From: Oscillospiraceae bacterium
Lineage (GTDB): Bacteria; Bacillota; Clostridia; Oscillospirales; CAG-272
DNA: 64,000 bases
Assembly: GCA_015064855.1 (NCBI GenBank)
Contig: SVRK01000001.1
Coordinates: 14,196 to 78,195 of the forward strand
Reading direction: 5' to 3'
Shown: piece after piece, positions 1-64,000 of the stretch
Numbering within the stretch: position 1 is the first letter of the stretch
Layout: every line of letters starts with the position of its first letter
Position numbers and translations under genes: made by a program
Notes under the pieces: model-generated
Database searches by the model: none
The model's input: only the letters and a program-made list of their open reading frames with translations
Told to the model about the DNA's origin: nothing

Positions 1-1886
1 ATTCTTCTCTTCAAGCTTCCTATATAAACAGTTGGGAATTTGAAGACACTAACGGGAAAAAGATTGTCCAATATCTTGAAAAGTTCACTCATCCTTTGTT
101 TTACCGTGATTCCGATTTTGGAGTTCTTGTTTCCCCTGCATCAATTTTTAATTCCTATGAGGTGGCAGTTAACATCGGTTTACCCAAAAAATCTATAAAA
201 GGATTGCCTGTTTTTGAATCTGTATCGTTTGGTAGAGATGTTCATTACTTGGAGGCCGACCGTAATACAGCATCTGCCCTTTCACTCGGAAATATATTCC
301 ACATGGGTGAGGAAGACAAACAAACACCAGTTATGCTCGATGTAAAAAGCCTTGCAATGCACACTTTCGTAACGGGTTCCACGGGTTCAGGTAAATCTAA
401 TACGGTTTATCAAATACTGCGTGAATTAGATGGACAAGGGGTTAAGTTCCTTGTTGTCGAGCCCGCCAAAGGCGAATATAAACATATTTTTGGCAATGGA
501 ATTGCAAGTGTTTATGGAACAAACCCTGCTATTACTCCCATTTTGAAAATAAACCCGTTTAGGTTTCCAAAAGGCATTCACGTTTTAGAACACATAGACC
601 GATTGGTAGAAATATTTAATGTTTGTTGGCCCATGTATGCTGCGATGCCAGCAGTATTAAAAGATTCCGTCGAACGTGCTTACGTGTCTGCGGGTTGGGA
701 TCTCACAGATTCCAACAATCGCTATTCTGAAAGTCTGTTCCCAACATTTGTTGACGTGTTAGATGAACTGAATAATGTAATCTCGCAGTCTGCCTTTTCG
801 CAAGAAGTAAAGGATAATTACATAGGTGCCCTTTCAACGAGAATTAAATCATTGACCAATGGTATATATGGTAAAATCTTTGGGAACGACGAAATAGGTG
901 ATGAATCTCTCTTCGATAACAATGCTATTGTTGATTTGAGTCGTGTCGGTTCAGTAGAAACTAAGTCTCTGATAATGGGAATCTTGGTTATGAGACTTCA
1001 GGAATACAGAATGACATCAGGAAAAATGAATGCTGATTTGAAACACGTTACAGTGCTTGAAGAAGCTCATAATTTGCTCAAGCGTACTTCTACAGAACAA
1101 AGCAGCGAGTCCTCTAACCTGCTTGGAAAGTCGGTTGAAATGTTGGCAAACGCAATAGCAGAAGTAAGAACGTATGGAGAAGGTTTTATAATTGCCGATC
1201 AAGCTCCTGGATTGCTTGATTTGAGTGTTATTAGAAACACCAACACTAAGATCATTATGCGACTTCCCGAAGAAGAAGATCGGCAATTGGTCGGCAAGGC
1301 GGCAAATGTGTCAAATGAACAGATTGCGGAGCTTTCCAAACTTCCCACTGGTGTTGCAGCCATATACCAGAATAACTGGATAGAGCCCATACTTTGTCAG
1401 GTGACATACAAGGGTAATGACAATGTATGCTATAATTATTGTCCATCCCAGGGTACTACGATTGAGCATCATCAAAAACAGTCATTGATTAAGGCGCTGG
1501 TCCAGAAGCAAAGTGGCGAAAAAATGGAAATGACCATCGGTGAGCTTGTTAAGATGATTATTAACATGGCAATACCAACGTCAATTAAAATCCAAGCAAT
1601 TAGAGCTCTTAGCAAAAACGGAAGATGTTCTAAGACTGACATAGCTTCTGTGCTTTCCAAACTTGTCTTTACCGCAGAAACCGAGAAACTTTCTCAAGAG
1701 ACAGAATCGCTTGACGAATGGAAAGAAGAGATTGTTTATTCGATTGACTCACCGCTTGACTATCTCGCAGAGGATGATCAGAATCTTGTCATCGAATGCA
1801 TTTTAATCGACCTGATTGCGCAAAAAAGAAGACCACCCGAATACTTAGATCAGTGGCGCAAATACCTTGAAGGGACGGTGATATAA
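1..1886 (+). CDS. HerA/FtsK-like P-loop ATPase (DUF87-type), 5-prime end outside window
   Basis: The frame is open from base 3 up to the listed start at 96, so the gene is cut by the window edge. Walker A is HTFVTGSTGSGKSNTVYQILREL and Walker B is VTVLEEAHNLL. The stop overlaps the next start (TAATG, 1884-1888). Confidence 0.7.
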   Translation, partial: SSLQASYINSWEFEDTNGKKIVQYLEKFTHPLFYRDSDFGVLVSPASIFNSYEVAVNIGLPKKSIKGLPVFESVSFGRDVHYLEADRNTASALSLGNIFHMGEEDKQTPVMLDVKSLAMHTFVTGSTGSGKSNTVYQILRELDGQGVKFLVVEPAKGEYKHIFGNGIASVYGTNPAITPILKINPFRFPKGIHVLEHIDRLVEIFNVCWPMYAAMPAVLKDSVERAYVSAGWDLTDSNNRYSESLFPTFVDVLDELNNVISQSAFSQEVKDNYIGALSTRIKSLTNGIYGKIFGNDEIGDESLFDNNAIVDLSRVGSVETKSLIMGILVMRLQEYRMTSGKMNADLKHVTVLEEAHNLLKRTSTEQSSESSNLLGKSVEMLANAIAEVRTYGEGFIIADQAPGLLDLSVIRNTNTKIIMRLPEEEDRQLVGKAANVSNEQIAELSKLPTGVAAIYQNNWIEPILCQVTYKGNDNVCYNYCPSQGTTIEHHQKQSLIKALVQKQSGEKMEMTIGELVKMIINMAIPTSIKIQAIRALSKNGRCSKTDIASVLSKLVFTAETEKLSQETESLDEWKEEIVYSIDSPLDYLAEDDQNLVIECILIDLIAQKRRPPEYLDQWRKYLEGTVI

Positions 1887-2416
1887 TGAGCAATCCTATG
1901 GGAATTCACGAAACAAAGGAAATAGCTAAGAAAGTTACCGGAGAAGGTACTTCGACTAAGGCCTTTGAAAATACCGGGAAAACCGAAACGCCTCGAAGAG
2001 ATTTACATACAATTAACGAGCATTTGGAAGGAAAAACATACCCCGGTACTGATGTCAAATACGAACGGCAAAAGTTCACTGTTAATGGCGAAAAGGTTGA
2101 GGGAGTGTTTCCAAAATTTGAAAGCAAGTTCGATACTCGATTGCCGCGCGATATGTGGAACGCCTCAGACGATGCGCAGTTTAAGCAATGCACAAAGAAT
2201 TTAGCTCGACAAATTGAGGCAAACCCTGATATGGCATCGAAGTTCACCCCTCGACAATTAGAGCAAATAAAAAATGGTGAACCTCGCATCTCAGGTTTAA
2301 CCTGGCATCACAACGAAAGACCGGGAACAATGCAATTAGTAAATGCCGATACACATAGTACTTGTAGGCATACCGGAGGACGCTCTATATGGGGCGGTGG
2401 CTCCGATTGTAGATAA
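1886..2416 (+). CDS. Free-standing HNH/EndoVII-fold nuclease toxin of the WHH type
   Basis: C-terminal ISGLTWHHNERPGTMQLVNADTHSTCRHTGG matches the WHH toxin nuclease signature. The protein is only 176 aa with no delivery domain. Its ATG overlaps the upstream stop. Confidence 0.75.
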   Translation: MSNPMGIHETKEIAKKVTGEGTSTKAFENTGKTETPRRDLHTINEHLEGKTYPGTDVKYERQKFTVNGEKVEGVFPKFESKFDTRLPRDMWNASDDAQFKQCTKNLARQIEANPDMASKFTPRQLEQIKNGEPRISGLTWHHNERPGTMQLVNADTHSTCRHTGGRSIWGGGSDCR

Positions 2417-2426
2417 GGAGGTTTTT

Positions 2427-2822
2427 ATGAACAATTGGAAATATAAGATTGATATTCAATCTGCATCTGTATTTGATGAAATTGAAAAACAGTATAAAGT
2501 AAAATTTTCAAATGAACTCCGTGAGTTTATTGCCGAGAATAATGGCGCAACTCCGGAAAAGTATCATTTTATGATTGAAAACACCGAAAAGGTATTTGGG
2601 GCAGTCCTGTCTGTAAATCAAGGTGAGTCTGATGTGGATACGATTTACCCTGCGCTTTCTTGTATCGAGAATACAGAAATTGTTCCTTTTGCAATCGATC
2701 CGTTTGGAAACTATATTTGTTATTCCATCACTGATAAGACGGTTGTTTTTTGGGATCACGAGACAAGTGCGGTTTTCTCTTCTGGCAAAAGCCTTAGTGA
2801 ATTTATAGACTCGTTGTATTAA
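2427..2822 (+). CDS. SMI1/KNR4 (SUKH-1) family immunity protein
   Basis: The internal ATG at 2427 is preceded by AAGGAGG (2415-2421). The motif VPFAIDPFGNYICYSITDKTVVFWDHETS is typical of SUKH immunity proteins that follow polymorphic toxin nucleases. Confidence 0.7.
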   Translation: MNNWKYKIDIQSASVFDEIEKQYKVKFSNELREFIAENNGATPEKYHFMIENTEKVFGAVLSVNQGESDVDTIYPALSCIENTEIVPFAIDPFGNYICYSITDKTVVFWDHETSAVFSSGKSLSEFIDSLY

Positions 2823-2846
2823 ATATCTATGGCAGGAGGTAGTCTT

Positions 2847-2894
2847 ATGAAGGCTGCCTCTGTGCCCATTTATGCTATAGGAGATAACGAATGA
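2847..2894 (+). CDS. Candidate 15-codon upstream ORF (MKAASVPIYAIGDNE) coupled to the DUF262 gene
   Basis: AGGAGG at 2834-2839 lies 7 nt before the ATG at 2847. The TGA stop (2892-2894) overlaps the ATG of the next gene (2891-2893). There is no homology evidence. Confidence 0.25.
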   Translation: MKAASVPIYAIGDNE

Positions 2895-4603
2895 GTGAGA
2901 TAGAAGTAGGAATAAAGCTTGAGACAAAACTTGTAGGCTCCATCCAAGGAGACTTTTACATTCCCTCGTATCAAAGAGGATACCGTTGGGGCAAAGACGA
3001 AGTAACACGTCTTTTGGACGATATTTATTCAAACGGTAACAACAATTATTGCTTGCAACCTGTTGTCGTGAAAAGAGACGGCGAAAGATTTGAGTTGATT
3101 GACGGTCAACAGAGATTGACTACTCTTTTCATTTTGCTTCAGTATATCAAAAAGGAATTCAAACCGCGAATTGATTTGAAGTATAGCCTTACGTATGAAA
3201 CCCGCTTGAACTCTGCAACCTTTTTGCAGAACATAGATCCCGCATTGGCTAACGACAATATTGATTATTTTCATATTGCACAAGCTTACCAAACCATCGA
3301 TGAGTGGTTTAGAAAGCAAGACGATGATGTTGTTGCTGCGGACGATGTTTACGGCTATCTTGTAAAGCACGTTAAAATCATCTGGTATGAGGTTGGAGAA
3401 GAAGAGGATGCCATAGGACTATTTACACGTCTGAATATTGGTAAGATTCCGTTAACAAGCGCCGAGCTTGTAAAAGCGATGTTCTTGAGCCGCGATAATT
3501 CCAAGACGATGACTCGTGAAAAACAGGAAGAAATCGCGTTGCAGTGGGACAACATTGAAAAAGAGCTGCACAATAGTAGTTTTTGGGGCTTTTTGTCCGA
3601 TAAGGATTACCAAACAAGGATTGATTTAATTCTCGATCTTATAGCAAACAAGCCATCAAATAGCAAGGATAAGTATTTTACCTTCTTTTACTTTGATGGT
3701 CTAAGAGGTGATCTGGACGCAATATGGAAGAAGATTCAGCATACTTTTCTTATATTGAAAGATTGGTATGAGGATCACAATCTGTACCATCAGATTGGTT
3801 ATTTGATTGCTTCAAAGGATCCTAATTGGACGCTTCAAAGCATCTTTTCTGCCTCCGTTGGAAAGACCAAGACCAACTTTGCCAGTCTGCTCGACGATGC
3901 TATTGCGGACACTATCAAACTTAAGAACGGAAACTATGCCGATCTTAGCTATGAAAAGCCAAATGATTATGCCCGTATCAGCAGACTCTTGCTGCTTTAT
4001 AACGTAGAAACCGTTCGCAACATAGCTGGCAAGTCACAAAGGTTTCCTTTCGACCAGTTCAAGAGCACAAAGGGCGGAGCTTGGAGCTTAGAGCATATAC
4101 ATGCTCAACAATCCGAAGGTATGCAGAAACAAGAGCAGTGGAAAAAGTGGTTAGAATTGCACATTCCTTCTGTTGAATCGCTCCAAATTGATTCTGCAGA
4201 GCTGATTGCTCGCATGAAGGACGCCATCGCCAAAGAGAAACTCGAACGTACTGAATTTGAAGACATCCAAGATGCTGTTGTTGCAGTGTTGTCAGCCGAA
4301 GGAAACGTGGAATTTTTGCATTCCATTGCAAATTTGGCGCTGCTCAGAACAAGTGATAATGCAGCGCTTAACAACTCGACCTTTGACGTTAAGCGGAATG
4401 AAATAATTAAGATGGATAAGGCCGGTCAATATATTCCTTTCTGCACAAGGATGGTGTTCCTCAAATACTATACACCTTCTGCAGATAACCAGCTTCACTT
4501 CTGGGGGCAGGCAGATAGAGTTGCGTATGTTAACGATATCAATAGAGTTCTCGGCAAATATCTTGGCGACAATTTAATTTTGATTGAAAAGGAGGCTGAA
4601 TAA
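2891..4603 (+). CDS. GmrSD-like type IV restriction protein (N-terminal DUF262, C-terminal DUF1524 HNH-like nuclease)
   Basis: DUF262 motifs are YIPSYQRGYRWGKDEV and LIDGQQRLTTLFILLQY. DUF1524-type motifs are GAWSLEHIHAQQ and NLALLRTSDNAALNNSTFDVKRNEI. Confidence 0.8.
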   Translation: MSEIEVGIKLETKLVGSIQGDFYIPSYQRGYRWGKDEVTRLLDDIYSNGNNNYCLQPVVVKRDGERFELIDGQQRLTTLFILLQYIKKEFKPRIDLKYSLTYETRLNSATFLQNIDPALANDNIDYFHIAQAYQTIDEWFRKQDDDVVAADDVYGYLVKHVKIIWYEVGEEEDAIGLFTRLNIGKIPLTSAELVKAMFLSRDNSKTMTREKQEEIALQWDNIEKELHNSSFWGFLSDKDYQTRIDLILDLIANKPSNSKDKYFTFFYFDGLRGDLDAIWKKIQHTFLILKDWYEDHNLYHQIGYLIASKDPNWTLQSIFSASVGKTKTNFASLLDDAIADTIKLKNGNYADLSYEKPNDYARISRLLLLYNVETVRNIAGKSQRFPFDQFKSTKGGAWSLEHIHAQQSEGMQKQEQWKKWLELHIPSVESLQIDSAELIARMKDAIAKEKLERTEFEDIQDAVVAVLSAEGNVEFLHSIANLALLRTSDNAALNNSTFDVKRNEIIKMDKAGQYIPFCTRMVFLKYYTPSADNQLHFWGQADRVAYVNDINRVLGKYLGDNLILIEKEAE

Positions 4604-4605
4604 TA

Positions 4606-6849
4606 ATGAGCACTGCATTGCATACTTTTATGGATATCTTTACTGCTGATTTTGCAATCGATGAAGAAACTGTTGTTCAGCTTCGCAAAATTGTCATACC
4701 GATCATTCAGCGTGACTATGCGCAAGGGCGAACCGACTCGGACGTTCAGAGGGTTCGCAAACGTTTTCTTAATTCATTGCACAAGGCAATAACTGAAAGC
4801 AATATCACGCTTGACTTCGTGTACGGTGACATCGACAAAGATGGAGTAATGACTCCTCTTGATGGTCAGCAACGTCTTACAACGCTATTCCTTTTGCATT
4901 ATTATGCAGCAAAGAAAGAAGGCGTCGCAAAGGAAGACTATTCTTTCTTGATGAATTTCAGCTATGAAACGCGGTATAGCGCAAGAGATTTCTGCGAATA
5001 TCTGGTTGATCACCACGAACCAACATTCACCTGTGCTCTTTCTGAAGAAATTAAGGATCAGGCTTGGTTTCCTTTGGAATGGAAAAAGGATCCTACGATC
5101 AGTTCAATGCTCGTGATGCTTGATGCAATTGCAGATGTATTCAAAGATACGGATGGCATTTGGGAGAGATTAAAGGATGGCGCAATCTCGTTCTATTTCC
5201 TCCCCATCAAGGATATGGGGCTTACCGATGAGCTGTATATCAAGATGAACTCTCGTGGAAAGCCTTTAACTCAGTTTGAACACTTTAAGGCCGAACTTGA
5301 GCACGGACTCCGTGAAATCGATGAGAGCATATCAAAGCGTATTATGCGTAAGATCGATATTGATTGGACGGATATGCTTTGGCATTATAGAGGAACTGAT
5401 AACGTTATCGATGATGAATTTCTCAGATATTTCCGCTTTGTTTGTGATATTATTTGTTATCAAAGCGGTGGCACAACGCAAGGCAAGAGCAATGATGAAT
5501 TCGACCTCCAGAGAGAATATTTTTCAAAGGATACTGAGAATGTGGAGAACAACATCCTCAAACTCGAGAGTTTCTTTGATTGTTGGTGTAACCTTGGCGG
5601 CAAAACACCTACCGAGTTCATTTCTCAGTTCATTTCGTATGATCACGAGCCCGGCAAGATTAAAATCGAAAAAAGGTACGCCCTTGATATATTCGAGGAT
5701 TGTATGAGAACCTATGCAGACGTATCCGGAAACGGAAACAGAAGCTTCCCGTTGAATAGAATTATCCTCTTGTTCGCCATTGTAACCTATCTGCAGAACA
5801 AGGACACTGTAACCGAGGATGAGTTTGCACGTCGCTTGAGGATTGTTAATAACCTCATACAGAATTCCGAAGACGAGATCAGTGATAGTGAGCACAGAAC
5901 CAGTGGTAACAGAATGCCCGCAATTCTTAAGCAGGTTGAGATTTTGATACTTACAGGTACCATTGATACAAGCATCGAAAAATCTTTGAATACCTTCCAG
6001 CTTCAAGAGGAAGTTGAGAAAATAGATTGGGTAATTGCAAATCCTCAGTTCGCCGAGACACTGTACGAGCTTGAAGACCATGAGCTGCTCCAGGGCCAAA
6101 TTGCTATAATTGGATTGGAACATCCAGAGTATTTCCCGCGCTTTGCTGATTTGTTTAAGTGCAAACGAGATCTTATCGATTGTGCTATGATGAGTTTTGG
6201 CAATTACGCGCAGCAAGAAAAGGGCTGGAGACATCAGCTTGGTTCAAGTAACACCAATGCAAAACCGTGGAGAACACTATTCCATAAGAGTTCTAACAAG
6301 GGATTTGACGTTACCAAAGCCATTCTTGCACAGATTCTTGATGTATCAAGCCCTATTACAGATGATTTTCTTCGCGCTTGCGCCGATAAGTACGTAGCAG
6401 ACTGCGAGGTAGCTTCCACATTTGATATCAGATACTACTACATCAAGTATTCTTTGTTCCGCCCTGGTTATTACGGCAAGTACACGTGGGAAAGTCTCCA
6501 GGACAAACCTTACGATCTCGCTGTAATGATTACCGAAACGAAGTGGTCTGAAAATACATACCAACCGTTCCTTAAGGCGGTGGATGATAAGCGTATCTCT
6601 CGCGAGCATTGTGGTCAGAGAATTATTTTCGATGACAGATATCTCAAGTGCGAAAACAATGCTTACGTTGTACGTCTTACAGCAAATGACGCAGAGATAT
6701 ACAGACTTTTAATTTCCCAAAATGAGTCTGGAGTAGACGTTGAAGACCGTATCATAAAGCTTAGAGCAGTATATCAGGATATTTTGTCGCAGCAGTTAGC
6801 TCCGATTCCCGTAGTTTCCGATGATGAATCGGAGGACGGAAATGAGTGA
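4606..6849 (+). CDS. Second DUF262 (ParB-like NTPase/nuclease fold) protein with a large uncharacterised C-terminal region
   Basis: Motifs IPIIQRDYAQGR, PLDGQQRLTTLFLLHYY and YIKMNSRGKPLTQFEHFKAEL. It starts 2 nt after the previous stop. I recognised no DUF1524 motif. Confidence 0.7.
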   Translation: MSTALHTFMDIFTADFAIDEETVVQLRKIVIPIIQRDYAQGRTDSDVQRVRKRFLNSLHKAITESNITLDFVYGDIDKDGVMTPLDGQQRLTTLFLLHYYAAKKEGVAKEDYSFLMNFSYETRYSARDFCEYLVDHHEPTFTCALSEEIKDQAWFPLEWKKDPTISSMLVMLDAIADVFKDTDGIWERLKDGAISFYFLPIKDMGLTDELYIKMNSRGKPLTQFEHFKAELEHGLREIDESISKRIMRKIDIDWTDMLWHYRGTDNVIDDEFLRYFRFVCDIICYQSGGTTQGKSNDEFDLQREYFSKDTENVENNILKLESFFDCWCNLGGKTPTEFISQFISYDHEPGKIKIEKRYALDIFEDCMRTYADVSGNGNRSFPLNRIILLFAIVTYLQNKDTVTEDEFARRLRIVNNLIQNSEDEISDSEHRTSGNRMPAILKQVEILILTGTIDTSIEKSLNTFQLQEEVEKIDWVIANPQFAETLYELEDHELLQGQIAIIGLEHPEYFPRFADLFKCKRDLIDCAMMSFGNYAQQEKGWRHQLGSSNTNAKPWRTLFHKSSNKGFDVTKAILAQILDVSSPITDDFLRACADKYVADCEVASTFDIRYYYIKYSLFRPGYYGKYTWESLQDKPYDLAVMITETKWSENTYQPFLKAVDDKRISREHCGQRIIFDDRYLKCENNAYVVRLTANDAEIYRLLISQNESGVDVEDRIIKLRAVYQDILSQQLAPIPVVSDDESEDGNE

Positions 6850-7027
6850 TACGCAAATTGAATGGGAAAAGCTCACTCCCGAAGAAAAGAAGAAGCAGCT
6901 TTTTCTGAAGCAAAAACAAACGCTTGACACGTTCCTCTCACGGAATGCAATCAGTCAAGTGCAATACGATAAAAGTCTTGGAGATCTCATTGAAAAAATG
7001 GGGATGCAAGATGTTTTTAACGGATAG
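6842..7027 (+). CDS. Small hypothetical protein (61 aa)
   Basis: The ATG at 6842 is preceded by GGAGGA (6831-6836) and overlaps the upstream stop. A terminator hairpin follows. Confidence 0.4.
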   Translation: MSDTQIEWEKLTPEEKKKQLFLKQKQTLDTFLSRNAISQVQYDKSLGDLIEKMGMQDVFNG

Positions 7028-7032
7028 AAAAA

Positions 7033-7060
7033 ACGGGATGCCGCCTCTGCGACATCCCGT
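7033..7060. terminator. Hairpin terminator between convergent genes
   Basis: ACGGGATG (7033-7040) pairs with CATCCCGT (7053-7060). There is a T-run on the minus-strand side and a weaker one on the plus side. Confidence 0.6.
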
Positions 7061-7066
7061 CTTTCA

Positions 7067-7774
7067 TTATTCAGCTACAACACCAATAACACGACCACAG
7101 CAGAAAATGCTGTCGTCTGCCTTCAAAGAAATGGGTTTGTATTTTTCGTTGTGAGAAATCAGCTTGCCATTGCCAAGCTCTTTGACGTATGCATCACCGT
7201 TAATGATGAAAATGCCGATATCACCAACATCGATGGCATCCTGCTTGCACACGTAGATTTTATCACCATCGTGGAAGGTAGGCTCCATACTGTCTCCGCT
7301 GACACTCAGAACGAAGTCGGCCTCTTCAGCTTCAGCGCACTCAGGAACAAAGATGTCGATGGCTTCCTCGCTGTCAAGGAAGGTTCCTGTTCCGGCTGAA
7401 GCAGGCATTGTGTAGTAATCGAGTCTGATAACGCGAGCCTTCTTCTTTTGCGCAGCAGCACAAACAATTTCGTACTCTGTATTGAGAACGTTATTCACTA
7501 CCGTTCTTCCGCGATCGTCCAGAGCACGATACTTATGAATTACACTGATCTCGCTGGTAGAGTAGGCATCGCTTTGGAAACCAAGCAAGGCATCCGGTGT
7601 TACGCCTAAAACGTGGCAGATGGCAGATAGGCGTTCGCAATCGGGTTTAGCTACACCCATTTCCCACGAGGAAACAACACTCGCACTTTTTGCGCCGATC
7701 AGTTTGGCAAACTCACCTTGCGTAAGGTTTTTATTGGCTCTTGCCGCCTTTATTCTTTCTCCAATTTGTTTCAT
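7067..7774 (-). CDS. CI/LexA-like repressor (XRE HTH plus S24 self-cleaving peptidase domain)
   Basis: N-terminal HTH is LTQGEFAKLIGAKSASVVSSWEMG. The S24 motif VLSVSGDSMEPTFHDGDKIYV and the downstream AYVKEL supply the Ser/Lys dyad. Confidence 0.85.
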   Translation of the reverse strand: MKQIGERIKAARANKNLTQGEFAKLIGAKSASVVSSWEMGVAKPDCERLSAICHVLGVTPDALLGFQSDAYSTSEISVIHKYRALDDRGRTVVNNVLNTEYEIVCAAAQKKKARVIRLDYYTMPASAGTGTFLDSEEAIDIFVPECAEAEEADFVLSVSGDSMEPTFHDGDKIYVCKQDAIDVGDIGIFIINGDAYVKELGNGKLISHNEKYKPISLKADDSIFCCGRVIGVVAE

Positions 7775-7804
7775 AGTAGTAAGCCTCCGCTGTTCATTGG
7801 TTAT

Positions 7805-7923
7805 ATTTTATCATATTTAGAATGGAATGTCAAGATAAAATTCCAATTAAAATGTAATTTTGCTGTTGACATTCAAATTAAAATGTAGTATAATATACTC
7901 GTTTCCAATGAAAATGTAATTTT
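7805..7923. promoter_or_regulatory. Divergent promoter region with three 21-bp operator-like repeats
   Basis: Plus promoter: TTGACA (7866-7871), 17 nt, TATAAT (7889-7894). Minus promoter: TTGACA (complement of 7828-7833), 17 nt, TAAAAT (complement of 7805-7810). The repeat TTCMAATKAAAATGTARTWTW occurs at 7841-7861, 7872-7892 and 7903-7923, exactly 31 bp apart; the middle copy fills the plus-promoter spacer. Confidence 0.7.
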
Positions 7924-7941
7924 AAGCAATAAGGAGGCAAA

Positions 7942-9180
7942 ATGTGTCGCACCATTCTGCATTGTGATATGAATAACTTCTACGCATCCGTCGAATGTTT
8001 CAAGAATCCGAAGTTAAAACCGTATCCTGTTGCAGTATGCGGTGAAGTCGAAGAGCGTCACGGAATCGTACTTGCTAAAAACTATAAGGCGAAAGCGTAT
8101 GGCGTTGCAACCGGAGAAGCAATATGGCAGGCGAAGCAAAAATGCCCGGACTTAGTAATTGTGCCTCCGCATTACGACGAGTATATGTCCTTCTCAAAGG
8201 CGGCGCGTGAGATCTACGAGCATTATACCGATCAAGTGGAACCATTCGGTATGGATGAATGCTGGCTTGATTGCACCGGCTCCACAGGAATTATGGGAAG
8301 CGGCGAAAAGATAGCCAACGAAATACGAGAACGCATCAAATTTGAACTGGGGTTAACCATTTCTGCGGGTGTTTCGTTCAATAAAATCTTTGCCAAGCTG
8401 GGCAGCGATATGAAGAAGCCCGATGCAGTAACCGTGATTCCCGAGGATCGCTTCAAGGAAATGATATGGCATCTTCCTGCTTCTGAAATGCTCGGGGTTG
8501 GTAGAGCCACAGAAAAGAAACTGTCGTCATGTGGCATCAGAACGATTGGAGACATTGCAAACTGGCCTGTAGACTTCTTCACACGAAGGCTCGGAAAATG
8601 TGGAACGGATCTGTGGCGTTTTGCAAATGGATTGGATAATAGCCAAGTAATGACTAGGGATACCGAAGTGCCGGAAAAGACGGTAGGACACGGCATCACC
8701 ACACTTCAAGACCTTGAAAGTCCCGCTGAAGTATGGAAAGTAATGCTCGCTCTTTCGCAAGATATTGGGCACCGTCTTTATCTCTTCAATCGGAAAGCGA
8801 CCGGAATTGCCATCGACGTAAGAGACAACCAGCTCTATTTCAAACAATGGCAAAGGAGTATTTCGCTACCCACACAGAGCCCTTCTTGGATAGCAAAAGA
8901 AGCATTTGCTCTGTTTTGTGAAAGGTACGATTGGAAACACCCCATCAGATCGATCACAGTCAGAGCAATCGGGCTTACGTCTATGGATACACCCTCACAG
9001 TTATCTGTCTTTGTAGACGCGGAAAGAATCGCAAGGAGCGAGAAACTTGATGCTTGTATAGAGGATATCCGACGTCGTTATGGAAAAGCGAGTATTATTA
9101 ACGCTTGTCTCTTGGATAATCCAAAGATGCCACAGCATCACGAAAATAAAGTCATAATGCCGACAGGCATACCGATATAG
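7942..9180 (+). CDS. Y-family translesion DNA polymerase (UmuC/ImpB/DinB-like)
   Basis: Motifs ILHCDMNNFYASVECF and SAGVSFNKIFAKLGSDMKKPD. It is divergent from the S24 repressor, as in SOS-type cassettes of mobile elements. Confidence 0.9.
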   Translation: MCRTILHCDMNNFYASVECFKNPKLKPYPVAVCGEVEERHGIVLAKNYKAKAYGVATGEAIWQAKQKCPDLVIVPPHYDEYMSFSKAAREIYEHYTDQVEPFGMDECWLDCTGSTGIMGSGEKIANEIRERIKFELGLTISAGVSFNKIFAKLGSDMKKPDAVTVIPEDRFKEMIWHLPASEMLGVGRATEKKLSSCGIRTIGDIANWPVDFFTRRLGKCGTDLWRFANGLDNSQVMTRDTEVPEKTVGHGITTLQDLESPAEVWKVMLALSQDIGHRLYLFNRKATGIAIDVRDNQLYFKQWQRSISLPTQSPSWIAKEAFALFCERYDWKHPIRSITVRAIGLTSMDTPSQLSVFVDAERIARSEKLDACIEDIRRRYGKASIINACLLDNPKMPQHHENKVIMPTGIPI

Positions 9181-9190
9181 GAGGATGAGT

Positions 9191-9445
9191 ATGGAGTACA
9201 GAAAAGAATACGTTACCGTAAAGCTCAGGGTAGATCCCGATGGTTCGATACGTCCATTGAGCTTTGTTTGGGTGGACGGGATACAGTATAAGATTGACAG
9301 ACTGATTCAGCGAACTCGCGCAGCTTCAACCAAGGTAGGCGGACGTGGCATGAGATATACGATCCGCGCCGATGGCAAGGAAACCTATCTGTTTGAGGAA
9401 GACGGCAGATGGTTTATGGAAGTTCCAATAATAAATAATCCGTGA
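9191..9445 (+). CDS. Hypothetical protein downstream of the polymerase
   Basis: AGGAGG at 9179-9184 lies 6 nt before the ATG at 9191. The listed start at 9185 is too close to the SD. Confidence 0.5.
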   Translation: MEYRKEYVTVKLRVDPDGSIRPLSFVWVDGIQYKIDRLIQRTRAASTKVGGRGMRYTIRADGKETYLFEEDGRWFMEVPIINNP

Positions 9446-9459
9446 CAAAAAAATACGAC

Positions 9460-9489
9460 GTGGCAAGGAGAAATCCCTGCCACTTTTTT
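9460..9489 (+). terminator. Intrinsic terminator
   Basis: GTGGCAAGG pairs with CCCTGCCAC, followed by TTTTTT. Confidence 0.65.
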
Positions 9490-9574
9490 ATGGCGATTTT
9501 TTGGCAGAGGTGTGCCGATGACAGCAGAAAACTTCCGTGGTAAAATGAGAGCACCTAACGAAAGGAGGTTTTCT

Positions 9575-9889
9575 ATGAAAGAATGTATTAAATGTCAAAA
9601 TCCATTGCCAATTAAGGCAGAACGCTGTCCGAACTGCGGGCAAGAGCAACCCAAACCGAATGAAAAGGTTTCAAAAAAGAAGCGGCGCAAGGAAGCGAAC
9701 GAGCATCCTGTACACCAGACCGATTTTGGATCGTATTACGATGATATCGTACCGGAGGACGCTGAAGAGCTGAAGAACCGCCGAGCAGATAACCCTATGG
9801 TACTCAGATTGATTTTGCTTGGTTTCGGAGTTGCAATTGTACTGGCAGCGTGCGTTGCGATCATGATCTTTTTAGGGGGTGAGCTATGA
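9575..9889 (+). CDS. Zinc-ribbon protein with C-terminal transmembrane helix
   Basis: AAAGGAGG lies upstream of the ATG at 9575. Motif CIKCQNPLPIKAERCPNCG. The hydrophobic tail is LILLGFGVAIVLAACVAIMIFL. Confidence 0.55.
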   Translation: MKECIKCQNPLPIKAERCPNCGQEQPKPNEKVSKKKRRKEANEHPVHQTDFGSYYDDIVPEDAEELKNRRADNPMVLRLILLGFGVAIVLAACVAIMIFLGGEL

Positions 9890-10332
9890 AGAATCGATCA
9901 AAGATGCCAAGCTCACTATCCAAGTTGATTATCACCAAGTTTATTGTTGGTGGTATATTTCTCATTGGCTTGATTCTTATATGCATTTTCTTTAATGACA
10001 AAATGTTCTTAGCACTCGCCCCTGGTGCGTTCGCAATGTTTATTCTTGGGGATGCGGTCGTTACCCTTTACAACTGTCTAACCGATAATTATGTGGTGGT
10101 TGAAGGAAAATGTATTGAAATTGAAACCACGAGGATTAAAAAAAGGATCAAGTCGGTGTGTTTAGATACGAGGAAAGGCAGAGTTCGCGTTATCGTGCAC
10201 TTTAAGCTGAACACTGTAGGATCCGGCGATTACGTAACCGTATATATGCCCTTAAGTGCATCCGTATATGAGCATAATCGGGAATTCGTTGTAAACGAGT
10301 ATTACGCAGTTGATATCGTCAGAAAAACTTGA
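9886..10332 (+). CDS. Hypothetical membrane protein
   Basis: ATGA start/stop overlap with the upstream gene. There are two predicted TM helices at the N-terminus. Confidence 0.5.
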   Translation: MKNRSKMPSSLSKLIITKFIVGGIFLIGLILICIFFNDKMFLALAPGAFAMFILGDAVVTLYNCLTDNYVVVEGKCIEIETTRIKKRIKSVCLDTRKGRVRVIVHFKLNTVGSGDYVTVYMPLSASVYEHNREFVVNEYYAVDIVRKT

Positions 10333-10389
10333 GAAATAAGAAGGTTTGCCACAATTGTGCCATCGCACTGCCGTATCGGGCTGAAAGCA

Positions 10390-10513
10390 TTGACGAGGCA
10401 AAATGCATCTGGTATAATGTGTACATAACCTTCATGTTTGCCTCGAGCAAAAATAGTTGATCCGTGTTACATAGTGTCAGTGCTGCCCCTTTGGGCGTAT
10501 TGGCACTTTTTTT
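10390..10513 (+). promoter_or_regulatory. Promoter-leader-terminator module, copy A
   Basis: Promoter TTGACG (10390-10395), 17 nt, TGgTATAAT (10410-10418). Bases 10409-10470 are identical to 20464-20525. The stem is 10474-10483 with 10497-10506, plus an inner GCCC/GGGC helix, followed by 7 T (10507-10513). Confidence 0.7.
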
Positions 10514-10588
10514 ATTCTGGTTTCACCCCGAGAAAATCGGGTGGAAATAAATTTTTATTGCAGGAACCCCCTGCGGAAAGGAAATTTT

Positions 10589-11059
10589 ATGTTCAAAGTA
10601 TTCGCAACCGACGTCGTTGTATCCAAGGGATATGACAACAGCAGCGCACTCAAGTATTCCGACGATGGTACTTCTGTGCGATTCCGTATTGGCAAGAAGG
10701 TCTATGACACTCGCGCCGAAAACAACACCCGTTGGGTAAACGTCTCTGTGAAGGCGTTTGGAACCGTTTGTGAGCGCATCAAGAAGATGCAGCTCAAGGA
10801 GGGCTCCTTCATTCACATTGCGGGACGTCTCGACGAAGACAACTGGGTTGACACCACAACGAACGAGAAGAAGAGTCAGATCGTTATCATTCTTGATGAG
10901 ATCGAGTATGCTTCCGGTGGTGGAAACAAGTCCAAGGACAATCAGCAGGCAAACGCAGCACCCGCTACTACTCCTGCAGCCCCCGCAAGCACCCCCGAGA
11001 GCTCTCCCAACTTCGAAGGATATACGCCCTTTGGTGGCGGTTCGTTCTTCGACGCATAA
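10589..11059 (+). CDS. ssb: SSB-like OB-fold single-stranded DNA-binding protein
   Basis: The internal ATG at 10589 follows GGAAAGGA. OB-fold-like pattern RWVNVSVKAFGTVCERIKKMQLKEGSFIHIAGRLDEDNW. It has a low-complexity Pro/Ala tail ending FGGGSFFDA, which is not the canonical DDDIPF tip. Confidence 0.6.
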   Translation: MFKVFATDVVVSKGYDNSSALKYSDDGTSVRFRIGKKVYDTRAENNTRWVNVSVKAFGTVCERIKKMQLKEGSFIHIAGRLDEDNWVDTTTNEKKSQIVIILDEIEYASGGGNKSKDNQQANAAPATTPAAPASTPESSPNFEGYTPFGGGSFFDA

Positions 11060-11152
11060 GGAGCACAACACAACCGAGCGATTAAGGCGCACATATTTTA
11101 CGTAGCAGTAATCTATGTGCGCCTTTTTTGCGCTTTCAGAAAGGAGTTCAAA

Positions 11153-11899
11153 ATGAAAAAAGACTGGGTTAGAAGTATGACCTATGAAGCAATCGTAATC
11201 CTCGGAGTCATCGCACTCCTGACGTTCATCTGCCGCCTTTGGCCACTGTTGTTACTGGTGATGCTTTGCTTGATTGGAGCAGCTATCAGATTGCTGTTTC
11301 TTAAGGTGAAGGATGCAACCACGCAGCAGGAACCGGAAGCAGTTTCTGTTCCGGAGCCAAAACCGGCGACAGAGCACGACGTGATGGATCTGGCGTTCTC
11401 CGTCATACTCACTCGCATAACCGAGCTGGTAGAGGCGGAGTATCCGAAAGCAAAATGGGTATGGGAAAAACCTAACGCAAAGGCATTGGTCCTCGCAGGA
11501 GATGAAGCCTACATCATACTGAGTGGCGCAGGTGGTTATCGCCGTGCTCGACCGGTAGTTGAAAACCTTCAGTTGAAGTCTCTTGACTATATGACCTCGA
11601 AGGAAAAGCCCAAAGAGATCGAAACGGATCCCTCAGAGGATATCGATGATGATGAAGACGATACCGAAGTTCCCGTCAATTATGAGCTTATGGCTTTTGA
11701 ATGGGCGGAAGCTAATGTTATCGGACTCAACGAAAGATGCAACAACGCGGTCGGGGAAGGCAAGGAAGAAATGCTAATCCCCGCAGACGAGCTTCCCGTG
11801 CCCGAGAGCTGGGAATCCATCTGCACCGAGCTCAACCGCGCAGGCCTCGAGAATCTCGAAATTGTTCCGGAAGGAATCAAAATAAAATTTATGCATTAA
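11153..11899 (+). CDS. Hypothetical membrane-anchored acidic protein
   Basis: AAAGGAG lies upstream of the ATG at 11153. Two N-terminal TM helices. There is an acidic run, DPSEDIDDDEDDTE. Confidence 0.5.
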   Translation: MKKDWVRSMTYEAIVILGVIALLTFICRLWPLLLLVMLCLIGAAIRLLFLKVKDATTQQEPEAVSVPEPKPATEHDVMDLAFSVILTRITELVEAEYPKAKWVWEKPNAKALVLAGDEAYIILSGAGGYRRARPVVENLQLKSLDYMTSKEKPKEIETDPSEDIDDDEDDTEVPVNYELMAFEWAEANVIGLNERCNNAVGEGKEEMLIPADELPVPESWESICTELNRAGLENLEIVPEGIKIKFMH

Positions 11900-11920
11900 A
11901 TGCAGAAAGGAAATTGAAAC

Positions 11921-13792
11921 ATGAGCTTAGCAATCAACAACTTATTTAACTTTGGTAGGAGCCTCCCTGCGCCTTTTGATTCTCTTGGAAGCAAGAAGGT
12001 CAAGGTTACGTCTATGTATGGCGAAGGCACCGAATCAACCCTCTGCGCAACCGTTATCAAGGCGATTCACGCAATCTGTCATTGTATGGACGGTAGCGGA
12101 GACGGCGCGGTAGGTGTTCTCGACAAGAAGACGGTTGCCGAATACAAATCCTCGGCAGGACCGAATCAGTATCATCTCGTAGTATACGACAGCACCAATG
12201 GACAGGTACTCGCAAGCGTATATGACAAGGATACGGAGGTAATGGAAACCTATACCGCAAACCCATCCGCAAGAGACGGTTCAGCCATTATGATGGCACT
12301 CTTTCCCGTCCTTATGAACGACAAGGAATTCAGCGATAAATTCGACGAGTATTTCAAGGAATACAGCGCGGGATATCCTGATATGAATCACGCAAAAGAG
12401 TGCATGGCATATATGTGTGACAACGCATACCGCCGTGTTAAAAACGAAACCATTCCTCAGCATATCAAGGTCGAGATTGAAAGATCCGGCAATCTGATGC
12501 GTATTTCCCCTTCGCATATTGACTCCGGAACGTTTACACCAAAGGATGTCATTGCGGGAGAGTTTTCAATCTTTGCCAGTGTCGGAGCCGCTACCGTTAT
12601 TGGAAGCGCTTCAGTCATTGTTGAGCACTCGGATTTCGAAGGACAGTATGTGCTTCAGCCGAGAACCTTCAATCCAGTAGAACAGTCCCTTATCCCCAAG
12701 CTTCCTTCTTGGTATATCATTCCGCAGGAGGTGGTGGATATTTGCAAACACGCTAAGGCAACCACAGGCAAGCCCACACAAATGCGCAACTTCCTTCTGA
12801 GAGGTCCCGCAGGCACGGGTAAGACAATGGGTGCTAAAGCGATTGCAGCCGGACTTGGTTTGCCTTATATGAAGTATACCTGCTCGGCGGGAACAGAGAT
12901 CTTCGATTTCATCGGTCAGGTCTTTCCCAACACAGACGGATTCTCTTCAAGTAATCCTCAGATTGCAAGCGAACGCGAAATGCTCAAGGCAATGGGTGGA
13001 ATCAATTATGCAAACGTAGCTAAGCTTATGTCCCTTCCTGATCTTGATGATATGGATTATGATCCTGCAGGTGTTTATCACCGCCTTACGGGAATCGAGA
13101 AGCCGACAGCATCCTCCCAGGATTGTATGGCGGTCGTTCTTGATATTGTAACCGCAAAGGTGCAGGAACTCTCGAAGAGCGACGAAAGCGCTACGGAAAA
13201 AGGACAGTCGTTTAGATACGTAGAAACCGATTTCATCAATGCACTCCGCAATGGTTTCGTTGTTGAAATTCAGGAACCCACCACTATCGTTCAGCCGGGT
13301 GTTATGGTTGGCCTTAACTCCCTCCTTGAACAGGATGGCTCAATCACGCTCCCTACCGGAGAGATCATTAAGCGTCATCCCGATGCTGTTGTCGTTGTAA
13401 CTACTAACGTCAGCTACGAGGGGTGCCGAGGAATGAACCAGTCTATTATCGACAGAATGAGTCTGGTACGTGACGTAGAGCTTCCCGAACCCGAGGTGAT
13501 GGTACAGAGAGCGATGAGCGTTACCGGAGCTACCGATGAGCTGATGGTTTCCGATATGGTAAAGGTCGTAAACGATATGGCTGATTACTGCAGAAAGAAC
13601 AGCATCACCGACGGTTCTGTTGGTATGCGTAGTTTAATCGACTGGATTGTAAGTACAGAGATCACGGGAGACGTTTATTCCTCTGCTTTGCAAACTATTG
13701 TTAGCAAAGCAACGGCTGATGAGGATGACCGTGAGGCTCTTATTGCTACGGTCCTTGAGCCGATCTTTGCAAGAGGTCGCAAAAAGAAATAA
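11921..13792 (+). CDS. MoxR/CbbQ-like AAA+ ATPase with a roughly 270-aa unknown N-terminal region
   Basis: Walker A is FLLRGPAGTGKTMGAKAIA, Walker B-like is GFVVEIQEPT, and AVVVVTTN is present. It is paired with a downstream VWA protein. Confidence 0.75.
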   Translation: MSLAINNLFNFGRSLPAPFDSLGSKKVKVTSMYGEGTESTLCATVIKAIHAICHCMDGSGDGAVGVLDKKTVAEYKSSAGPNQYHLVVYDSTNGQVLASVYDKDTEVMETYTANPSARDGSAIMMALFPVLMNDKEFSDKFDEYFKEYSAGYPDMNHAKECMAYMCDNAYRRVKNETIPQHIKVEIERSGNLMRISPSHIDSGTFTPKDVIAGEFSIFASVGAATVIGSASVIVEHSDFEGQYVLQPRTFNPVEQSLIPKLPSWYIIPQEVVDICKHAKATTGKPTQMRNFLLRGPAGTGKTMGAKAIAAGLGLPYMKYTCSAGTEIFDFIGQVFPNTDGFSSSNPQIASEREMLKAMGGINYANVAKLMSLPDLDDMDYDPAGVYHRLTGIEKPTASSQDCMAVVLDIVTAKVQELSKSDESATEKGQSFRYVETDFINALRNGFVVEIQEPTTIVQPGVMVGLNSLLEQDGSITLPTGEIIKRHPDAVVVVTTNVSYEGCRGMNQSIIDRMSLVRDVELPEPEVMVQRAMSVTGATDELMVSDMVKVVNDMADYCRKNSITDGSVGMRSLIDWIVSTEITGDVYSSALQTIVSKATADEDDREALIATVLEPIFARGRKKK

Positions 13793-13819
13793 ATAATCAA
13801 GAAGGAGGTTGTACCCTAT

Positions 13820-16096
13820 ATGGCAAGGGTGAATCACAAATTAGTTAAGCAGCGTCTAAACGAAAAACGCAGCAAAATAACCGACCGACAGTTCTTTTCT
13901 TCAAGGCTTCTTGCAGGCCATTTTGAGGATATGGCGGCGGCGCAGACAAGACGGTATAAGTATAACCGTCGCATTCACGTGCAGCTTTTTTGGAAGCCAA
14001 AGGAAGATTTTGTGGCCGCTACAAACAACGAGTACATCCGAATCAACTCCGGTAACAAGATGGTAACGACCGTAAAAGGACGTGAAAATCGGTACTGGAT
14101 CGTATGCGGACTGTTTGCTCATGAAGCCGGGCACGTACTTTATACCGACTTCCTTGCGCAGCAAAGCTACTGCAACTACTTCTTGAGAAAGAAGTGGTAT
14201 CCTTTGGCACCTCCCCTCACCACCCTCGATCAGAAGATAGCTGAGCGTGAGATCTGGGATTACGTTGATGACGATCCCAGAAACGCTGAGGTCCTTCTGC
14301 AGGTAGCAATGACGATTAACAACGTAATTGAGGACGGTTACATTGAGAATCGTGTTCTTAACGCATTCCCGGGTTCGCTCGGGTATGCGCTTGAGACCTT
14401 GCGCGAAAAGCACTTCTGTGATATGCCGACAGTAACGGAGCTTATCGAGCAGGAAAACGATGGCGAATGTCATATTTTCCAGAGCATTATGCAGCTTATG
14501 CTTTCTTACGCAAAGTTCGGTGAAATCAAGTATGGTGAAGAACCTCTCAGCGACGAGAGAATTCAGACCGTATTCAGCCTGATTGGAGATATCGATTCGG
14601 CTCTATTCAATCGTTCTGGCAAGGAAAGGTTAATGGCGACCAATGCGGTTCTTATCAAATGCTGGAAGTACGTTAAGGATTTCTGCGAATATAGCAAACA
14701 AAAGCAGGATGAAGCTGCCGCAAACGGTTCCACAATGAGTATTTCCGAGAAGCTTGCCGAACTGTTCGGTAAGATGATTGGTGGCTCTGCAGGTGCTTCC
14801 GGAAGCGGAAGCCCTGTTCCCGAAGCATCCGGTGTTCCTATTCCTTCCGCAACAGCAGCAAATCGTTCCAAAACCAAGAATGATGCAGGCGAAAAAGCAG
14901 ACGAAGAGGAATCTGGATCCGGCGCAGCAGGGGCAGAAACACCCGAAGAGGCACCTTCAGGCGAGTCTGGAGAAAAATCTTCAAATTCATCTGAGTCTGG
15001 AGAGGAATCAGGCGGACAGGATGGTGACGAAGGCGATGGTGGCAAGGATGATGTAACATCGTCTGAAGGCAAACGAATTCCGTATCACCAGACCGAGAGT
15101 GTTGAAACCAGCGGCAGCGGAAAAATGGAGCGAAACGATACCTATGAGCGCGAAATGTACGACAAAGCCGCAAGTGATATCGAGAGAGTTCTTGAGAGGA
15201 TGGCAGAAAAAGCCGCTTGTCAGGAGCTTGAAAACGAAAGACTTCGCGAGCTGAACGAGGTTGCGCAGAACATATCTTATGGCGATGTACATCAAGGGAT
15301 AGACATCTGTGTGAATCGAATCAACGACGTAGATACCGAGCTAATAGATCAGTACAATTACATTGCAGCTCCTCTTCTGACCATTTCCAGACAGTTGCAG
15401 CGCAGTCTTGTGCGGCAGCTTAAGGAAAGCAGACGCGGAGGAAAGCAAACCGGTCTTATGATGGGTAGACGCTTGGATTCACATGCGTTGCATAGAAACG
15501 ATGGGAAGATCTTTTATAAGAACGCCCTTCCGAACGAAATCCCCGAGCTGTGTGTTGGTCTTCTGATTGACGAATCCGGTTCTATGGGGTGTAGCGACAG
15601 ATGCACCTATGCGAGAGCTGCAGCAATCATTCTTTATGACTTCTGCAGGAGCCTTGAGATACCTGTTATGGTATACGGCCATTCAACGTCAGGCGGTGAG
15701 GTCGAGCTGTTTTCTTATGCAGAATTCGAAAGCTACGACAATGATGACAAATATCGCATGATGGACATTGGAGCCAGAGGCAGTAACCGTGACGGTGCCG
15801 CACTTCGATTCGTTGCAGAACAAGTATCAAAGCGCCCAGAGGAGATAAAGCTTCTCATATTGATTTCTGACGGTCAGCCCGCGCATTACGGTTATTCCGG
15901 TACTGCTGCAGAGGAAGATTTGAGAGGAATCAGAAAAGAATATATGAAAAAAGGAATCCTCTTTATCGCGGCTGCTATTGGAGACGATAAGCAGAATATC
16001 GAGCGAATTTATGAGGACTCGTTCCTTGACATAACAGATCTCAATCAGTTGCCCGTAAAGCTTACCGCAGTTGTTAAGCGTCATATTCGGGTATAA
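13820..16096 (+). CDS. CobT-like protein: N-terminal HExxH (zincin-like) region, acidic disordered linker, C-terminal VWA domain
   Basis: HEAGH is encoded at 14120-14134. The Ser/Gly/Glu-rich linker is encoded at about 14790-15070. The MIDAS-like motif is GLLIDESGSMG, and LLILISDGQPA is also present. Confidence 0.75.
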   Translation: MARVNHKLVKQRLNEKRSKITDRQFFSSRLLAGHFEDMAAAQTRRYKYNRRIHVQLFWKPKEDFVAATNNEYIRINSGNKMVTTVKGRENRYWIVCGLFAHEAGHVLYTDFLAQQSYCNYFLRKKWYPLAPPLTTLDQKIAEREIWDYVDDDPRNAEVLLQVAMTINNVIEDGYIENRVLNAFPGSLGYALETLREKHFCDMPTVTELIEQENDGECHIFQSIMQLMLSYAKFGEIKYGEEPLSDERIQTVFSLIGDIDSALFNRSGKERLMATNAVLIKCWKYVKDFCEYSKQKQDEAAANGSTMSISEKLAELFGKMIGGSAGASGSGSPVPEASGVPIPSATAANRSKTKNDAGEKADEEESGSGAAGAETPEEAPSGESGEKSSNSSESGEESGGQDGDEGDGGKDDVTSSEGKRIPYHQTESVETSGSGKMERNDTYEREMYDKAASDIERVLERMAEKAACQELENERLRELNEVAQNISYGDVHQGIDICVNRINDVDTELIDQYNYIAAPLLTISRQLQRSLVRQLKESRRGGKQTGLMMGRRLDSHALHRNDGKIFYKNALPNEIPELCVGLLIDESGSMGCSDRCTYARAAAIILYDFCRSLEIPVMVYGHSTSGGEVELFSYAEFESYDNDDKYRMMDIGARGSNRDGAALRFVAEQVSKRPEEIKLLILISDGQPAHYGYSGTAAEEDLRGIRKEYMKKGILFIAAAIGDDKQNIERIYEDSFLDITDLNQLPVKLTAVVKRHIRV

Positions 16097-16153
16097 GAAT
16101 AAAGGAAAGGGTGGCCGAATGGTTGCCCTTTCTGCGCATAGAAAGGAAGCAAT

Positions 16154-16672
16154 ATGAAAACATTAGTCCAATTAAAACAGGATGCGAAATCCGGCAGAAT
16201 GAGTATGGAGATGACCGAACGCTATGGAGCTTATGGCGAACAGATCCCCGAGAAGCTTCGAGGTATCAGACGTGTCTTAGGAGCCAATACGGTCGCCTTG
16301 CATCTTCAAAACAACGATGGCAATATCAGCGAACTGCAAGTCAAGTGCGCAAGCCTTGTTGAATATGACGCCGATACGCTTGTTGTTTACGAAGCAGGAC
16401 TCAGGGATCTTACCGATGAGGAAAGAACAATTCTTGCCGAGTGGAAACGCATAGAAGACGAGCATATCAAACAAAACCCGTTTGGAGATACATATTGGAA
16501 ACGGAAAAACTACTTTGCCACGTGCACGTGTCCCTGGCTCGATGGCGGAGATGCCGTAAGAGGCAAACGTCTTGAGTATGTCTGCGGAACGCCTAAGATC
16601 CGTGACAATTCTATAAAAGGCGAAGCTATCCTCAAATACAGAGTGTATTTTAATGAGGAGGTGGCAGTATGA
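16154..16672 (+). CDS. Hypothetical protein
   Basis: GAAAGGAAG lies upstream of the ATG. It is co-oriented inside the long operon and overlaps the next gene by 4 nt. Confidence 0.5.
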   Translation: MKTLVQLKQDAKSGRMSMEMTERYGAYGEQIPEKLRGIRRVLGANTVALHLQNNDGNISELQVKCASLVEYDADTLVVYEAGLRDLTDEERTILAEWKRIEDEHIKQNPFGDTYWKRKNYFATCTCPWLDGGDAVRGKRLEYVCGTPKIRDNSIKGEAILKYRVYFNEEVAV

Positions 16673-16926
16673 GAAAATTCGTAGTATGTATGAACTCCCA
16701 TTACATTCGCGATAGCCAGATGTTTGATCCGTCTGATCTCAGCGATGAGGAGTTTGAAAACGCAGATATCCACGACGAAATGATGAACGGACATTGGCAC
16801 GATATAGAGCCAAGCGCCTTCATTGGTATTTTTGAGGCTATCAACGAGGAGATGGCTTGTCAAATAGCAGGCAAAAAAAGAAGATACGATTCCCGAACAT
16901 TGTTCGCAATAGAAATTCAAGCTTAG
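16669..16926 (+). CDS. Small acidic hypothetical protein
   Basis: ATGA overlap coupling to the upstream gene; acidic composition. Confidence 0.45.
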   Translation: MRKFVVCMNSHYIRDSQMFDPSDLSDEEFENADIHDEMMNGHWHDIEPSAFIGIFEAINEEMACQIAGKKRRYDSRTLFAIEIQA

Positions 16927-16949
16927 ATAAGCAGAAAGGAAATTGATTT

Positions 16950-17837
16950 ATGTTTTTAGACAAAGTGGGCGAAGCCTTTTATTACGAAGGCAAAAAATAT
17001 GTTATAGGTGAGCAGGTTCTCGCCAATGGCGCAAGCGAGTACGAGGGGCTTATCGGAAGAATTCTTGAGATTCGCGACGGAGATGATAAAGAAACCGAAA
17101 ACGATGCTCCGGATATTTATTGTGAGTTTGAGGAACCGGTGTTGAAATCAGATATTTGGAACCTTGAGCAGCGTATGTCCGGTCTGTACGGTAAGCGAAT
17201 GACTCTTGAAGACATTTCGTTGGATCTCGTCATTATGGGCCCCGATATGATTACTACCATCGCAGACATCGAAGACTCCAGCCCAACTGCGGAGATCTAT
17301 ATTCTCACCGAGGATTGGGCAGTTAATGATGATTACGGTCATAGCACCGGAGCCTTTACCAGTCTGGAAATGGCTAAATTCAGCATGAGGCAAATGCTGG
17401 CCAAAGAAAAACAAACCGGTTGCATTCCTGTATGGGAGGATGAGGCAGATTTCAAAGAAGATGAGTCTGACATGAGCTATTCAGCATACCGAGAGGGATT
17501 TTGGTGCGAGAGTCATTATGAACTCACTATCCAAAAGCTCGATATACGGATGAGCCCCTCATTTCTTCGTGAAGCTGCGGATCAGTATGATATCCAAACA
17601 AAGCAAAATGACTTTGTTGAGCAAACTGAGGCATGGGGAGACAAATACAATCTTTCGGATGAAGTGGTTTACAACCTTCGGCACTCCAAAGATATTTCCC
17701 CGAGAGTGCAAAACAAACTCAATAAAAACGATGCCTATTGGGAAGCTTATTGGGAGAGCTTTTCGGAAGTTGCGCACGAAATGTGTAAGGAAGCAGAAGG
17801 AGGGCTCAAAGATGGATGCAAAGATAGTACGACTTGA
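16950..17837 (+). CDS. Acidic hypothetical protein (295 aa)
   Basis: GCAGAAAGGAAATTGA lies upstream of the ATG. The protein is strongly acidic, and I recognised no motif. Confidence 0.5.
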   Translation: MFLDKVGEAFYYEGKKYVIGEQVLANGASEYEGLIGRILEIRDGDDKETENDAPDIYCEFEEPVLKSDIWNLEQRMSGLYGKRMTLEDISLDLVIMGPDMITTIADIEDSSPTAEIYILTEDWAVNDDYGHSTGAFTSLEMAKFSMRQMLAKEKQTGCIPVWEDEADFKEDESDMSYSAYREGFWCESHYELTIQKLDIRMSPSFLREAADQYDIQTKQNDFVEQTEAWGDKYNLSDEVVYNLRHSKDISPRVQNKLNKNDAYWEAYWESFSEVAHEMCKEAEGGLKDGCKDSTT

Positions 17838-18057
17838 AATCAATGATACCGATCCTCTGTATCGGTCAAACACTGTTGCTTGTTTTTATCTGCTCAATCC
17901 CGATATGGAGAAGCTCAAAGCAATCAGGACAATGATTGAAACAAGATTTGATGATCTTGAAGCGGATCCAACATTTGGATGTATCAGTGAGATCGAGGAT
18001 CTCCTGAACGCAAACTTTTCCCTCATACCGGTTTCGACGGAATCGATAGATTGGTAG
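17812..18057 (+). CDS. Small hypothetical protein
   Basis: The internal ATG at 17812 is preferred over the listed 17569 start, which would overlap most of the previous gene. Confidence 0.4.
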   Translation: MDAKIVRLEINDTDPLYRSNTVACFYLLNPDMEKLKAIRTMIETRFDDLEADPTFGCISEIEDLLNANFSLIPVSTESIDW

Positions 18058-18064
18058 GTGCACT

Positions 18065-18982
18065 ATGGATAGAAAACTTACAAGCATCGTATCCTATCCC
18101 GAGAGAGGCGAAGGCGGTAACAACCGTTACCGTGGCAATTGCTCTCCCAAGCTTATTGAGGATCTCATCGGTTTCTTCAGACCGACTGAGATTTGCGACT
18201 ATATGTGCGGCAGTGGGACGACCAAGGCTGCTGCAGATAAATGCGGTATCCAAAGTAAGCTCTACGACCTGCACAGCGGGTTCGATATAATGAATAGCGA
18301 CATCAAAGAGCGACCGGAATTCATATTCTGGCATCCTCCATACTGGGATATCATCGTTTATTCGGACGTTATGTATAAGGCATCTGAAGTTCAGAGTCAG
18401 TATGGGTACGATCCGCGCAAGCTGGATCTCTCCAGAATTCCAAGCTGGGAGAAGTTTGTTGAAGCAATGAATTACGCGATGATGAAGCAGTTCAGCTCCC
18501 TTGAAAAAGGAGGTCGTATGGCAGTCCTGATGGGCGATATCAAGAAACGTGGCAAGCTCTACAGTATGCTTTCTGAGATTGTAAAGCCGGGAACGCTTGA
18601 GAACATTATCATCAAAGCGCAGCACAATTGCTTCTCGGATAACACTCAGTACAGTGGCAAATTCATTCCAATACTTCACGAGTATGTGATGATTGTCCGT
18701 AAGGATTCGCCCCTTCTTGTTCCGGTTATCGTTGCAAAAGAGATGCAGGTTGATACAAGGGATATGGCAGGAGCTACGTGGAGAGATGTGGTTGCCGCAG
18801 TCCTTGAGGAGTGCTCCGAAGCTGTAACGCTTACATATCTCTATGAGCAGATAGAGTCTCATAAGAAAGCCAAGGCAAATAAACACTGGCGTGAGAAGAT
18901 CCGTCAGACTTTGCAAATCAATCCAAATCATTTCGCCCACACCGACCGTGGTATGTGGGTGCTCAGAAGAAAGGAAGCGTAA
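18065..18982 (+). CDS. Putative orphan DNA methyltransferase (motif I then motif IV, gamma-like order)
   Basis: The AdoMet motif is CDYMCGSGTTKAAA. About 40 aa later comes FIFWHPPYWDII, an xPPY catalytic motif with an unusual His. No restriction enzyme partner is seen. Confidence 0.55.
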   Translation: MDRKLTSIVSYPERGEGGNNRYRGNCSPKLIEDLIGFFRPTEICDYMCGSGTTKAAADKCGIQSKLYDLHSGFDIMNSDIKERPEFIFWHPPYWDIIVYSDVMYKASEVQSQYGYDPRKLDLSRIPSWEKFVEAMNYAMMKQFSSLEKGGRMAVLMGDIKKRGKLYSMLSEIVKPGTLENIIIKAQHNCFSDNTQYSGKFIPILHEYVMIVRKDSPLLVPVIVAKEMQVDTRDMAGATWRDVVAAVLEECSEAVTLTYLYEQIESHKKAKANKHWREKIRQTLQINPNHFAHTDRGMWVLRRKEA

Positions 18983-18983
18983 T

Positions 18984-19466
18984 ATGGATTACAAAAAGAT
19001 GGTCAACAATGCGTATAACAAGTACGTCAAAGATTGGTGCGGCGTGCGTGGTTACACTCCTTCGAACGTCGATCCCGAAATCGGTATCAACGGAGAATGC
19101 TACGTTTGCATCAGTGAGTTTGAGAGAAACGAGTTTCAGGATGAAGAATATATGTCAAGCATTCTTTCGGATTCCGAATTTGCACTTTGGCAATGCCGTG
19201 GAGAGTTTAAGAATATTTTTCTGAATAGCCTGATTTCTCGAATCTATTTCAGACAAAAAGCCGGACAGTTTTCGGAATGCCCCAGATGCGGAAGGACAAT
19301 GGATTCTCACCTGTCTCATAATTCCCTCAGCAGGCGTGCGACAATCTACGTTTGCTCCTCCTGCGGAACGCTTGAGGCCCTTGAGGATGCTCCCTTTGCG
19401 GAAATCGCAAAAATGCCGATTGAAGATTGGGAATTTGCTCAGAACGTGTCGTATGATATTGATTGA
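18984..19466 (+). CDS. Hypothetical zinc-ribbon protein
   Basis: The ATG at 18984 comes immediately after the MTase stop. Motif CPRCGRTMDSH...YVCSSCG. Confidence 0.5.
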   Translation: MDYKKMVNNAYNKYVKDWCGVRGYTPSNVDPEIGINGECYVCISEFERNEFQDEEYMSSILSDSEFALWQCRGEFKNIFLNSLISRIYFRQKAGQFSECPRCGRTMDSHLSHNSLSRRATIYVCSSCGTLEALEDAPFAEIAKMPIEDWEFAQNVSYDID

Positions 19467-19491
19467 CAAAACCCGATAAATATGTTATAAT
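19463..19491 (+). promoter_or_regulatory. Consensus sigma-A-type promoter
   Basis: TTGACA (19463-19468), 17 nt, TGtTATAAT (19483-19491). Confidence 0.65.
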
Positions 19492-19517
19492 TTCATAAAG
19501 AAACGAGGTAAATCAAT

Positions 19518-20348
19518 ATGGCTAAAAAAAGAGTTTGTGCGTATGTAAGATTGGCACCGCATCCTATGCCCGGTACACCGGACACAAGAGCTCTTCCTGC
19601 TTACTATGAAGCACTTATAAAACAGAATAAAGAGTGGGAGTTTGTTGGTGTTTATGTTGAAGCTGCAAACTCTATAAGCACGAAGCGTCCTGAACTCGAC
19701 AGATTGGTTACGGATTGCAAGGACCATAAGATTGATATCATTATGGTCCATCACCTTTCGGTTATCAATCACAATCTCCCCAAACTCAAGCGCTTTATCG
19801 ATGAGATGAAGGAGCTCGGCGTAACTGTGATCAGTGAAACCGAAGACGTTGAAAAGGTTCTGAGAACCGCTACGATGGCTCGCAATATGACTCACGCGAT
19901 GGAAGCACGAGAGCTGGAATTGGCAGAAGAAAACGTCCCCTTTGGATATAAACTCGTTGATGGCGAGCTTGTCATTGATGAATTTGAGTCCAAGATAGCA
20001 AAATATGTGTTCGACAAGAACTACGAGTACTATATGAATCCTCCCGAGGAAATCATTGAGGGTATCCTTGCAGAGCACGCAAATGATAATCCTCCGATGA
20101 CAAGAGAGAAAGCGTTCGAGAAGGCTCGTCTCAGTCCCTTGATTGGGCACTACATTACACGTGGAATTTACGAAGAATTCGGCGACGAAATTCGTGAATG
20201 GGCAAAAAAACAACCTGGCGCATCGGAGATTGAAAAGCAAGTTAAAGAGCTTCAGGGATATGCGTCGGTACATGGATTTACAACTTCCGAACCGATCATA
20301 TCGCCATCAGTCTACGAGCGTGTGCAGCGTATTCTGAACAAAAAATAA
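19518..20348 (+). CDS. Resolvase-domain homologue lacking the catalytic serine and arginines (pseudo-recombinase)
   Basis: RVCAYVRLAPHP stands where serine recombinases have Y-x-R-x-S. KRPELDRLV is retained, but the D-R-x-S-R region reads VHHLSVINHNL. For comparison, see the three intact recombinases at 38164-43074. Confidence 0.6.
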   Translation: MAKKRVCAYVRLAPHPMPGTPDTRALPAYYEALIKQNKEWEFVGVYVEAANSISTKRPELDRLVTDCKDHKIDIIMVHHLSVINHNLPKLKRFIDEMKELGVTVISETEDVEKVLRTATMARNMTHAMEARELELAEENVPFGYKLVDGELVIDEFESKIAKYVFDKNYEYYMNPPEEIIEGILAEHANDNPPMTREKAFEKARLSPLIGHYITRGIYEEFGDEIREWAKKQPGASEIEKQVKELQGYASVHGFTTSEPIISPSVYERVQRILNKK

Positions 20349-20364
20349 GTTCTAAATCACAATG

Positions 20365-20400
20365 GGGTTGAGGTCAATTACGGCTTCAACCCTTTTTGTT
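20365..20400 (+). terminator. Intrinsic terminator
   Basis: GGGTTGAGG (20365-20373) pairs with CTTCAACCC (20384-20392), followed by a T-run. Confidence 0.6.
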
Positions 20401-20444
20401 TTGTCATCATTGTGCCACGGCTCTGCCATATCGGGCAGAAGCCA

Positions 20445-20625
20445 TTGACGATGCTTTTTTGTTCTGGTATAATGTGTACATAACCTTCATGTTTGCCTCG
20501 AGCAAAAATAGTTGATCCGTGTTACTTAGTGTCAGTACTACCCCTTTGGGAGTGTTGGCATTTTTTGTTTCCGGGCCTTATAATTTGGGCATAAACCATC
20601 AATCTTTCGGGATTGGTGGTTTTTG
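20445..20625 (+). promoter_or_regulatory. Promoter-leader-terminator module, copy B, plus a second terminator
   Basis: Promoter TTGACG (20445-20450), 17 nt, TGgTATAAT (20465-20473). The 62-nt block 20464-20525 is identical to copy A. The first stem is 20529-20538 with 20552-20561 plus a T-run. The second hairpin is CCATCAATC/GATTGGTGG (20596-20619) plus TTTTT. Confidence 0.7.
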
Positions 20626-20671
20626 TTATATATTAAGCGGATTACCGCAATAAACGAAAGGAGCATGTATT

Positions 20672-21811
20672 ATGCAAAAATGTCAGGACAGCTACTACGC
20701 AACCTTCACGTCCTACCCGATGATGCTTGATTATCACAGAGAGCAGACGAAGAACAGCCAGTGGAAGAAAAGCCAGGTGAAATTGCTTGGCGTAGAACCG
20801 CTTGACCGTTCGTCCCCCCTTTTTACTGATTTGAGCGCATTTGCGGCAGGTACCTCGCAAGAGGCCGTACAGGATACGGCGTGCAATCTCGGGCTCGCGA
20901 TGAGAGTGGACGGTGAGCTTTATCCCGTTCGTATGACGGCTTACAAAAGCCTTCTCGACAGAGCCAAAATCGGAGGCACGGCACTTCCGAAATTACCGAG
21001 GAAGATTCTTGCCGAAACCCTCAATGCATGTCTTCAGCTCTATTCCTCGGATGCCCTCGTTCTTATCAGAGACGAAAAGATCTCTGCTGTTCACTCAGGT
21101 GATACGGTAGATTATTCCGTCCTCCCGATAGACGAGCTGATCGAGACGCTGAAGAGAAAACTCGATGCGCGTTTCCCGGACAATGAATTTGACACGGGTT
21201 ACTGCGATCACTCCTTGACAGGAGCAGCTTGGAGAATGCCGAAGCAGAAGGATGACCTTCTCGGAACCTATTCAAGAATGCTTGCGGCTCAAGGAAAAAC
21301 CAAGCTCGCCGACAAACTGATACCCGGAGTGAGATTCATCACATCAGATACCGGAATTGCATCGGCAAAAGTATCTGCCTTGCTTGTAGGCGGTGCGCAT
21401 CCCATCCATATTGGTGGATGCATTTCCGTTGACCACAGACACGGCACCAAAATTTCCGACTTTGAAAAGGAGCTTGACCAGCTCTTTGCGCAGTTCGGAA
21501 AAAGCATCGGTCAGTTGCAAAATCTGCTTAATATTCAGCTCGATTATCCGATCAACGCCATGACGCGCATTTGCAAGAAGTTCAGTATGCCCAAGAAGGC
21601 AGCACTTGAAGCAATTGCAATGTTTGAAATGGCAATAGGATCCTCCGGCGCAACCGCACACGACGTGTTTATGGCTATGCAGGAGATCCCCTTCATTCTC
21701 AAGACCGAGAATACTCCCGAAGCGAAGATGCTTACCATAGAGGAAAATATGGCAAGGGCTCTGACGATCAACTGGAAGGAGTATGATCTTGCAAAGGCGG
21801 TGACGTACTAA
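20672..21811 (+). CDS. Hypothetical protein (possibly a DUF932/DUF945-like phage/plasmid protein; not verifiable here)
   Basis: AAGGAG lies 8 nt upstream of the ATG. It is the first gene after leader copy B, and its stop overlaps the next start. Confidence 0.5.
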   Translation: MQKCQDSYYATFTSYPMMLDYHREQTKNSQWKKSQVKLLGVEPLDRSSPLFTDLSAFAAGTSQEAVQDTACNLGLAMRVDGELYPVRMTAYKSLLDRAKIGGTALPKLPRKILAETLNACLQLYSSDALVLIRDEKISAVHSGDTVDYSVLPIDELIETLKRKLDARFPDNEFDTGYCDHSLTGAAWRMPKQKDDLLGTYSRMLAAQGKTKLADKLIPGVRFITSDTGIASAKVSALLVGGAHPIHIGGCISVDHRHGTKISDFEKELDQLFAQFGKSIGQLQNLLNIQLDYPINAMTRICKKFSMPKKAALEAIAMFEMAIGSSGATAHDVFMAMQEIPFILKTENTPEAKMLTIEENMARALTINWKEYDLAKAVTY

Positions 21812-22845
21812 TGGCAGCACCGATTCTTCTTTGCGATACCAAAGGAATGAGTAACGAAAGATGGCTTCAGTGCAGAGCGCACGGACCGAAAGGAGATATT
21901 CCATACACGGTTGGTGGCAGCGACGTCGCGGCAATCTTTGGCGTCTCTCCCTGGACAACACCTCTTGAGCATTGGATGGTCAAAAAAGGCAGAATTAAGA
22001 ATCCCCCTAAACCCAATCCCGATCAGCTTCAGATGGGACATCTCCTCGAGCCGATAGCAGCCTATTGGTACGAAAAGAAAACCGGTCACACAGTCATTGA
22101 TGATACGAATATGTATCAGCACGCAGATTTTCCCTTTGCGCTTGCTGACTTTGACAGACGGTTTATACGTGCTGACGGTGAGCCCGGCATACTCGAGTGT
22201 AAAAGCTGTTCTTATCACAAAGCGAGTTCTTGGGCAGATGGACAAATCCCTTTGTACTACGAGCTTCAATTGCGCTTTTATCTTGCCGTTGCAGACGTAA
22301 ACCACGGAGCATTTTCTGCAGTCTGGGGAAACAACCCTGAAACAGATCTTGCACTTCCCACACTGGAACGAGATAAAGCGAAGGAAGATATGATTTTCGA
22401 GCGCCTTGAACAATGGATCTGGAGTCTTGAGCACGACGTTCCTCCCACGATGGAAGGAATCGCTCCCAAACTGGCTTTGGATTCGCTTGCAAAAATCTAC
22501 GGTGCAAGTCAACCTGCGCTTCCTACAATTGAGTTCCCGATGAAGTACGAAAAATACCTGCGCCGAATGGTCGCTCTTCAGGGCGAGATCGGCGAACACG
22601 AAGAAGAAATTAAAAGACTACTGAAGGAGGTAGAAGCACATTCAGTGCGAATTGCCGAAGTTATGAAGGCACACGAACACGGCGTTCTTGAAACGACCAC
22701 CGATAAGTTCCTGATTGACTTCGTTACCAAAACAAGTACACGAACGGATACGACCGGCCTTAAAAAGAAGTATCCACTTATCTATGACGAGTTCAGAAGC
22801 TCGTCAACGAGCCGAAAGATGAAAGTCTCCGTTCAACCATTATAA
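21811..22845 (+). CDS. YqaJ-like (lambda-exonuclease fold) recombination exonuclease
   Basis: Motifs TVGGSDVAAIFGVSPWTTPLEHW and PGILECKSCS (the ExK of the PD-(D/E)XK core). It has a C-terminal coiled-coil extension. Confidence 0.75.
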   Translation: MAAPILLCDTKGMSNERWLQCRAHGPKGDIPYTVGGSDVAAIFGVSPWTTPLEHWMVKKGRIKNPPKPNPDQLQMGHLLEPIAAYWYEKKTGHTVIDDTNMYQHADFPFALADFDRRFIRADGEPGILECKSCSYHKASSWADGQIPLYYELQLRFYLAVADVNHGAFSAVWGNNPETDLALPTLERDKAKEDMIFERLEQWIWSLEHDVPPTMEGIAPKLALDSLAKIYGASQPALPTIEFPMKYEKYLRRMVALQGEIGEHEEEIKRLLKEVEAHSVRIAEVMKAHEHGVLETTTDKFLIDFVTKTSTRTDTTGLKKKYPLIYDEFRSSSTSRKMKVSVQPL

Positions 22846-22860
22846 GAGAAGGAGTTTTCT

Positions 22861-23415
22861 ATGTTCGATTTTAAGCTCACAAATCACAAAATGCTTGAGT
22901 CCTATTGGGCTCAGCTTATGATGTACAACATGATGCTCACAGGCGATAAAACACCCACGGCATACGTATGCTCGCCACTCAGAGCCGACACTCAACACGG
23001 AGTTGAAATGAATATGTCGGCTGTGAGAGCTTATATGTGCTATGCATTTGTCCAGCTCGGCATCAACGCGCAAGCACCGCACGCTTTTCTTCCGTACTTT
23101 TTGGATGACAATAATCCTACGGAGAGGCAGCTTGCACTCGATGTCGGTCTCGCAATGTTGCGCAAGTGTAGTATCCTGCTTGTGTGCGGAAACAGAATCA
23201 GTATGGGTATGAGAGGCGAAATCCGAGAGGCTGCTAAGCTCGGAAAGGAGATACGGGTTTATTCCCGCGACATCTTAGACGAAGTAATTGCTATTGTCAA
23301 GGAATCGGGACTTACTCATGGCTCCGTAACGATTGAAGAAGAGCATTCTTATCTTGCACTCCCGGCAGAAGCAATCATACCGACTGATCGGAAAGGAGCA
23401 GACGATGTTATGTGA
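22861..23415 (+). CDS. Hypothetical protein, possibly nucleoside 2-deoxyribosyltransferase-like (DUF4406-type)
   Basis: There is only a weak pattern resemblance (YVCSPLRAD..., ILLVCGNRISMGMRGEIREAAKLGKEIRVY). Confidence 0.35.
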   Translation: MFDFKLTNHKMLESYWAQLMMYNMMLTGDKTPTAYVCSPLRADTQHGVEMNMSAVRAYMCYAFVQLGINAQAPHAFLPYFLDDNNPTERQLALDVGLAMLRKCSILLVCGNRISMGMRGEIREAAKLGKEIRVYSRDILDEVIAIVKESGLTHGSVTIEEEHSYLALPAEAIIPTDRKGADDVM

Positions 23416-25585
23416 ATTCCAAAGGCTCATATACCCACAAAGCGTACAGCTTGCCAATCCCGGAACCTATATGGTGGCTGTTTATAACCCCTGCGAAAAG
23501 GTCTACGATGGCGCAGGCAAACTCGTTACGCAGATAAAGGCAGTTGGCTATTGTTTGCCTCTGTCTGACAAACTCAGATACGATATTCAAGGTCGTTGGA
23601 GCAAAAGTGCTAAGCACGGCGTTCAGTTTGAGGTTGAAAACTACGATGAGATAATCATTCCATCCAAGGAAGGCATCATAGCTTATCTTTGTTCGGGACA
23701 GATTAAAGGCATCGGTCCGAAGACCGCAGAGCGAGTGTATGATGCATTTGGAGATCTTGCGCTTGAGGTGTTGGATAAGGAACCCGAAAGGTTCCTTTCC
23801 ATCCCCGGCATCAGCACAGGAAAGCTCCAAAAGATTATCGATTCGTATCTTATGAATCGAGGCGCACGCGACGTTGTTGCATTCCTCACACCTTATGGCA
23901 TAACAGCAAACCGAGCAGTTAAGTTCTATCGTCAATATGGCAAGAACACTCTCGAGATCGTCAAGAATCACCCCTACAAGCTCTGCGAGATTTCTGGTAT
24001 AGGTTTTCTAACTGCCGACAAAATCGCACTGAGTATGGGGATGAGCAAGCTTGCTCCCGAGCGAGTTGACGAGGGTTTGCTATACACGTTGGTGGAAGCT
24101 GAAGGTAAAGGACATTTGTGCCTTGAAAAACACGCATTTATCAAGGCTTGTTTGAAGCTTCTTGATACCGAAGGGCTTACCGAGGATATGGCAGCAAACC
24201 GCGCTATGAGGCTCGTTCAGGAAGGTGATCTTCTGTGCTATGACGGAAACGTTTACCGTGCAAAGACGGCCCGTACCGAGTTCCAACTCGCAAAGGCTGT
24301 TCTGGGGCAAATTAAGAGCCCTCACGGGCGTTTTTACGCAAACCTTGAGCAAGACCTCGATCTCGAAGAAAAGCGCTTAGGATTTAGATTAGCGCCCGAG
24401 CAGAGGGATGCTGTAAAGGTAGCCCTAACCAGTGGACTTTCCATCATAACCGGAGGTCCCGGTACAGGAAAAACCTGCGTACAGCGTGCAATCCTTGATA
24501 TTTATCAAAAGTATTATCCTAACGCAGAAATATGCTGCTGTGCTCCGACCGGACGTGCTGCAAGAAGGATGAATCAGTCCACCGGACATGAGGCGTCCAC
24601 CGTTCACAAAGCGCTTTGCTTATATGCAGGGGACGACGGAATGTTTTGTTCACCCAAAGATATGGATGCAGACCTCATTCTCGTAGACGAGGTATCTATG
24701 CTCGATATTTATTTGGCGAACCACTTGTTCTCCGCAGTTAAGAATGGCGCTCAGCTTGTTCTTATTGGAGATGCGGATCAGTTACCTTCGGTAGGTCCCG
24801 GCGCAGTACTCAGTGAGCTAATCGCTTCGGGATGTGTTCCTACCGTAAGACTCGACCGAGTATTTCGTCAGAACGCAGGCAGCAGAATAGCGACAAACGC
24901 AAAGCTCATCCGTCACGGTAATCTGAGTCTGGAGTATGGAAGCGATTTTCAGTTCATAGATTCTCCCGAACTGGCTGAATCAGCGAACACCATAGTCGAT
25001 CTGTATATGCGAGAGGTCGCATTGCACGGAGTAGACAACGTGGCGCTCCTTACTCCATACCGACAAAGAACCGAAACGGGTGTAAATGCACTCAACGAAC
25101 TTATTCGGGATAAGGTTAATCCTCCCGACAGTTCAAAAAAAGAAACCCCTGATGGCAAGCGCAAATTCCGTGAGGGTGACAAGGTTATGCAATTCCGAAA
25201 CCACGAAGACGTTAGCAATGGTGACATCGGTTATATCACCAAGATAGTAACCGTAAATAATGACGTGATTGTGCAAATAAATTTCGGAGATGGTAGAATT
25301 AAGGAGTATGACTCGTGTGATTTAGATATGATAGACCTTGGATATGCATCCACCGTCCATAAATCACAGGGGGATGAATACAAAACCGTAATTCTCAACC
25401 TTCAAACCGCCCATTTCATTATGCTTACAAGACCTCTGATATATACCGCGATCACTCGTGGGAAATCGAAGGTTATTATTGTAGGCGAGCGAAAGGCGCA
25501 ATGCATTGCCATCAACAAAACTGATACCGAACGACGCGGGACCTGCCTTGCGAAACGAATGCAGGAATTACAATTAAAGGAGTAA
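23405..25585 (+). CDS. recD2: RecD2-like SF1 DNA helicase
   Basis: HhH regions are IKGIGPKTAERVYDAFG and ISGIGFLTADKIA. Helicase motifs are SIITGGPGTGKTC, ILVDEVSMLD, LIGDADQLPSVGPG and ASTVHKSQGDEY. The start at 23405 follows AAAGGAG. Confidence 0.85.
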   Translation: MLCEFQRLIYPQSVQLANPGTYMVAVYNPCEKVYDGAGKLVTQIKAVGYCLPLSDKLRYDIQGRWSKSAKHGVQFEVENYDEIIIPSKEGIIAYLCSGQIKGIGPKTAERVYDAFGDLALEVLDKEPERFLSIPGISTGKLQKIIDSYLMNRGARDVVAFLTPYGITANRAVKFYRQYGKNTLEIVKNHPYKLCEISGIGFLTADKIALSMGMSKLAPERVDEGLLYTLVEAEGKGHLCLEKHAFIKACLKLLDTEGLTEDMAANRAMRLVQEGDLLCYDGNVYRAKTARTEFQLAKAVLGQIKSPHGRFYANLEQDLDLEEKRLGFRLAPEQRDAVKVALTSGLSIITGGPGTGKTCVQRAILDIYQKYYPNAEICCCAPTGRAARRMNQSTGHEASTVHKALCLYAGDDGMFCSPKDMDADLILVDEVSMLDIYLANHLFSAVKNGAQLVLIGDADQLPSVGPGAVLSELIASGCVPTVRLDRVFRQNAGSRIATNAKLIRHGNLSLEYGSDFQFIDSPELAESANTIVDLYMREVALHGVDNVALLTPYRQRTETGVNALNELIRDKVNPPDSSKKETPDGKRKFREGDKVMQFRNHEDVSNGDIGYITKIVTVNNDVIVQINFGDGRIKEYDSCDLDMIDLGYASTVHKSQGDEYKTVILNLQTAHFIMLTRPLIYTAITRGKSKVIIVGERKAQCIAINKTDTERRGTCLAKRMQELQLKE

Positions 25586-25589
25586 CGAT

Positions 25590-26030
25590 ATGAAATTGAT
25601 CGATCAATATAAGGGCTTACACAAGCAGCTCGAAGAAAAGCTTTCTGCAGGTACAATCAAGCTTGAGGAACTCTGTGTTCTTCAGGAGGTGAAGTATCGC
25701 ATTTGTGTGCTGGACACGCTCAGAGCATTCTGCACGTCCGCACCGAAGACAACGGATACCACTCAGCTCTGTTATCACTACCAACTTGTCGCTTCTTACC
25801 TGAAGTTCATCTGCTGCGAGCGCAGACTCGGTACCAAGACGGATGACGATGGTCAAAAGAAGCGTGAGACCGCAGGAGTGAGTCTGGAGCGAGTTGTCAC
25901 AGACTGGACGAAGCGCTTTGGAAGCTTCAAAGCAGATAACGAAGAGATTTACAAAACCAGAATTGTCGAATTCATCAATGCGGTCCTGAGCGTCTGGGTT
26001 CAGTATCGTAACACCTATATCAACATTTAA
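25590..26030 (+). CDS. Hypothetical protein
   Basis: AAAGGAG lies upstream of the ATG; the gene is co-oriented in the operon. Confidence 0.5.
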   Translation: MKLIDQYKGLHKQLEEKLSAGTIKLEELCVLQEVKYRICVLDTLRAFCTSAPKTTDTTQLCYHYQLVASYLKFICCERRLGTKTDDDGQKKRETAGVSLERVVTDWTKRFGSFKADNEEIYKTRIVEFINAVLSVWVQYRNTYINI

Positions 26031-26041
26031 GGAGGCTTATT

Positions 26042-26797
26042 ATGAGTCAGAACAATGATACAATGCAGGCTATGCTTCAAAAGATAGGAACCATAAACGC
26101 GGTGGACGGCTTTGATCCCTCTGTGTTTGCGGTTGAGTTTACCGATATGAACACCAACGAAAAAAGGATGCGTCTCCCGGTCGTTATCCAAATTTCTTGG
26201 TTCAGACTGATGTACCCGCAAGGTAGAATTGCCGTAAAGGTCGAGCCCGGTCGTGATTGCTTTGTAGCAACCGCGAGGATCTACCTTGATCGCAACGATG
26301 CTGCAGACAATTACGTTGCCGAGGCAACAGCTTCGAGGGGAAAGTGTCCCGAGAAGCCCTCTGTTTCCCCTCGAGAGTGGGCGCAGACGGCGGCAATCGG
26401 CATTGCGCTTAAAAACGCGGGCTTCGGATTGCAATTTGCTCTCGCAGGAGAAGACTTCGCAGCAATTGCACCCGACGAGTTTGGTGCAGATGAGAGCGAG
26501 GTCCCCGTAATTCGCACGGAGTCATCTGAGTCTGGAGACGAAGTATCTGCCACACAGGACGACTATGAGGTTATCACACCTGCTGCACCTGTAGAGCTCA
26601 CACCTGAGCAAAAGTATGAGGCAGCACTGAAAACAGCTTGTCCTATCACCAAGTTTGCCGGGAAAACACTCGGCGACCTTATTACACTTGATCCCGGGGC
26701 TCTTAAGTGGATTGCAACCAAATTCACGTCAGATCCCAAAATCCAGGAAGCCGCAAAATTCATCTGCGAATATGCAGTTGAGCAGGCGTCCGCGTAA
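26042..26797 (+). CDS. Hypothetical protein, possibly a Rad52/Sak-like single-strand annealing protein
   Basis: AAGGAGG lies upstream. The N-terminal half ends in AAIGIALKNAGFGLQFA, reminiscent of Rad52-type SSAPs. An exonuclease gene is in the same operon. The assignment is weak. Confidence 0.4.
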   Translation: MSQNNDTMQAMLQKIGTINAVDGFDPSVFAVEFTDMNTNEKRMRLPVVIQISWFRLMYPQGRIAVKVEPGRDCFVATARIYLDRNDAADNYVAEATASRGKCPEKPSVSPREWAQTAAIGIALKNAGFGLQFALAGEDFAAIAPDEFGADESEVPVIRTESSESGDEVSATQDDYEVITPAAPVELTPEQKYEAALKTACPITKFAGKTLGDLITLDPGALKWIATKFTSDPKIQEAAKFICEYAVEQASA

Positions 26798-26847
26798 ACT
26801 AAAACGATTCGGGGATAGCTTCGGTTATCCCCGAGAAGGAGGTAAGA

Positions 26848-27921
26848 ATGGAAATGTTCCGCATGACGGACGTGCTCCCTTTGTTAGGGATCCCGTATCC
26901 GACGAATGGACAAAAAAACTTTTATATAAAGTGTCCTTGTTGCGATGAAAAACCTCGCGATCAGCATTTGAATATTAGCTTGAAAAAAGACGTTTTTCGG
27001 TGTCCGAGATGCGGCGTTTCCGGTGGTATTTTTGACTTGTATTCGCTTTATACCGGGGTTCCTCGAGATAAGGTCTATAAGACGCTTCTCAGGTCCATGG
27101 GCAAGGTTCAAGCACAGACGGTGCCTACCAAGGTCGCTCCTCCGCATCCACCCATTGTCGAGATTGAATGCCCGATAACAGATGTTGATACAAGGCACGT
27201 AACCTATACTGCTTTCCTTTCAAAGCTATCTTTAGCCCAGGACCATAAGGAGAATCTTCTGGGACGTGGATTAACCGAAGAGGAAATTGTCAGACTGGGT
27301 TACAAAACAACACCAATGCTCGGTATGAGTGCGATAGCTAAACAGCTTCGTACTGAAGGACATTATCTTGCAGGTGTTCCGGGGTTCTATCGGAAAGATT
27401 CGGGAGAGTGGACGTTTGCTTGCGAAAAGCGCGGCATACTCATTCCGGTTCGTGATCATCAAGGAAGAATTCAGGGACTCCAGATCCGAAGAGATAATAC
27501 CGAAAAGCGCAAGTTCCGTTGGGTTTCCAGCGCAGAGCAGAAGGATGGATGTCGAGCTGAAGGCTGGACACATTTGGCAGGCCCTATTGCTGAAAGTTTG
27601 ATTCTGACAGAAGGTCCGATGAAGGCCGACGTCATACATGCGCTCACCGGAATTACCGTTCTTGCTGTCCCCGGCGTAAACACGCTGACGCAACTCAAAA
27701 TCACTCTGGAGATACTGAGAAACAATGGACTCTCCCGTATCAAAACGGCTTTTGATATGGACTTCTCCACAAATCAGCACGTTCAGAACGGCTTCAATAG
27801 CTTATTGTCCCTCCTCGATGAGATGGGCTTCAAGTACGGCACATACCTTTGGGATGCACGTTACAAGGGCCTTGATGATTATATTTGGGAAGGAATGATG
27901 GGGAAAAAAAGAAACAACTAA
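26848..27921 (+). CDS. Zinc-finger plus Toprim domain DNA primase
   Basis: Motifs CPCCDEKPRDQHLNISLKKDVFRCPRCG, LILTEGPMKADV (Toprim Glu) and AFDMDFS. Confidence 0.75.
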   Translation: MEMFRMTDVLPLLGIPYPTNGQKNFYIKCPCCDEKPRDQHLNISLKKDVFRCPRCGVSGGIFDLYSLYTGVPRDKVYKTLLRSMGKVQAQTVPTKVAPPHPPIVEIECPITDVDTRHVTYTAFLSKLSLAQDHKENLLGRGLTEEEIVRLGYKTTPMLGMSAIAKQLRTEGHYLAGVPGFYRKDSGEWTFACEKRGILIPVRDHQGRIQGLQIRRDNTEKRKFRWVSSAEQKDGCRAEGWTHLAGPIAESLILTEGPMKADVIHALTGITVLAVPGVNTLTQLKITLEILRNNGLSRIKTAFDMDFSTNQHVQNGFNSLLSLLDEMGFKYGTYLWDARYKGLDDYIWEGMMGKKRNN

Positions 27922-27932
27922 CACTCAACTCG

Positions 27933-27965
27933 AGGCATCGGTGAAATATCCGGTGCCTTTTTTTG
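27933..27965 (+). terminator. Intrinsic terminator ending the second long operon
   Basis: AGGCATCGG pairs with CCGGTGCCT, followed by TTTTTTT. Confidence 0.7.
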
Positions 27966-27974
27966 AAATTGATA

Positions 27975-28187
27975 TTGACACATTCTGGAAACAAGTGTAT
28001 AATATAAGAGTCAACAACGCTAAAAAGATGATCTCTTGACCAGCAACGTTAGTGTCTTCCGCAACATCGAGCATCGGTGATAAAAGTCAGGATAATCTAA
28101 AGTTTCAGCGGTCGTAAAAACTTTTCGTAGCGTTTGGATGATACAATAATTAAACGCAGTGATCAGAAAAGACCACTGCGTTTTGTT
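27975..28187 (+). ncRNA. Candidate roughly 180-nt non-coding transcript (promoter to terminator, no ORF)
   Basis: Promoter TTGACA (27975-27980), 17 nt, TATAAT (27998-28003). The terminator is AAACGCAGTG (28152-28161) with CACTGCGTTT (28174-28183) plus a T-rich tail. No start codon with a usable ORF lies in between. Confidence 0.35.
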
Positions 28188-28534
28188 TATGCAACATCTT
28201 GAGTAAAAAGATAAGTGAAATCAAAAAAGCAGAATAGAGAAATTTGATTGATATCTTCTTCGTCGTCTTTGAGCATCGATATGTCAGAAGAGTTGACTTC
28301 ATATTTCTCCATCATACATTCTTCAGCTACTTCAATAGCCCGTGCAATGTCCCTTAATGTTTCAAAGCATTCAGGAGGAGCATAACGATAGTCATCCCAC
28401 GAAAAATAGTCATCTCCACAACAGGGCGCCTCTTTTTCAAGCAATTCCGAGTACCTTTCTTTAAGATCATCAAGTCTCCAAATAAGTTGCTGATCAGCAG
28501 AAGGATAACTTAAGTCAATATTGTTTTCGGTCAT
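28187..28534 (-). CDS. Small acidic hypothetical protein
   Basis: GAGGAGG lies upstream. It follows the AAA+ gene by 19 nt. Confidence 0.5.
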   Translation of the reverse strand: MTENNIDLSYPSADQQLIWRLDDLKERYSELLEKEAPCCGDDYFSWDDYRYAPPECFETLRDIARAIEVAEECMMEKYEVNSSDISMLKDDEEDINQISLFCFFDFTYLFTQDVA

Positions 28535-28553
28535 TAGCCAGCCTCCTCATAAA

Positions 28554-30560
28554 TTAACAGAAACCGATCTTGCGTTTCTGAGTGTCTCGAGTAACAGGAG
28601 GAGCAATTATGTCATCAGCAGTGAGGGTAAAGACATCTCTTTCTGTTATAGATTCAAACCCTTTTTCCAAAAGTCGAGAAGCCTGATTCATTTTGGATTG
28701 TTCGAAAATATTGCGAACATATCTGCCGTTTCCAAAATCACTTTGGCTTCGCGCAACTTCGAAGATTGATTCCAGTTTGCTCATAGCTTCCGATGTAATT
28801 GTCATACCGGAACCGCGAGCAATCAATCCAGCAATTCTGCAGAGCTCTTGGGACGAATAATCCGCGAAAGGAACATGGAAGGCTATTCTGGACCGCAATC
28901 CGGGATTTTTGTTTAGAAATCCTTCCATCTTATCGGGATATCCAGCAAAAATAACGATAACCTCCTCTCGATGATTTTCCATTTCTTGAACGATTGTGTT
29001 GATTGCTTCATCTCCAAAGCATCCGTCTCGATCATCAACAAGAGAGTATGCTTCATCAATAAACAAAACTCCACCCTTTGCTGCCTTGAATTTTGATTGA
29101 ACTGTCTGCGCAGTCCATCCAACGTATTTCGCAATTAGATCTCCACGTCCAACTTCTACAAGCTGGCCTTTAGATAGCAAATTGTTTTCACGCATAATTT
29201 GTGCGAACAGTCTTGCTACCGTTGTTTTTGCTGTGCCAGGATTGCCCGTGAAAATCATGTGCATTGCAGGATGATCTTCTTTAATCCCTCGGTCTCGAAA
29301 CAACTTCTGCATTTTGTAGTAATTAAGAGCTTTATTGATTACCTTTTTTGCTTCTTCAAGGCCAATCATTTCGTCAAGCTCACTATATGCAGAACCCTTG
29401 GGCTTCGATGTTGCGATTGTCTGCTCGGCAGCAGTAATACAACTGTATTGTGGGTATACTGCACTGCGCAACTTTCCGTTGTACCACTCCTCAAAAAAAC
29501 CTTTAAGCTCAGTTGCAAGATATGTTTTATCTTCTTCGAGCTTTACAAAGAGTTTTTTGTCAACCCGAACATGCTTTCCTTTTGCCATTGAAACGAGGTA
29601 TTCCTTCGCTCGATCTGCTTTGACCAGATCCTCTTTAAGTTCAACAATAGAAATACTTCCCAAATTTTCGAAGAAGCGATCTTTGGCTTTAGAGCATTCA
29701 CGTGAGAGACAGAAAACGGTTAATACTTCATTTCTATAGCGTTTTGCTGCTTCACAAAGTATTTCAACGGTTCCTGTGTCACCAAACGCAACGTCTACAT
29801 CGTCGCGATCATCGTTATCAAGATAACGAACAACCACAGCCCCGCCGATACTTGCCTGATAGAGCGCATCATACGACATTGTTGAGAATTGTTCACCAGG
29901 TCTAATGTCACAATAAGTATATCTTTGACTCTCCAATCTGCCATTGGAATAAAGAGCATCCAAGACAATTTTATAAACTTCTCGTCGTGTTTCGCGGTCA
30001 TCAGTCTGAACCATATAATGAACTGGATGCCCTGACGCTTTTGATTGCTTTTTCCCGGCATAGATTCTTTCCAACTCAGGCAGTAGCGTTTCGTTCATAA
30101 GATATTTCTCGGATAAAGAAACGAGAGTAGGCTTGTCTCGGGAAACGGAAATGTTTTCGCCATACTCTACACTTTGACGGCCATCAATTTTATCAAGATT
30201 ATATTTTTCCAGAATTGCATCGTCATCATCAATATAATCCTCACAATGTGAAGAGTTTAATAGCGATTTTAGATTGCTAAACGTAACTTCTGAAATTGTC
30301 AAATCCCTTAGCGGCAATCCGATGTAGTTCAAATAACGATGAACATAGTTTGATATTGTAAGAACGGAATTGGAAATAACTCCAATTGTAACAACCCCTT
30401 CGGATGAATCGGATACGAAATAAAAAACATTCTTACAGTATTGCGTGTTAAACATTTCACTTTTAGTTGCAATTTTTCTTCTTGCTTCTCTTCGAGCACG
30501 TCTGTCTTCCTCCTCGACAACGGCATTTATCATTACTCCCTGAATCTTATAGAACAACAT
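28554..30560 (-). CDS. SpoVK/CbxX-type AAA+ ATPase with a roughly 400-aa N-terminal region
   Basis: Motifs HMIFTGNPGTAKTTVARLFAQIM, GVLFIDEAYSL and PGLRSRIAFHVPFADY. The N-terminal part may be a degenerate second AAA-like module. Confidence 0.8.
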   Translation of the reverse strand: MLFYKIQGVMINAVVEEEDRRARREARRKIATKSEMFNTQYCKNVFYFVSDSSEGVVTIGVISNSVLTISNYVHRYLNYIGLPLRDLTISEVTFSNLKSLLNSSHCEDYIDDDDAILEKYNLDKIDGRQSVEYGENISVSRDKPTLVSLSEKYLMNETLLPELERIYAGKKQSKASGHPVHYMVQTDDRETRREVYKIVLDALYSNGRLESQRYTYCDIRPGEQFSTMSYDALYQASIGGAVVVRYLDNDDRDDVDVAFGDTGTVEILCEAAKRYRNEVLTVFCLSRECSKAKDRFFENLGSISIVELKEDLVKADRAKEYLVSMAKGKHVRVDKKLFVKLEEDKTYLATELKGFFEEWYNGKLRSAVYPQYSCITAAEQTIATSKPKGSAYSELDEMIGLEEAKKVINKALNYYKMQKLFRDRGIKEDHPAMHMIFTGNPGTAKTTVARLFAQIMRENNLLSKGQLVEVGRGDLIAKYVGWTAQTVQSKFKAAKGGVLFIDEAYSLVDDRDGCFGDEAINTIVQEMENHREEVIVIFAGYPDKMEGFLNKNPGLRSRIAFHVPFADYSSQELCRIAGLIARGSGMTITSEAMSKLESIFEVARSQSDFGNGRYVRNIFEQSKMNQASRLLEKGFESITERDVFTLTADDIIAPPVTRDTQKRKIGFC

Positions 30561-30642
30561 TTTGATAAACCTCCTTTGGATTTCTTGAGTTAATTATAAC
30601 AAAAGGAATGTTCCAAAAGTGGTGCATAACACTTTTTGTGTA

Positions 30643-30673
30643 CTAAAAAAGGAACCGCTTTTTACGGTTCCTT
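30643..30673 (-). terminator. Intrinsic terminator after the WYL gene
   Basis: AAGGAACCG (30649-30657) pairs with CGGTTCCTT (30665-30673), with a T-run on the minus strand. Confidence 0.65.
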
Positions 30674-30680
30674 GGAAATT

Positions 30681-31667
30681 TTAGTTGTATTTAACAAGCC
30701 CTTGCGTTAGAGCTTCTTTTATTCTATCTCGTAAATGCTTCGGCGCAGTTATTTCCACATGGTTCAAGTATTGCATTGCCCAGTGTTCCATTGCATTTGG
30801 ACTTGCGAAGATAGATACCTTAATTTTACCATCCATATCGGGGATTTTCGATAATGTAACACTCTTCCCGAACCAGTCGAATATCTGATCAATGATCGCT
30901 TCCTCTGCAACAAACTCGATTCGCTCTGGTTTATCAGTATACATATATGGCATCGTTGTAGCAATTTGCTTATAATCTATACCGTTTTCGTATCCTGGAA
31001 CAGATGTCAACGGCGTTAGCGGCTTGTCATAAACCTTTATCTTTGTGATACGATCAACTCTATGAAATACAATGTGTTTCCAATAATCACTGTAACCCAT
31101 AATATAATAGCGTTGGTTATGCAGAATAAGGTGGTAGGGACTCAGACGTTGAAAGGATGATTTTTGAAGCTTTCCATCAACATCGAATTTGTTGTACTCA
31201 TATTGAATTTGCTTTCCGTCTTCAATTGCAGCGTCAATGATTTCTATGTTATAGAATAACGAGGAGTTTTCGCTTTTGCTCCAATCGTTGACAGAATACA
31301 CATTACGTATATGCGAGCGAAAATACTTGTTAGAGAGTCCAGACAGTTTCTCTATTAAGTCAGCAGAATGCTTTGCAGTAATATATTTGCTCTGCAAAAC
31401 TCCATCGATAAGTAACTTAAGCTCTGAGTCTTCAAAATCTCTTGCGCTTATATAAGTACCTGCTCGGCGTGATTCAATATCACATCCCGCCTCTTTTAAC
31501 AAGGAGAGATTTCGGCTTATAGCCTTGCGCTCGATGATAATTCCATAATCATTTTTAAGGTGTTCTGCAATGTCATCTTGTGTTAAAGGGTGATCATAGT
31601 CACTGTATTTATGGAGTATTTGCCATATTCTGATGAGGGCTAATTTTTTTGGTTCAAAGCTTTCCAT
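30681..31667 (-). CDS. WYL-domain transcriptional regulator (HTH-WYL-WCX architecture)
   Basis: The HTH is LALIRIWQILHKYSDYDHPLTQDDIAEHL. The WYL region is LSPYHLILHNQRYYIMGY...FHRVDRITKIKV. Confidence 0.8.
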   Translation of the reverse strand: MESFEPKKLALIRIWQILHKYSDYDHPLTQDDIAEHLKNDYGIIIERKAISRNLSLLKEAGCDIESRRAGTYISARDFEDSELKLLIDGVLQSKYITAKHSADLIEKLSGLSNKYFRSHIRNVYSVNDWSKSENSSLFYNIEIIDAAIEDGKQIQYEYNKFDVDGKLQKSSFQRLSPYHLILHNQRYYIMGYSDYWKHIVFHRVDRITKIKVYDKPLTPLTSVPGYENGIDYKQIATTMPYMYTDKPERIEFVAEEAIIDQIFDWFGKSVTLSKIPDMDGKIKVSIFASPNAMEHWAMQYLNHVEITAPKHLRDRIKEALTQGLVKYN

Positions 31668-31679
31668 GAAAAGCCTCCT

Positions 31680-32660
31680 TTATGAATAGTAACGTTTCAA
31701 GTATTCTTGGTGATCCACTGGAATATCAAGGGATTCAGCTAATTCCTTTGCAGACATATAAATGATTTTGATGCCTGCATTACAGTTATTATCAAAAATT
31801 GCGGGAATTTCACACCGATGCATAGTATCTATAAAGAGTTGAGCTTCGTAGCGTTCTTCCGAAAGTGCGCTTTGATACTCCCATCGCGTATCCTCATCAT
31901 CTATAAATGCTGCCGGGAACTCATTTACAACATTGGTCAAGATGTACCAGTCATACTTTCCAGCCATAGTTCTTCCAGGATCTACTTTTTCTAAAGCAGA
32001 TCTTGTGACAAACGAGGCGTAGTTGTACATTGCAAGCGTGTGCTTAAACATTTGCGATGCATCATATCTACGGAAGGATACATCTTGAAGTAGGTGAGCC
32101 CAATTTGAGAACATCTCAAATGCATCTTTTGGAAAAGGAACTGCGGCTCTGTCAGGAGTGAAGTAGTATCGTTCCATAAAGTAACTCTTGCCAAGAGCTT
32201 TTGGTGATTCGAGCCATTCAAGGTTTTTCATTTCAAAAAACAAAGCGTTTCTATTAACACTATCGCTTAAAAACGCATCTACGTTTGCCGGCATATTTCC
32301 ATAGGCACGAGTGAGGAGTTGTTTCTCATATTCAACCGTGTATGTTCCTTGAGGGAGAATGCCTTCGGGCAAGATGCTTACCGAGTCATTCCCAAAAAGA
32401 TTAAACGTCATTGCCGATGAAGAAACTATGCTTCCCATTTTAGGCGGAAGTGTATAGGTCCTGCCAAATTTAGTTATGGTGCTTTCCTTTGTTTCACTAC
32501 CGTCTCCACGATTGTATTCTGCGATGGTTTGGGAAGACATCGGGCAAAATAAATTATTTCTATAGTCCTTGTAATAAAACGGACGGTGAGAATTCTGCAA
32601 ACTTGTCGGTATTGGATGCCTTTGCAAAATTGATTGCGTAATTTTCTCTCTAAGTGACAT
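31680..32660 (-). CDS. Putative PD-(D/E)XK-fold nuclease
   Basis: The internal ATG at 32660 follows AAGGAG. Motifs are SSSAMTFNLFG and NVDAFLSDSVNRNALFFEMKNLEW (D...ExK spacing). It is coupled to the WYL gene by a 12-nt gap containing an SD. Confidence 0.5.
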   Translation of the reverse strand: MSLREKITQSILQRHPIPTSLQNSHRPFYYKDYRNNLFCPMSSQTIAEYNRGDGSETKESTITKFGRTYTLPPKMGSIVSSSAMTFNLFGNDSVSILPEGILPQGTYTVEYEKQLLTRAYGNMPANVDAFLSDSVNRNALFFEMKNLEWLESPKALGKSYFMERYYFTPDRAAVPFPKDAFEMFSNWAHLLQDVSFRRYDASQMFKHTLAMYNYASFVTRSALEKVDPGRTMAGKYDWYILTNVVNEFPAAFIDDEDTRWEYQSALSEERYEAQLFIDTMHRCEIPAIFDNNCNAGIKIIYMSAKELAESLDIPVDHQEYLKRYYS

Positions 32661-32675
32661 AACAATCTCCTTATT

Positions 32676-32757
32676 CTTGTATTTGTGTTTATTATAATAC
32701 AAGTAATGGGACTTATTTGGTACATTACATTGTAACACAAAAAAGGAGTTTTGACAA
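32676..32757 (-). promoter_or_regulatory. Promoter plus 8-bp inverted-repeat operator candidate for the nuclease/WYL operon
   Basis: On the minus strand: TTGTCA (complement of 32752-32757), 17 nt, TGtTACAAT (-10 is the complement of 32729-32734). The inverted repeat CTTGTATT (32676-32683) / AATACAAG (32696-32703) lies between the promoter and the SD. Confidence 0.55.
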
Positions 32758-32762
32758 GGTAT

Positions 32763-32807
32763 AACACAAAAAAGAAAGCGCAGCGATTACATTTCGCCGC
32801 GCTTTCT
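32763..32807 (-). terminator. Intrinsic terminator overlapping the 3-prime end of the upstream CDS
   Basis: AGAAAGCGC (32773-32781) pairs with GCGCTTTCT (32799-32807), with a T-run on the minus strand. Confidence 0.6.
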
Positions 32808-33224
32808 TCTTTCTTCGAGCTCTCCTAAGTACTTTTCTTCAAGCTCATCTGTCCAAACCTTTATTTGGGAGAAGAGTGTTTTTCTTTGATCATCCATATT
32901 ATCAAAAAAATACTCAACTGATACGCCCTTGTATCCGAATATTGCTAAAATTCTGTAATCATACTCTTCAAGTGTTTCTTCGAGAAAAGCGTGGTATCCC
33001 ATTTCATTATGTGATGCTGGATCATAGTCTGAAAAACCGGAGAATCCATCTATTGCTTCTTCAAAATACATTTCAGGTGTCATATTGAATTTTTCAATAT
33101 TTTCAATTAGCTTACAGTGAAGCCCCGCATCATCCTTAGCTTCTACACAAGCCATCATTTCGCCACGCGGATTCAGATAAAACCAAGTAAATATTGATGT
33201 GTACATTTTGTTATCCTCAATCAT
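32787..33224 (-). CDS. Hypothetical acidic protein
   Basis: It has its own extended -10 promoter (minus strand TTGAAA, 17 nt, TGgTATAAT, around 33232-33262). I recognised no motif. Confidence 0.5.
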   Translation of the reverse strand: MIEDNKMYTSIFTWFYLNPRGEMMACVEAKDDAGLHCKLIENIEKFNMTPEMYFEEAIDGFSGFSDYDPASHNEMGYHAFLEETLEEYDYRILAIFGYKGVSVEYFFDNMDDQRKTLFSQIKVWTDELEEKYLGELEERRKRGEM

Positions 33225-33267
33225 CTTCGTTCTTGTTTAGTATTATACCATATATTTCTTATCTTTT

Positions 33268-33299
33268 CAACAACAAAACGGCGATCCATGACCGCCGTT
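33268..33299 (-). terminator. Intrinsic terminator after the XRE gene
   Basis: AACGGCG (33277-33283) pairs with CGCCGTT (33293-33299), with a T-rich tail on the minus strand. Confidence 0.55.
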
Positions 33300-33304
33300 C
33301 AAAA

Positions 33305-33631
33305 TTATTTTCTATCAAATTCAATCATCGCACCAACAACTTTGTAAATCCTGTCGCGTGATGCAGGATCTAACTTTGCTATTTCCTCAGTGAGAGTGGA
33401 TGATTTGATATCATAGCCAGTAGTTAACACATCTGCGAGAAGCTGGTCTGCAGAAACTTCAAGCACGTTTGCAATCTGAATAAAGGTTTCAAGTTTAGGA
33501 ACCTTTTCGCCTCTTTCTATCATACCGGTATAGGTGACACTCAAACCAATTTTCTCAGCAAAGTCCTCCTGTCTCCAGCCTTTATGCTCGCGGAATTTGC
33601 GTATGCGCTTTCCAATTGATGAAGTATTCAT
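33305..33631 (-). CDS. XRE-family HTH transcriptional regulator
   Basis: IGKRIRKFREHKGWRQEDFAEKIGLSVTYTGMIERGEKVP. Confidence 0.8.
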   Translation of the reverse strand: MNTSSIGKRIRKFREHKGWRQEDFAEKIGLSVTYTGMIERGEKVPKLETFIQIANVLEVSADQLLADVLTTGYDIKSSTLTEEIAKLDPASRDRIYKVVGAMIEFDRK

Positions 33632-33818
33632 ATCACACCTCGTAAAAATAATGGTTATTGTCCTTAACTAATAGTATAGATTATTCCGAACGATCAATAC
33701 AGAATATATTTGGATAATACCATAACTAATGGTTGATATTTGGTGCATTTTATGATATACTGACAATTGATAAGAAATGTGGTATAATAAAAACAATCAT
33801 ACAATAGGAGGATTTAAC

Positions 33819-34352
33819 ATGGGAACAGTAGCATTCACAGGTTATAGGCCAAACAAGTTACCGTTTGTTGAAGATAAGAAGGATGAGTTGTACGTTGCGT
33901 TTCGTCAAAAGCTAAGACAAGTAATAGAACGACTTGTCGAGCGAGGATACAATGAGTTTGTTTCTGGCGTTGCTATGGGGTTTGATACTTGGGTGGCAGA
34001 AGATGTTATTGCCATCAAAAAGACGAATCCTGATATCAGACTCGAATGCGCTATACCTTGTCCCAATCAAGATAAGAATTGGCCCTTGGGAGATAAACTG
34101 CGCCGTAAGAAGATACTTCATCATGCTGATAGCAAGCCAGTTATTTGCGAGCATTACAGCGATCAATGTTTCCACATTCGAAACAGATATATGGTAGACA
34201 AAGCAGAAGTCGTTGTTTGTTGCTATGATGGGCAGAAAGGCGGAACGGCATACACGGTAAACTATGCGCTTAGGGCAGATAAGATAGTTATTCAGATCAA
34301 CCCGAATAATGCTTCTGTAACCATTATCAGCAGAAGAAATTTCGAAAATTAA
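33819..34352 (+). CDS. YpsA/YoqJ-like SLOG-family protein (DUF1273)
   Basis: The ATG at 33819 follows AGGAGG. Motifs VAFTGYRPNKLPF and FVSGVAMGFDTWVAEDVI. There are tandem extended -10 promoters at 33733-33761 and 33760-33788. Confidence 0.65.
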   Translation: MGTVAFTGYRPNKLPFVEDKKDELYVAFRQKLRQVIERLVERGYNEFVSGVAMGFDTWVAEDVIAIKKTNPDIRLECAIPCPNQDKNWPLGDKLRRKKILHHADSKPVICEHYSDQCFHIRNRYMVDKAEVVVCCYDGQKGGTAYTVNYALRADKIVIQINPNNASVTIISRRNFEN

Positions 34353-34369
34353 AAAAATCTTATCAATAA

Positions 34370-34410
34370 CAATAATTATTATTGACAAGCGAGGAAAAAT
34401 ATGTTATAAT
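34370..34410 (+). promoter_or_regulatory. Fur/PerR-type 7-1-7 box overlapping the promoter of the Fur-family gene
   Basis: CAATAAT-T-ATTATTG (34370-34384) is a perfect palindrome, and its central 11 nt equal the PerR-box core ATAATTATTAT. It overlaps TTGACA (34382-34387), which is followed by 17 nt and TGtTATAAT (34402-34410). Confidence 0.6.
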
Positions 34411-34443
34411 ACCGGAGTGCGATAACCACAGGGGAGGTTAAAA

Positions 34444-34839
34444 ATGACTACTGTAACCAGAAAAACACGTCACTCCGAAACAAGAGACAGGATATACGAA
34501 TATATGTGTTCGACCAAGGCGCACCCATCCGCAGAGACTATATATGCTGCTTTGAAGCCGGGCATTCCCAAGCTATCTCTCGCAACCGTTTATGTCAACC
34601 TTAAGCTCTTGAAGGAACAAGGAAAGATAATTCGTGTAGCGAATGTAGATGGAAACGAGCGATATGATGCTAATTGTGAGGATCACGTACACTTTGTATG
34701 TGATACTTGTGGCTCTGTCATCGACCTTATGGATTCGGATATCCAAGCTATCAAAAATTTTTGTAACATAGGCAAACTTAAAATCAACAGCGTCCAAGTC
34801 GTGCTGCACGGTGTGTGCGAAGGCTGCACTGTGAAATAA
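34444..34839 (+). CDS. Fur-family metalloregulator (Fur/PerR/Zur type)
   Basis: The winged-helix region is HPSAETIYAALK...ATVYVNLKLL. There are two CxxC pairs, HFVCDTCGSVIDL and LHGVCEGC. Confidence 0.8.
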   Translation: MTTVTRKTRHSETRDRIYEYMCSTKAHPSAETIYAALKPGIPKLSLATVYVNLKLLKEQGKIIRVANVDGNERYDANCEDHVHFVCDTCGSVIDLMDSDIQAIKNFCNIGKLKINSVQVVLHGVCEGCTVK

Positions 34840-34870
34840 TCAAAGGAGAACAGTTTCAACTCGCTATTTT

Positions 34871-35578
34871 ATGATCAATAATATTCTTATTGTTAACCAC
34901 AACATTGAAGAGGCAAAAAGTATTAAAAGCAGACTGGCTTCTTCAAACACAAACGCAGTCTGCGCTTATACTATTGAAGAAGCACTTGATGCCTTCAGTA
35001 GGATGAATTTTTGCTTAGTTGTTTTAGATGCTGCCATGTCCGCATCTGATGACCATAATATCTTGAAGGCTATGAGAGAAGCAAAGACAATGCCTATTCT
35101 GCTTCTTTCTTCTCATGCTGATCCAAATGAACGTGTACATGCATTTAATGCAGGAGCTCATGCATATATGGGAAGACCATATACTGACGAAGAGTGCCTT
35201 GCACAGGCGCATACACTTATGAGATTATATCAAGATATGAATCCGCAAAGTGAACTGTGTTACACCCTTGCGTTTGGCAAGGATCTTATTATTGATCCAG
35301 ACACTCGACAGGTTACGCTTCAAGGCGCGGAGCTGAAACTTACACGCAAAGAATACGATCTGCTTTTTTGGCTCGCAAGTAATCCAGGAAAGGTATATAG
35401 TTGCAGTCAATTATACGATCATGTTTGGGATGAATTTGCTATCGGCAATGTTGACGAGGTTGTAAAATACCATATAAAATCTTTGCGTCGGAAGCTCACA
35501 ACCACAAATGCGGAATACATTAAAAACGTTTGGGGCATCGGATACCGCTTTGCACAAACTGCGGAGCTTCGCGGCTGA
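34871..35578 (+). CDS. Atypical OmpR-family response regulator (degenerate receiver pocket), no kinase nearby
   Basis: The receiver reads ILIVNHN instead of the acidic DD pair. The phospho-site Asp is kept (VVLDAAM). The conserved Lys position reads GRPY. The winged-helix output has LTRKEYDLLFWLASNPGKVY and VWGIGYRF. Confidence 0.75.
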   Translation: MINNILIVNHNIEEAKSIKSRLASSNTNAVCAYTIEEALDAFSRMNFCLVVLDAAMSASDDHNILKAMREAKTMPILLLSSHADPNERVHAFNAGAHAYMGRPYTDEECLAQAHTLMRLYQDMNPQSELCYTLAFGKDLIIDPDTRQVTLQGAELKLTRKEYDLLFWLASNPGKVYSCSQLYDHVWDEFAIGNVDEVVKYHIKSLRRKLTTTNAEYIKNVWGIGYRFAQTAELRG

Positions 35579-35593
35579 TCAGATAATAATCAA

Positions 35594-35624
35594 CGGCAAG
35601 GAGTCACCCTTGCCGCATTTTTTT
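35594..35624 (+). terminator. Intrinsic terminator
   Basis: CGGCAAGG pairs with CCTTGCCG, followed by a T-run. Confidence 0.7.
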
Positions 35625-35673
35625 GCAAATATAAGATGTTTGAGGAGGTTGTTAATAGTTAGTTCATCAAAAA

Positions 35674-35728
35674 CTCCCGAAGTTCTCCCGATTTCCACCC
35701 CTATTTCCTCCCTTTTTTATGTTATAAT
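35674..35728 (+). promoter_or_regulatory. Four helically phased CTCCC direct repeats abutting a promoter with no -35 element
   Basis: CTCCC occurs at 35674, 35685 and 35708, and CACCCC at 35696 (spacing 11, 11, 12). TGtTATAAT is at 35720-35728. No TTGACA-like hexamer sits at the -35 position. Confidence 0.5.
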
Positions 35729-35805
35729 CTCATCACAAAAGAAAAAAGATATGAACAGAAGGCCAGACGCATGACGCCGAGCCAGCTCATATCACGAGGT
35801 GAAAA

Positions 35806-35988
35806 ATGGATAATTGTAATAAGCCCAACGATGAATCTCTTTGGCTTCGATGCCCGCATTGTGGCGCAAAAACCAGAACTAAGGTATATGCGGATACCGT
35901 ACTCGTTAAATTTCCGTTGTTTTGCTACGAGTGCAAAAAAGAAACCAAGATAGATGTTATTCAACTAAAAATGGTCTTGAGCAAATGA
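35806..35988 (+). CDS. Cysteine-rich KTR-domain protein
   Basis: WLRCPHCGAKTRTKVYADTVLVKFPLFCYECKKETKIDV. This family is typical of Tn916-like elements. Confidence 0.75.
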   Translation: MDNCNKPNDESLWLRCPHCGAKTRTKVYADTVLVKFPLFCYECKKETKIDVIQLKMVLSK

Positions 35989-36008
35989 GCCAGACGCTAT
36001 AAGCGCAG

Positions 36009-36047
36009 AGCCAGCTTTCCCATTCAATGGAGAAGCTGGCTTTTCTT
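36009..36047 (+). terminator. Intrinsic terminator
   Basis: AGCCAGCTT (36009-36017) pairs with AAGCTGGCT (36033-36041), followed by a T-rich tail. Confidence 0.6.
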
Positions 36048-36397
36048 TACCCAATCGATATAGCGTTTTTATCGCGAAGAGCATTTAGAACCGACTCCAG
36101 AACTGGAATAATAGTTGCTGCTTCCTCCTCGCTACACTCTTCAATTAAAATGCGGAGTTGATTCAATGAGGGCGTGTCTCTATGTACTTCCGGATAGAAA
36201 ATCTCAGTAGGATCAATTTTCAGAGTTCTGACAAGCGAATAGAGCACTTCGAGTTTAGGATTTCCTTTGTTGTTTTCGATATTCAAGACGGTTCGGTTAT
36301 CTATCCCCGCTTTTTCAGCAACCTGAGCTTGAGTTAAAGTAGTTTTTGACCGGGCAGCCCTCACAGCTTCCCCAAGATATTCAGAGTATTCTGGCAT
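36047..36397 (-). CDS. XRE-family HTH regulator (Tn916 orf9-like position)
   Basis: LTQAQVAEKAGIDNRTVLNIENNKGNPKLEVL. It is divergent from the sigma-like genes. Confidence 0.8.
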   Translation of the reverse strand: MPEYSEYLGEAVRAARSKTTLTQAQVAEKAGIDNRTVLNIENNKGNPKLEVLYSLVRTLKIDPTEIFYPEVHRDTPSLNQLRILIEECSEEEAATIIPVLESVLNALRDKNAISIG

Positions 36398-36618
36398 TAC
36401 AATTCACCCCCTATATATTTTACAATACACCTCGCAAAATTGGAATGAATTGCATTCCGCCTCTTTTGTGTATCAGAGTACATATAACTATGAAAGGGAT
36501 TGCATTTTATGACTAAAACCATTGAAAAACGTACTAATTTACAATCGAAAATGAATTTCATTGGTTCGTATGGGGGAACTATGCCCAGTTAAGTGTATTG
36601 CAATTCACCTCGCATTTT
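36397..36618. promoter_or_regulatory. Repeated TTRCAATWCACC motifs in the divergent regulatory region
   Basis: TTACAATTCACC at 36397-36408, TTACAATACACCTCGCA at 36420-36436 and TTGCAATTCACCTCGCA at 36598-36614. A partial copy, TTACAATCG, is at 36539-36547. Confidence 0.5.
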
Positions 36619-36631
36619 AACATAATATTCT

Positions 36632-36670
36632 GCGCCTATTTGCGTTCGCACGCGAATGGGCGCTTTTCTT
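36632..36670 (+). terminator. Strong leader hairpin with U-tract upstream of the sigma-like genes
   Basis: A 13-bp stem, GCGCCTATTTGCG (36632-36644) with CGCGAATGGGCGC (36651-36663), is followed by TTTTCTT. Confidence 0.55.
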
Positions 36671-36781
36671 ATTATACCACAAGAATATTACGATTCTGTT
36701 GCTCTGCTCGTGGTCCGCCGTTTCGGTTTTGAATTTCAACGACAACAAACAAATTCAAAATCACGATTCGGAGGATAAAAC

Positions 36782-37165
36782 ATGAATAACGAAAAAACCA
36801 GAGCTGAATTTACCAACTGGCTCGACACCCTTGCTTACAGAACGAAGCTGAACTACATAAGAGCAGAAAAGAAGCATCAAGTCAGCTTTTCCATTGATGA
36901 ATTGCCCGAGGACAGACTAGAGTCCGAGGAATTCCACGTTGCCTTTGAGTTTTCTGTTGAAGGCGAATTTAACTTCGAAGCCGAGTGGCTTGAGAAGGCG
37001 TTTGCAAAGCTTTCGGATACCTGCAAAGAGATCCTCAAGCTTATGTACATCGAAGGCAAAACAACCCAGGAAGTCGCCGTGCAAATGAAGTGTAGCGCGA
37101 AATATGTGTACAAGCAGCGGGCTAAGGCGTTTGATCTTATAAGAAAAGAAGGAGAAAAGAAATGA
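36782..37165 (+). CDS. Sigma-70 region-4-like protein (Tn916 orf7-like)
   Basis: LSDTCKEILKLMYIEGKTTQEVAVQMKCSAKYVYKQRAKAFDLIRKE. Confidence 0.7.
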   Translation: MNNEKTRAEFTNWLDTLAYRTKLNYIRAEKKHQVSFSIDELPEDRLESEEFHVAFEFSVEGEFNFEAEWLEKAFAKLSDTCKEILKLMYIEGKTTQEVAVQMKCSAKYVYKQRAKAFDLIRKEGEKK

Positions 37166-37362
37166 AAAAGGAATGCTTGAATTTCGAAGAGCTTATTATT
37201 GCCGCACAGAACGGCAGCGACGAGGCAATGACTGAGATCCTGGAGATGTATATGCCTCTGATCGACAAGCATAGCCGAATTGACGGTGTTTTGGACGAGG
37301 ATCTTCGCCAGATCATTTTGATGAAGATTATCAAAAATATCGGAAAATTTAAGGTTAAATAA
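37162..37362 (+). CDS. Sigma-70 region-2-like small protein (Tn916 orf8-like)
   Basis: ELIIAAQNGSDEAMTEILEMYMPLIDKHS. It has an ATGA overlap with the upstream gene. Confidence 0.65.
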   Translation: MKKECLNFEELIIAAQNGSDEAMTEILEMYMPLIDKHSRIDGVLDEDLRQIILMKIIKNIGKFKVK

Positions 37363-37380
37363 TTTTTTCAAAAAAATCGT

Positions 37381-37762
37381 GGGGATGGTAGAATTTTCGA
37401 TAACCTGCTGTGTGATTACATGTGAAGGCATCCCCAAAGCCTAACAAATTACAATTGAATAGTCTGATCCGGTACGTTCCGAAGCGCCGAGCGGCTATCC
37501 GTCTGTCGGCAACAGAACCAAGAGCACTGATGTGTGGGTGGCACCTGCACAACGCGATGACGCGCTGAGGGTATAATGGTACTTCCGTAAAAACGCGGCC
37601 CGGCCACAAGGAAGGCGGGGAGATGAGATTTCTATGGACCTGTTCGCCACAGGCACCGGGGAGGACGTTAAACTTAGGAAATCGATTTATGCTGTCATAG
37701 GTCGATAAGTTATCGAATAAATATTTGGTAACAGGTTAAAAATATAATCACACAGCAGGAGG
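37381..37762 (+). other. ORF-free structured segment bracketed by a perfect 15-nt inverted repeat (candidate large RNA leader or invertible DNA switch)
   Basis: CCTGCTGTGTGATTA (37404-37418) is the exact reverse complement of TAATCACACAGCAGG (37745-37759). The right arm overlaps the SD AGGAGG (37757-37762). A local helix is GGGGATG (37381-37387) with CATCCCC (37429-37435). The segment is more GC-rich than its flanks. Confidence 0.4.
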
Positions 37763-37768
37763 TTGTAT

Positions 37769-38023
37769 ATGGAAAAGAATACAATCATTACCGACGTGCG
37801 AAGTATAGATAGGACAAAGTTGCGCGACATAAACAGCGTGGTGATTGATCCCAAGCTCCCGAAGGCAGAGAAAATTCAGAGCTTCGTAAGTCAAATCGGC
37901 AATCCATACTGCTATATGGATGGCGATGTGGTAGTCAGCATTAGCTATGCAGATACCGAAGTCAGTCTGGAGGACAGACTGAAGTCCTATTTCACTGGAA
38001 TGGGAAATAATACTAACGGTTAA
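37769..38023 (+). CDS. Small hypothetical protein preceding the recombinases (DUF6870-like from memory; unverified)
   Basis: The ATG at 37769 lies 6 nt after AGGAGG. The listed 37763 start is a TTG. Confidence 0.5.
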   Translation: MEKNTIITDVRSIDRTKLRDINSVVIDPKLPKAEKIQSFVSQIGNPYCYMDGDVVVSISYADTEVSLEDRLKSYFTGMGNNTNG

Positions 38024-38046
38024 ATGTGAATTTTCAGGATTTTGCA

Positions 38047-38075
38047 TTGACTATTCAAGTCAAATGTGATATAAT
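38047..38075 (+). promoter_or_regulatory. Near-consensus sigma-A-type promoter for the recombinase operon
   Basis: TTGACT (38047-38052), 17 nt, TGaTATAAT (38067-38075). Confidence 0.6.
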
Positions 38076-38163
38076 GAATGCGTCAATGATCGTCGGTCTG
38101 GTCAACCGACATCGAGCAAAGCACTGTAACATTTTACCGTGATTTCAATCAGGAGGAAATGTT

Positions 38164-39795
38164 ATGCATCAAGTGCCTTGCAACGTCACATACCGTGCCT
38201 TAGCATATTACCGCTTGTCAAAGGAAGACAAAGGCAAGACGGTTAGTGACAGTATAGAAAACCAGCGGATGCTTATTCAGGAATACGTGAGCAAGCACGA
38301 TGAGATCGAGCTGGTTGGTGAATTTTACGATGACGGTTATTCCGGAACCAACTATAGACGTCCCGGATTCCAGGATCTTCTTGAGAAAGTCGAACAAGGA
38401 GAGATAGATTGTATCATCGTAAAGGATCTCTCGCGCCTTGGGCGTGAATATATTGAGACCGGAAGGTTCATTGAAGAACGCTTTCCGGCTATGGGAATTC
38501 GATTCATTGCTGTAACGGACGATTACGACAGTAACGCACCCAAGCAGTCTGATGATATCTTGATTCCTGTAAAAAACTTAATGAATGAAACCTATTGCCG
38601 TGATTTGTCCAACAAACTGCGTCGTCAGTTTATGGTACAAAGAAGCAATGGTGAGTGCCTTGCAGCCTTCGCAAGCTACGGATATCGTAAATCACCGGAA
38701 GATAAGCATAAGCTTATTATCGATGAGATTGCGGCCGAAGTTGTGCGGGGCATTTTTTATTCCAAATTACAAGGTTACAGCCAACAGGATATTGCTTCAA
38801 TGCTTACCTCTCAGGGCATTATGTGTCCCGCAGAATACAAGAAGCAAAACGGCATGAAATACAAGTCTGGCTTTAGTTCGACCGAAACCGGGCAATGGAG
38901 CCACATGGCTGTTACGAGAATCCTCAAAAACCGTCTTTACATTGGTGAGCTCATACAAGGCGTAAGAGGCAAGCCGAATTTTAAGGTAAAAGAGGTCAAA
39001 AAGCGTAAGCCAGAAGAATGGATTGTAGTTCCAAATAATCACGAGCCGATCATAGATCAAAAAGTCTTTGATATAGTACAAAGAATGCTTGAACGTGATA
39101 CGAGACGTTCGCCCGAGCAGGAGCTTGTTTTTCCTCTATCTGGAATGATTTTCTGCCCGGATTGCGGCAGAAATATTCGCATTCGCAGCGTTACAAGATA
39201 TAAGAGAAAATTCTACTATTATACCTGCTCAACTTATAAAAACGGCAGAGGTTGTACGAGCCACAGTATAGAAAAGTCAAAGCTCGAGGATATCGTATAT
39301 CGAGCAATAATGGTTCAAATCAATACAGTTGTTGACATCAATTCCATTTTGGATACGATTAAGAACTGCGACTTGCGTGTAGTTCGTATGAAAAAGCTGA
39401 AGGCTCAAATATCGCAGAAGGAAGCCGAACTGGAAAAATACAAGGAGTTCAAAAACAGACTTCTGGAGGCACTCAAAGATCAGCTCATCGAACGCGATGA
39501 ATATATTCAGATGCGTGACAAATACAGGGCGCAGGAAGAAGAGTGCCTTGAAGCAATCAAGGTGCTTCAGGATAAGGCTATTGAGCTTGAGTCTGAGGCG
39601 AATTTGGATAGCTCTTGGGTGGAGCAATATGCAAAGTTCCAGAACGTCCAAACGCTCACTCGTGAAATGGTTGTGTCTTTGATTGACAAAGTTATTGTAC
39701 ACGAAGGCAACGTCATAGAAATAGTCTTCAATTACAGAGACGAAATTGCCTATGTCGAAGAGCTTATCTCCGAAAGCAAAAAGGAGGTGAGCTAA
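38164..39795 (+). CDS. Large serine recombinase 1
   Basis: Motifs ALAYYRLSKEDKGK, FYDDGYSGTNYRRPGF and IIVKDLSRLGREY. It has a zinc-ribbon CPDCGRNIRIRS...YYTCSTYKNGRGC and a C-terminal coiled coil. Confidence 0.9.
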   Translation: MHQVPCNVTYRALAYYRLSKEDKGKTVSDSIENQRMLIQEYVSKHDEIELVGEFYDDGYSGTNYRRPGFQDLLEKVEQGEIDCIIVKDLSRLGREYIETGRFIEERFPAMGIRFIAVTDDYDSNAPKQSDDILIPVKNLMNETYCRDLSNKLRRQFMVQRSNGECLAAFASYGYRKSPEDKHKLIIDEIAAEVVRGIFYSKLQGYSQQDIASMLTSQGIMCPAEYKKQNGMKYKSGFSSTETGQWSHMAVTRILKNRLYIGELIQGVRGKPNFKVKEVKKRKPEEWIVVPNNHEPIIDQKVFDIVQRMLERDTRRSPEQELVFPLSGMIFCPDCGRNIRIRSVTRYKRKFYYYTCSTYKNGRGCTSHSIEKSKLEDIVYRAIMVQINTVVDINSILDTIKNCDLRVVRMKKLKAQISQKEAELEKYKEFKNRLLEALKDQLIERDEYIQMRDKYRAQEEECLEAIKVLQDKAIELESEANLDSSWVEQYAKFQNVQTLTREMVVSLIDKVIVHEGNVIEIVFNYRDEIAYVEELISESKKEVS

Positions 39796-41507
39796 TGGCA
39801 CGTAAAAGTAGGTTTGTAGATGTAAGCACTATTGAAGCCATTGAAACAGTGGTTTGGAAAACGGCATTTTATTTGCGTTTGTCAGATGAAGATGGCGAAA
39901 ACGTAGAACAAAACTCTTTGGGCAACCAACGCAAAATCTGTCAGGCTTACTTCAATAAGCTTGAAGACGTTGAGCTTGTCAGAGTATTCAGCGACAACGG
40001 TTATACCGGAATGAATTATGATCGTCCCGACTTCAACGCACTTTACGATGCAGTGATGAATGGTGAGATCAACTGTATTATCGTCAAGGATGTGTCTCGC
40101 TTTGGAAGGCACTATATAATGACCAGTGAATTCTTGCAAAGACTCTTTCCGAGTATGGGAGTTCGGTTTATTTCCGTAAATGACGATTATGACAGCCTTA
40201 ATCCTAAATCGGATGTGGAAGGTCTCTTACTGCCTTTCAAGATGATCGTAAACGATTCCTACGTTAAGGATATTGCCAAAAAGATACGTTCGAGCATTAC
40301 TTCAAAAATGAATGCCGGAGAGTATTTGCCATCAGCAAGTAGCATTCTGTACGGATACATTCGTAATCCTGAAATGAATACACTTGATATTGATGCAGAA
40401 GCGGCTCCGGTTGTTGTTCGGATATTTGAAATGAGAGCTGATGGCATCTCTTTCAACCAAATTGCAGATACTCTTAACAAAGAAGGAGTTCCATCCCCAG
40501 GAAGACTTCGTTATATGCGGGGAGTAACTCTCCATCCGAGATACGCAACTTGTCAGTGGTCGCGCTCGACGATCAGAAAATTCGTATCAGAGCCAACGTA
40601 CCTTGGCCAAAGAATTCACGGAAAAATCAAGAGAGATAAGCTGGGTGCCAAGAAGACAAAGCGTGATAGGTCGGAATGGCAGATTGTTGAGAATAGCCAT
40701 CCTGCAATCATTTCGCAGGAACTGTATGATAGAGTTCAGTTCGTTAACGAAGCCGAGCTTGAAAAACAGTCTCACTATTTCAGAAGAGCTCCGGTCACAG
40801 GTTATCGTGAAATTTTCCGCGATAAGCTATTCTGCGGGGATTGCGGATCAAGAATGATCTCTATCCGTTTTAATCACAGAATCAGTGACAATAAGCCATC
40901 TGAGATAAGGTACCAATGCAATGAGTTCCTTTACTCTGGTAGAACAAGATGCTTTAATCACTACACGAGAGAAGACGTTCTTGTTATGACGGTAAAGAAC
41001 GTTATTAACGGTCAGATTAAGGTAGCCGCGAGAATACAAACGGCACTTACGGCTTACAAAAAATCGAAGCGTGGCAATCCGATTGCAGATCAATTACAGG
41101 CAGTAAGATTGCGGCGCAAACAGCTTGAGGTTAAAATCGAAAGGTTAATCGAGGATCTAACTGAGGGCATTATCAACCACGAGGAGTATGAATATGCTAA
41201 AAGAAAATACGCTGACGAATACGATCTCGTTTTGATTGAGGAACAAGAAATCGAAAAACGCTTTAAGTCACAGCAGGAATCAGTTGACAGAGCTGAATTA
41301 TGGGTTGAATCCCTGAAAGCTTATAGTATGGTTCCAAAGCTTGACAAAGCAATCGTCGATCTGCTCATTGAAAAAATCATAGTGTTTCCGGATAATACTT
41401 TTCATATTGTCTTGAACTTTAAGGATCCTTACAAAGATTTTGCGTTCCTCTCAGACTATTTGAAGACAGGAGGAAGATCTAATGGCAGATCTAAAAAGGC
41501 GATTTGA
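39795..41507 (+). CDS. Large serine recombinase 2
   Basis: Motifs AFYLRLSDEDGEN, FSDNGYTGMNYDRPDF, IIVKDVSRFGRHY and CGDCGSRMISIR...YQCNEFLYSGRTRC. The ATG overlaps the previous TAA. Confidence 0.9.
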   Translation: MARKSRFVDVSTIEAIETVVWKTAFYLRLSDEDGENVEQNSLGNQRKICQAYFNKLEDVELVRVFSDNGYTGMNYDRPDFNALYDAVMNGEINCIIVKDVSRFGRHYIMTSEFLQRLFPSMGVRFISVNDDYDSLNPKSDVEGLLLPFKMIVNDSYVKDIAKKIRSSITSKMNAGEYLPSASSILYGYIRNPEMNTLDIDAEAAPVVVRIFEMRADGISFNQIADTLNKEGVPSPGRLRYMRGVTLHPRYATCQWSRSTIRKFVSEPTYLGQRIHGKIKRDKLGAKKTKRDRSEWQIVENSHPAIISQELYDRVQFVNEAELEKQSHYFRRAPVTGYREIFRDKLFCGDCGSRMISIRFNHRISDNKPSEIRYQCNEFLYSGRTRCFNHYTREDVLVMTVKNVINGQIKVAARIQTALTAYKKSKRGNPIADQLQAVRLRRKQLEVKIERLIEDLTEGIINHEEYEYAKRKYADEYDLVLIEEQEIEKRFKSQQESVDRAELWVESLKAYSMVPKLDKAIVDLLIEKIIVFPDNTFHIVLNFKDPYKDFAFLSDYLKTGGRSNGRSKKAI

Positions 41508-43074
41508 TTATTTAAGACTATCTTTGGAAGACGGAGATGTGGCAAGCGGCAACTCAAACGAGAGCCAGAGCATTGAGTCCCAAAGAAAATGTTGTCGTCA
41601 GTTTCGTGCAGAGTATCCAGACTTAATGGATGGCTTTGAAGAAATTGTTGATGACGGTTACTCCGGTACACACTTTGATAGGCCGGGAATAAAACGGCTC
41701 CTCAGACTTGTGGAGTTGGATATGGTGGAAGTTATTGTTGTTAGGGATCTTTCTCGTTTTGCAAGAAACTTCCTTGAGGCTGGATACTATATGGAGTTTG
41801 TGTTTCCCGCCCATGGAGTTCGTTTCATATCTATTAACGATGGATATGACAGCGCTTCGTATACTGATTCCAGCGCTGCGCTTCATATTGCGATCAAGAA
41901 CCTCGTCAATCAGATGTATAGCCGCGATATTTCGAAAAAGATCAAGAGTGCGGTCGATCTGAAAAAAATGAGAGGCGAATTTGTATATGGCACGGCCCCA
42001 TACGGATATAAAAAAGGCGCAAAGAAGAACACCATCGAGGTGGATCCAATTGCTGCCCCAACAGTATTCAGACTATTCAGTATGGCTTGTAACGGCAAGA
42101 CCATTACGGAAATTGCGAGAACTTTTAACGAGGAGAAGATTCCAACACCATCTATGCACCTTTCTGCAGTACGAAGCAAGAAGGTAAAGGTTTATCCAAT
42201 ATGGAGCTTCGAATCCGTTAGAAACATTCTGACAAATCGTATCTATACTGGAGATACTGTTCCGTTTAAGTCACACGTTGTACGTATCGGCAGTGACAAT
42301 GTGAAGTATATTCCCGAGGAAGAAAGGATTATCATACCCAATACCCACGAGGCAATTATCACTCGAGAGATGTACGAAAAAGCACAGCTTGTGATTAAGA
42401 GCACAAAGAAATCTCCGTCCAGTGGCATAAGAAGTCCATTGGCCACTTACCTTGTATGCAGTTGTTGCGGCAATCGTCTACAAAAAGGTAAACCAACAAA
42501 CAAAACATTCCTGTGTGCTACAGCGCGTTATGCTCCAGATAAAGAGTGTAAGCAGATTCGATGTGATGACCGTAAGATGCAGGAAATACTGCTCAAGGCA
42601 GTCCGCCAACAGTGTATGATGATGGATACTCGCATCAAGCATATCAAGGCTACAGCAAAAACTGTCAGAAGTGAAATTGAGATGCTGATGGCCGATATTC
42701 GTCTACAGCGTAGACTTGCGGAAAATGCTAAAGCTTCTAAGATGCGACTCTACGAGGATTATGTTGAGGGAGTAATAAACAAAGAAGAATACTCCACAAA
42801 GAAAGTAGAGCTTGCAGAGCAGGAACAGACTGCACTCAAGCAGCTTGAGCTCTTAGAAGCAAACCTTGCCGTGCTCAATTCTAATGTTGACGACAAAGAC
42901 GAGGTGGTAGAGAGTCAAGCCTTGATCGATAAGTATCTTGAGATCACCGAACTTACAGAGCCGTTAATGAGAGAACTCTTCAAAAAAATAATTGTTTATC
43001 CGGACGGCTCCATAAATATCGTTTGGAATTTCAGGGATATGACGGATGGCTCAAAAACAACCACTGTAATCTAA
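41482..43074 (+). CDS. Large serine recombinase 3
   Basis: Motifs FDYLRLSLEDGDV, IVDDGYSGTHFDRPGI, IVVRDLSRFARNF and CSCCGNRLQKG...FLCATARYAPDKEC. It overlaps recombinase 2 by 26 nt. Confidence 0.9.
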   Translation: MADLKRRFDYLRLSLEDGDVASGNSNESQSIESQRKCCRQFRAEYPDLMDGFEEIVDDGYSGTHFDRPGIKRLLRLVELDMVEVIVVRDLSRFARNFLEAGYYMEFVFPAHGVRFISINDGYDSASYTDSSAALHIAIKNLVNQMYSRDISKKIKSAVDLKKMRGEFVYGTAPYGYKKGAKKNTIEVDPIAAPTVFRLFSMACNGKTITEIARTFNEEKIPTPSMHLSAVRSKKVKVYPIWSFESVRNILTNRIYTGDTVPFKSHVVRIGSDNVKYIPEEERIIIPNTHEAIITREMYEKAQLVIKSTKKSPSSGIRSPLATYLVCSCCGNRLQKGKPTNKTFLCATARYAPDKECKQIRCDDRKMQEILLKAVRQQCMMMDTRIKHIKATAKTVRSEIEMLMADIRLQRRLAENAKASKMRLYEDYVEGVINKEEYSTKKVELAEQEQTALKQLELLEANLAVLNSNVDDKDEVVESQALIDKYLEITELTEPLMRELFKKIIVYPDGSINIVWNFRDMTDGSKTTTVI

Positions 43075-43081
43075 AAAGAAA

Positions 43082-43122
43082 ACCCCCGTTTTCGAACTGC
43101 CTTCAAGTTCGAGAACGGGGGT
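43082..43122 (+). terminator. Long hairpin terminator after the recombinase operon
   Basis: ACCCCCGTTTTCGAACT (43082-43098) pairs with AGTTCGAGAACGGGGGT (43106-43122) with one wobble pair. The U-tract is weak. Confidence 0.6.
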
Positions 43123-43319
43123 ATTTCATTAACACTGAAGTCACAAAGTTGTGTTAAAATTAGTTATCACATCCCTCCAGTTGATTTGGCTCTCAAGTAA
43201 CGCGATCCTGCGCAAGATGCGAAATGGAGAAGCCGAATTTTGTGTGTCGGTACCAGGACACATTTGCTTTCGATTAGATGGTCAATGAAAATCGAGCAAA
43301 TACACCGTAACACCTCGTT

Positions 43320-44303
43320 TTATTCGAGTTTTACTGTGTTGTCCCTATTATAACACACTCCCATTCCTTGCACAATTCCACCTGATTTATTTATAAGCTC
43401 AGTGTCAGTGACTTTTATTTTAAAATTTTTTGCACTACTGTTAGATATATCTATACTTGAAATTTGCACCTTGTATTTTTTTGGTGTTCTGCCGTCAAGT
43501 GTCGATAGAATATATGCATCTCCCTCTTTTATGTCCTCTTTAGATGCTACCTTTAGTAGCTCGCAGGATTGAGGGATAGAATTTGCCGAAAGATATCCAA
43601 AAACACCACAAGTGCAGTTTTTAGTTAATGTGCCGATTTTTTTTGATAAAAACGTTCCACGAAGCTCACCAGCTGAACCAACCTCACCTTTTATAACACC
43701 GTTGATATTTACATTCATAACAAGACCTTTTCCAACAGGAATTACTTTACCATTACTCGAATCACAAATTGCGTGTCCAAGACCACCAAACGAGAGGTCT
43801 TTTGGATTGATATAGGTTATAGTTCCTATGCCTGTTGTAGAATCCTTAACCCAAATACCGGTTTTATATTTTCCGTCCTCACTTGAATATTTCGGTTTTA
43901 CAGTGAATTTGATTTCTTTATTATTTCTAATTGCGATTATTTCTATAGGGTTTGCACCGGACTTATCAACCTCTTTAATAAAGGTATCTATTGAATTTAC
44001 TAAAACTCCGTTGATTCTTATAATTATGTCTCCCTCACGAAGTCCCGCCAGATATGCACTTGACACATTGTTTCCTCTAGTAGAAGAAAATTTTACTATT
44101 GTTAAGCCCGGAGAGGAAATTTTCACTCCGAACGGCATGCCTCCTGGGTATAATTCAATTTCAGAAATATCTTTATTTTCATTTGCATAAGAGGTTATAC
44201 TAAATAACGGTACAAAAAACAAAATAGCAATAAACGCAAAGGAAATTAATGATATATTTAATCTTGATTTTTGCATTTTTCTTGTCCTTTCATTTTTGTA
44301 CAT
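43320..44303 (-). pseudogene. spoIVB: spoIVB (S55 signalling protease), 5-prime two-thirds only, interrupted by the element
   Basis: It has a membrane anchor, a PDZ-like region GDIIIRINGVLVNSIDTFIKEV and a His region SFGGLGHAICD. It ends ...NKSGGIVQGM and then 13 unrelated codons, where the family has GM-SGSP with the catalytic Ser. The start is uncertain (ATG at 44303 or 44276; the listed 44342 is TTG). Confidence 0.8.
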
Positions 44304-44447
44304 ACTTAATTTGTGTAATCTTTTTGATATTATGTCTAACAAAATTAGAGGTGTGTGATAAAAAAATGCAAAATCGAAAAAAATAGGTTGAAATTTTTAA
44401 AAAAAATGATATAATCATTAGTAAACTAACAATTTTCGAGGTGTAAA

Positions 44448-44894
44448 ATGAAAAACGAAAACAAAGCTCTTGAAAATGGAGTAGTATCTCCTCTTGCGCT
44501 TATTAGGTGGGTAAGCAGCGAATATGAAGAATTGATTACCAAGGAAACAGAGGGACATAAAATTCTAAATCAAAAGGCTGTGCGTTCTGTTTTGAAAATT
44601 TTGACAATAAATAATGGTATTTCGCAAAATGAGTTGGCAAGAGAAGTTCATTTGCAGGGTTCAACTATTAGTGTTGCGCTTGTAAAAATGGAAGAAGAAG
44701 GACTTATAAGACGTGAAGCATCATCAAATGATAAAAGAAAAGTTAACGTTTATATGACGTCCTCCGGATACGAAATGATTAAAACGCTTGATAAAGTAAT
44801 TGACAAAATGGAAGAAAAAATGCTAGACGGCTTAACTGATAGTGAAAAATATGATTTACATTATTACTTAACTAAAATTTTAAAAAATTGCTAA
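44448..44894 (+). CDS. MarR-family transcriptional regulator
   Basis: ISQNELAREVHLQGSTISVALVKMEEEGLIRREASSNDKRKVNVYMT. Confidence 0.8.
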   Translation: MKNENKALENGVVSPLALIRWVSSEYEELITKETEGHKILNQKAVRSVLKILTINNGISQNELAREVHLQGSTISVALVKMEEEGLIRREASSNDKRKVNVYMTSSGYEMIKTLDKVIDKMEEKMLDGLTDSEKYDLHYYLTKILKNC

Positions 44895-44922
44895 AAAAAG
44901 ACTGCAAAACTGCAGTCTTTTT
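44893..44922. terminator. Bidirectional hairpin terminator
   Basis: GACTGC (44900-44905) pairs with GCAGTC (44912-44917), flanked by A-run and T-run. Confidence 0.55.
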
Positions 44923-44925
44923 CTA

Positions 44926-45207
44926 TTACATATCTTCTTTTATTGCTTGTTCCAGCCAAATTCCGCCAAGGTCAAGTGCTTCAAAAAGATCCTTTTTAAA
45001 CGCTTGCTTTCCCTTAACTATTTTATTTCTATCATTTGAGTGACATATTTGCACCATAATCATATTTGGGTTTTCTGATGCATCCTTACCCAAAATATTA
45101 AGTGTTAATATATATTTTTCGTTAAGGTTACCATAGCATAAAACGTCGCCATCTCTTACAAGAGGAAGTCCTTTATAAAGAACATATTGATTCTTATTAA
45201 GCTCCAT
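44926..45207 (-). CDS. Hypothetical protein
   Basis: The internal ATG at 45207 follows AAAGGCGG. I recognised no motif. Confidence 0.45.
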   Translation of the reverse strand: MELNKNQYVLYKGLPLVRDGDVLCYGNLNEKYILTLNILGKDASENPNMIMVQICHSNDRNKIVKGKQAFKKDLFEALDLGGIWLEQAIKEDM

Positions 45208-45288
45208 GTTAATACCGCCTTTCAATCTCAATATGTATATAATACTATATATTTGAAATTTTGTCAAGGCAGATTAAGTGTTAAAGAA

Positions 45289-45852
45289 TTAATTTTTTTC
45301 AATAATTGTTAAATCTGTTGGTAAAATACCGCTTTGGTTGTAAACAATTTCATTGATTTGAGCAACCTGACTGGCAAGTAGACCATCTGTACCTACGATA
45401 ACAGTTGCCTTTCCATCGCTTATAACAGCTATACAATCATCTATTCCTTTTGCTTGAATCAAAGTTTCAATATTTGATTCGTTTTCGATATCTTGTGCGA
45501 TTTGAGCTATATCCTTAAGTGCGGATTCAACAGCTTCCGGTAATGCGTTTTCACTCTTTGCTACTGTTTGCAAAACCTCAAGCGCCTCGTCGCGAGCCTG
45601 CTGACGTGAAAGAGCAGTTTGTGAGAAGTAATCGGATGCATTAGGGTCATTGTCTAAAACGTCGTTTAAATCAGTTCCGTCAAGGTCAATATCAACATCT
45701 GTGTCTGGGGCAGGGTTGTTATTTTTATACAATATGTAGTTCACGCATACAGCAGCGCCAATAAGAACTACTGCACAAATAACAACTAAATTTTTTGTGC
45801 CGATTTTTTTGAAAAATTGTTTGAATTTGTTTGGTTTGTTCTCTGTGTTCAT
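45289..45852 (-). CDS. spoIIIAH: Stage III sporulation protein AH
   Basis: N-terminal TM helix. Motifs YFSQTALSRQQARDEALEVL and ETLIQAKGIDDCIAVISDGKATVIV are typical of SpoIIIAH. It is the last gene of the operon. Confidence 0.8.
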   Translation of the reverse strand: MNTENKPNKFKQFFKKIGTKNLVVICAVVLIGAAVCVNYILYKNNNPAPDTDVDIDLDGTDLNDVLDNDPNASDYFSQTALSRQQARDEALEVLQTVAKSENALPEAVESALKDIAQIAQDIENESNIETLIQAKGIDDCIAVISDGKATVIVGTDGLLASQVAQINEIVYNQSGILPTDLTIIEKN

Positions 45853-45912
45853 AATTAAATCTCCTATTTTTTGATTACATTAAATTTATATTCACGCTAC
45901 ATAAAAATATGA

Positions 45913-46362
45913 CTATCCAAAGCTAACAATTTCAATTCTGTTTGAGGAAATGCCCAAATATGCGGAAACAAGCTTTGTTATTTTGTTTTTTGTTTCATCG
46001 CTCGAACCGTTTGTGCAGGCTATTGCAACTCCACGTACACTTGGGTAAATCTCTCCAACGTAAACGGGGCTTGTGTTATTGGTTATCGAAGAGAAATTTA
46101 GAGAGCTACTATTTTTGGTATATATCTCACCGCCCGAGGTATCAAGCGTTATAATAACGTTGACGTTTTTTATTCCTTCAATATTTAATATAAAATTTTC
46201 TAATTTTTCTTCAAGCATTTTTGTATAATCCTCACATGAAAACTCCTCCTTTTTCAATGCAACTTCGTTTTTTCCTTTAAACGAGCTAAAAAGAATTAAA
46301 ATAAGACCCAGTGCTAAAATGGTAATTATTATAATTTTGCTTTTGTGTTTTTTTATATTCAT
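45913..46362 (-). CDS. spoIIIAG: Stage III sporulation protein AG
   Basis: Synteny, plus C-terminal YPSVRGVAIACTNGSSDETKNKITKLVSAYLGISSNRIEIV. Confidence 0.75.
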   Translation of the reverse strand: MNIKKHKSKIIIITILALGLILILFSSFKGKNEVALKKEEFSCEDYTKMLEEKLENFILNIEGIKNVNVIITLDTSGGEIYTKNSSSLNFSSITNNTSPVYVGEIYPSVRGVAIACTNGSSDETKNKITKLVSAYLGISSNRIEIVSFG

Positions 46363-46368
46363 TCCTCC

Positions 46369-46854
46369 TTATTTTCTTTTTACTTCAATGTTTGGATCTA
46401 TGTTGTTTTTTAAAAAATCTTCTACTAGCTTTACATCACTCCAAGAAGCTTTTCCGGTTAAAGTAACGTTGATTTTGTTGATTTTCAATGATTCCATGTT
46501 GCTATCATCTAATATCAGTTGAACATATACCTCGTTTGAATCGAATTTGAATTTTTGAATAATGGTTTCCTTAATACCCTCGCAAATTTTTTCCTTGCTT
46601 GTGTTTATGATTAAAGAGTTTGATATTTCAATGCTTTCGGTTACAAAAATTTTCTCTACATAATTATTTACATTTTCTTTTATGCTTGCTATATCTGAAA
46701 TAATACTGCCAATTGGTGAAATTAGGCATACAACACATACAAGAGAAACTATGTAGTTGATGTATTTTTTTAAATGTGACTCTTTAGAAACAACAGAGTT
46801 TATAATTCCACCAGAAACTGCTACAGTAAGAATTGTTATAACATAGTTATTCAT
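46369..46854 (-). CDS. spoIIIAF: Stage III sporulation protein AF
   Basis: Operon position between AE and AG; two N-terminal TM helices. Confidence 0.6.
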   Translation of the reverse strand: MNNYVITILTVAVSGGIINSVVSKESHLKKYINYIVSLVCVVCLISPIGSIISDIASIKENVNNYVEKIFVTESIEISNSLIINTSKEKICEGIKETIIQKFKFDSNEVYVQLILDDSNMESLKINKINVTLTGKASWSDVKLVEDFLKNNIDPNIEVKRK

Positions 46855-47987
46855 ACTACCTCCGTTGAGGTTTTAATAAATATTGTTATTGCGAAAATAA
46901 ATAATGCACTTCCGGTAGCCAAAAGAGTAAGCATGTACGCGCAAAGTGAGTCTGCTTCCTCAAGAATAACGCTTTGCTTTTCACAATGCAAAAGTCTTGC
47001 TATAGATGCTAAAAGTCCAAAGCTGACTTTACTTAAAAATACATATATAATAATTGGAAGAATAATTAATGCAATTGAAATGATTGCAATAATGCCCGAT
47101 GCGTTTTTAATTAATGATAGAGATGAGGAAACCGTTCTTAATGCGTCGTTTATTGAAGCACCTACTATTGGGACAAAGCTACTAATCGCGAATTTTGCGG
47201 TTTTTATTGATATTGAGTCTGCCCCCTGTGCCAAAATATTTTTAAATGAAAAAATAAACATAAATATTGACATAATGAAAACTGTAACAGAGGTGAATGT
47301 ATTTCTTATCAGCTTAGATATACCGCCAAATTCTACACCGCCAAGAGCTTTTATACAGCTAAACATAAGACATAAATTTACCAAAGGGAGCATAAAGGCG
47401 AGAAAAAAGCTTTCAACTATGGAAATGAACAAGACCATTGAAGCATTAGTAATGGTAGCAGAGTTCACGTTCCCGCTCATTATTTGCATACTCGCCATTA
47501 TAGGAGCAAATGCGCTCATAGCATTACAAATTATTTCTAAATAAGAGCTTACATTGTTGGCTAAGGAATTACAAAGGTTAAAAACAGTCAAGGCAATACA
47601 GAGTCCGGAGCATATAGTAAAAGTATTTGAAAGTGCTTGATTAGAAAACGATGAACCAAGTATTTCAAATATTGAGCTTATTAGGATTAAAGTAAGAATG
47701 GCAGAAAAAGACTTTAAAACTATGCCAATACCGGAAAACAAATATTCGGTTATGTATTTAAAAAGGCTTTTTTCATCCAGTCCCTTGTCAAGAAGCTCTG
47801 AAAAGTCACCGTTAAATACGCCGTCCGGTAAAAAATCAATTACCTCTTGAGGCAAAGAATTTTTAAACTCCTCAAGCTCCGTTTCTATTGAAGAAATTAT
47901 CTCATCTTCAATGCTTTCAGCAAATAATGGGCGTGCAAAAGAAAAAAAGAAGAGAAGTAAAAATATAATTAAAAGTATTTTTTTCAT
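46851..47987 (-). CDS. spoIIIAE: Stage III sporulation protein AE
   Basis: It has a signal peptide, is a polytopic membrane protein of about 380 aa, and sits in the expected operon position. Confidence 0.75.
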   Translation of the reverse strand: MKKILLIIFLLLFFFSFARPLFAESIEDEIISSIETELEEFKNSLPQEVIDFLPDGVFNGDFSELLDKGLDEKSLFKYITEYLFSGIGIVLKSFSAILTLILISSIFEILGSSFSNQALSNTFTICSGLCIALTVFNLCNSLANNVSSYLEIICNAMSAFAPIMASMQIMSGNVNSATITNASMVLFISIVESFFLAFMLPLVNLCLMFSCIKALGGVEFGGISKLIRNTFTSVTVFIMSIFMFIFSFKNILAQGADSISIKTAKFAISSFVPIVGASINDALRTVSSSLSLIKNASGIIAIISIALIILPIIIYVFLSKVSFGLLASIARLLHCEKQSVILEEADSLCAYMLTLLATGSALFIFAITIFIKTSTEVV

Positions 47988-47988
47988 A

Positions 47989-48372
47989 TCATTTAATTAG
48001 GTTTTCGCACAAGGTAAACAAATTTTTGATTAGTGGCAACGACAGAACTAAAATTTGGGCTTTTCCAAAAAGCGTTATTCTGTTAGCAAGCGTGCTTTCT
48101 TGGGCATCATTGCAAACGTCTGCTGTTATTTGGACTGCAAACGCAATTCCCAATGCCTTTATTAGTGTTGGCATATAAATATAAACCGCAGTATTTTTTG
48201 AAATGTCATCTATAAATGACAATATAGGGTAAAAAATGGCAAAGGTGGCAACCGTAACAAAGCAAGTAATGAATATGCGAATAAATAAAGAATATTCAGA
48301 GCGCAAATTTTTAAAAATTATACAAACAACGAGTGCACAAAGCACAAGTCCGCACATTTTTATGTCGTTCAT
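47989..48372 (-). CDS. spoIIIAD: Stage III sporulation protein AD
   Basis: The internal ATG at 48372 (MNDIKMCGLVLCALVV...) is used. It is a small polytopic membrane protein in the expected operon position. Confidence 0.7.
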   Translation of the reverse strand: MNDIKMCGLVLCALVVCIIFKNLRSEYSLFIRIFITCFVTVATFAIFYPILSFIDDISKNTAVYIYMPTLIKALGIAFAVQITADVCNDAQESTLANRITLFGKAQILVLSLPLIKNLFTLCENLIK

Positions 48373-48373
48373 A

Positions 48374-48568
48374 TCAAAAATTGAACACCGCTGCAAGAGT
48401 ATTAAACAAATTGTCAAGCTCTGAAACAATCAAAAGCATAACAATAATTATTCCGGCTATTGAAAGCATAGTTGCTTGCTCGTCACGTCCGCTTTTAGAT
48501 AAAACCTGACAGGCGATCGAAACAAGAAGTCCAACCCCTGTAATTTTTAATATTAAAGAAATATCCAT
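48374..48568 (-). CDS. spoIIIAC: Stage III sporulation protein AC
   Basis: The ATG at 48568 follows AAGGAGAA. MDISLILKITGVGLLVSIACQVLSKSGRDEQATMLSIAGIIIVML is typical of SpoIIIAC. Confidence 0.8.
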   Translation of the reverse strand: MDISLILKITGVGLLVSIACQVLSKSGRDEQATMLSIAGIIIVMLLIVSELDNLFNTLAAVFNF

Positions 48569-48591
48569 TTTTTCTCCTTGCTTTTTAACTC

Positions 48592-49038
48592 CTAGACCAA
48601 TAAAATTACCATACAAATACCGATAAATAGCGACATTGCTCGAAAAACCTTTGTTTTGTTTGGGTATTCACGCTTTAAGGCCTCGATTTTTTTGTTTAAA
48701 AGCTCTAAATTATAGTCACAAAGTGACAGCTGTTCCTTTTTGAAGCCCTTTCCAATTGAAGAAAAGAATTCGCTAATTTTTTTGTCGGTACTTTTATCTA
48801 TTAGCATTTTTTTAGCATCATTATTTTCAATTAAATATCTAATTTCTTCGGTGTTTTTGTCGTATTTTTGATAAATTAGATCAATAGGATAAGAAAAATA
48901 ATCAATTTGAGCACGAATGTACGAAATGAAATCAAATATTTCTTCACATCTTTTTATTTTGAATTTGTAAGATTTTTCATAATAATAGCTAGCTAAAATT
49001 GAAGATGCAAGAATTAAAATTGAGCCTAAAATTTTCAT
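48592..49038 (-). CDS. spoIIIAB: Stage III sporulation protein AB
   Basis: Operon position directly after AA; matching size and N-terminal TM helix. Confidence 0.65.
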   Translation of the reverse strand: MKILGSILILASSILASYYYEKSYKFKIKRCEEIFDFISYIRAQIDYFSYPIDLIYQKYDKNTEEIRYLIENNDAKKMLIDKSTDKKISEFFSSIGKGFKKEQLSLCDYNLELLNKKIEALKREYPNKTKVFRAMSLFIGICMVILLV

Positions 49039-49956
49039 TCAAACCTCAGCTTTGTGCTCGTTTAATGTGAATTTGTATGTTTTTTCTCCGTATTTACGTT
49101 CAACACCAATAAAATAATCAAAAATTCCGCTGTTTATTAGTGGCTTGATTATTGATTTTACATCTAATTCTTCGTATCTGCTCGCATGGGTGGTTGCTAT
49201 TAGCTTGACACCGCTATGAGAGGCTTTTAAAATTGCATTCGCTTCTTGTTCACTTGAAATTTCATCACAAATTATTAACTGCGGTGTCATTGATTTGGTT
49301 GCTTGCTCAATTGCTAAGCCTTTAGGATAGGAAATATATGCATCACAGTTAGCGTTTTGGGAATAAGGAGTTATTATTTCCTCGCGTGAATCAATAACTG
49401 CAAATCTTATAGGTGATTTTTGTTTCCCCAATTTAATAACCAAATCCCTTAAAATTGATGTTTTTCCTATTCCGGGTGGAGAATATAGAAGAATTGATTT
49501 TTGAAAGCTTGTCTTTTCCAGTAAATTATAAATGTAGCTTGAAGCACCATCAATTTTTTGAGGAATTCTTATATTAATTGAAGAAACGTCTTTAATTCCT
49601 ACAATTGTTTTTCCTTCTAATACAGCACTCCCGCAAACGCCTGCACGTATTCCTTGTCCAACGCTTATATATCCGTCCTTAATTGTTTCAATATGTGCGT
49701 AAACAGAACCGTGACAGAGTGATTGAAAAATTTCATCTATTGAACTATCACTAACATAAATGTCAGTTTTTACATTTTTTGAGTCCGCTATAAGATAAAT
49801 AAAAGCATCCTTTTTAATTCTTATTTCATTTATAGCTTTGTATTTCTTTTCAAAACAAAATCCAATTAAACTTGTCCCTAAATCCTTTGGTAGAAACGAT
49901 AAAAGATAACTTAACGCCTCGTCTTTTTCTTCCTTTAATTTTATTTCGTATTTCAT
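49039..49956 (-). CDS. spoIIIAA: Stage III sporulation protein AA (ATPase)
   Basis: The P-loop is LLYSPPGIGKTSILRDL and Walker B is LIICDEI. It is the first gene of the eight-gene operon. Confidence 0.85.
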   Translation of the reverse strand: MKYEIKLKEEKDEALSYLLSFLPKDLGTSLIGFCFEKKYKAINEIRIKKDAFIYLIADSKNVKTDIYVSDSSIDEIFQSLCHGSVYAHIETIKDGYISVGQGIRAGVCGSAVLEGKTIVGIKDVSSINIRIPQKIDGASSYIYNLLEKTSFQKSILLYSPPGIGKTSILRDLVIKLGKQKSPIRFAVIDSREEIITPYSQNANCDAYISYPKGLAIEQATKSMTPQLIICDEISSEQEANAILKASHSGVKLIATTHASRYEELDVKSIIKPLINSGIFDYFIGVERKYGEKTYKFTLNEHKAEV

Positions 49957-50054
49957 TTTCAGCTCCTTAACTTGTCCTTTAGTTAATGATATTCATTTAT
50001 AAATAAAAAAATTACAAATTTAATTATGTTTTCTTAAAACGTTATTTTAAAAAC

Positions 50055-50082
50055 AAAAAAGCAAGGCGGAACCTTGCTTTTT
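50055..50082. terminator. Hairpin terminator upstream of the spoIIIA operon
   Basis: GCAAGG (50061-50066) pairs with CCTTGC (50072-50077), flanked by A-run and T-run. Confidence 0.55.
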
Positions 50083-50101
50083 CTAGATATTATGTTATAA
50101 T

Positions 50102-50602
50102 TTAATTATTAGTATTTTGTGGTATTGAGAAGGTGTGCAAAAACCCTTTTGAGTCAGCTGTGCAGATATCACCGCCAATAACTTTACCGCGGAAGGTTAT
50201 TACGTTTGCGTATACTGTGCCACTGTATCCTGGGTAGTTTGTCACTTTATACGTGTATCTTGTGGCGGTTTTCTTTCTATACTTTGAAAGATCAAGTCCT
50301 TGTTGCTTTTGTATTTCGTTATATTGAGACATAACCTTATCAAATTCATTTGGTATTGTTATTTCGCATTCTTCAATAACGTCATCCTCTACCTCCCAGT
50401 CATATTGCGCTAAAAACTTTTGCCCGTCACTTTTATTTTTCACATGGTCAAAAGAAATGTTTTCATTCATTGTTGCTATTTCTCTTGTGGTAGATTTTGT
50501 GCTTGACGGTATAAAAAACATCAACGAAACCAGACATATTACGGCAACTCCTATTATACCGAAAAATTTAAGTGTTGATGCTTTAAAAGAATAAACAAAC
50601 AT
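50102..50602 (-). CDS. Membrane-anchored protein, DUF4830-like
   Basis: N-terminal TM helix. The pattern FLAQYDWEV...ITIPNEFDKVMSQYNEIQKQQGLDLSKYRKK...YTYKVTNYPG resembles DUF4830, recalled from memory. Confidence 0.5.
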   Translation of the reverse strand: MFVYSFKASTLKFFGIIGVAVICLVSLMFFIPSSTKSTTREIATMNENISFDHVKNKSDGQKFLAQYDWEVEDDVIEECEITIPNEFDKVMSQYNEIQKQQGLDLSKYRKKTATRYTYKVTNYPGYSGTVYANVITFRGKVIGGDICTADSKGFLHTFSIPQNTNN

Positions 50603-50676
50603 TTTAAACTCCTTTTATCTTTGTTCTTACTAAATACTATTTTCAAAAAATTCAAATTATACCAAAGGAATAAAAA

Positions 50677-51369
50677 ATGATATTAATTATTGATGACAAT
50701 GAAGAAAGAGGTAAAAATACCTGCATTTGGCTTCGTGTAAAGGGTTATATTGTTTCTCATATTGGATACGAAAATATGAAGTATTATACAAAGCCCTTTA
50801 TGACAGTGTATATAAATCCTCCGCATAAATTTATTGATGAAATAAAGAATGAAGAAACTATAAGTATAATTTTTACCGAAAGAAAATCTGTAACGATACC
50901 GCAGTGGTGCATAGGTATTTTATCATTAAAGAATATCGCAAATGAGGTCGAAAGAATTTATCTAGAAAAATGTCCTTATAATAAGGATGATAAGGTTGAC
51001 GTATTAGGCTATGCATGTATGAAGAATTCACTTTTTGGCTTGGGCGGAGAGGTTTTCAAGTTAAGTAATAACCAAAAACAGTTAATTCAGTTATTTATGT
51101 ACAATTATCCTAAAAAATTCAATTTATATGATGCAATAGGCTATTTTAGATTATTAAATAATTCAGAAACCAAATTAATAAATAGAATATATAGCTTAAA
51201 TCGAAAGGCAAAATGGAGAAATAGAGAAAAGATTATAGTTTTGGAAAATGATGTATGCTATTTTAATCCCCAAATCGCCAATTATGTTTGCCAAGAGGAA
51301 GATTTTACTATAAAAGAGCTGGAAAATTCAAAGGAATTTTATTATAAAAATTTTACGAACCAAAATTAA
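50677..51369 (+). CDS. Hypothetical protein with a receiver-like N-terminus
   Basis: MILIIDDNEERGK resembles the start of a receiver domain. The remainder is unassigned. Confidence 0.4.
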   Translation: MILIIDDNEERGKNTCIWLRVKGYIVSHIGYENMKYYTKPFMTVYINPPHKFIDEIKNEETISIIFTERKSVTIPQWCIGILSLKNIANEVERIYLEKCPYNKDDKVDVLGYACMKNSLFGLGGEVFKLSNNQKQLIQLFMYNYPKKFNLYDAIGYFRLLNNSETKLINRIYSLNRKAKWRNREKIIVLENDVCYFNPQIANYVCQEEDFTIKELENSKEFYYKNFTNQN

Positions 51370-51370
51370 A

Positions 51371-51400
51371 AGGACACAATTTGAAACTGTGTCCTTTTTT
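51371..51400. terminator. Bidirectional terminator
   Basis: AGGACACA (51371-51378) pairs with TGTGTCCT (51388-51395), followed by a T-run. Confidence 0.6.
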
Positions 51401-51402
51401 AT

Positions 51403-53394
51403 TTAGTTGCTTTCGATATAGCGTTTCGCTTGTGTTGTAAATAATTCGTAGTATTTGCCCTTTGATTCCATTAGCTTTTTGTGATTGCCTTCTTCAATAA
51501 TTTCACCGTATTCAAGAACAATAATATTGTCTGCAGTAGTGGCGCTTGACAAACGATGAGAAACAAAAATAGATGTTTTATTCTCTGTAAGCTCCTCAAA
51601 TTGCTTAAATATTTGTTGCTCGGCAATTGCATCAAGAGAAGCGGTAGGCTCATCCAAAATTAATATATCAGAGTCTGAATAAAAGGCTCTGGCAACGGAT
51701 AATTTTTGCCATTGACCTATTGAAAGGTCAGTTGCGTTTTCATCAAAAAATCTAATAAGATTAGTGTCATATTGGTCGGGGAATTTCTCGATATAATCAG
51801 ACGCACCGCTTTGCTTTGCAGCGTTAATTACATCAGATTCGCAGTAACCCTTTTCAATATCGCCATAATATATGTTTTCTTTAACGCTAACCGCATATTT
51901 TCCAAAGTCTTGGAAAATAGTGCCATACATTTGATAAAGTTGAGTAAGGTCATATTTTCTTATGTCCTCACCATCTAGTAAAATAACACCATCAGTTGGA
52001 TCGTATAAGCGAGTAAGGAGCTTGATTATTGTAGTTTTACCTGCACCATTAAGACCTACTAAAACGGTTGTGGAGCCTTTTTCCAAGGTGAAGGAGACAT
52101 TTTTAAGCACTAGCTTGTCAGTTCCGGGATAAGAGAAGGATACATTTTTGAATTCGATTTTATGAGCTATGTGTCTTTGAACATTTAACGGTGGATTTAC
52201 TATAGGAACAATCTTTGGTTCTAGCTTATTAAATTCAATTACATTATTAATAAATAACGTTCCTTGATACACAGTTGCAGATGCAGCGACAACGGCACCA
52301 ACACATCCAATTATTGAATTAAGTGCGCTTGCGTAATAGGAATAATCGCCAATTTTGAAATTTGGGTCCGTAATTCCTTTGATTCCTACATAGAGGAAAA
52401 GACAAGCGTTTACCATCGCTGTGACAATACCAATTAATATATGCCATACATTTTCACGAATTACAAGTGATTTAAATCCCTTGAAATATTTTTTAAATAC
52501 AGCTTTAAATTTGCCAATAAAAGTGTCTGACAAATTAAATAATCTTACTTCCTTTACAACGTCCTTGTTGGTCATTATTTGTGAAAAATATTCCATTTGG
52601 CGTCTGTCCTTAGAACGGCGGCGCATATAGAGGAAATTTTTTCTACCATATATAAATTTGATAATAGCAGCAGGTAATGAAATAATGATTATAAGCACCG
52701 GCGCAAAAGGATTCAAGGTTATTAGTACGATTATAAACGAAATCATACTAATAAGATTGCTAATCATAGAAAACGTTGAGCTTATAATTTGTATCGGTCT
52801 AAATGATGCCTCGCGAGTAGCATTTTCAAATTTTTCATAAAACTTTGGTAAATCAAATTGAGAAATATCAATGCTTTTGGCTTTAGTGATAATTCTTATT
52901 TTTATATGATTTGCTACCTTTTCTCCGGAAACGCTTAAAAAAGCATTGTAGGCGTTTGAAACAATAGTTTGTAGAACAAGGTATCCAAGTTCAAGTACAA
53001 CTAAATATCCTATTGAATATGGAAGCCAATTAATAAAAAAGTCGTTTGAATAAAATGGTTGTTCTTGAAAAAGAACGGGAATGCTATTAATAATATCCGA
53101 AAAACTGTCTCCGTTAAAATTGAAGCTCGCTCTGTTTGCCAAAGCATCTCCGACCGCTGTTAAGAGCTCAGCTCCGATTTTTGCGCCTAGAACAGGAAAT
53201 AAACCGGTTAGGACAGTAACAATACACATTACTATCAAAATAATTGGGCTAGCTTCCCATACTAATTTGAATACAAATGCATATCTAAATATAAATGAAG
53301 AAAATAACTTCCAAATATAAGGAAAAACTTCCTTGAACGACTTCGGCTTGGGAATGTCGCTTGTATTAGGCTTTAATGGGGGAGGTCCGTACAT
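51403..53394 (-). CDS. Fused ABC exporter (permease plus ATP-binding domain)
   Basis: Six-TM N-terminal half. Motifs GLNGAGKTT, LSIGQWQKLSVARAF and ILILDEPTASLD. Confidence 0.85.
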   Translation of the reverse strand: MYGPPPLKPNTSDIPKPKSFKEVFPYIWKLFSSFIFRYAFVFKLVWEASPIILIVMCIVTVLTGLFPVLGAKIGAELLTAVGDALANRASFNFNGDSFSDIINSIPVLFQEQPFYSNDFFINWLPYSIGYLVVLELGYLVLQTIVSNAYNAFLSVSGEKVANHIKIRIITKAKSIDISQFDLPKFYEKFENATREASFRPIQIISSTFSMISNLISMISFIIVLITLNPFAPVLIIIISLPAAIIKFIYGRKNFLYMRRRSKDRRQMEYFSQIMTNKDVVKEVRLFNLSDTFIGKFKAVFKKYFKGFKSLVIRENVWHILIGIVTAMVNACLFLYVGIKGITDPNFKIGDYSYYASALNSIIGCVGAVVAASATVYQGTLFINNVIEFNKLEPKIVPIVNPPLNVQRHIAHKIEFKNVSFSYPGTDKLVLKNVSFTLEKGSTTVLVGLNGAGKTTIIKLLTRLYDPTDGVILLDGEDIRKYDLTQLYQMYGTIFQDFGKYAVSVKENIYYGDIEKGYCESDVINAAKQSGASDYIEKFPDQYDTNLIRFFDENATDLSIGQWQKLSVARAFYSDSDILILDEPTASLDAIAEQQIFKQFEELTENKTSIFVSHRLSSATTADNIIVLEYGEIIEEGNHKKLMESKGKYYELFTTQAKRYIESN

Positions 53395-53559
53395 ACAGTA
53401 CTCCTTAAAAATTTGTTTTTATTTATTATAACACTATAATATTCTAATTTCAAGTGCAAAAAATGTTGAAAATTAAATAATAAAATTGTTTTGCCTTAAC
53501 ATAAAATGACCTTTTTTTCATAAAATCTTTATTATAATTGAGAATAGGGGAGTGAAGAA

Positions 53560-54354
53560 ATGATTTTATATGCTGATATTTTATTTGCAATTAATTTCAG
53601 TATGGATTTTTTAGCGCTTTTTATCTGTTCAATTATTTTACATAAAAAACTAAATAAAAAAAGAATTATTATTGCTTCGTTAATTGGCGCACTTTTTGGT
53701 GTTTTAGACGTTATAGTTCAGTTGAATCAGGTTTTAAGCATACTTTTTTCCGTTGTAATAGCAATAGTTATGTGCTTGATTTCCTTTACTGAAATAAATC
53801 TTAAAAAGGCTATTCTTACAAACTTGACATATTGGGGAGTAAGTGCGTGCCTAGGTGGGGTAATGAGTCTTTTGTTTTCATTTTTTAATAGAATATTCGG
53901 TGAGTATATCGAAAAATATTCTCAAGAAAGTGCATACAACGGAGCGCGCTTTTTAATTATTGCATCATTAACAGCAATAGTTTCAATAATTTTTACTAGG
54001 ATTTTTACAACAAAAAAGGATGTTAAGGCGACGGAAATAACAATTAAGTTTGATAAAAAAGAATACAAGCTTGAGGCACTTTGCGATTCAGGTAATATGC
54101 TATGTGATCCAATATTGGTTAAGCCGGTTATTTTGGTAACGTGTAAAAGTAAAATAGGAAAAACAATAAAAACAAAGGATGATATAAGGAAAAGATATAT
54201 TCCGTATAGTGACGTTTCCGGCAGTGGAATATTAAAAGGTATTATTCCAGAAAGTGTATGTGTTGGGAAAAACAAAGTTGACGCTATAATAGCACCTATT
54301 GAAAAAAATGATTTTGCTGGTTACGAGGCGTTAGTGCCAAGTAACCTAATATGA
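53560..54354 (+). CDS. spoIIGA: Sigma-E processing peptidase SpoIIGA
   Basis: Polytopic N-terminal half, an ALCDSGNML aspartyl-protease motif, and a position directly upstream of sigE. Confidence 0.85.
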
Positions 54355-54367
54355 TAAAGGAGAAAAT

Positions 54368-55075
54368 ATGGTTTTAGATAGGATTAGAAAAATAATTTTT
54401 AAAATTTATTTTAAGGTTGCATCAAAAAAAGAAGTTTACTATATTAACGGACCTGAGCTTTTATGTCCCCCACTTGACCCTGAGAAAGAAACGGAAATGA
54501 TAGAACAATTAGGCACTAATCCTGAGGCTTCAAAAATTTTAATTGAACACAATTTGCGACTTGTCGTCTATATTGCAAAAAAATTTGAAAATACCGGCGT
54601 AGGGCTTGAGGATTTAACATCAATTGGAACAATAGGGTTGATTAAAGCAATAAATACATATAAAGCAGATAAAAATATTAAGTTAGCTACATATGCATCT
54701 CGTTGTATTGAAAACGAGATACTTATGTATATCAGAAAAAGCTGTAATAGGCGCTTTGAAATATCAATGGATGAGCCTTTAAACACAGATTGGGATGGGA
54801 ACGAGCTTTTGCTTTCTGACGTATTAGGTACGGACGAGGATACAGTGTATAAGAATATTGAAGCAAGTGAGGACAGTAAAATTATTGCAGATGCAATAAG
54901 TAAATTGGGAAAAAGAGAGCAGTTAATTGTCAAATTGCGATTTGGACTTGATGGTGGAGAGGAAATGACACAAAAGGAGGTTGCTGATATGCTTGGCATA
55001 TCGCAATCATATATATCAAGACTGGAAAAAAAGATAATAAAACGACTAAAAAAGGAAATAGAAACAAAAATTTAA
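54368..55075 (+). CDS. sigE: Sporulation sigma factor E (pro-sigma-E)
   Basis: Motifs [52 protein letters not shown] and [17 protein letters not shown] closely parallel B. subtilis SigE. Confidence 0.9.
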
Positions 55076-55162
55076 AATTATTTAAAAAAAGACTTGACTT
55101 TTGTATCACTTGTGTTGTATAATAAATCGAAAATTATACTTTTGCATAAAGAGGTGAAAAGA

Positions 55163-55366
55163 ATGAAGAACGGAATTCATCCAGAATATAAGGACGCAAC
55201 AATTAGATGTGCTTGCGGAAATGCGGTTGCAACTAAGTCAACAAAGGGCGATATTTCTGTTGAAATTTGTTCAAAATGCCATCCTTTCTACACAGGCAAA
55301 CAAAAATTTGTAGATGCTGGTGGACGTGTTGACAAGTTCAAGAAGAGACTTAATAACGCAAAATAA
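55163..55366 (+). CDS. rpmE: 50S ribosomal protein L31
   Basis: [20 protein letters not shown]...[27 protein letters not shown]. The ATG at 55163 follows GAGGTG. Confidence 0.9.
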
Positions 55367-55378
55367 TTCAGTTAAATT

Positions 55379-55409
55379 GGGTAAGTAGCTTTTAGTTTCT
55401 TACCCTTTT
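55379..55409 (+). terminator. Intrinsic terminator
   Basis: GGGTAAG (55379-55385) pairs with CTTACCC (55399-55405), followed by TTTT. Confidence 0.6.
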
Positions 55410-55431
55410 AATTTTTATTTGAGGAGGAGTT

Positions 55432-56679
55432 ATGGAGAAGAGAGCTATACTTGTAGGAATTTTCCCTCAAGGAAAAGAAGATGAATGCTTAAAATCTTTA
55501 AACGAGCTTGAAAGACTTGCTGATACAGCAGGAGCATATACCTTTGCTAAGGTTACTCAAATGAAAAATGTTCCAGAAACAGCTACTTGCATCGGTAAAG
55601 GTAAGCTGATTGAATTAAAAGAGCTGTGTCAAAGCAACGATATTGACATAGTAATTTTTGACTGTGAGCTAACTCCCGCGCAAATTAAGAACATCGAAAA
55701 TGAAACAGAATGTGATGTTATTGATAGAAGCATGCTTATTCTTGATATTTTTGCCTTGCACGCTGTTAGTGCAGAGGGAAAAATTCAAGTTGAATTGGCA
55801 CAATTGAAATATACAGCACCCAGACTTATAGGTAAGGGCAAGGATATGTCGCGCTTAGGTGGTGGAATCGGAACAAGAGGCCCCGGAGAAAGCAAGCTTG
55901 AAATTGACAGACGTAGGCTTTCAAGCAGAATAGCGTTTTTACAAAACGAGCTTAACGAGCTTGAAAGAAACCGCCAAATTATGCGTGCTCAACGCGAACG
56001 CTCTAATATCCCTAAAGCTTGTATTGTAGGTTACACAAATGCTGGCAAATCAAGTTTATTAAATATGCTGACTAACGCCGGAATATTGGCAGAGGACAAG
56101 CTATTTGCAACACTTGACCCAACAACAAGAAAATTCGACCTTCCAAGTGGAATATCAATGCTTGTTACTGACACGGTTGGGTTTATAAGAAAGCTTCCTC
56201 ACCATTTGGTTCATGCTTTTAAATCAACGCTTGAAGAAACCTTATATTGTGATTTTTTGATAAATGTTGTTGATGCCTCGGATGACGAATGCTATGAGCA
56301 TATGATGACAACAGAAGGAATATTAAGCCAGCTCGGAGCTCTTGACAAACCGATACTATATGTCTTTAATAAAGCTGATTTATGTACAAACGAAAGACTT
56401 TATGATTTGAGATTTTTTAACGCTAATAAGGGAAGAGTAGCTTGTATTTCGGTTAAAGAAAGGATTGGTTATGACGAGCTTATTTCACAGCTTGAATCTT
56501 TATGTAGATTTGGCAAAACAAGAGAGAGCTTTTTATTCCCCTATACAAAGCAAAGTGAGCTTAATCAGCTCTATCAATTGGCGGAAATAATATCAACAGA
56601 GTATGTTGATAACGGCACTAAAATTTACGCTTGGGTAGATACAAAAACTAAAAACAAGTTTTCTGCGTTTTTAGACTAG
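55432..56679 (+). CDS. hflX: GTPase HflX
   Basis: Motifs VGYTNAGKSSLLN, DTVGFI and NKAD, plus the N-terminal HflX domain. Confidence 0.85.
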   Translation: MEKRAILVGIFPQGKEDECLKSLNELERLADTAGAYTFAKVTQMKNVPETATCIGKGKLIELKELCQSNDIDIVIFDCELTPAQIKNIENETECDVIDRSMLILDIFALHAVSAEGKIQVELAQLKYTAPRLIGKGKDMSRLGGGIGTRGPGESKLEIDRRRLSSRIAFLQNELNELERNRQIMRAQRERSNIPKACIVGYTNAGKSSLLNMLTNAGILAEDKLFATLDPTTRKFDLPSGISMLVTDTVGFIRKLPHHLVHAFKSTLEETLYCDFLINVVDASDDECYEHMMTTEGILSQLGALDKPILYVFNKADLCTNERLYDLRFFNANKGRVACISVKERIGYDELISQLESLCRFGKTRESFLFPYTKQSELNQLYQLAEIISTEYVDNGTKIYAWVDTKTKNKFSAFLD

Positions 56680-56713
56680 TTCGACATTTGTCTAAAATCA
56701 GAAAGGATTTAAC

Positions 56714-57334
56714 TTGATAAAGAAAATTAAAAGATTAAAAAAGCCTTCTACTATTGAGTTTATAGAAAAAAAGTCAACTTTTATTGGATATTCTACGTTT
56801 GTAGAAAATGAAGAGATGGCACTTGAAATAATTAAACAAAAAAAGAAGGAATTTCAAGACGCAACACATAATGTGTATGCATATGTAATAGGTGAAAACA
56901 TAGCGCGATATTCTGATGATGGAGAACCGCAGGGAACGGCGGGAATGCCGGTATTAAACGCCATTAGAATGTCGGGTATTAGTGATGTTTTGGTTGTTGT
57001 TACAAGATATTTTGGTGGCATTTTATTAGGGGCTGGAGGCTTGGTTAGAGCGTATTCAACCGCTGCTTCTACTTCTTTAAATTCTGCTGATATACTTGTT
57101 TACGAGGATTATCGTGTATTAAAAATTGAATGCTCTTATTCAGATTATGGTAAGCTTTCGACCGAGCTTGCTACTGTTGATGCTATAATTGATGAAAGTG
57201 ATTTTTCTGATAATATTAAAATTGTTTTTGCGATTAAAGAAGAAATAGCAGATGCATTTGTTTCATCTATAACCGATATTTTTAATGGTAGAATTGTGCC
57301 TAAAGTGATTGAAAATAGGATAGACTGTAAATAA
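56714..57334 (+). CDS. YigZ/IMPACT-family protein
   Basis: Motifs DDGEPQGTAGMPVL and VVVTRYFGGILLGAGGLVRAY. It probably starts with TTG. Confidence 0.8.
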   Translation: MIKKIKRLKKPSTIEFIEKKSTFIGYSTFVENEEMALEIIKQKKKEFQDATHNVYAYVIGENIARYSDDGEPQGTAGMPVLNAIRMSGISDVLVVVTRYFGGILLGAGGLVRAYSTAASTSLNSADILVYEDYRVLKIECSYSDYGKLSTELATVDAIIDESDFSDNIKIVFAIKEEIADAFVSSITDIFNGRIVPKVIENRIDCK

Positions 57335-57404
57335 TTTTACGCAAAAAAAGTACTTGTTGCTTTTTTTGCGTATTTATATTATATATGCAAAAATGGAGGT
57401 AAAT

Positions 57405-58412
57405 ATGACAGTAAGTGAGATGTTTTGCGAAAGAGAACAGGATTTTCTTTCGGAATATGCATTTAAAACGTCTGAAACAAGAGGTAGAGAAAAGCCCAGT
57501 GAAATTTGCCCTAACAGAACAGAATTTCAACGCGACAGAGACCGTATTATTCACTCTAAATCCTTTAGAAGATTGATGCATAAAACACAAGTGTTTATTT
57601 TCCCTCAGGACGAGCATTTTAGAACGCGTATGACGCATACGCTTGAGGTTACTCAAATTGCTAGAATTATCGCAAGAGCTTTGCGTTTGAATGAGGATTT
57701 GTGTGAGGCGGCGGCGCTTGGTCACGATCTTGGTCACACTCCTTTTGGTCATTCCGGTGAGCGAGCTATGCAAATGTTTTATTCAAAGGATTTTGCACAT
57801 TATAAGCAAAGTGTAAGGGTAGTAGAAAAACTTGAAAATAACGGCAAGGGTCTTAATTTAACTTGGGAAGTAAAGGATGCGATTTTAAATCACACCGGAG
57901 ATTCCGAAGCGTCGACACTTGAAGGAAAAATTATTAAAATCGCCGATAGAATAGCGTACATAAATCACGACATAGACGATGCAATTCGCGGTGGCATAAT
58001 TTCCATTAATGATGTGCCAAAAGAGCTTATAAAAACGCTTGGAAAAGGTCATGGCGAAAGAATCAACAGAATGGTTTCGTCAGTAATTTCAGAGAGTATG
58101 GAAAAGCCATATGTTAGAATGGATGATGAAATCGGTGAGGCTACTATGGAGCTTCGTGGTTTCTTGTTTGAAACTGTATATCGCAATAAAATAGCCAAGT
58201 CGGAAGAAGAAAAGGCAATTGAAATGTTAAGGATTTTATACGAATATTTTCTTAAAAATCCAAACGAAATGCCAGGAATTTATTTTGAAAATACTAAAAA
58301 AGAGCCTGTGGAGCGTTGCGTATGCGATTATATTTCAAGTATGACCGACAGATATGCAATAGATTTATTTAGGGAGCTATATGTTCCTGGAATGTGGAAA
58401 CGACCTATATGA
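57405..58412 (+). CDS. dGTP triphosphohydrolase-like HD-domain protein
   Basis: Motifs RMTHTLEVTQIARIIA and GHDLGHTPFGH. The ATG at 57405 follows GGAGGT. Confidence 0.85.
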   Translation: MTVSEMFCEREQDFLSEYAFKTSETRGREKPSEICPNRTEFQRDRDRIIHSKSFRRLMHKTQVFIFPQDEHFRTRMTHTLEVTQIARIIARALRLNEDLCEAAALGHDLGHTPFGHSGERAMQMFYSKDFAHYKQSVRVVEKLENNGKGLNLTWEVKDAILNHTGDSEASTLEGKIIKIADRIAYINHDIDDAIRGGIISINDVPKELIKTLGKGHGERINRMVSSVISESMEKPYVRMDDEIGEATMELRGFLFETVYRNKIAKSEEEKAIEMLRILYEYFLKNPNEMPGIYFENTKKEPVERCVCDYISSMTDRYAIDLFRELYVPGMWKRPI

Positions 58413-60166
58413 GCATAATTTCACCACAAATAATAGAAGATATTAAGGCTAGAAATGATATTGAGCACGTTGTTTCATCATATATCACGTTAAAGCGTGC
58501 AGGCTCAAATTACAACGGCTCTTGTCCTTTCCACAGCGAAAGAACTCCGTCATTTACTGTATTTCCATCTACCCAATCTTTTTACTGCTTCGGTTGCGGT
58601 GCTGGTGGAGATGCCATTACGTTTGTAATGAGAATGGAGAATTTGGATTATATTACCGCGGTTAGAACTCTTGCGGAACGAAGTGGAGTTACAATACCCG
58701 AAAGTTTTTCAAGTAACACTAACGAAAACGATGTTTCAAGACAAAGAGTTCTTGAAATGAACAAAGAAGCAGCGCGCTTCTTTAGAAATGCGCTTTTTGA
58801 TACCAAGTATGGAAAAGAAGCGATGGATTATCTTGTAAACAAAAGAAAATTATCTACGTCTGTAATAAAGCATTTCGGTTTGGGATTTGCACCAAATAGC
58901 TTTGGCGCATTACATGACCACTTAAAAAAGCTCGGTTACTCCGATAACGAAATGGTTACTGCATTTTTATGTGGTAAAGGTAAAAACAATACTGCGTACG
59001 ACTATTTTAGAAACAGAATAATGTTCCCGATAATTGATGTATCCGGAAATGTTGTTGCCTTTGGTGGCAGAGTTATGGATAATTCTGAGCCAAAGTATTT
59101 AAATACTTCCGATACACCTGCATTCAAGAAAAGCAAAAATCTTTTTGCTTTAAATTATGCTAAAAATCATTGTGAAAACACTATGATTTTGTGCGAAGGA
59201 TATATGGATGTTATTTCCTTACATGCAGCCGGCTTTGAAAATGCCGTTGCTACTCTAGGCACCGCCATTACGTCTGAGCAAGCAAGAATTTTTTCAAGAT
59301 ATACAAAAAAAGTAGTCATTTCATATGATAGTGACCAGGCTGGGCAAAGAGCCGCTGATAAAGCGTTTAAGCTTTTGCAAGAGGTTGGTGTTGATGTTAA
59401 AATTTTGAAAATGGAAGGCGCGAAGGATCCCGATGAGTATATAAAAAAATTTGGCGCCGCCAAATTTAATGCAATAATTGATAGCTCAAAAACGCGCTTT
59501 GAATTTGAAATGGATAAAATCATTTCAAAATACAATATTAATAATGTTGACGAAAAGGTAAAGGCATCTCACGAGCTATGCAAGGTTATTGCATCATTTT
59601 CTTCCGAAATTGAGCGAGAACTATATTCAAGAAAAATGTCGACGTTTTTTGATATTCCACTGAGCAGTATCCAAAAGGATGTAGCTTCAATAATAAGAAA
59701 AAGAATAAGAGAAGACAAATCCAGACAGCAAAGCGAGTTGTATAGAATAACAAGCGGTATTGGTGACAGAGTTAATCCCGAAAGTGCTTCCAATATTAGG
59801 GCAAATAAGATTGAAGAAGCAATAATAGGCTTGATGTTACTTAAAGTTGAACTTCTAAAAGAGTGCTGCGATAGGTTAACACAAGAAAACTTTGTTACTC
59901 CGTTCTGTAAAAAAGTGTTTGAAAGTATTTCGTCGGTTTACAAGGAATTTGGAAAATTCGATATCGGATATATCCAAGATGAGTTTACAATCGAACAAAT
60001 TTCAAGGATTACAAAAATGCTAGCAGAACGTGAAAGGCTGTCAGTAAATGACAAGACCACGCTTGATAATCTTATAAATTCTTTAACTAGCGAGAGTGTT
60101 AAAAAGGAAGATAGTGATTCTTTTGATGACATTTTAGATGCAATTAAAAACAAAAAAAGGAACTGA
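58409..60166 (+). CDS. dnaG: DNA primase DnaG
   Basis: CPFHSERTPSFTVFPSTQSFYCFGCGAGGD zinc finger, a Toprim CEGYMDV motif, and a position upstream of rpoD. Confidence 0.9.
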   Translation: MSIISPQIIEDIKARNDIEHVVSSYITLKRAGSNYNGSCPFHSERTPSFTVFPSTQSFYCFGCGAGGDAITFVMRMENLDYITAVRTLAERSGVTIPESFSSNTNENDVSRQRVLEMNKEAARFFRNALFDTKYGKEAMDYLVNKRKLSTSVIKHFGLGFAPNSFGALHDHLKKLGYSDNEMVTAFLCGKGKNNTAYDYFRNRIMFPIIDVSGNVVAFGGRVMDNSEPKYLNTSDTPAFKKSKNLFALNYAKNHCENTMILCEGYMDVISLHAAGFENAVATLGTAITSEQARIFSRYTKKVVISYDSDQAGQRAADKAFKLLQEVGVDVKILKMEGAKDPDEYIKKFGAAKFNAIIDSSKTRFEFEMDKIISKYNINNVDEKVKASHELCKVIASFSSEIERELYSRKMSTFFDIPLSSIQKDVASIIRKRIREDKSRQQSELYRITSGIGDRVNPESASNIRANKIEEAIIGLMLLKVELLKECCDRLTQENFVTPFCKKVFESISSVYKEFGKFDIGYIQDEFTIEQISRITKMLAERERLSVNDKTTLDNLINSLTSESVKKEDSDSFDDILDAIKNKKRN

Positions 60167-60179
60167 GAAGGGGTAAATT

Positions 60180-61292
60180 ATGAACTCAGAAAAAAATTTT
60201 GATTTAAACGAGCTTATCGAAAAAGGGAAGAGCGAGGGTAGCATAACTAACGACGATTTGCTTGATGCTCTCGATGGCTATCAAGATTTCGATATGGACC
60301 AAATCGATAAGATTTATGAAACGCTTGAAAGCAATGGTATAGAGATTACCGATAGCTTCAACAGTGAGCAATTTGCCGACCTTGAAAATGAGGTTGAGCA
60401 AATGATGAATCCTGAAGAAATTGAAAAAATGCAAGAGGGCCTTGCCGTAGATGACCCTGTAAGAATGTATCTTAAGGAAATTGGTAAGGTGCCACTTCTT
60501 GATCCTGAAAAGGAACAAGAGCTAGCAAAAAGAATGATGGAGGGCGATGAAAACGCGAAAAATCAAATTGTAGAGGCCAACCTCCGTCTCGTTGTTTTTA
60601 ACGCCAAAAAGCACGTTGGAAAGGGTATGGCATTTCTTGATTTGATCCAAGAGGGTAACCTCGGTCTTATGAAGGCTGTTGAAAAATACGACTACAAAAA
60701 AGTAAACCCATTAACGCAAAAGGGTTACAAATTTTCAACATATGCTACATGGTGGATAAGACAAGCTATCACAAGAGCTATTGCCGATCAAGCAAGAACC
60801 GTTCGTATACCTGTTCATATGGTTGAAACTATCCATAAGGTGTCTAGAGTTTCGCGTCAACTTCTTCAAGAGCTTGGAAGAGAACCCACACCGGAGGAAA
60901 TTGCAGAGGTAATTGGAATGTCTGCAGATAAGGTGCGCGATACAATGAAATATGCACTTGAACCGGTATCTCTTGAAACTCCAATAGGAGAAGAGGAGGA
61001 CAGCCATCTTGGCGATTTTATTCCTGATGAAGATTCACCGGCACCATCCGAGGCAGCATCTTATACACTCTTAAAAGAAGAACTAAATAAGGTTCTCCAT
61101 ACATTAACTCCTCGAGAAGAACAGGTTTTAAAGCTCCGTTTTGGTTTGCTCGATGGCAGAACCAGAACGCTTGAAGAGGTAGGTAAGGAGTTTGATATTA
61201 CAAGAGAAAGAATTCGTCAAATCGAGGCAAAAGCATTACGTAAATTACGTCATCCTAGCCGCTCAAAGCGTTTGAGAGATTATTTAGACTAA
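60180..61292 (+). CDS. rpoD: Primary sigma factor RpoD/SigA
   Basis: Motifs [45 protein letters not shown] and [20 protein letters not shown]. Confidence 0.95.
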
Positions 61293-61389
61293 ATTTTATT
61301 TATAAATAAATGATCTTTTGCACTTGACATTTTAGTCTAAATATTTTAAAATAAATTATGTATGATGTAATTTCGGAGGAAATTTTATA

Positions 61390-63573
61390 ATGAAAAAGAG
61401 ATTATTATGCATCGTTATAGCTATGCTTATGGTTTTACCATTAGTGTTAGCTTCGTGTGGCGATGATTCTGAAAAAGATAAGATGAAGGAAATTATCTTG
61501 GGTACAAACTCAAGTACTCCCATCGACAAGGCTTATACCTTATCTATTTGGATACCTACCGATGCTATAACAATTAAGGGACAAACTGCAGATTTAAGCG
61601 AACTTACACAACAACAAAAGGATACTCTTATATCCAAGCATCCCGACGTTTATGAATTTTTAAAGCGAGTTGATGCGGTTGAAGATGCAATAAACGAAAT
61701 TTTAATTGGTAGAAGCTATTATACAAAGGTTGATATTGTCCCTGTAAATAATGAGTATTATGAGGAAACAATTTCTAATCGCTTTGCAGATATTGACGCA
61801 AATTCAAATCCTGGTGAAATGAATGCATTAGGACAAACCAGTGCGTATGATAACGAGGTTGTTGAAGAAGCAGTAGGAAATAAGGTGTTGTACGATTTAC
61901 TTTATCGTCCTGTTAGCAATAATCAGCTTGACATTTTCTTAATTAGAGATTACGGAGAGCACAGTGGTTATGCACAGTATATGTCGTACGTAAATTCCAA
62001 TTACATAATTCCGTTAAATGATCCTCAAAGCACAAACTACATTGGCGGAGACAAAAAATACGCAAGCATTAATAAATTGATTAGAGAGCCATTTTTAAAC
62101 GAATTAAAGATCAATAAGCTCATTTATGCTTTGCCAAATAATCATCTTTATGCTGACCAATATCAGTATTTACTTATAAACAAAGAAATTTTAAGTTCTT
62201 ATGAGCAGTTCAATATCAATGATATAACTGATTTTGATTCTTGCATTGATTTTATTAATGCAGTTGGCAATAGTGGCTTAAAGGGTGTTATTCCTTTGGT
62301 TGCCAATTTTGATGATGTTGCTGGATATGATTTTGCTGATAAAGCACTTGGTCTTGGAGGCACTATTACCGAGGAAACAAAAAATATTGAAAGCGTCTTT
62401 TCATCTGAAAAATTCAATAGCTTTGTAAAAGCTTATAAGGAATTGCAAGATAAGAATTATGTAAAAACTCAACTTCTAGATGGTGAAAAATCAGCAGTGC
62501 AAATTTTTAATGGTACTTCAAAGGACGCTGAAAAATTTGCTGATAAATATTATCTTGTAAAGACAGCTAATCCTGTTGCTAAATCTTCTGATGTGTATTC
62601 TTCACTATTTGCAATTAGTACATTTTCACTTAATTACGATAGATCCATGAAGATTCTTAACTTATTGCAATCTGATACTCAAATTAGAACCTTGCTACAA
62701 TATGGAATAGAGAATGAAGATTATTCTATTATAGTTGACGAAGATTCTAGTGGTAACGAGATTGAAAAAATTAAGATTAAAGATACTGCATACAAGATGA
62801 ATATTCTTTATACCGGAAATGAGTATTACACATATCCCGGCAATGATTCAGCAATTGACGATTGGCAATATGTAAAGGATACAAATCTTGACGTAACAAT
62901 TGATCCGTTTATTGGTCTTGAGTATTATCTTTTAAATAACAATTTGTCTCAAGATGACAAAAACTTTTTAGCTAACAACAGTGAAAAATATATTTCAATT
63001 ATGAGTGAAGTATATAGTGCGGTTTCTCAAATGAGCAGTAGCGAATATGAACAATTTATAAAATTGCACGATGATATACTTGGCGAGTATGCAACTATAG
63101 TTGAAAATGATAAAAAGATTGCCAATAATACTGATGAAATTAATAAGAAAACTGAAGAGAAAAACAATATTGTCAACAAATTAAGTGCTGATAAAAAGAA
63201 GCAATACTTAGAGTCAGAAGAAAGATATGATTCTATTAGTGATAGAATAGATGAGATTCAAGCTGAAATGGACAATGGTAATTTTAGTAATTTCATGGAG
63301 CAAATTACGCTTTCTGATGAAAAGATTGCACTTGAATTTGTCCTTGCTGGAGTTTCCCAAAATGCTACAGATTTAAAACTTGAGATCAGCTTATTGAAGA
63401 ACGATAATACTTTGTTGAAAAAGCAAAGTGAAGAATGTATTAATAACTGTGCTAGTTTGATAAGCAACAATGCTGATTTGATTTCCAAATATCCGTCTGT
63501 TAGCAGTCTTTTAGGCAACAGTGATTTCTCTGAAATAGTTTTAATTTATAACAAAATTCTTAAATTAATGTAA
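61390..63573 (+). CDS. Large lipoprotein of unknown function with a coiled-coil C-terminus
   Basis: Signal peptide with lipobox LVLASCGD. No other motif. Confidence 0.6.
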   Translation: MKKRLLCIVIAMLMVLPLVLASCGDDSEKDKMKEIILGTNSSTPIDKAYTLSIWIPTDAITIKGQTADLSELTQQQKDTLISKHPDVYEFLKRVDAVEDAINEILIGRSYYTKVDIVPVNNEYYEETISNRFADIDANSNPGEMNALGQTSAYDNEVVEEAVGNKVLYDLLYRPVSNNQLDIFLIRDYGEHSGYAQYMSYVNSNYIIPLNDPQSTNYIGGDKKYASINKLIREPFLNELKINKLIYALPNNHLYADQYQYLLINKEILSSYEQFNINDITDFDSCIDFINAVGNSGLKGVIPLVANFDDVAGYDFADKALGLGGTITEETKNIESVFSSEKFNSFVKAYKELQDKNYVKTQLLDGEKSAVQIFNGTSKDAEKFADKYYLVKTANPVAKSSDVYSSLFAISTFSLNYDRSMKILNLLQSDTQIRTLLQYGIENEDYSIIVDEDSSGNEIEKIKIKDTAYKMNILYTGNEYYTYPGNDSAIDDWQYVKDTNLDVTIDPFIGLEYYLLNNNLSQDDKNFLANNSEKYISIMSEVYSAVSQMSSSEYEQFIKLHDDILGEYATIVENDKKIANNTDEINKKTEEKNNIVNKLSADKKKQYLESEERYDSISDRIDEIQAEMDNGNFSNFMEQITLSDEKIALEFVLAGVSQNATDLKLEISLLKNDNTLLKKQSEECINNCASLISNNADLISKYPSVSSLLGNSDFSEIVLIYNKILKLM

Positions 63574-63577
63574 CAGA

Positions 63578-63602
63578 AAGGGCGAGTTTTCGCCCTTTTT
63601 GT
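63578..63602 (+). terminator. Intrinsic terminator
   Basis: AAGGGCGA pairs with TCGCCCTT, followed by a T-run. Confidence 0.65.
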
Positions 63603-63633
63603 TATATATTTGAATTCGCTCCAATAAATTAAT

Positions 63634-63936
63634 ATGAAGGGAGTGGATATTTTTATGGATGAAGGCATGTCTTCTTTATCAGAAAAGCAAGTTATAAATT
63701 TGTGTGATGGAAAGATACTTGGATATATTATAGATTTTAAAATTGATATTTGTTCTGGACGTCTTACCTCGATAGTTTTGCCTGGTGAAAGCGGATTTTT
63801 TGGATTTAAAAAATGTACTGATATTGTTATTCCTTGGGAAAAAATTTGTAAAATCGGAAGGGATGCAATAATTGTAGATATAGGTATATTACCGTGTTGT
63901 GATGGCGATAAAAAATCTTCAAAAAAGAAAATTTAA
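63634..63936 (+). CDS. YlmC/YmxH-family PRC-barrel sporulation protein
   Basis: Motifs VINLCDGKILGYIIDFKIDICSGRLTSIVLPG and IPWEKICKIGRDAIIVD. The start is uncertain (63634, 63655 or 63667). Confidence 0.75.
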   Translation: MKGVDIFMDEGMSSLSEKQVINLCDGKILGYIIDFKIDICSGRLTSIVLPGESGFFGFKKCTDIVIPWEKICKIGRDAIIVDIGILPCCDGDKKSSKKKI

Positions 63937-64000
63937 CAAACAATTGTAAATTTTTTGTGAACACGCAAAAAAATTCTTGCAATTATAATAATTGCGTGAT

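Follow-up and report, generated by a model that had tools for sequence, protein, structure and literature searches.

Three large serine recombinases form a conserved module at the end of an element that splits spoIVB in an Oscillospiraceae bacterium

In the 64,000-nucleotide stretch of an Oscillospiraceae bacterium genome that we analyzed (contig SVRK01000001.1, called the window here), three overlapping genes on the same strand, LSR1, LSR2, and LSR3, encode large serine recombinases (LSRs) and lie next to a truncated copy of the sporulation gene spoIVB (Table 1). The LSR1 stop codon and the LSR2 start codon share the sequence TAATG in the open reading frames of the window, and LSR2 and LSR3 overlap by 26 nt. 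The Resolvase and Recombinase families of Pfam are matched by all three translations (E values of 1e-17 to 1e-25), with values of 1e-17 to 1e-22 for the resolvase-type catalytic domain (PF00239) and with PF07508 as the Recombinase match, and each protein also gives a weak match to DUF4368. The motifs YYRLSKED, DDGYSG, and KDLSRLGRE are present in LSR1; YLRLSDED, DNGYTG, and KDVSRFGRH in LSR2; and YLRLSLED, DDGYSG, and RDLSRFARN in LSR3. A sequence-only reading of this DNA had proposed three overlapping LSR genes at 38164-43074, and we found the frames, the overlaps, the Pfam domains, and every motif that it quoted. It had also placed a Cys-rich zinc ribbon in each protein, which Pfam bears out for LSR1 and LSR2 (Zn_ribbon_recom, PF13408), whereas a Pfam search of the LSR3 translation gave no zinc ribbon match and the support there comes from four Cys residues kept in 77 of 77 orthologues. 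In the AlphaFold model of LSR3 (mean pLDDT of 79.7), beta-strands at residues 324 to 362 are followed by a long antiparallel coiled coil (363-428/434-486), in agreement with the coiled coil claimed earlier, and the PDB relatives of this protein are TnpX and the SPbeta integrase, with the SPbeta match spanning residues 61 to 505. By domain content, LSR1 to LSR3 are large serine recombinases, with a catalytic domain, a Recombinase domain, a zinc ribbon, and an embedded coiled coil. The predicted activity of the triplet is recombination of attP with attB through a 2-bp staggered cut.

Table 1. Features of the recombinase locus, in window coordinates
Feature	Position	Strand	Basis
Structured leader upstream of DUF6870 gene	37404..37759	+	Inverted-repeat arms, Rfam, MFE fold
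DUF6870 small protein, 84 aa	37769..38023	+	PF21757, E 3e-28
Sigma-A-type promoter TTGACT-17-TATAAT, TG extension	38047..38075	+	Sequence match
Conserved leader	38076..38163	+	Alignment of 29 leaders, RNAalifold
LSR1 (internal paralogue), 543 aa	38164..39795	+	Pfam, conserved motifs
LSR2 (middle paralogue), 570 aa	39795..41507	+	Pfam, conserved motifs
LSR3 (outer paralogue, adjoins element end), 530 aa	41482..43074	+	Pfam, motifs, AF2 model
Intrinsic terminator of LSR operon	43082..43122	+	17-bp stem, 9 GC pairs, T-rich tail
Element end (P arm) GTGTTGTCCCTATTATAACACACTCC	43336..43361	+	Conserved recombinase-proximal half-site
Putative crossover dinucleotide CA	43362..43363	.	Complement of TG in spoIVB codon 305
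Host spoIVB, codons 1-305 only	43362..44276	-	Pfam Peptidase_S55, alignment to intact P0001

The sole strong promoter of the LSR operon is sigma-A-like and conserved family-wide. In the window, it is the best sigma-70 match between 35.5 and 44.6 kb (11 of 12 positions plus the TG), and at the equivalent position in related loci TTGACA-17-nATAAT was matched at 10 to 12 of 12 positions in 52 of 57 upstream regions, compared to 9 or fewer in control windows. The earlier description of this promoter as sigma-A-like is thus upheld by its near-consensus sequence here and by its conservation. The leader that follows has a fixed length across the family and contains a GTCAAT box (38082-38087) that is an inverted copy of the ATTGAC at the -35 position (38046-38051), a hairpin, GTCGGT-ctggtca-ACCGAC (38092-38110), and a Shine-Dalgarno sequence, AGGAGG (38151-38156). 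RNAalifold pairs ATTGAC with GTCAAT, and TCCTG with the Shine-Dalgarno sequence. The YGGTC(A) loop of the hairpin is conserved, whereas its stem occurs in many different versions that remain complementary.

The DUF6870 gene that precedes this promoter has a structured leader of its own. In the MFE fold, 18-nt inverted-repeat arms at 37404-37421 and 37742-37759 close a long helix, with the right arm abutting the DUF6870 Shine-Dalgarno sequence. A pemK RNA motif (RF02913) lies at 37573-37637, where the score with the Rfam covariance model is 64 bits (gathering score, 34.8); the motif is also found upstream of the module in two other loci (L029 and L057) and, by blastn, in about 13 more. The sequence-only reading had suggested that one LSR might act on this repeat-bracketed segment. 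An invertible segment is unsupported, as the segment has the same orientation in two independent copies (L001 and L002; weak evidence, from two copies only) and the repeat arms fold as an RNA helix around the pemK motif.

The relatives that we compared are the 80 loci with the best LSR3 matches, out of 290 matches in species-representative genomes, a sampling by LSR3 similarity that places more distant triplets with other targets outside these 80 loci. When genes were classified by best-matching paralogue, the order LSR1-LSR2-LSR3 was kept in 57 of the 59 loci having enough upstream DNA. These loci span different families of Clostridia. Positional orthologues are 37 to 63% identical, and the paralogues are only 29 to 32% identical to one another, which rules out recent duplication of the LSR genes and confirms the earlier view that they are too divergent for it. 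The gap between LSR1 and LSR2 is -1 to +1 nt in 44 of 64 loci, LSR2 and LSR3 overlap by 11 nt in 40 of 72, and a DUF6870 homologue lies on the same strand, a median of 148 nt before LSR1, in 44 of 45. In LSR1, residues R17/S19, D56-G61, and D88-S90-R91-R94 and cysteines C331/C334/C355/C364 are invariant in all complete orthologues; the catalytic motifs and C347/C350/C375/C386 of LSR2 are kept in 69 to 70 of 70 orthologues; and the catalytic motifs of LSR3, like C326/C329/C345/C356, are kept in 77 of 77. The motifs R-x-S, D-[DN]-G-Y-[ST]-G, and D-x-S-R-x-x-R and the four Cys residues are therefore at about 100% in every orthologue group. We conclude that the DUF6870 gene, the promoter with its structured leader, LSR1-LSR2-LSR3, and a 24-nt element end form a conserved module, and sequence comparison indicates that the triplet is a single ancient integration module. 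The DUF6870 protein, encoded by the conserved first gene of this module, is a candidate accessory or directionality factor.

Beyond the element end, the window SpoIVB matches the intact protein P0001 at 98% identity through residue 305, after which the two sequences part. Its Peptidase_S55 match covers profile positions 2 to 175 of 210, its reading frame continues for 13 codons into the element to a stop at 43320-43322, and 47 residues, among them the SGSP serine motif, are missing from its C terminus. Intact, unoccupied 352-aa spoIVB alleles are found in the same species (L010, L011, L115, and L121). The target is codon 305 (NTG), directly before the SGSP catalytic-serine motif. By tblastn, a spoIVB fragment starting from residue 305 was found downstream of LSR3 in 68 of the 80 loci, and the junction was recognized by motif in L039, L083, and (partly) L055; in a few loci (L021 and L037), the arm is followed by sequence other than spoIVB. 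The family thus appears to have essentially one target, spoIVB codon 305, among the 80 loci examined, and this use of one target by nearly the whole family disfavors the earlier suggestion of a separate att site for each LSR.

In most relatives, the element end is joined via TG to the 3' part of spoIVB, and these elements probably carry a replacement spoIVB 3' end that preserves the gene. In contrast, the same end in the window is joined via CA to the reverse complement of the spoIVB 5' part, so that the element sits in reverse orientation and splits spoIVB. This flipped junction, CAT(T/G)CC..., occurs in four host backgrounds, in which the SpoIVB proteins are 41 to 98% identical to P0001. In the literature, we found no paper reporting spoIVB as an integration target and no report of a flipped, gene-splitting variant of an element.

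We also asked where recombination occurs. An identical 26-mer element end abuts different host DNA in the window (L001), L002, L013, and L014, and a homologous arm, GTTGTCCC..TTGACACACTC, recurs at a constant distance in 72 junctions from related loci. The spacing from arm to core is 24 nt and is invariant in these junctions, with CA following in the window and TG in the majority. Homology to the empty site L010 begins at 43362, and we infer that crossover takes place at the TG/CA of codon 305. A palindromic AT crossover, which would give random orientation, is disfavored: GTG or CTG stands at many junctions, TG/CA agrees with the spacing of the arm, and the orientation is the same in all four flipped copies. 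The polarity of LSR reactions is set by the central dinucleotide alone (PMC3783163). The dyad symmetry of attB (7 of 24 positions, versus 6.1 +/- 2.1 in shuffles) is no more than expected by chance, so the two half-sites are different sequences.

The left junction, attL, was not recovered. Walks to the left via L004, L102/L103, and L110 met defense-type cargo and no junction, long contigs carrying homologues of a left-end gene stopped short of an end, host-side contigs end 86 to 198 nt short of the expected position, and the host GH5 gene, used to scan metagenomes, brought up a single uninformative locus. As neither attL nor attP was obtained, both the crossover dinucleotide and the character of P' in the window element are deductions, with a predicted attL of ...GGACTGCCGCT-CA-[element left end].

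The element is large (>72 kb). We found no relaxase, coupling protein, or type IV secretion system (T4SS) in window positions 1 to 43361 or in about 29 kb further left, with the left end lying beyond, so a conjugative element finds no relaxase or T4SS in its favor in the ~72 kb seen. A PHROG search gave no phage structural genes, and the viral contig collection does not contain the element end; on these two results, we rejected a prophage. There is also no conserved internal repeat pair able to serve as a second recombinase substrate.

With moderate confidence, we favor the reading that these genes are one cotranscribed, coupled module that integrates a large element at spoIVB codon 305, with the paralogues acting as a hetero-oligomer. 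Such a module would perform site-specific integration, and presumably excision, of the >72-kb element at the NTG codon, with LSR1 to LSR3 acting together at one att-site pair, by analogy to CcrA/CcrB. Different paralogues would read different half-sites, namely, the element arm P, the spoIVB 5' arm B, and the spoIVB 3' arm B' (probably identical to P' in majority elements). B and B' are swapped relative to P and P' in the flipped element, which nevertheless functions in several hosts, and this does not readily agree with a strict half-site assignment. The asymmetry of attB is weak evidence for a heteromer, because att sites that lack symmetry are handled by single LSRs in other systems. The orientation flip would result from replacement of TG by CA as the central dinucleotide, and the strong vegetative-type promoter would drive the LSR genes, restrained at the operator-like ATTGAC/GTCAAT repeat, by the leader RNA, or by both. 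In the literature, we found no functional dissection of any serine-integrase triplet. A bolder version, possible but on balance unlikely, makes the triplet an obligate three-subunit integrase in which each paralogue reads one of the three half-site classes, and has the two-base change from TG to CA turn an ordinarily harmless element into one that splits a sporulation gene expressed in the forespore; if so, hosts either lose sporulation or must excise the element and reacquire it through the germ line.

The three proteins could instead divide the labor and form no hetero-complex, with LSR3 as the spoIVB integrase and LSR1, LSR2, or both serving that element in other ways: they might favor one direction of the reaction (as an excision-specific recombinase in place of a small RDF), resolve multimers, or recombine secondary sites. 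The position of LSR3 beside the att arm is that of single integrases, most characterized LSR systems need only one recombinase, the catalytic residues are kept in all three proteins, so each could act alone, and L021 and L037 show the arm joined to other DNA. However, the coconservation of the genes, their fixed order, and their conserved start/stop overlaps (57 of 59 loci) suggest stoichiometric coexpression, no internal repeat pair offers a second substrate, and a single target accounts for nearly all loci. We consider a division of labor doubtful on this evidence.

The possibility that the module works as a skin-like switch, with the flipped element keeping spoIVB off until regulated excision during sporulation rebuilds the gene, appears quite improbable. 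As with skin-like elements, a sporulation gene is interrupted, here exactly in frame behind codon 305 and with no replacement, and intact alleles exist in other genomes of the same species; the host also retains the spoIIIA operon and sigG, and intervening elements that rely on LSRs are familiar from sporulation genes. The skin (sigK) and SPbeta (spsM) elements excise in the mother cell. SpoIVB, in contrast, belongs to forespore regulons by homology to B. subtilis and C. difficile, in both of which it is made in the forespore under sigma-F/sigma-G (PMC3789822), so excision there would strip the element from the germ line. In addition, the conserved promoter is sigma-A-like, without sporulation specificity, and a second SpoIVB homologue exists in some Clostridia. 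In most relatives, spoIVB seems to be kept whole by the replacement 3' end that comes with this module, which argues that the module did not evolve as a switch.

It is highly improbable that the genes represent three nested or accreted elements with one recombinase each, since, although accretion of serine-recombinase elements is documented (C. difficile 023_CTnT has three recombinases scattered along the island), we looked for separately mobile nested elements and saw none: the genes overlap, have a common promoter and terminator, follow the same order in 57 of 59 loci, and are not separated by att-like junctions.

Serine-integrase triplets have been catalogued yet remain mechanistically unexplained, and the spoIVB-targeting family is a large natural data set for them (290 matches, 80 examined), with a single, precisely mapped target and a conserved arm that open the need for three recombinases to direct tests with reporter substrates. 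Insertion at the catalytic-serine codon of spoIVB, a sporulation gene conserved among gut Clostridia, is apparently unreported. Most elements seem to mend spoIVB with a copy of its 3' end that they bring along, and the window variant does not; this variant could therefore account for a loss of sporulation, or else for an atypical gene rearrangement on the forespore side, in gut bacteria of the Oscillospiraceae type. An LSR that is heteromeric, with half-site readers able to evolve separately, would be of interest to integrase engineers as well.

Among known systems, TnpX and TndX (of Tn4451 and Tn5397) and the SPbeta integrase SprA are the closest solved or named relatives by sequence, at only ~30% identity. 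They share the domain order of the window LSRs, including a C-terminal DUF4368-like region, but each is the only recombinase of its system (SprA being paired with the RDF SprB), whereas the window has three. The elements skin in sigK, SPbeta in spsM, and gin in gerE resemble the window element in being large and LSR-edged, in interrupting the frame of a sporulation gene, and in having uninterrupted alleles in the same species. The skin and SPbeta elements use one LSR plus an RDF, and the window element differs from them in its three LSRs, its sigma-A-like promoter, and its forespore target gene. Like the window LSRs, CcrA/CcrB (and CcrC) of SCCmec are side-by-side LSR paralogues that use one site within a conserved gene or at its end, and CcrA/CcrB provide a precedent for heteromeric action, but there are two genes rather than three, and the target (rlmH) and host differ. 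We rejected membership in the Ccr or XisF groups, as the window LSRs score 41.7 to 107 bits against the NCBIfam CcrA/B/C models (cutoffs of 700 to 900) and 78 to 108 bits against the XisF-type model (cutoff of 375), below the curated cutoffs.

The sequence-only reading implied that nothing beyond one LSR (in phages and intervening elements) or two (in SCC elements) was known. This does not stand, and a three-LSR arrangement is not unprecedented: serine-integrase triplets were described in streptococcal integrative and conjugative elements (ICEs) by Ambroset et al. in 2016 (PMC4701971) and are still used in ICE annotation (PMC13089153). The streptococcal paralogues cluster by position as external, middle, and internal (PMC4701971), which indicates an ancestral three-gene module. 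The likeness of the two systems rests on gene layout and positional grouping: in both, three adjacent same-strand LSR genes lie at the extremity of a large integrative element, and the paralogues group by position (37 to 63% identity within and 29 to 32% between groups in the window family). Both also integrate site specifically inside a protein-coding gene and include some members without a Pfam Zn_ribbon_recom match. The streptococcal targets are mutT, traG, hsdM, SSU1797, and SSU1262, whereas here the hosts are Clostridia and the target is spoIVB; unlike in the ICEs, no conjugation module was found in the ~72 kb seen of the window element. The window family adds conserved parts of its own, namely, the DUF6870 gene, the promoter and leader, and the 24-nt arm.

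All three large serine recombinase (LSR) genes of the window lie where the sequence-only reading had placed them, and every catalytic motif that it quoted is present in the translations. The stop codon (TAA) of LSR1, the internal gene, and the ATG of LSR2, the middle gene, have one A in common, while LSR2 overlaps LSR3, the outer gene nearest the element end, by 26 nt. We found Pfam Resolvase and Recombinase domains (E values of 1e-17 to 1e-25) and a weak C-terminal DUF4368 match in all three products. The Cys-rich zinc ribbon ascribed to each protein is matched by Pfam Zn_ribbon_recom in LSR1 and LSR2; LSR3 has no Pfam zinc-ribbon match, yet comparison with its orthologues reveals four invariant cysteines. 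The C-terminal coiled coil also proposed is seen in an AlphaFold model of LSR3 (mean pLDDT, 79.7), which has a complete LSR architecture with a long antiparallel coiled coil at residues 363-428/434-486. The nearest relatives with a solved structure are TnpX and the SPbeta integrase, and identity to TndX is ~31%.

Coordinates of features of the element and its host flank (positions in the window; L102, L103, and L110 are contigs covering ~29 kb to its left)
Feature	Position	Strand	Remarks
Colicin-DNase and SUKH immunity	1886-2822		cargo
Two GmrSD	2891-6849		cargo
LexA-like repressor and UmuC	7067-9180		cargo
AAA and VWA pair	11921-16096		cargo
Small resolvase	19518-20348		cargo
RecD2-like helicase	23333-25585		cargo
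WYL and REase-ARP	30681-32738		cargo
HerA/FtsK-like DUF87 ATPase	1-33700 or L102/L103/L110		cargo
YqaJ; primase-like DUF3854	1-33700 or L102/L103/L110		cargo
Dynamin-like GTPases; methyltransferase with SNF2/HEPN helicases	1-33700 or L102/L103/L110		cargo
YpsA/SLOG-family protein, Fur-family regulator, OmpR-type response regulator	33777-35578		in element, just upstream of regulatory genes
pemK RNA motif	37573-37637		in leader 37404-37759 upstream of DUF6870 gene; Rfam RF02913, 64 bits
DUF6870 gene	37769-38023	+	upstream of LSR1 (median distance, 148 nt) in 44/45 loci
Operator-like inverted repeat flanking -10	ATTGAC 38046-38051, GTCAAT 38082-38087		leader region 38046-38163
Sigma-70-type promoter	38047-38075	+	best match in region; 11/12 plus extended -10
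Hairpin, conserved YGGTC(A) loop, covarying stems	38092-38110		LSR operon leader
LSR1	38164-39795	+	543-aa ORF
LSR2	39795-41507	+	570-aa ORF
LSR3	41482-43074	+	530-aa ORF
Terminator	43082-43122	+	strong, 3' of LSR3
Truncated spoIVB region	43320-44342	-	host flank
Remaining host flank	44448-53394		MarR regulator, spoIIIAA-AH operon; sporulation neighborhood

LSR3 homologues were aligned and one genome per species was scanned, which gave 290 matching stretches; the best 80 of these 290 loci, from Lachnospiraceae, Oscillospiraceae, and other Clostridia, were taken with 10-kb flanks, and each large ORF was assigned to LSR1, LSR2, or LSR3 by best match. Of the 59 loci with at least 3.5 kb of upstream DNA, 57 have the gene order 1-2-3 on a single strand, and the two exceptions, L039 with a split LSR2 and L031 without LSR1, look like decay. 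LSR1 and LSR2 are spaced by -1 to +1 nt in 44 of 64 pairs, and the LSR2-LSR3 overlap is 11 nt in 40 of 72. The catalytic Arg and Ser, D-[DN]-G-Y-[ST]-G, D-x-S-R-x-x-R, and four cysteines are kept in essentially all complete sequences of each positional group, and no LSR of the triplet is a degenerate subunit. Positional orthologues share 37 to 63% identity, while the paralogues are only 29 to 32% identical to one another, too divergent for recent duplicates, as the sequence-only reading had held. It had also raised the possibility of three separately mobile nested elements, which the conserved order and spacing rule out; the triplet is a single ancient module. Three unannotated "Bacteriophage sp." contigs from human feces in a phage collection (MT836038.1, MT837243.1, and MT837953.1) each contain two or three stretches resembling LSR3, at 47% and about 31% identity, so sequences deposited as viral may also hold triplet-type modules.

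Just after LSR3, GC content drops to 0.32 from the 0.40-0.48 seen before it, and the adjoining minus-strand ORF encodes a SpoIVB whose match to Peptidase_S55 breaks off at profile position 175 of 210. An intact 352-aa SpoIVB (P0001) is 98% identical but matches only to residue 305 ("...GGIVQGM"), diverging immediately before "SGSP," the motif that, by B. subtilis SpoIVB, we take to hold the catalytic serine. The truncated frame continues for 13 element-encoded codons and then stops. Nucleotide homology to an empty site (contig L010) ends at window position 43362, and on this and three more same-species contigs (L011, L115 [GCA_045589255.1], and L121) spoIVB is intact and has a GH5 glycoside hydrolase gene and sigG, not spo0A, after it. 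The exact element is present on at least 23 contigs. Contigs from element-carrying samples end 86 to 198 nt short of the expected left junction (attL), which suggests that occupied and empty alleles are mixed within the same communities.

The same site is used across the family. With intact SpoIVB as a tblastn query, a fragment starting at residue 305 was found on the LSR strand in 68 of the 80 loci, mostly 26 to 80 nt past the LSR3 stop codon; motif matching added L039, L083, and (partly) L055, and four loci had too little downstream DNA. In L020 and L029, a Spo0A-like response regulator follows the fragment, consistent with the native spoIVB-spo0A gene neighborhood. All junctions have a common element arm (the conserved recombinase-proximal end) of consensus AAAAAatTGTTGTCCCttanTtgacaCAcnC at a fixed distance: at 72 junctions, the stretch from GTTGT to codon 305 measures 23 nt, after which come one element-type-dependent base and TG. 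The exceptions are L021, where the arm is followed by TG and non-SpoIVB sequence (~5302), L037, where TT and unrelated DNA come after it (~4884), and L085, at which we looked for the arm and found none; these could represent secondary sites or ends that have decayed.

In the window, the arm (43336-43361) runs into CA, beyond which the 5' side of the target appears as its reverse complement (CATTCCTTGCAC, corresponding to ...VQGM), an orientation opposite to that of most relatives. The identical 26-mer is joined likewise to four host sequences (window/L001, L002, L013, and L014), and SpoIVB of three of these hosts, all except L014, is 98%, 45%, and 41% identical to P0001. The arm before CA is 24 nt long, the same as before TG in the majority. 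Since the central dinucleotide alone sets LSR polarity, according to a passage of PMC3783163 that cites Ghosh 2003 and Smith 2004, a TG-to-CA change in the element site (attP) would be the simplest reading of the flip.

In L030 and L043, we found two complete SpoIVB C termini each (40 to 42 residues), every copy behind its own arm; the paired 3' copies share 82 to 89% nucleotide identity, and similarity ends exactly at the stop codon. This is as expected if majority-orientation elements bring a functional replacement 3' end on their far side, which would rebuild both spoIVB and its empty site (attB), so that a second element could insert. The tandem fragments, with an arm each, span L030:11598-14173, L043:11820-15784, and L076:3156-4481; the 1 to 3.8 kb of DNA between them lacks LSR genes and looks like small LSR-less elements or remnants with the att arm of the triplet, which could be mobilized in trans. 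The flipped element has no replacement at its visible junction, so spoIVB is truly split in the window. SpoIVB is a member of the forespore regulons of sigma-F/sigma-G, and two homologues of it occur in C. difficile (PMC3789822). Because the protein is made in the forespore, a skin-like rescue by excision would fall in a germ line cell; alternatively, carriers may fail to sporulate or may depend on a paralogue.

The vegetative-looking promoter noted from sequence recurs in relatives: a TTGACA-17-nATAAT promoter between DUF6870 and LSR1 scores 10 to 12 of 12 in 52 of 57 upstream regions, mostly 81 to 90 nt ahead of the LSR1 start codon, while control windows within LSR2 genes never exceed 9. 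Directly after the -10, the GTCAATGA box repeats the -35 ATTGAC in inverted form and can be relevant only at the DNA level. The leader hairpin keeps its loop constant on many different complementary stems, and a conserved block, CCrGAAACAAATTTCCTG, is able to pair with the Shine-Dalgarno sequence. This leader may be an undescribed cis-regulatory element, and its operator-like and RNA-level parts would probably restrain the sigma-A-like promoter. The inverted repeat that had been thought to bracket a possible recombination substrate upstream is 18 nt long and appears instead to close a long structured leader around the pemK RNA motif; this motif also lies upstream of the module in L029, L057, and (by blastn) about 13 more loci and is not universal. 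Conservation among related loci does not extend to the sigma-like and HTH_16 genes further upstream, nor, in related elements, to the YpsA/SLOG, Fur-family, and OmpR-type genes.

The element is >72 kb long, and its cargo consists mostly of replication/repair and defense-type genes. We found no phage structural genes and no relaxase or type IV secretion system genes in window positions 1-43361 or the ~29 kb further left; capsid and tail genes were likewise not seen in positions 1-33700 plus L102, L103, and L110.

The best-supported view, toward which we lean modestly, is that one three-paralogue integrase acts at a single att pair. Co-conservation, coupling, intact catalytic residues in all three proteins, and an attB without dyad symmetry (7 of 24 matches versus 6.1 ± 2.1 in shuffles) point to a hetero-oligomer that would divide labor among half-sites. 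Its main rival, in which LSR3 is the integrase and LSR1 and LSR2 have separate roles, seems to us rather unlikely. That the module is a developmental switch in this host is more doubtful still, fitting neither forespore expression of spoIVB nor a sigma-A promoter. For the three-paralogue integrase, CcrAB is a precedent for multi-paralogue recombinase action; membership of LSR1, LSR2, or LSR3 in the Ccr or XisF families is ruled out by NCBIfam cutoffs.

The triplet arrangement itself is already known: streptococcal ICEs inserted in mutT, traG, or hsdM carry serine-integrase triplets that cluster by position (PMC4701971), and annotation of such triplets continues in S. suis (PMC13089153). Our literature search found no functional dissection of these triplets and nothing relevant on spoIVB with serine recombinases, conjugative elements, or intervening elements. 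What appears new is spoIVB as the target, together with the additional conserved parts and the flipped form that splits the gene.

Follow-up and report, generated by a model that had tools for sequence, protein, structure and literature searches.

The spoIVB gene on the 64,000-nucleotide stretch of Oscillospiraceae DNA analysed in this study (the window) is interrupted ahead of its catalytic serine codon by an inserted element. It is probable that an integrative conjugative element (ICE) integrated at a TG dinucleotide directly before that codon, splitting the gene, and that recombination between the two element ends, attL and attR, would rebuild it.

An earlier note on this DNA had described the minus-strand open reading frame (ORF) at 43320-44342 as a spoIVB cut off before its serine motif, and the ORF is present as described, ending in ...NKSGGIVQGM with SGSP absent. 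The true start is probably the ATG at 44276 (M23, MQKSRLN...), which agrees with all homologues. Counted from there, the ORF (43320-44276, minus strand) consists of SpoIVB codons 1-305 (43362..44276), covering the signal/anchor, PDZ and S55 histidine regions according to Pfam and NCBIfam, followed by an element-derived tail of 13 codons and a stop (43320..43361). The last methionine codon is the ATG at 43364-43362, after which the fused tail reads GVCYNRDNTVKLE; the same tail is also fused to the SpoIVB of another host (contig L055). The Pfam Peptidase_S55 match, accompanied by weak PDZ matches, covers residues 158-327 and profile positions 2-175 of 210, ending before the catalytic serine (GMSGSP) with the PDZ and histidine regions present. 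The NCBIfam match to TIGR02860 (spore_IV_B) spans profile positions 80-361 of 402 and scores 242 bits, below the cut-off of 305, which is the outcome to be expected of a truncated member. Six close homologues run on past the break with the serine motif continuation in the alignment. An SGSP-type continuation in SpoIVB context was found nowhere in the window, and the window holds no second S55 homologue. The catalytic serine motif is encoded on a separate 3' segment; the window SpoIVB as it stands is, judged from its sequence, a split and non-functional S55 member.

The switch in base composition reported at the break was reproduced, with GC rising from 0.30-0.33 in the host DNA to 0.41-0.49, and the distance to the nearest recombinase, put at about 290 bp, measures 287 nt from the stop of recombinase 3 (43074) to the junction. 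This right junction was recovered on independent contigs, built from several samples and by several assemblers, and is therefore not an assembly artefact. On the host side, the first gene past spoIVB is a divergent MarR-family regulator (44448..44894, plus strand), and the spoIIIA operon, spoIIGA (53560-54354) and sigE (54368-55075) are all full-length ORFs, bearing out the description of the neighbouring sporulation genes as intact.

The missing part of the gene was located on other contigs of the same strain. Two contigs without the element (L050 and L051) match window positions 54276-43362 over 10,915 nt with 0 mismatches (100.000%; 305/305 amino acids) and past this identity continue with AGCGGCAGTCCA..., encoding an intact SpoIVB of 352 amino acids. 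The 47 codons missing from the window (SGSPIIQ...SKAS) lie in frame behind the left arm of the element on contigs L052 and L053, where they are read as part of a 48-aa protein (P0266, VSGSPIIQ...SKAS), and positions 10002-10324 of L052 equal positions 10914-11236 of L050 (323/323 nt). Identity to the empty site, attB, stops at L050 position 10915 on the attR side and begins at position 10914 on the attL side, leaving an overlap of 2 nt. This overlap is the TG crossover dinucleotide (43362..43363, minus strand; CA on the plus strand), the last two bases of the methionine codon before the catalytic serine, and the insertion thereby falls between codons 305 and 306 of spoIVB (between GGIVQGM and SGSP). 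The P' arm in attR (GGAGTGTGTTATAATAGGGACAACACAG; 43334..43361, minus strand) is an inverted repeat of the P arm at attL on L052, with 21 of the 25 innermost positions symmetric. The reconstructed attP, CTGTTGTCCCTACTTGAACACACTCG-TG-GGAGTGTGTTATAATAGGGACAAC, is dyad-symmetric, and attB reads GTGCAAGGAA-TG-AGCGGCAGTCC.

Joining attL and attR in silico at the TG core yields one ORF and an attB that does not differ from the uninterrupted allele of this strain. The intact 352-aa gene with its mismatch-free flank therefore indicates that precise excision would restore spoIVB. The structural predictions that had been set as tests beforehand, including the one that the serine motif and C-terminus would be found in frame at the left end, all came out positive. 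Additionally, neither fragment is decayed: the 305 and 47 codons match the intact allele exactly, and frameshifts, stops and excess substitutions are absent from both. The window derives from a metagenome assembly, and the element is not covered from end to end by any one contig; its left end falls beyond the window, which holds no spoIVB 3' fragment, and attL (L052, L053) and attR (the window) stem from different samples and were linked through identical host flanks and arm symmetry. Exact-pattern scans returned no circular attP junction in all fetched loci or in viral contigs, and no element DNA in the viral contigs. The filled and empty sites could stem from one recent acquisition rather than from ongoing excision. 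Contig breaks at the junction were considered as a sign of excision and rejected, other causes being sufficient because the same element occurs in at least two hosts in the same data sets and a probable repeat lies downstream of spoIVB. On contig L001 the intact spoIVB is followed by a cellulase gene, a linkage that is absent in related MAG species in the metagenome and genome collections.

The window contains the right-hand 43.4 kb of the element (1..43361, delimited by GC profile and gene content), which extends at least 36 kb beyond window position 1, as seen on contigs L006, L028, L035, L042 and L052. The insert thus spans at least 80 kb and probably about 86 kb, a size that is an estimate because some 6-16 kb between L042 and L052 were never seen. 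Two ENA contigs of about 60 kb do not represent the whole element, as other contigs continue further; contig L036 breaks off within a helicase gene that belongs to a variable cargo region of restriction-modification-like character. The element carries three large serine recombinases at its right end, a Tn916-like regulatory module and defence cargo. On L052, a contig other than the window, an 829-aa P-loop_TraG/TraC-like (VirB4/TraC-type) ATPase is encoded 5.7-8.2 kb inside attL, neighboured by DUF5697 and DUF6100 genes. From these recombinases, module, cargo and conjugation ATPase, the insert is classified as an ICE, integrases and defined att ends both being present. The roughly 80 kb covered revealed neither a recognisable relaxase nor a coupling protein; a DUF87/FtsK-like protein of 1067 aa and a RecD2-like helicase encoded there are ambiguous. 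A prophage identity was rejected and the insert filed as an ICE because the same 80 kb showed neither capsid nor tail genes and a type IV secretion system (T4SS) ATPase is present. Other genes of the element code for SSB, a RecD2-type helicase and a DUF3854/Toprim-like protein, and phage-like replication and recombination genes (YqaJ, SSB, UmuC-like) were observed as well.

The three recombinase genes form a contiguous plus-strand triplet: recombinase 1 (543 aa, 38164..39795) and recombinase 2 (570 aa, 39795..41507), both with Resolvase, Recombinase and Zn_ribbon_recom domains, and recombinase 3 (530 aa, 41482..43074), the closest to the junction, with Resolvase, Recombinase and DUF4368 domains. 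The RLS catalytic motif is kept in all three paralogues. Recombinase 3 is about 31% identical to TndX, 31% to recombinase 2 and 29% to recombinase 1, and its best relatives of solved structure (PDB) are TnpX and SprA/YokA. The exact protein occurs on at least 23 contigs, and IMG/VR holds a single relative (L058, 49% identical) on a contig that stops before any junction. A terminator-like hairpin with a 17-bp stem and a weak T-run lies 3' of the operon (43082..43122, plus strand). The operon is headed, upstream of recombinase 1, by a predicted vegetative, sigma-A-type promoter, a near-consensus sigma-70-type sequence with an extended -10 (TTGACT-17-TATAAT with TG before the -10; 11/12 matches; 38047..38075, plus strand). 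Before it lies the Tn916-like regulatory module (36047..38023, from precomputed Pfam assignments on L003 and L054), with an HTH_3 repressor-like gene (36047-36397, minus strand), a sigma-70 region-4-like gene (36782-37165), an HTH_16 gene (37162-37362), a pemK RNA motif (37573-37637; Rfam RF02913, 64 bits) and a DUF6870 gene (37763-38023). Inspection by eye, a weak method, found no convincing sigma-F/G/E/K-type promoter upstream of spoIVB or the recombinases. A recombination directionality factor was not identified in the element; TndX, a relative, is reported to integrate and excise without a helper protein.

The same integration site is used well beyond this host. Contig L055 carries an element of 99.84% identity in the same spoIVB codon of a host with just 45% SpoIVB identity, documenting horizontal transfer between hosts. 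Among the 120 best short SpoIVB C-terminal proteins from public metagenomes, at least 88 carry the translated left arm or the GTG junction codon: in 78 the sequence ...CCP[YFL]L[TNH]T[LH][VL] precedes SGSP (mutated in 2 of the 78), and 12 start with V-SGSP, whereas ordinary partial proteins account for only 11. The same-codon copy in a distant host and these fragments therefore identify spoIVB, on sequence grounds, as the dedicated attB of an element family, occupied in many gut Clostridia. From the same comparisons, the element is taken to be conjugative and moving between species now, and no domesticated remnant. In another species (L057), an attL-like fragment stands without an adjoining element, with a second, decayed copy at a distance of 4.6 kb; some family members are therefore relics.

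Combined, these results suggest the following sequence of events. Site-specific recombination by a large serine recombinase at TG probably inserted the ICE within the methionine codon before the catalytic serine, leaving a 305-codon 5' segment that is extended by 13 element codons and lacks the nucleophile, and moving the 47 codons of the 3' segment to the opposite end of the element. For as long as the insertion lasts, SpoIVB would be catalytically dead, and carriers could finish SpoIVB-dependent steps of sporulation only through a paralogue or through excision. The recombinases encoded on the element, under the vegetative-type promoter and the Tn916-like module, would bring about excision; recombination of attL with attR at TG would re-create the 352-codon spoIVB exactly, and the excised circle could re-integrate at the restored site. 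The element may have come to target this sequence because it is near-invariant in spore-forming Clostridia and dispensable in vegetative growth.

In both B. subtilis and C. difficile the spoIVB orthologues belong to the sigma-F/sigma-G (forespore) genes (PMC3789822), for which reason the target gene here is probably not one expressed in the terminal mother cell. By this analogy, the forespore paradox raised in the earlier note stands: the element may leave the forespore chromosome, to be lost or to re-integrate, a paralogue may serve in place of the split gene, or sigma-K checkpoint signalling may be disabled. That the spoIVB-targeting ICE family acts as a reversible developmental switch is a speculative and rather unlikely reading. 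Its members would excise in the predivisional cell or the forespore, or else in the mother cell with SpoIVB supplied from that side of the intermembrane space, so that the protease can be made, and would then be carried episomally and re-integrate. If true, no earlier gene-intervening element would be known that is compatible with expression in the germ line, and the biology of conjugative elements would be tied to how gut bacteria form spores and are transmitted.

What integration means for sporulation can be explained in different ways. A programmed intervening element, in which sporulation turns on excision and rebuilds spoIVB when it is needed, is possible but on the doubtful side. The architecture resembles the known cases, with a serine recombinase at a junction within a sporulation gene and precise reconstitution, and for the elements in sigK (skin), spsM, spoVFB, spoVR and gerE, excision is reported to take place in sporulation (PMC4191935, PMC5595907); gin of B. 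cereus is likewise non-phage, with three serine recombinases. Neither gene fragment has decayed and use of the site is very widespread, and SSB, the RecD2-type helicase and the DUF3854/Toprim-like protein could support an episomal phase. In B. subtilis, loss of SpoIVB causes a late block at stage IV; such a block would cost a committed sporangium its spore, and selection for timely excision is therefore plausible. Forespore expression of the orthologues (PMC3789822), however, removes the free ride that explains the known cases, and programmed excision would therefore need one of two routes: either the element excises in the predivisional cell or the forespore, persists as an episome and re-integrates, or it excises in the mother cell alone, which then produces SpoIVB and secretes it into the intermembrane space that both cells share. 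The near-consensus vegetative promoter of the recombinase operon, the lack of an identified directionality factor, a regulatory module resembling that of ordinary conjugative transposons, active spread between distant hosts unlike that of domesticated intervening elements, and the failure to see an attP junction in the fetched loci and viral contigs also speak against this explanation.

A plain insertional knock-out, with a conserved landing site and no functional tie to sporulation, has a real though lesser than even chance of being correct. Carriers would be asporogenous or reliant on a second S55 protease, spores being seldom needed in the herbivore gut, and the empty sites would represent lineages never reached by the element. 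Many ICEs and phages target conserved coding sequences, and the vegetative-type promoter, with no sign of sporulation control seen, and the relic and decayed attL-like fragments without an element on L057 fit such an account. A paralogue backup is also possible in Clostridia, C. difficile having two SpoIVB homologues (PMC3789822). Nevertheless, both spoIVB segments match the intact allele letter for letter, the sporulation genes around them are intact as well, and the translation of the element arm is strongly conserved in 78 fragment clusters, a pattern that speaks more for functional or recent sites than for abandoned ones. Over 10.9 kb, filled and empty sites show 0 differences, in keeping with very recent events or ongoing exchange. 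A decayed pseudogene in a lineage without sporulation, or a chimeric metagenome assembly, could be suspected from the origin of the window in such an assembly and from an ORF without the catalytic serine, and is highly improbable: the junction is reproduced on contigs of several samples and assemblers, the fragments show 0 frameshifts and 0 substitutions, and spoIIIA, spoIIGA and sigE are intact. The intact same-strain allele, the complementary left junction and the L055 copy effectively refute it.

Within the literature searched, no description of an ICE splitting spoIVB was found, and by comparison with that literature this is the first split of this sort in a gene thought to be forespore-expressed. 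The intervening elements reported there (sigK skin, spsM, spoVFB, spoVR, gerE) all lie in mother-cell genes (PMC4191935, PMC5595907), where an element can excise at no cost to itself, the mother-cell genome being lost in any case; provided that spoIVB is expressed in the forespore in this host, as it is in Bacillus and C. difficile, its split departs from that rule. Either the element would have an unknown route out of and back into the germ-line chromosome during development, or a very common ICE class would leave its hosts conditionally unable to complete sporulation, and both possibilities bear on how spore-borne transmission of gut Clostridia is understood. This study provides attB, attP, attL and attR with their TG core, three candidate recombinases, and the peptide ...CCPxLTTLV-SGSP as a marker for metagenomic surveys.

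Serine recombinase triplets at one end are a described arrangement in Streptococcus ICEs. The recombinases studied here are TndX/TnpX-like, crossover at a central dinucleotide is common to this element and to Tn5397 (TndX) and Tn4451 (TnpX), and the Tn916-like sigma-like/HTH_16 module upstream of the recombinase genes is shared with the group of clostridial transposons and ICEs. However, Tn5397, Tn4451 and the streptococcal triplet ICEs differ from the spoIVB element in size, cargo and target, and none is reported to use spoIVB in the literature searched.

The likeness to skin, SPbeta and gin that the earlier note had proposed is real, in that a large serine recombinase adjoins a junction inside a sporulation gene: the insertion lies within the coding sequence, three recombinases lie near the junction, and the shared core rebuilds the ORF in silico. 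In skin/sigK (SpoIVCA) and SPbeta/spsM (SprA/SprB) of Bacillus subtilis, a recombinase gene likewise lies at the element end next to the split gene and the frame is restored, SprA being among the best solved-structure matches to recombinase 3. The same architecture is seen in skinCd of C. difficile and yin/yabG of C. botulinum (PMC4191935, PMC5025042, PMC10747680). These four are prophages or remnants in mother-cell genes, whereas the spoIVB element is classified as an ICE, and their excision is confined to the terminal mother-cell genome while the element stays in the spore; with spoIVB forespore-expressed as in B. subtilis and C. difficile, this mother-cell logic would therefore not carry over. 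A close parallel can be drawn with gin in gerE of Bacillus cereus ATCC 10987 (PMC5595907), which is also non-phage, splits a sporulation gene, encodes three large serine recombinases and rebuilds the ORF by precise recombination at short att cores. In contrast to the spoIVB element, with at least 80 kb, a T4SS ATPase, recombinases in a contiguous triplet and a target whose orthologues are forespore genes, gin measures 28.6 kb, is without conjugation genes and lies in a mother-cell gene of the sigma-K period; its excision during sporulation is demonstrated and requires GirC and GirX (PMC5595907), whereas excision of the spoIVB element is predicted from in silico joining. A precedent for reversible excision in reproducing cells is provided by the Listeria comK prophage (active lysogeny), which departs so that the gene can function and afterwards goes back in. 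The Listeria element is a phage in which this behaviour has been demonstrated, whereas for the spoIVB element it is hypothetical; a switch in a forespore gene would need just such leave-and-return behaviour.

The minus-strand open reading frame at 43320-44342 is present in the window as the earlier note had placed it, and its homologues, when aligned, place the true start codon at 44276 (ATG; MQKSRLN...). Residues 158-327 match the Pfam Peptidase_S55 profile over 2-175 of its 210 positions, and PDZ profiles match weakly. The NCBIfam SpoIVB peptidase profile TIGR02860 is covered over positions 80-361 of 402; its score, under the cut-off, is what a truncated protein should give. The proposed break before the catalytic-serine motif is likewise seen: the protein reads ...NKSGGIVQGM and then ends in GVCYNRDNTVKLE and a stop, where six close homologues read on with a different continuation. 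The catalytic serine of S55 peptidases sits in a GMSGSP motif, as established for B. subtilis SpoIVB; lacking this serine, the window SpoIVB would be inactive while the element is integrated. GC content is 0.30-0.33 in the host flank and shifts at the break to 0.41-0.49 in the element, and the third serine recombinase gene ends 287 nt away, close to the 290 bp previously claimed.

The split gene is a real feature of this genome. The window is 100% identical across 20,957 nt to JGI metagenome contig Ga0216340_10000059 (307,672 bp; the compared stretch is locus L003), the truncated SpoIVB, counted from M23 (318 aa), is encoded on four contigs from different samples, and the junction is also crossed by one Logan contig and one more JGI contig. 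An assembly artefact as the source of the junction is ruled out by these independent contigs.

An uninterrupted counterpart was also recovered. The 90%-identity cluster of the window SpoIVB contains 352-aa members, one of which (P0258) is encoded on an ENA contig of 219,938 bp (L050) and a JGI contig (L051). Both match window 54276-43362 at 100.000% identity (10,915 nt, 0 mismatches); their homology to the window ends exactly at 43362, past which they run on with AGCGGCAGTCCAATT... into the intact SpoIVB C-terminus. The mismatch-free flank beside an intact gene indicates that the same strain exists with an uninterrupted spoIVB. No part of the spoIVB 3' segment was found within the window, but when the 47-residue SpoIVB C-terminus was compared with the protein collection, about 3,000 short proteins matched, the best of them being P0266 (48 aa, VSGSPIIQ...SKAS, 100% identical), encoded on L052 and L053. 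Positions 10002-10324 of L052 equal L050 10914-11236 in 323/323 nt, so L052 carries the 3' flank of the same strain; foreign DNA ending ...CTGTTGTCCCTACTTGAACACACTCG-TG-AGCGGC precedes it. The element's left end thus adjoins an in-frame SGSP and C-terminus, both spoIVB fragments are letter-perfect against the intact allele, and removal of everything between the two TGs gives, in sequence terms, the exact 352-codon gene. Combined, the left junction, the TG-core deletion and the intact allele in the same strain bear out the structural interpretation of the earlier note.

Identity to the intact gene stops at L050 10915 on the window-side junction (attR) and begins at 10914 on the far-left junction (attL). 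Both junctions thus share one dinucleotide, TG (minus-strand bases 43363-43362), and such an overlap is the signature of a serine-recombinase crossover. The left arm (TTGTCCCTACTTGAACACACTC) and right arm (GAGTGTGTTATAATAGGGACAA) of the element form an inverted repeat, symmetric at 21 of the 25 innermost positions. The three large serine recombinases (38164-39795, 39795-41507 and 41482-43074) share 29-31% mutual identity and all keep the RLS catalytic motif; one or more of them would catalyse both integration and excision. Recombinase 3, nearest the junction, is about 31% identical to TndX, and its best solved-structure relatives are TnpX and SprA/YokA.

A leftward walk (loci L006, L028, L035/L036 and L042/L043) extends the element at least 26 kb past window position 1, and L052 contributes 10 kb more at the far left without overlap to the walked loci, bringing the element DNA observed to at least 80 kb in total. 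A whole element of about 86 kb is suggested by a 28,526-bp contig that continues the window's contig and an 86,337-bp contig with the element's methylase. The right end carries, in order, HTH_3 repressor-like, sigma-70 region-4-like and HTH_16 genes, a pemK RNA motif, a DUF6870 gene, the recombinase triplet and a terminator-like hairpin, a layout resembling the regulation-recombination end of Tn916/Tn5397. The middle encodes an SSB, an AAA protein with a VWA/CobT-like protein, a YqaJ exonuclease, a RecD2-type helicase and a DUF3854 protein, and the left end an 829-aa P-loop_TraG/TraC-like (VirB4-type) ATPase with DUF5697 and DUF6100 neighbours. Neither capsid or tail genes nor a recognisable relaxase or coupling protein were seen in the element DNA examined. 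Judged by its predicted genes, the element is classified as an ICE.

Several features of the element merit description in their own right. The pemK RNA motif at 37573-37637 (+) is a full-length match to Rfam RF02913 (64 bits against a gathering score of 34.8); situated between the HTH_16 and DUF6870 genes, just 5' of the three recombinase genes, it might act in cis to regulate read-through into the genes for recombination. In the middle, at 7067-9180, a LexA-like S24 repressor gene (minus strand) is divergent from a UmuC/IMS-family polymerase gene, a pair hinting that part of the element may be DNA-damage-responsive. A fourth, small serine recombinase/resolvase, likewise encoded in the middle (19518-20348, plus strand; 276 aa, Resolvase N-terminal domain only), raises the question of multimer resolution or an inversion switch. 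Defence-type cargo of the middle is dense in window 1-6849 and leftward on L006/L028/L035, comprising a 1067-aa HerA/DUF87 ATPase (C-terminal part at 96-1886), a colicin-DNase WHH toxin with SUKH immunity (1886-2822), two GmrSD-like proteins (2891-6849; PADLOC HEC-06/SspE-like) and, to their left, two dynamin-like GTPases with a WYL regulator. Every assembly of the element breaks at a block (L035 1-3335, L036 1-2630, L042 10001-21974) of an N6_N4 methylase (657 or 701 aa), a DEAD/YagJ helicase, a HEPN_Swt1-SNF2 protein and a HATPase/SACS protein; about 80% identical between copies, whereas the rest of the element is >99% identical, this block looks like a hot spot for cargo exchange. Three opposite-strand genes of lower GC (0.37-0.41) at 28554-32738 (-), encoding a 668-aa AAA+ protein with AAA_lid_6 (weak PADLOC IetA-like match), a WYL/WCX regulator and a REase-ARP nuclease, are probably a further defence insert.

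At least 23 contigs encode a protein identical to recombinase 3. In another host (L055), an element 99.84% identical to window 31482-43424, with 17 further similar places, interrupts a SpoIVB that is 45% identical to the window SpoIVB at the same codon (...TGGIVQGM, then GVCYNRDNTVKLE and a stop), which shows recent horizontal transfer with site-specific integration. Among the about 3,000 short C-terminal proteins, the best 120, each representing a 90%-identity cluster, were classified: 78 have non-SpoIVB sequence ending ...CCP[YFL]L[TNH]T[LH][VL] ahead of SGSP (two of them with a mutated SGSP), 12 begin V-SGSP (GTG codon, as in the window strain), 19 begin M-SGSP and are ambiguous, and 11 are ordinary partial genes with the native GGIVQGM. 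The recurring motif is the translated left arm (KNCCPYLNTLV in the window strain), and its presence before SGSP in so many clusters shows that in many different hosts an element of this family occupies, or once occupied, precisely this site. In another species, a 231-kb ENA contig (L057) has two attL-like remnants (arm, TG and SpoIVB C-terminus) 4.6 kb apart, one intact (9990-10210) and the downstream one frameshifted (14800-14945). The genes upstream, among them an ATP synthase operon, are ordinary host genes; the remnants have no conjugative element next to them, and the spoIVB 5' part was not found within 10 kb of them. This locus would be a relic, its remnants perhaps left by past insertions or rearrangements.

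Additionally, an ORF (MNYKHFTIEE...) starts about 190 nt 3' of the spoIVB stop (L050 11190-11250, L051, L052 10290-10324). Three independent contigs end there, which points to a repeat, perhaps an insertion sequence; in L001, a relative at 90% identity, a cellulase gene takes its place.

Overall, the compared sequences demonstrate TG-core integration in spoIVB with exact reversibility at that level. They also show that a single strain background has both filled and empty sites and that the element has spread between species; confidence in this structural account is high. The intervening elements skin, SPbeta, gin and yin follow mother-cell logic (PMC4191935, PMC5595907, PMC10747680). Orthologues of spoIVB are forespore genes, under sigma-F and sigma-G control in B. 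subtilis, so this logic is not directly applicable. Excision may be stochastic or ICE-regulated and followed by re-integration, in which case carriers would be conditionally sporulation-defective. Just ahead of the recombinase operon lies a near-consensus sigma-A-type promoter with an extended -10 (38047-38075; TTGACT-17-TATAAT, TG ahead of the -10), a prediction that does not suggest sporulation-specific transcription of the recombinases.

Excision could also be timed to sporulation. It would then take place in the germ line and be followed by re-integration, or take place in the mother cell, with SpoIVB supplied from that side. In SPbeta and skinCd, sporulation-sigma control falls on the directionality factor, not the recombinase; candidates for such a factor here are the DUF6870 gene (37763-38023) and a gene of the HTH_17 excisionase family, located some 7 kb beyond the left edge of the window. 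The developmental-switch reading is regarded as rather unlikely. The insertion may otherwise be a simple knock-out, tolerated or covered by a paralogue; no second S55 gene was found in the window or the readable element parts, and the adjoining spoIIIA operon, spoIIGA and sigE are all intact. With these genes whole and both spoIVB fragments letter-perfect, the sporulation pathway of the carrier is not in decay.

A full-text literature search, with most subscription-journal papers outside its scope, returned no description of an element in spoIVB, its sole match being a preprint that by title and abstract concerns C. difficile DNA methylation. These results sharpen the biological question raised by the split spoIVB, and the defined att sequences make direct testing possible. 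That an element with its own recombinase can split a sporulation gene is already known in principle; what is new is the gene targeted, the cell type this implies, the conjugative character and how broad the family is. In function, the element comes nearest to gin in gerE, a non-phage element with three serine recombinases. Its enzymes have their nearest mechanistic relatives in TndX, TnpX and SprA, and by type the element is an ICE with a serine-recombinase triplet.
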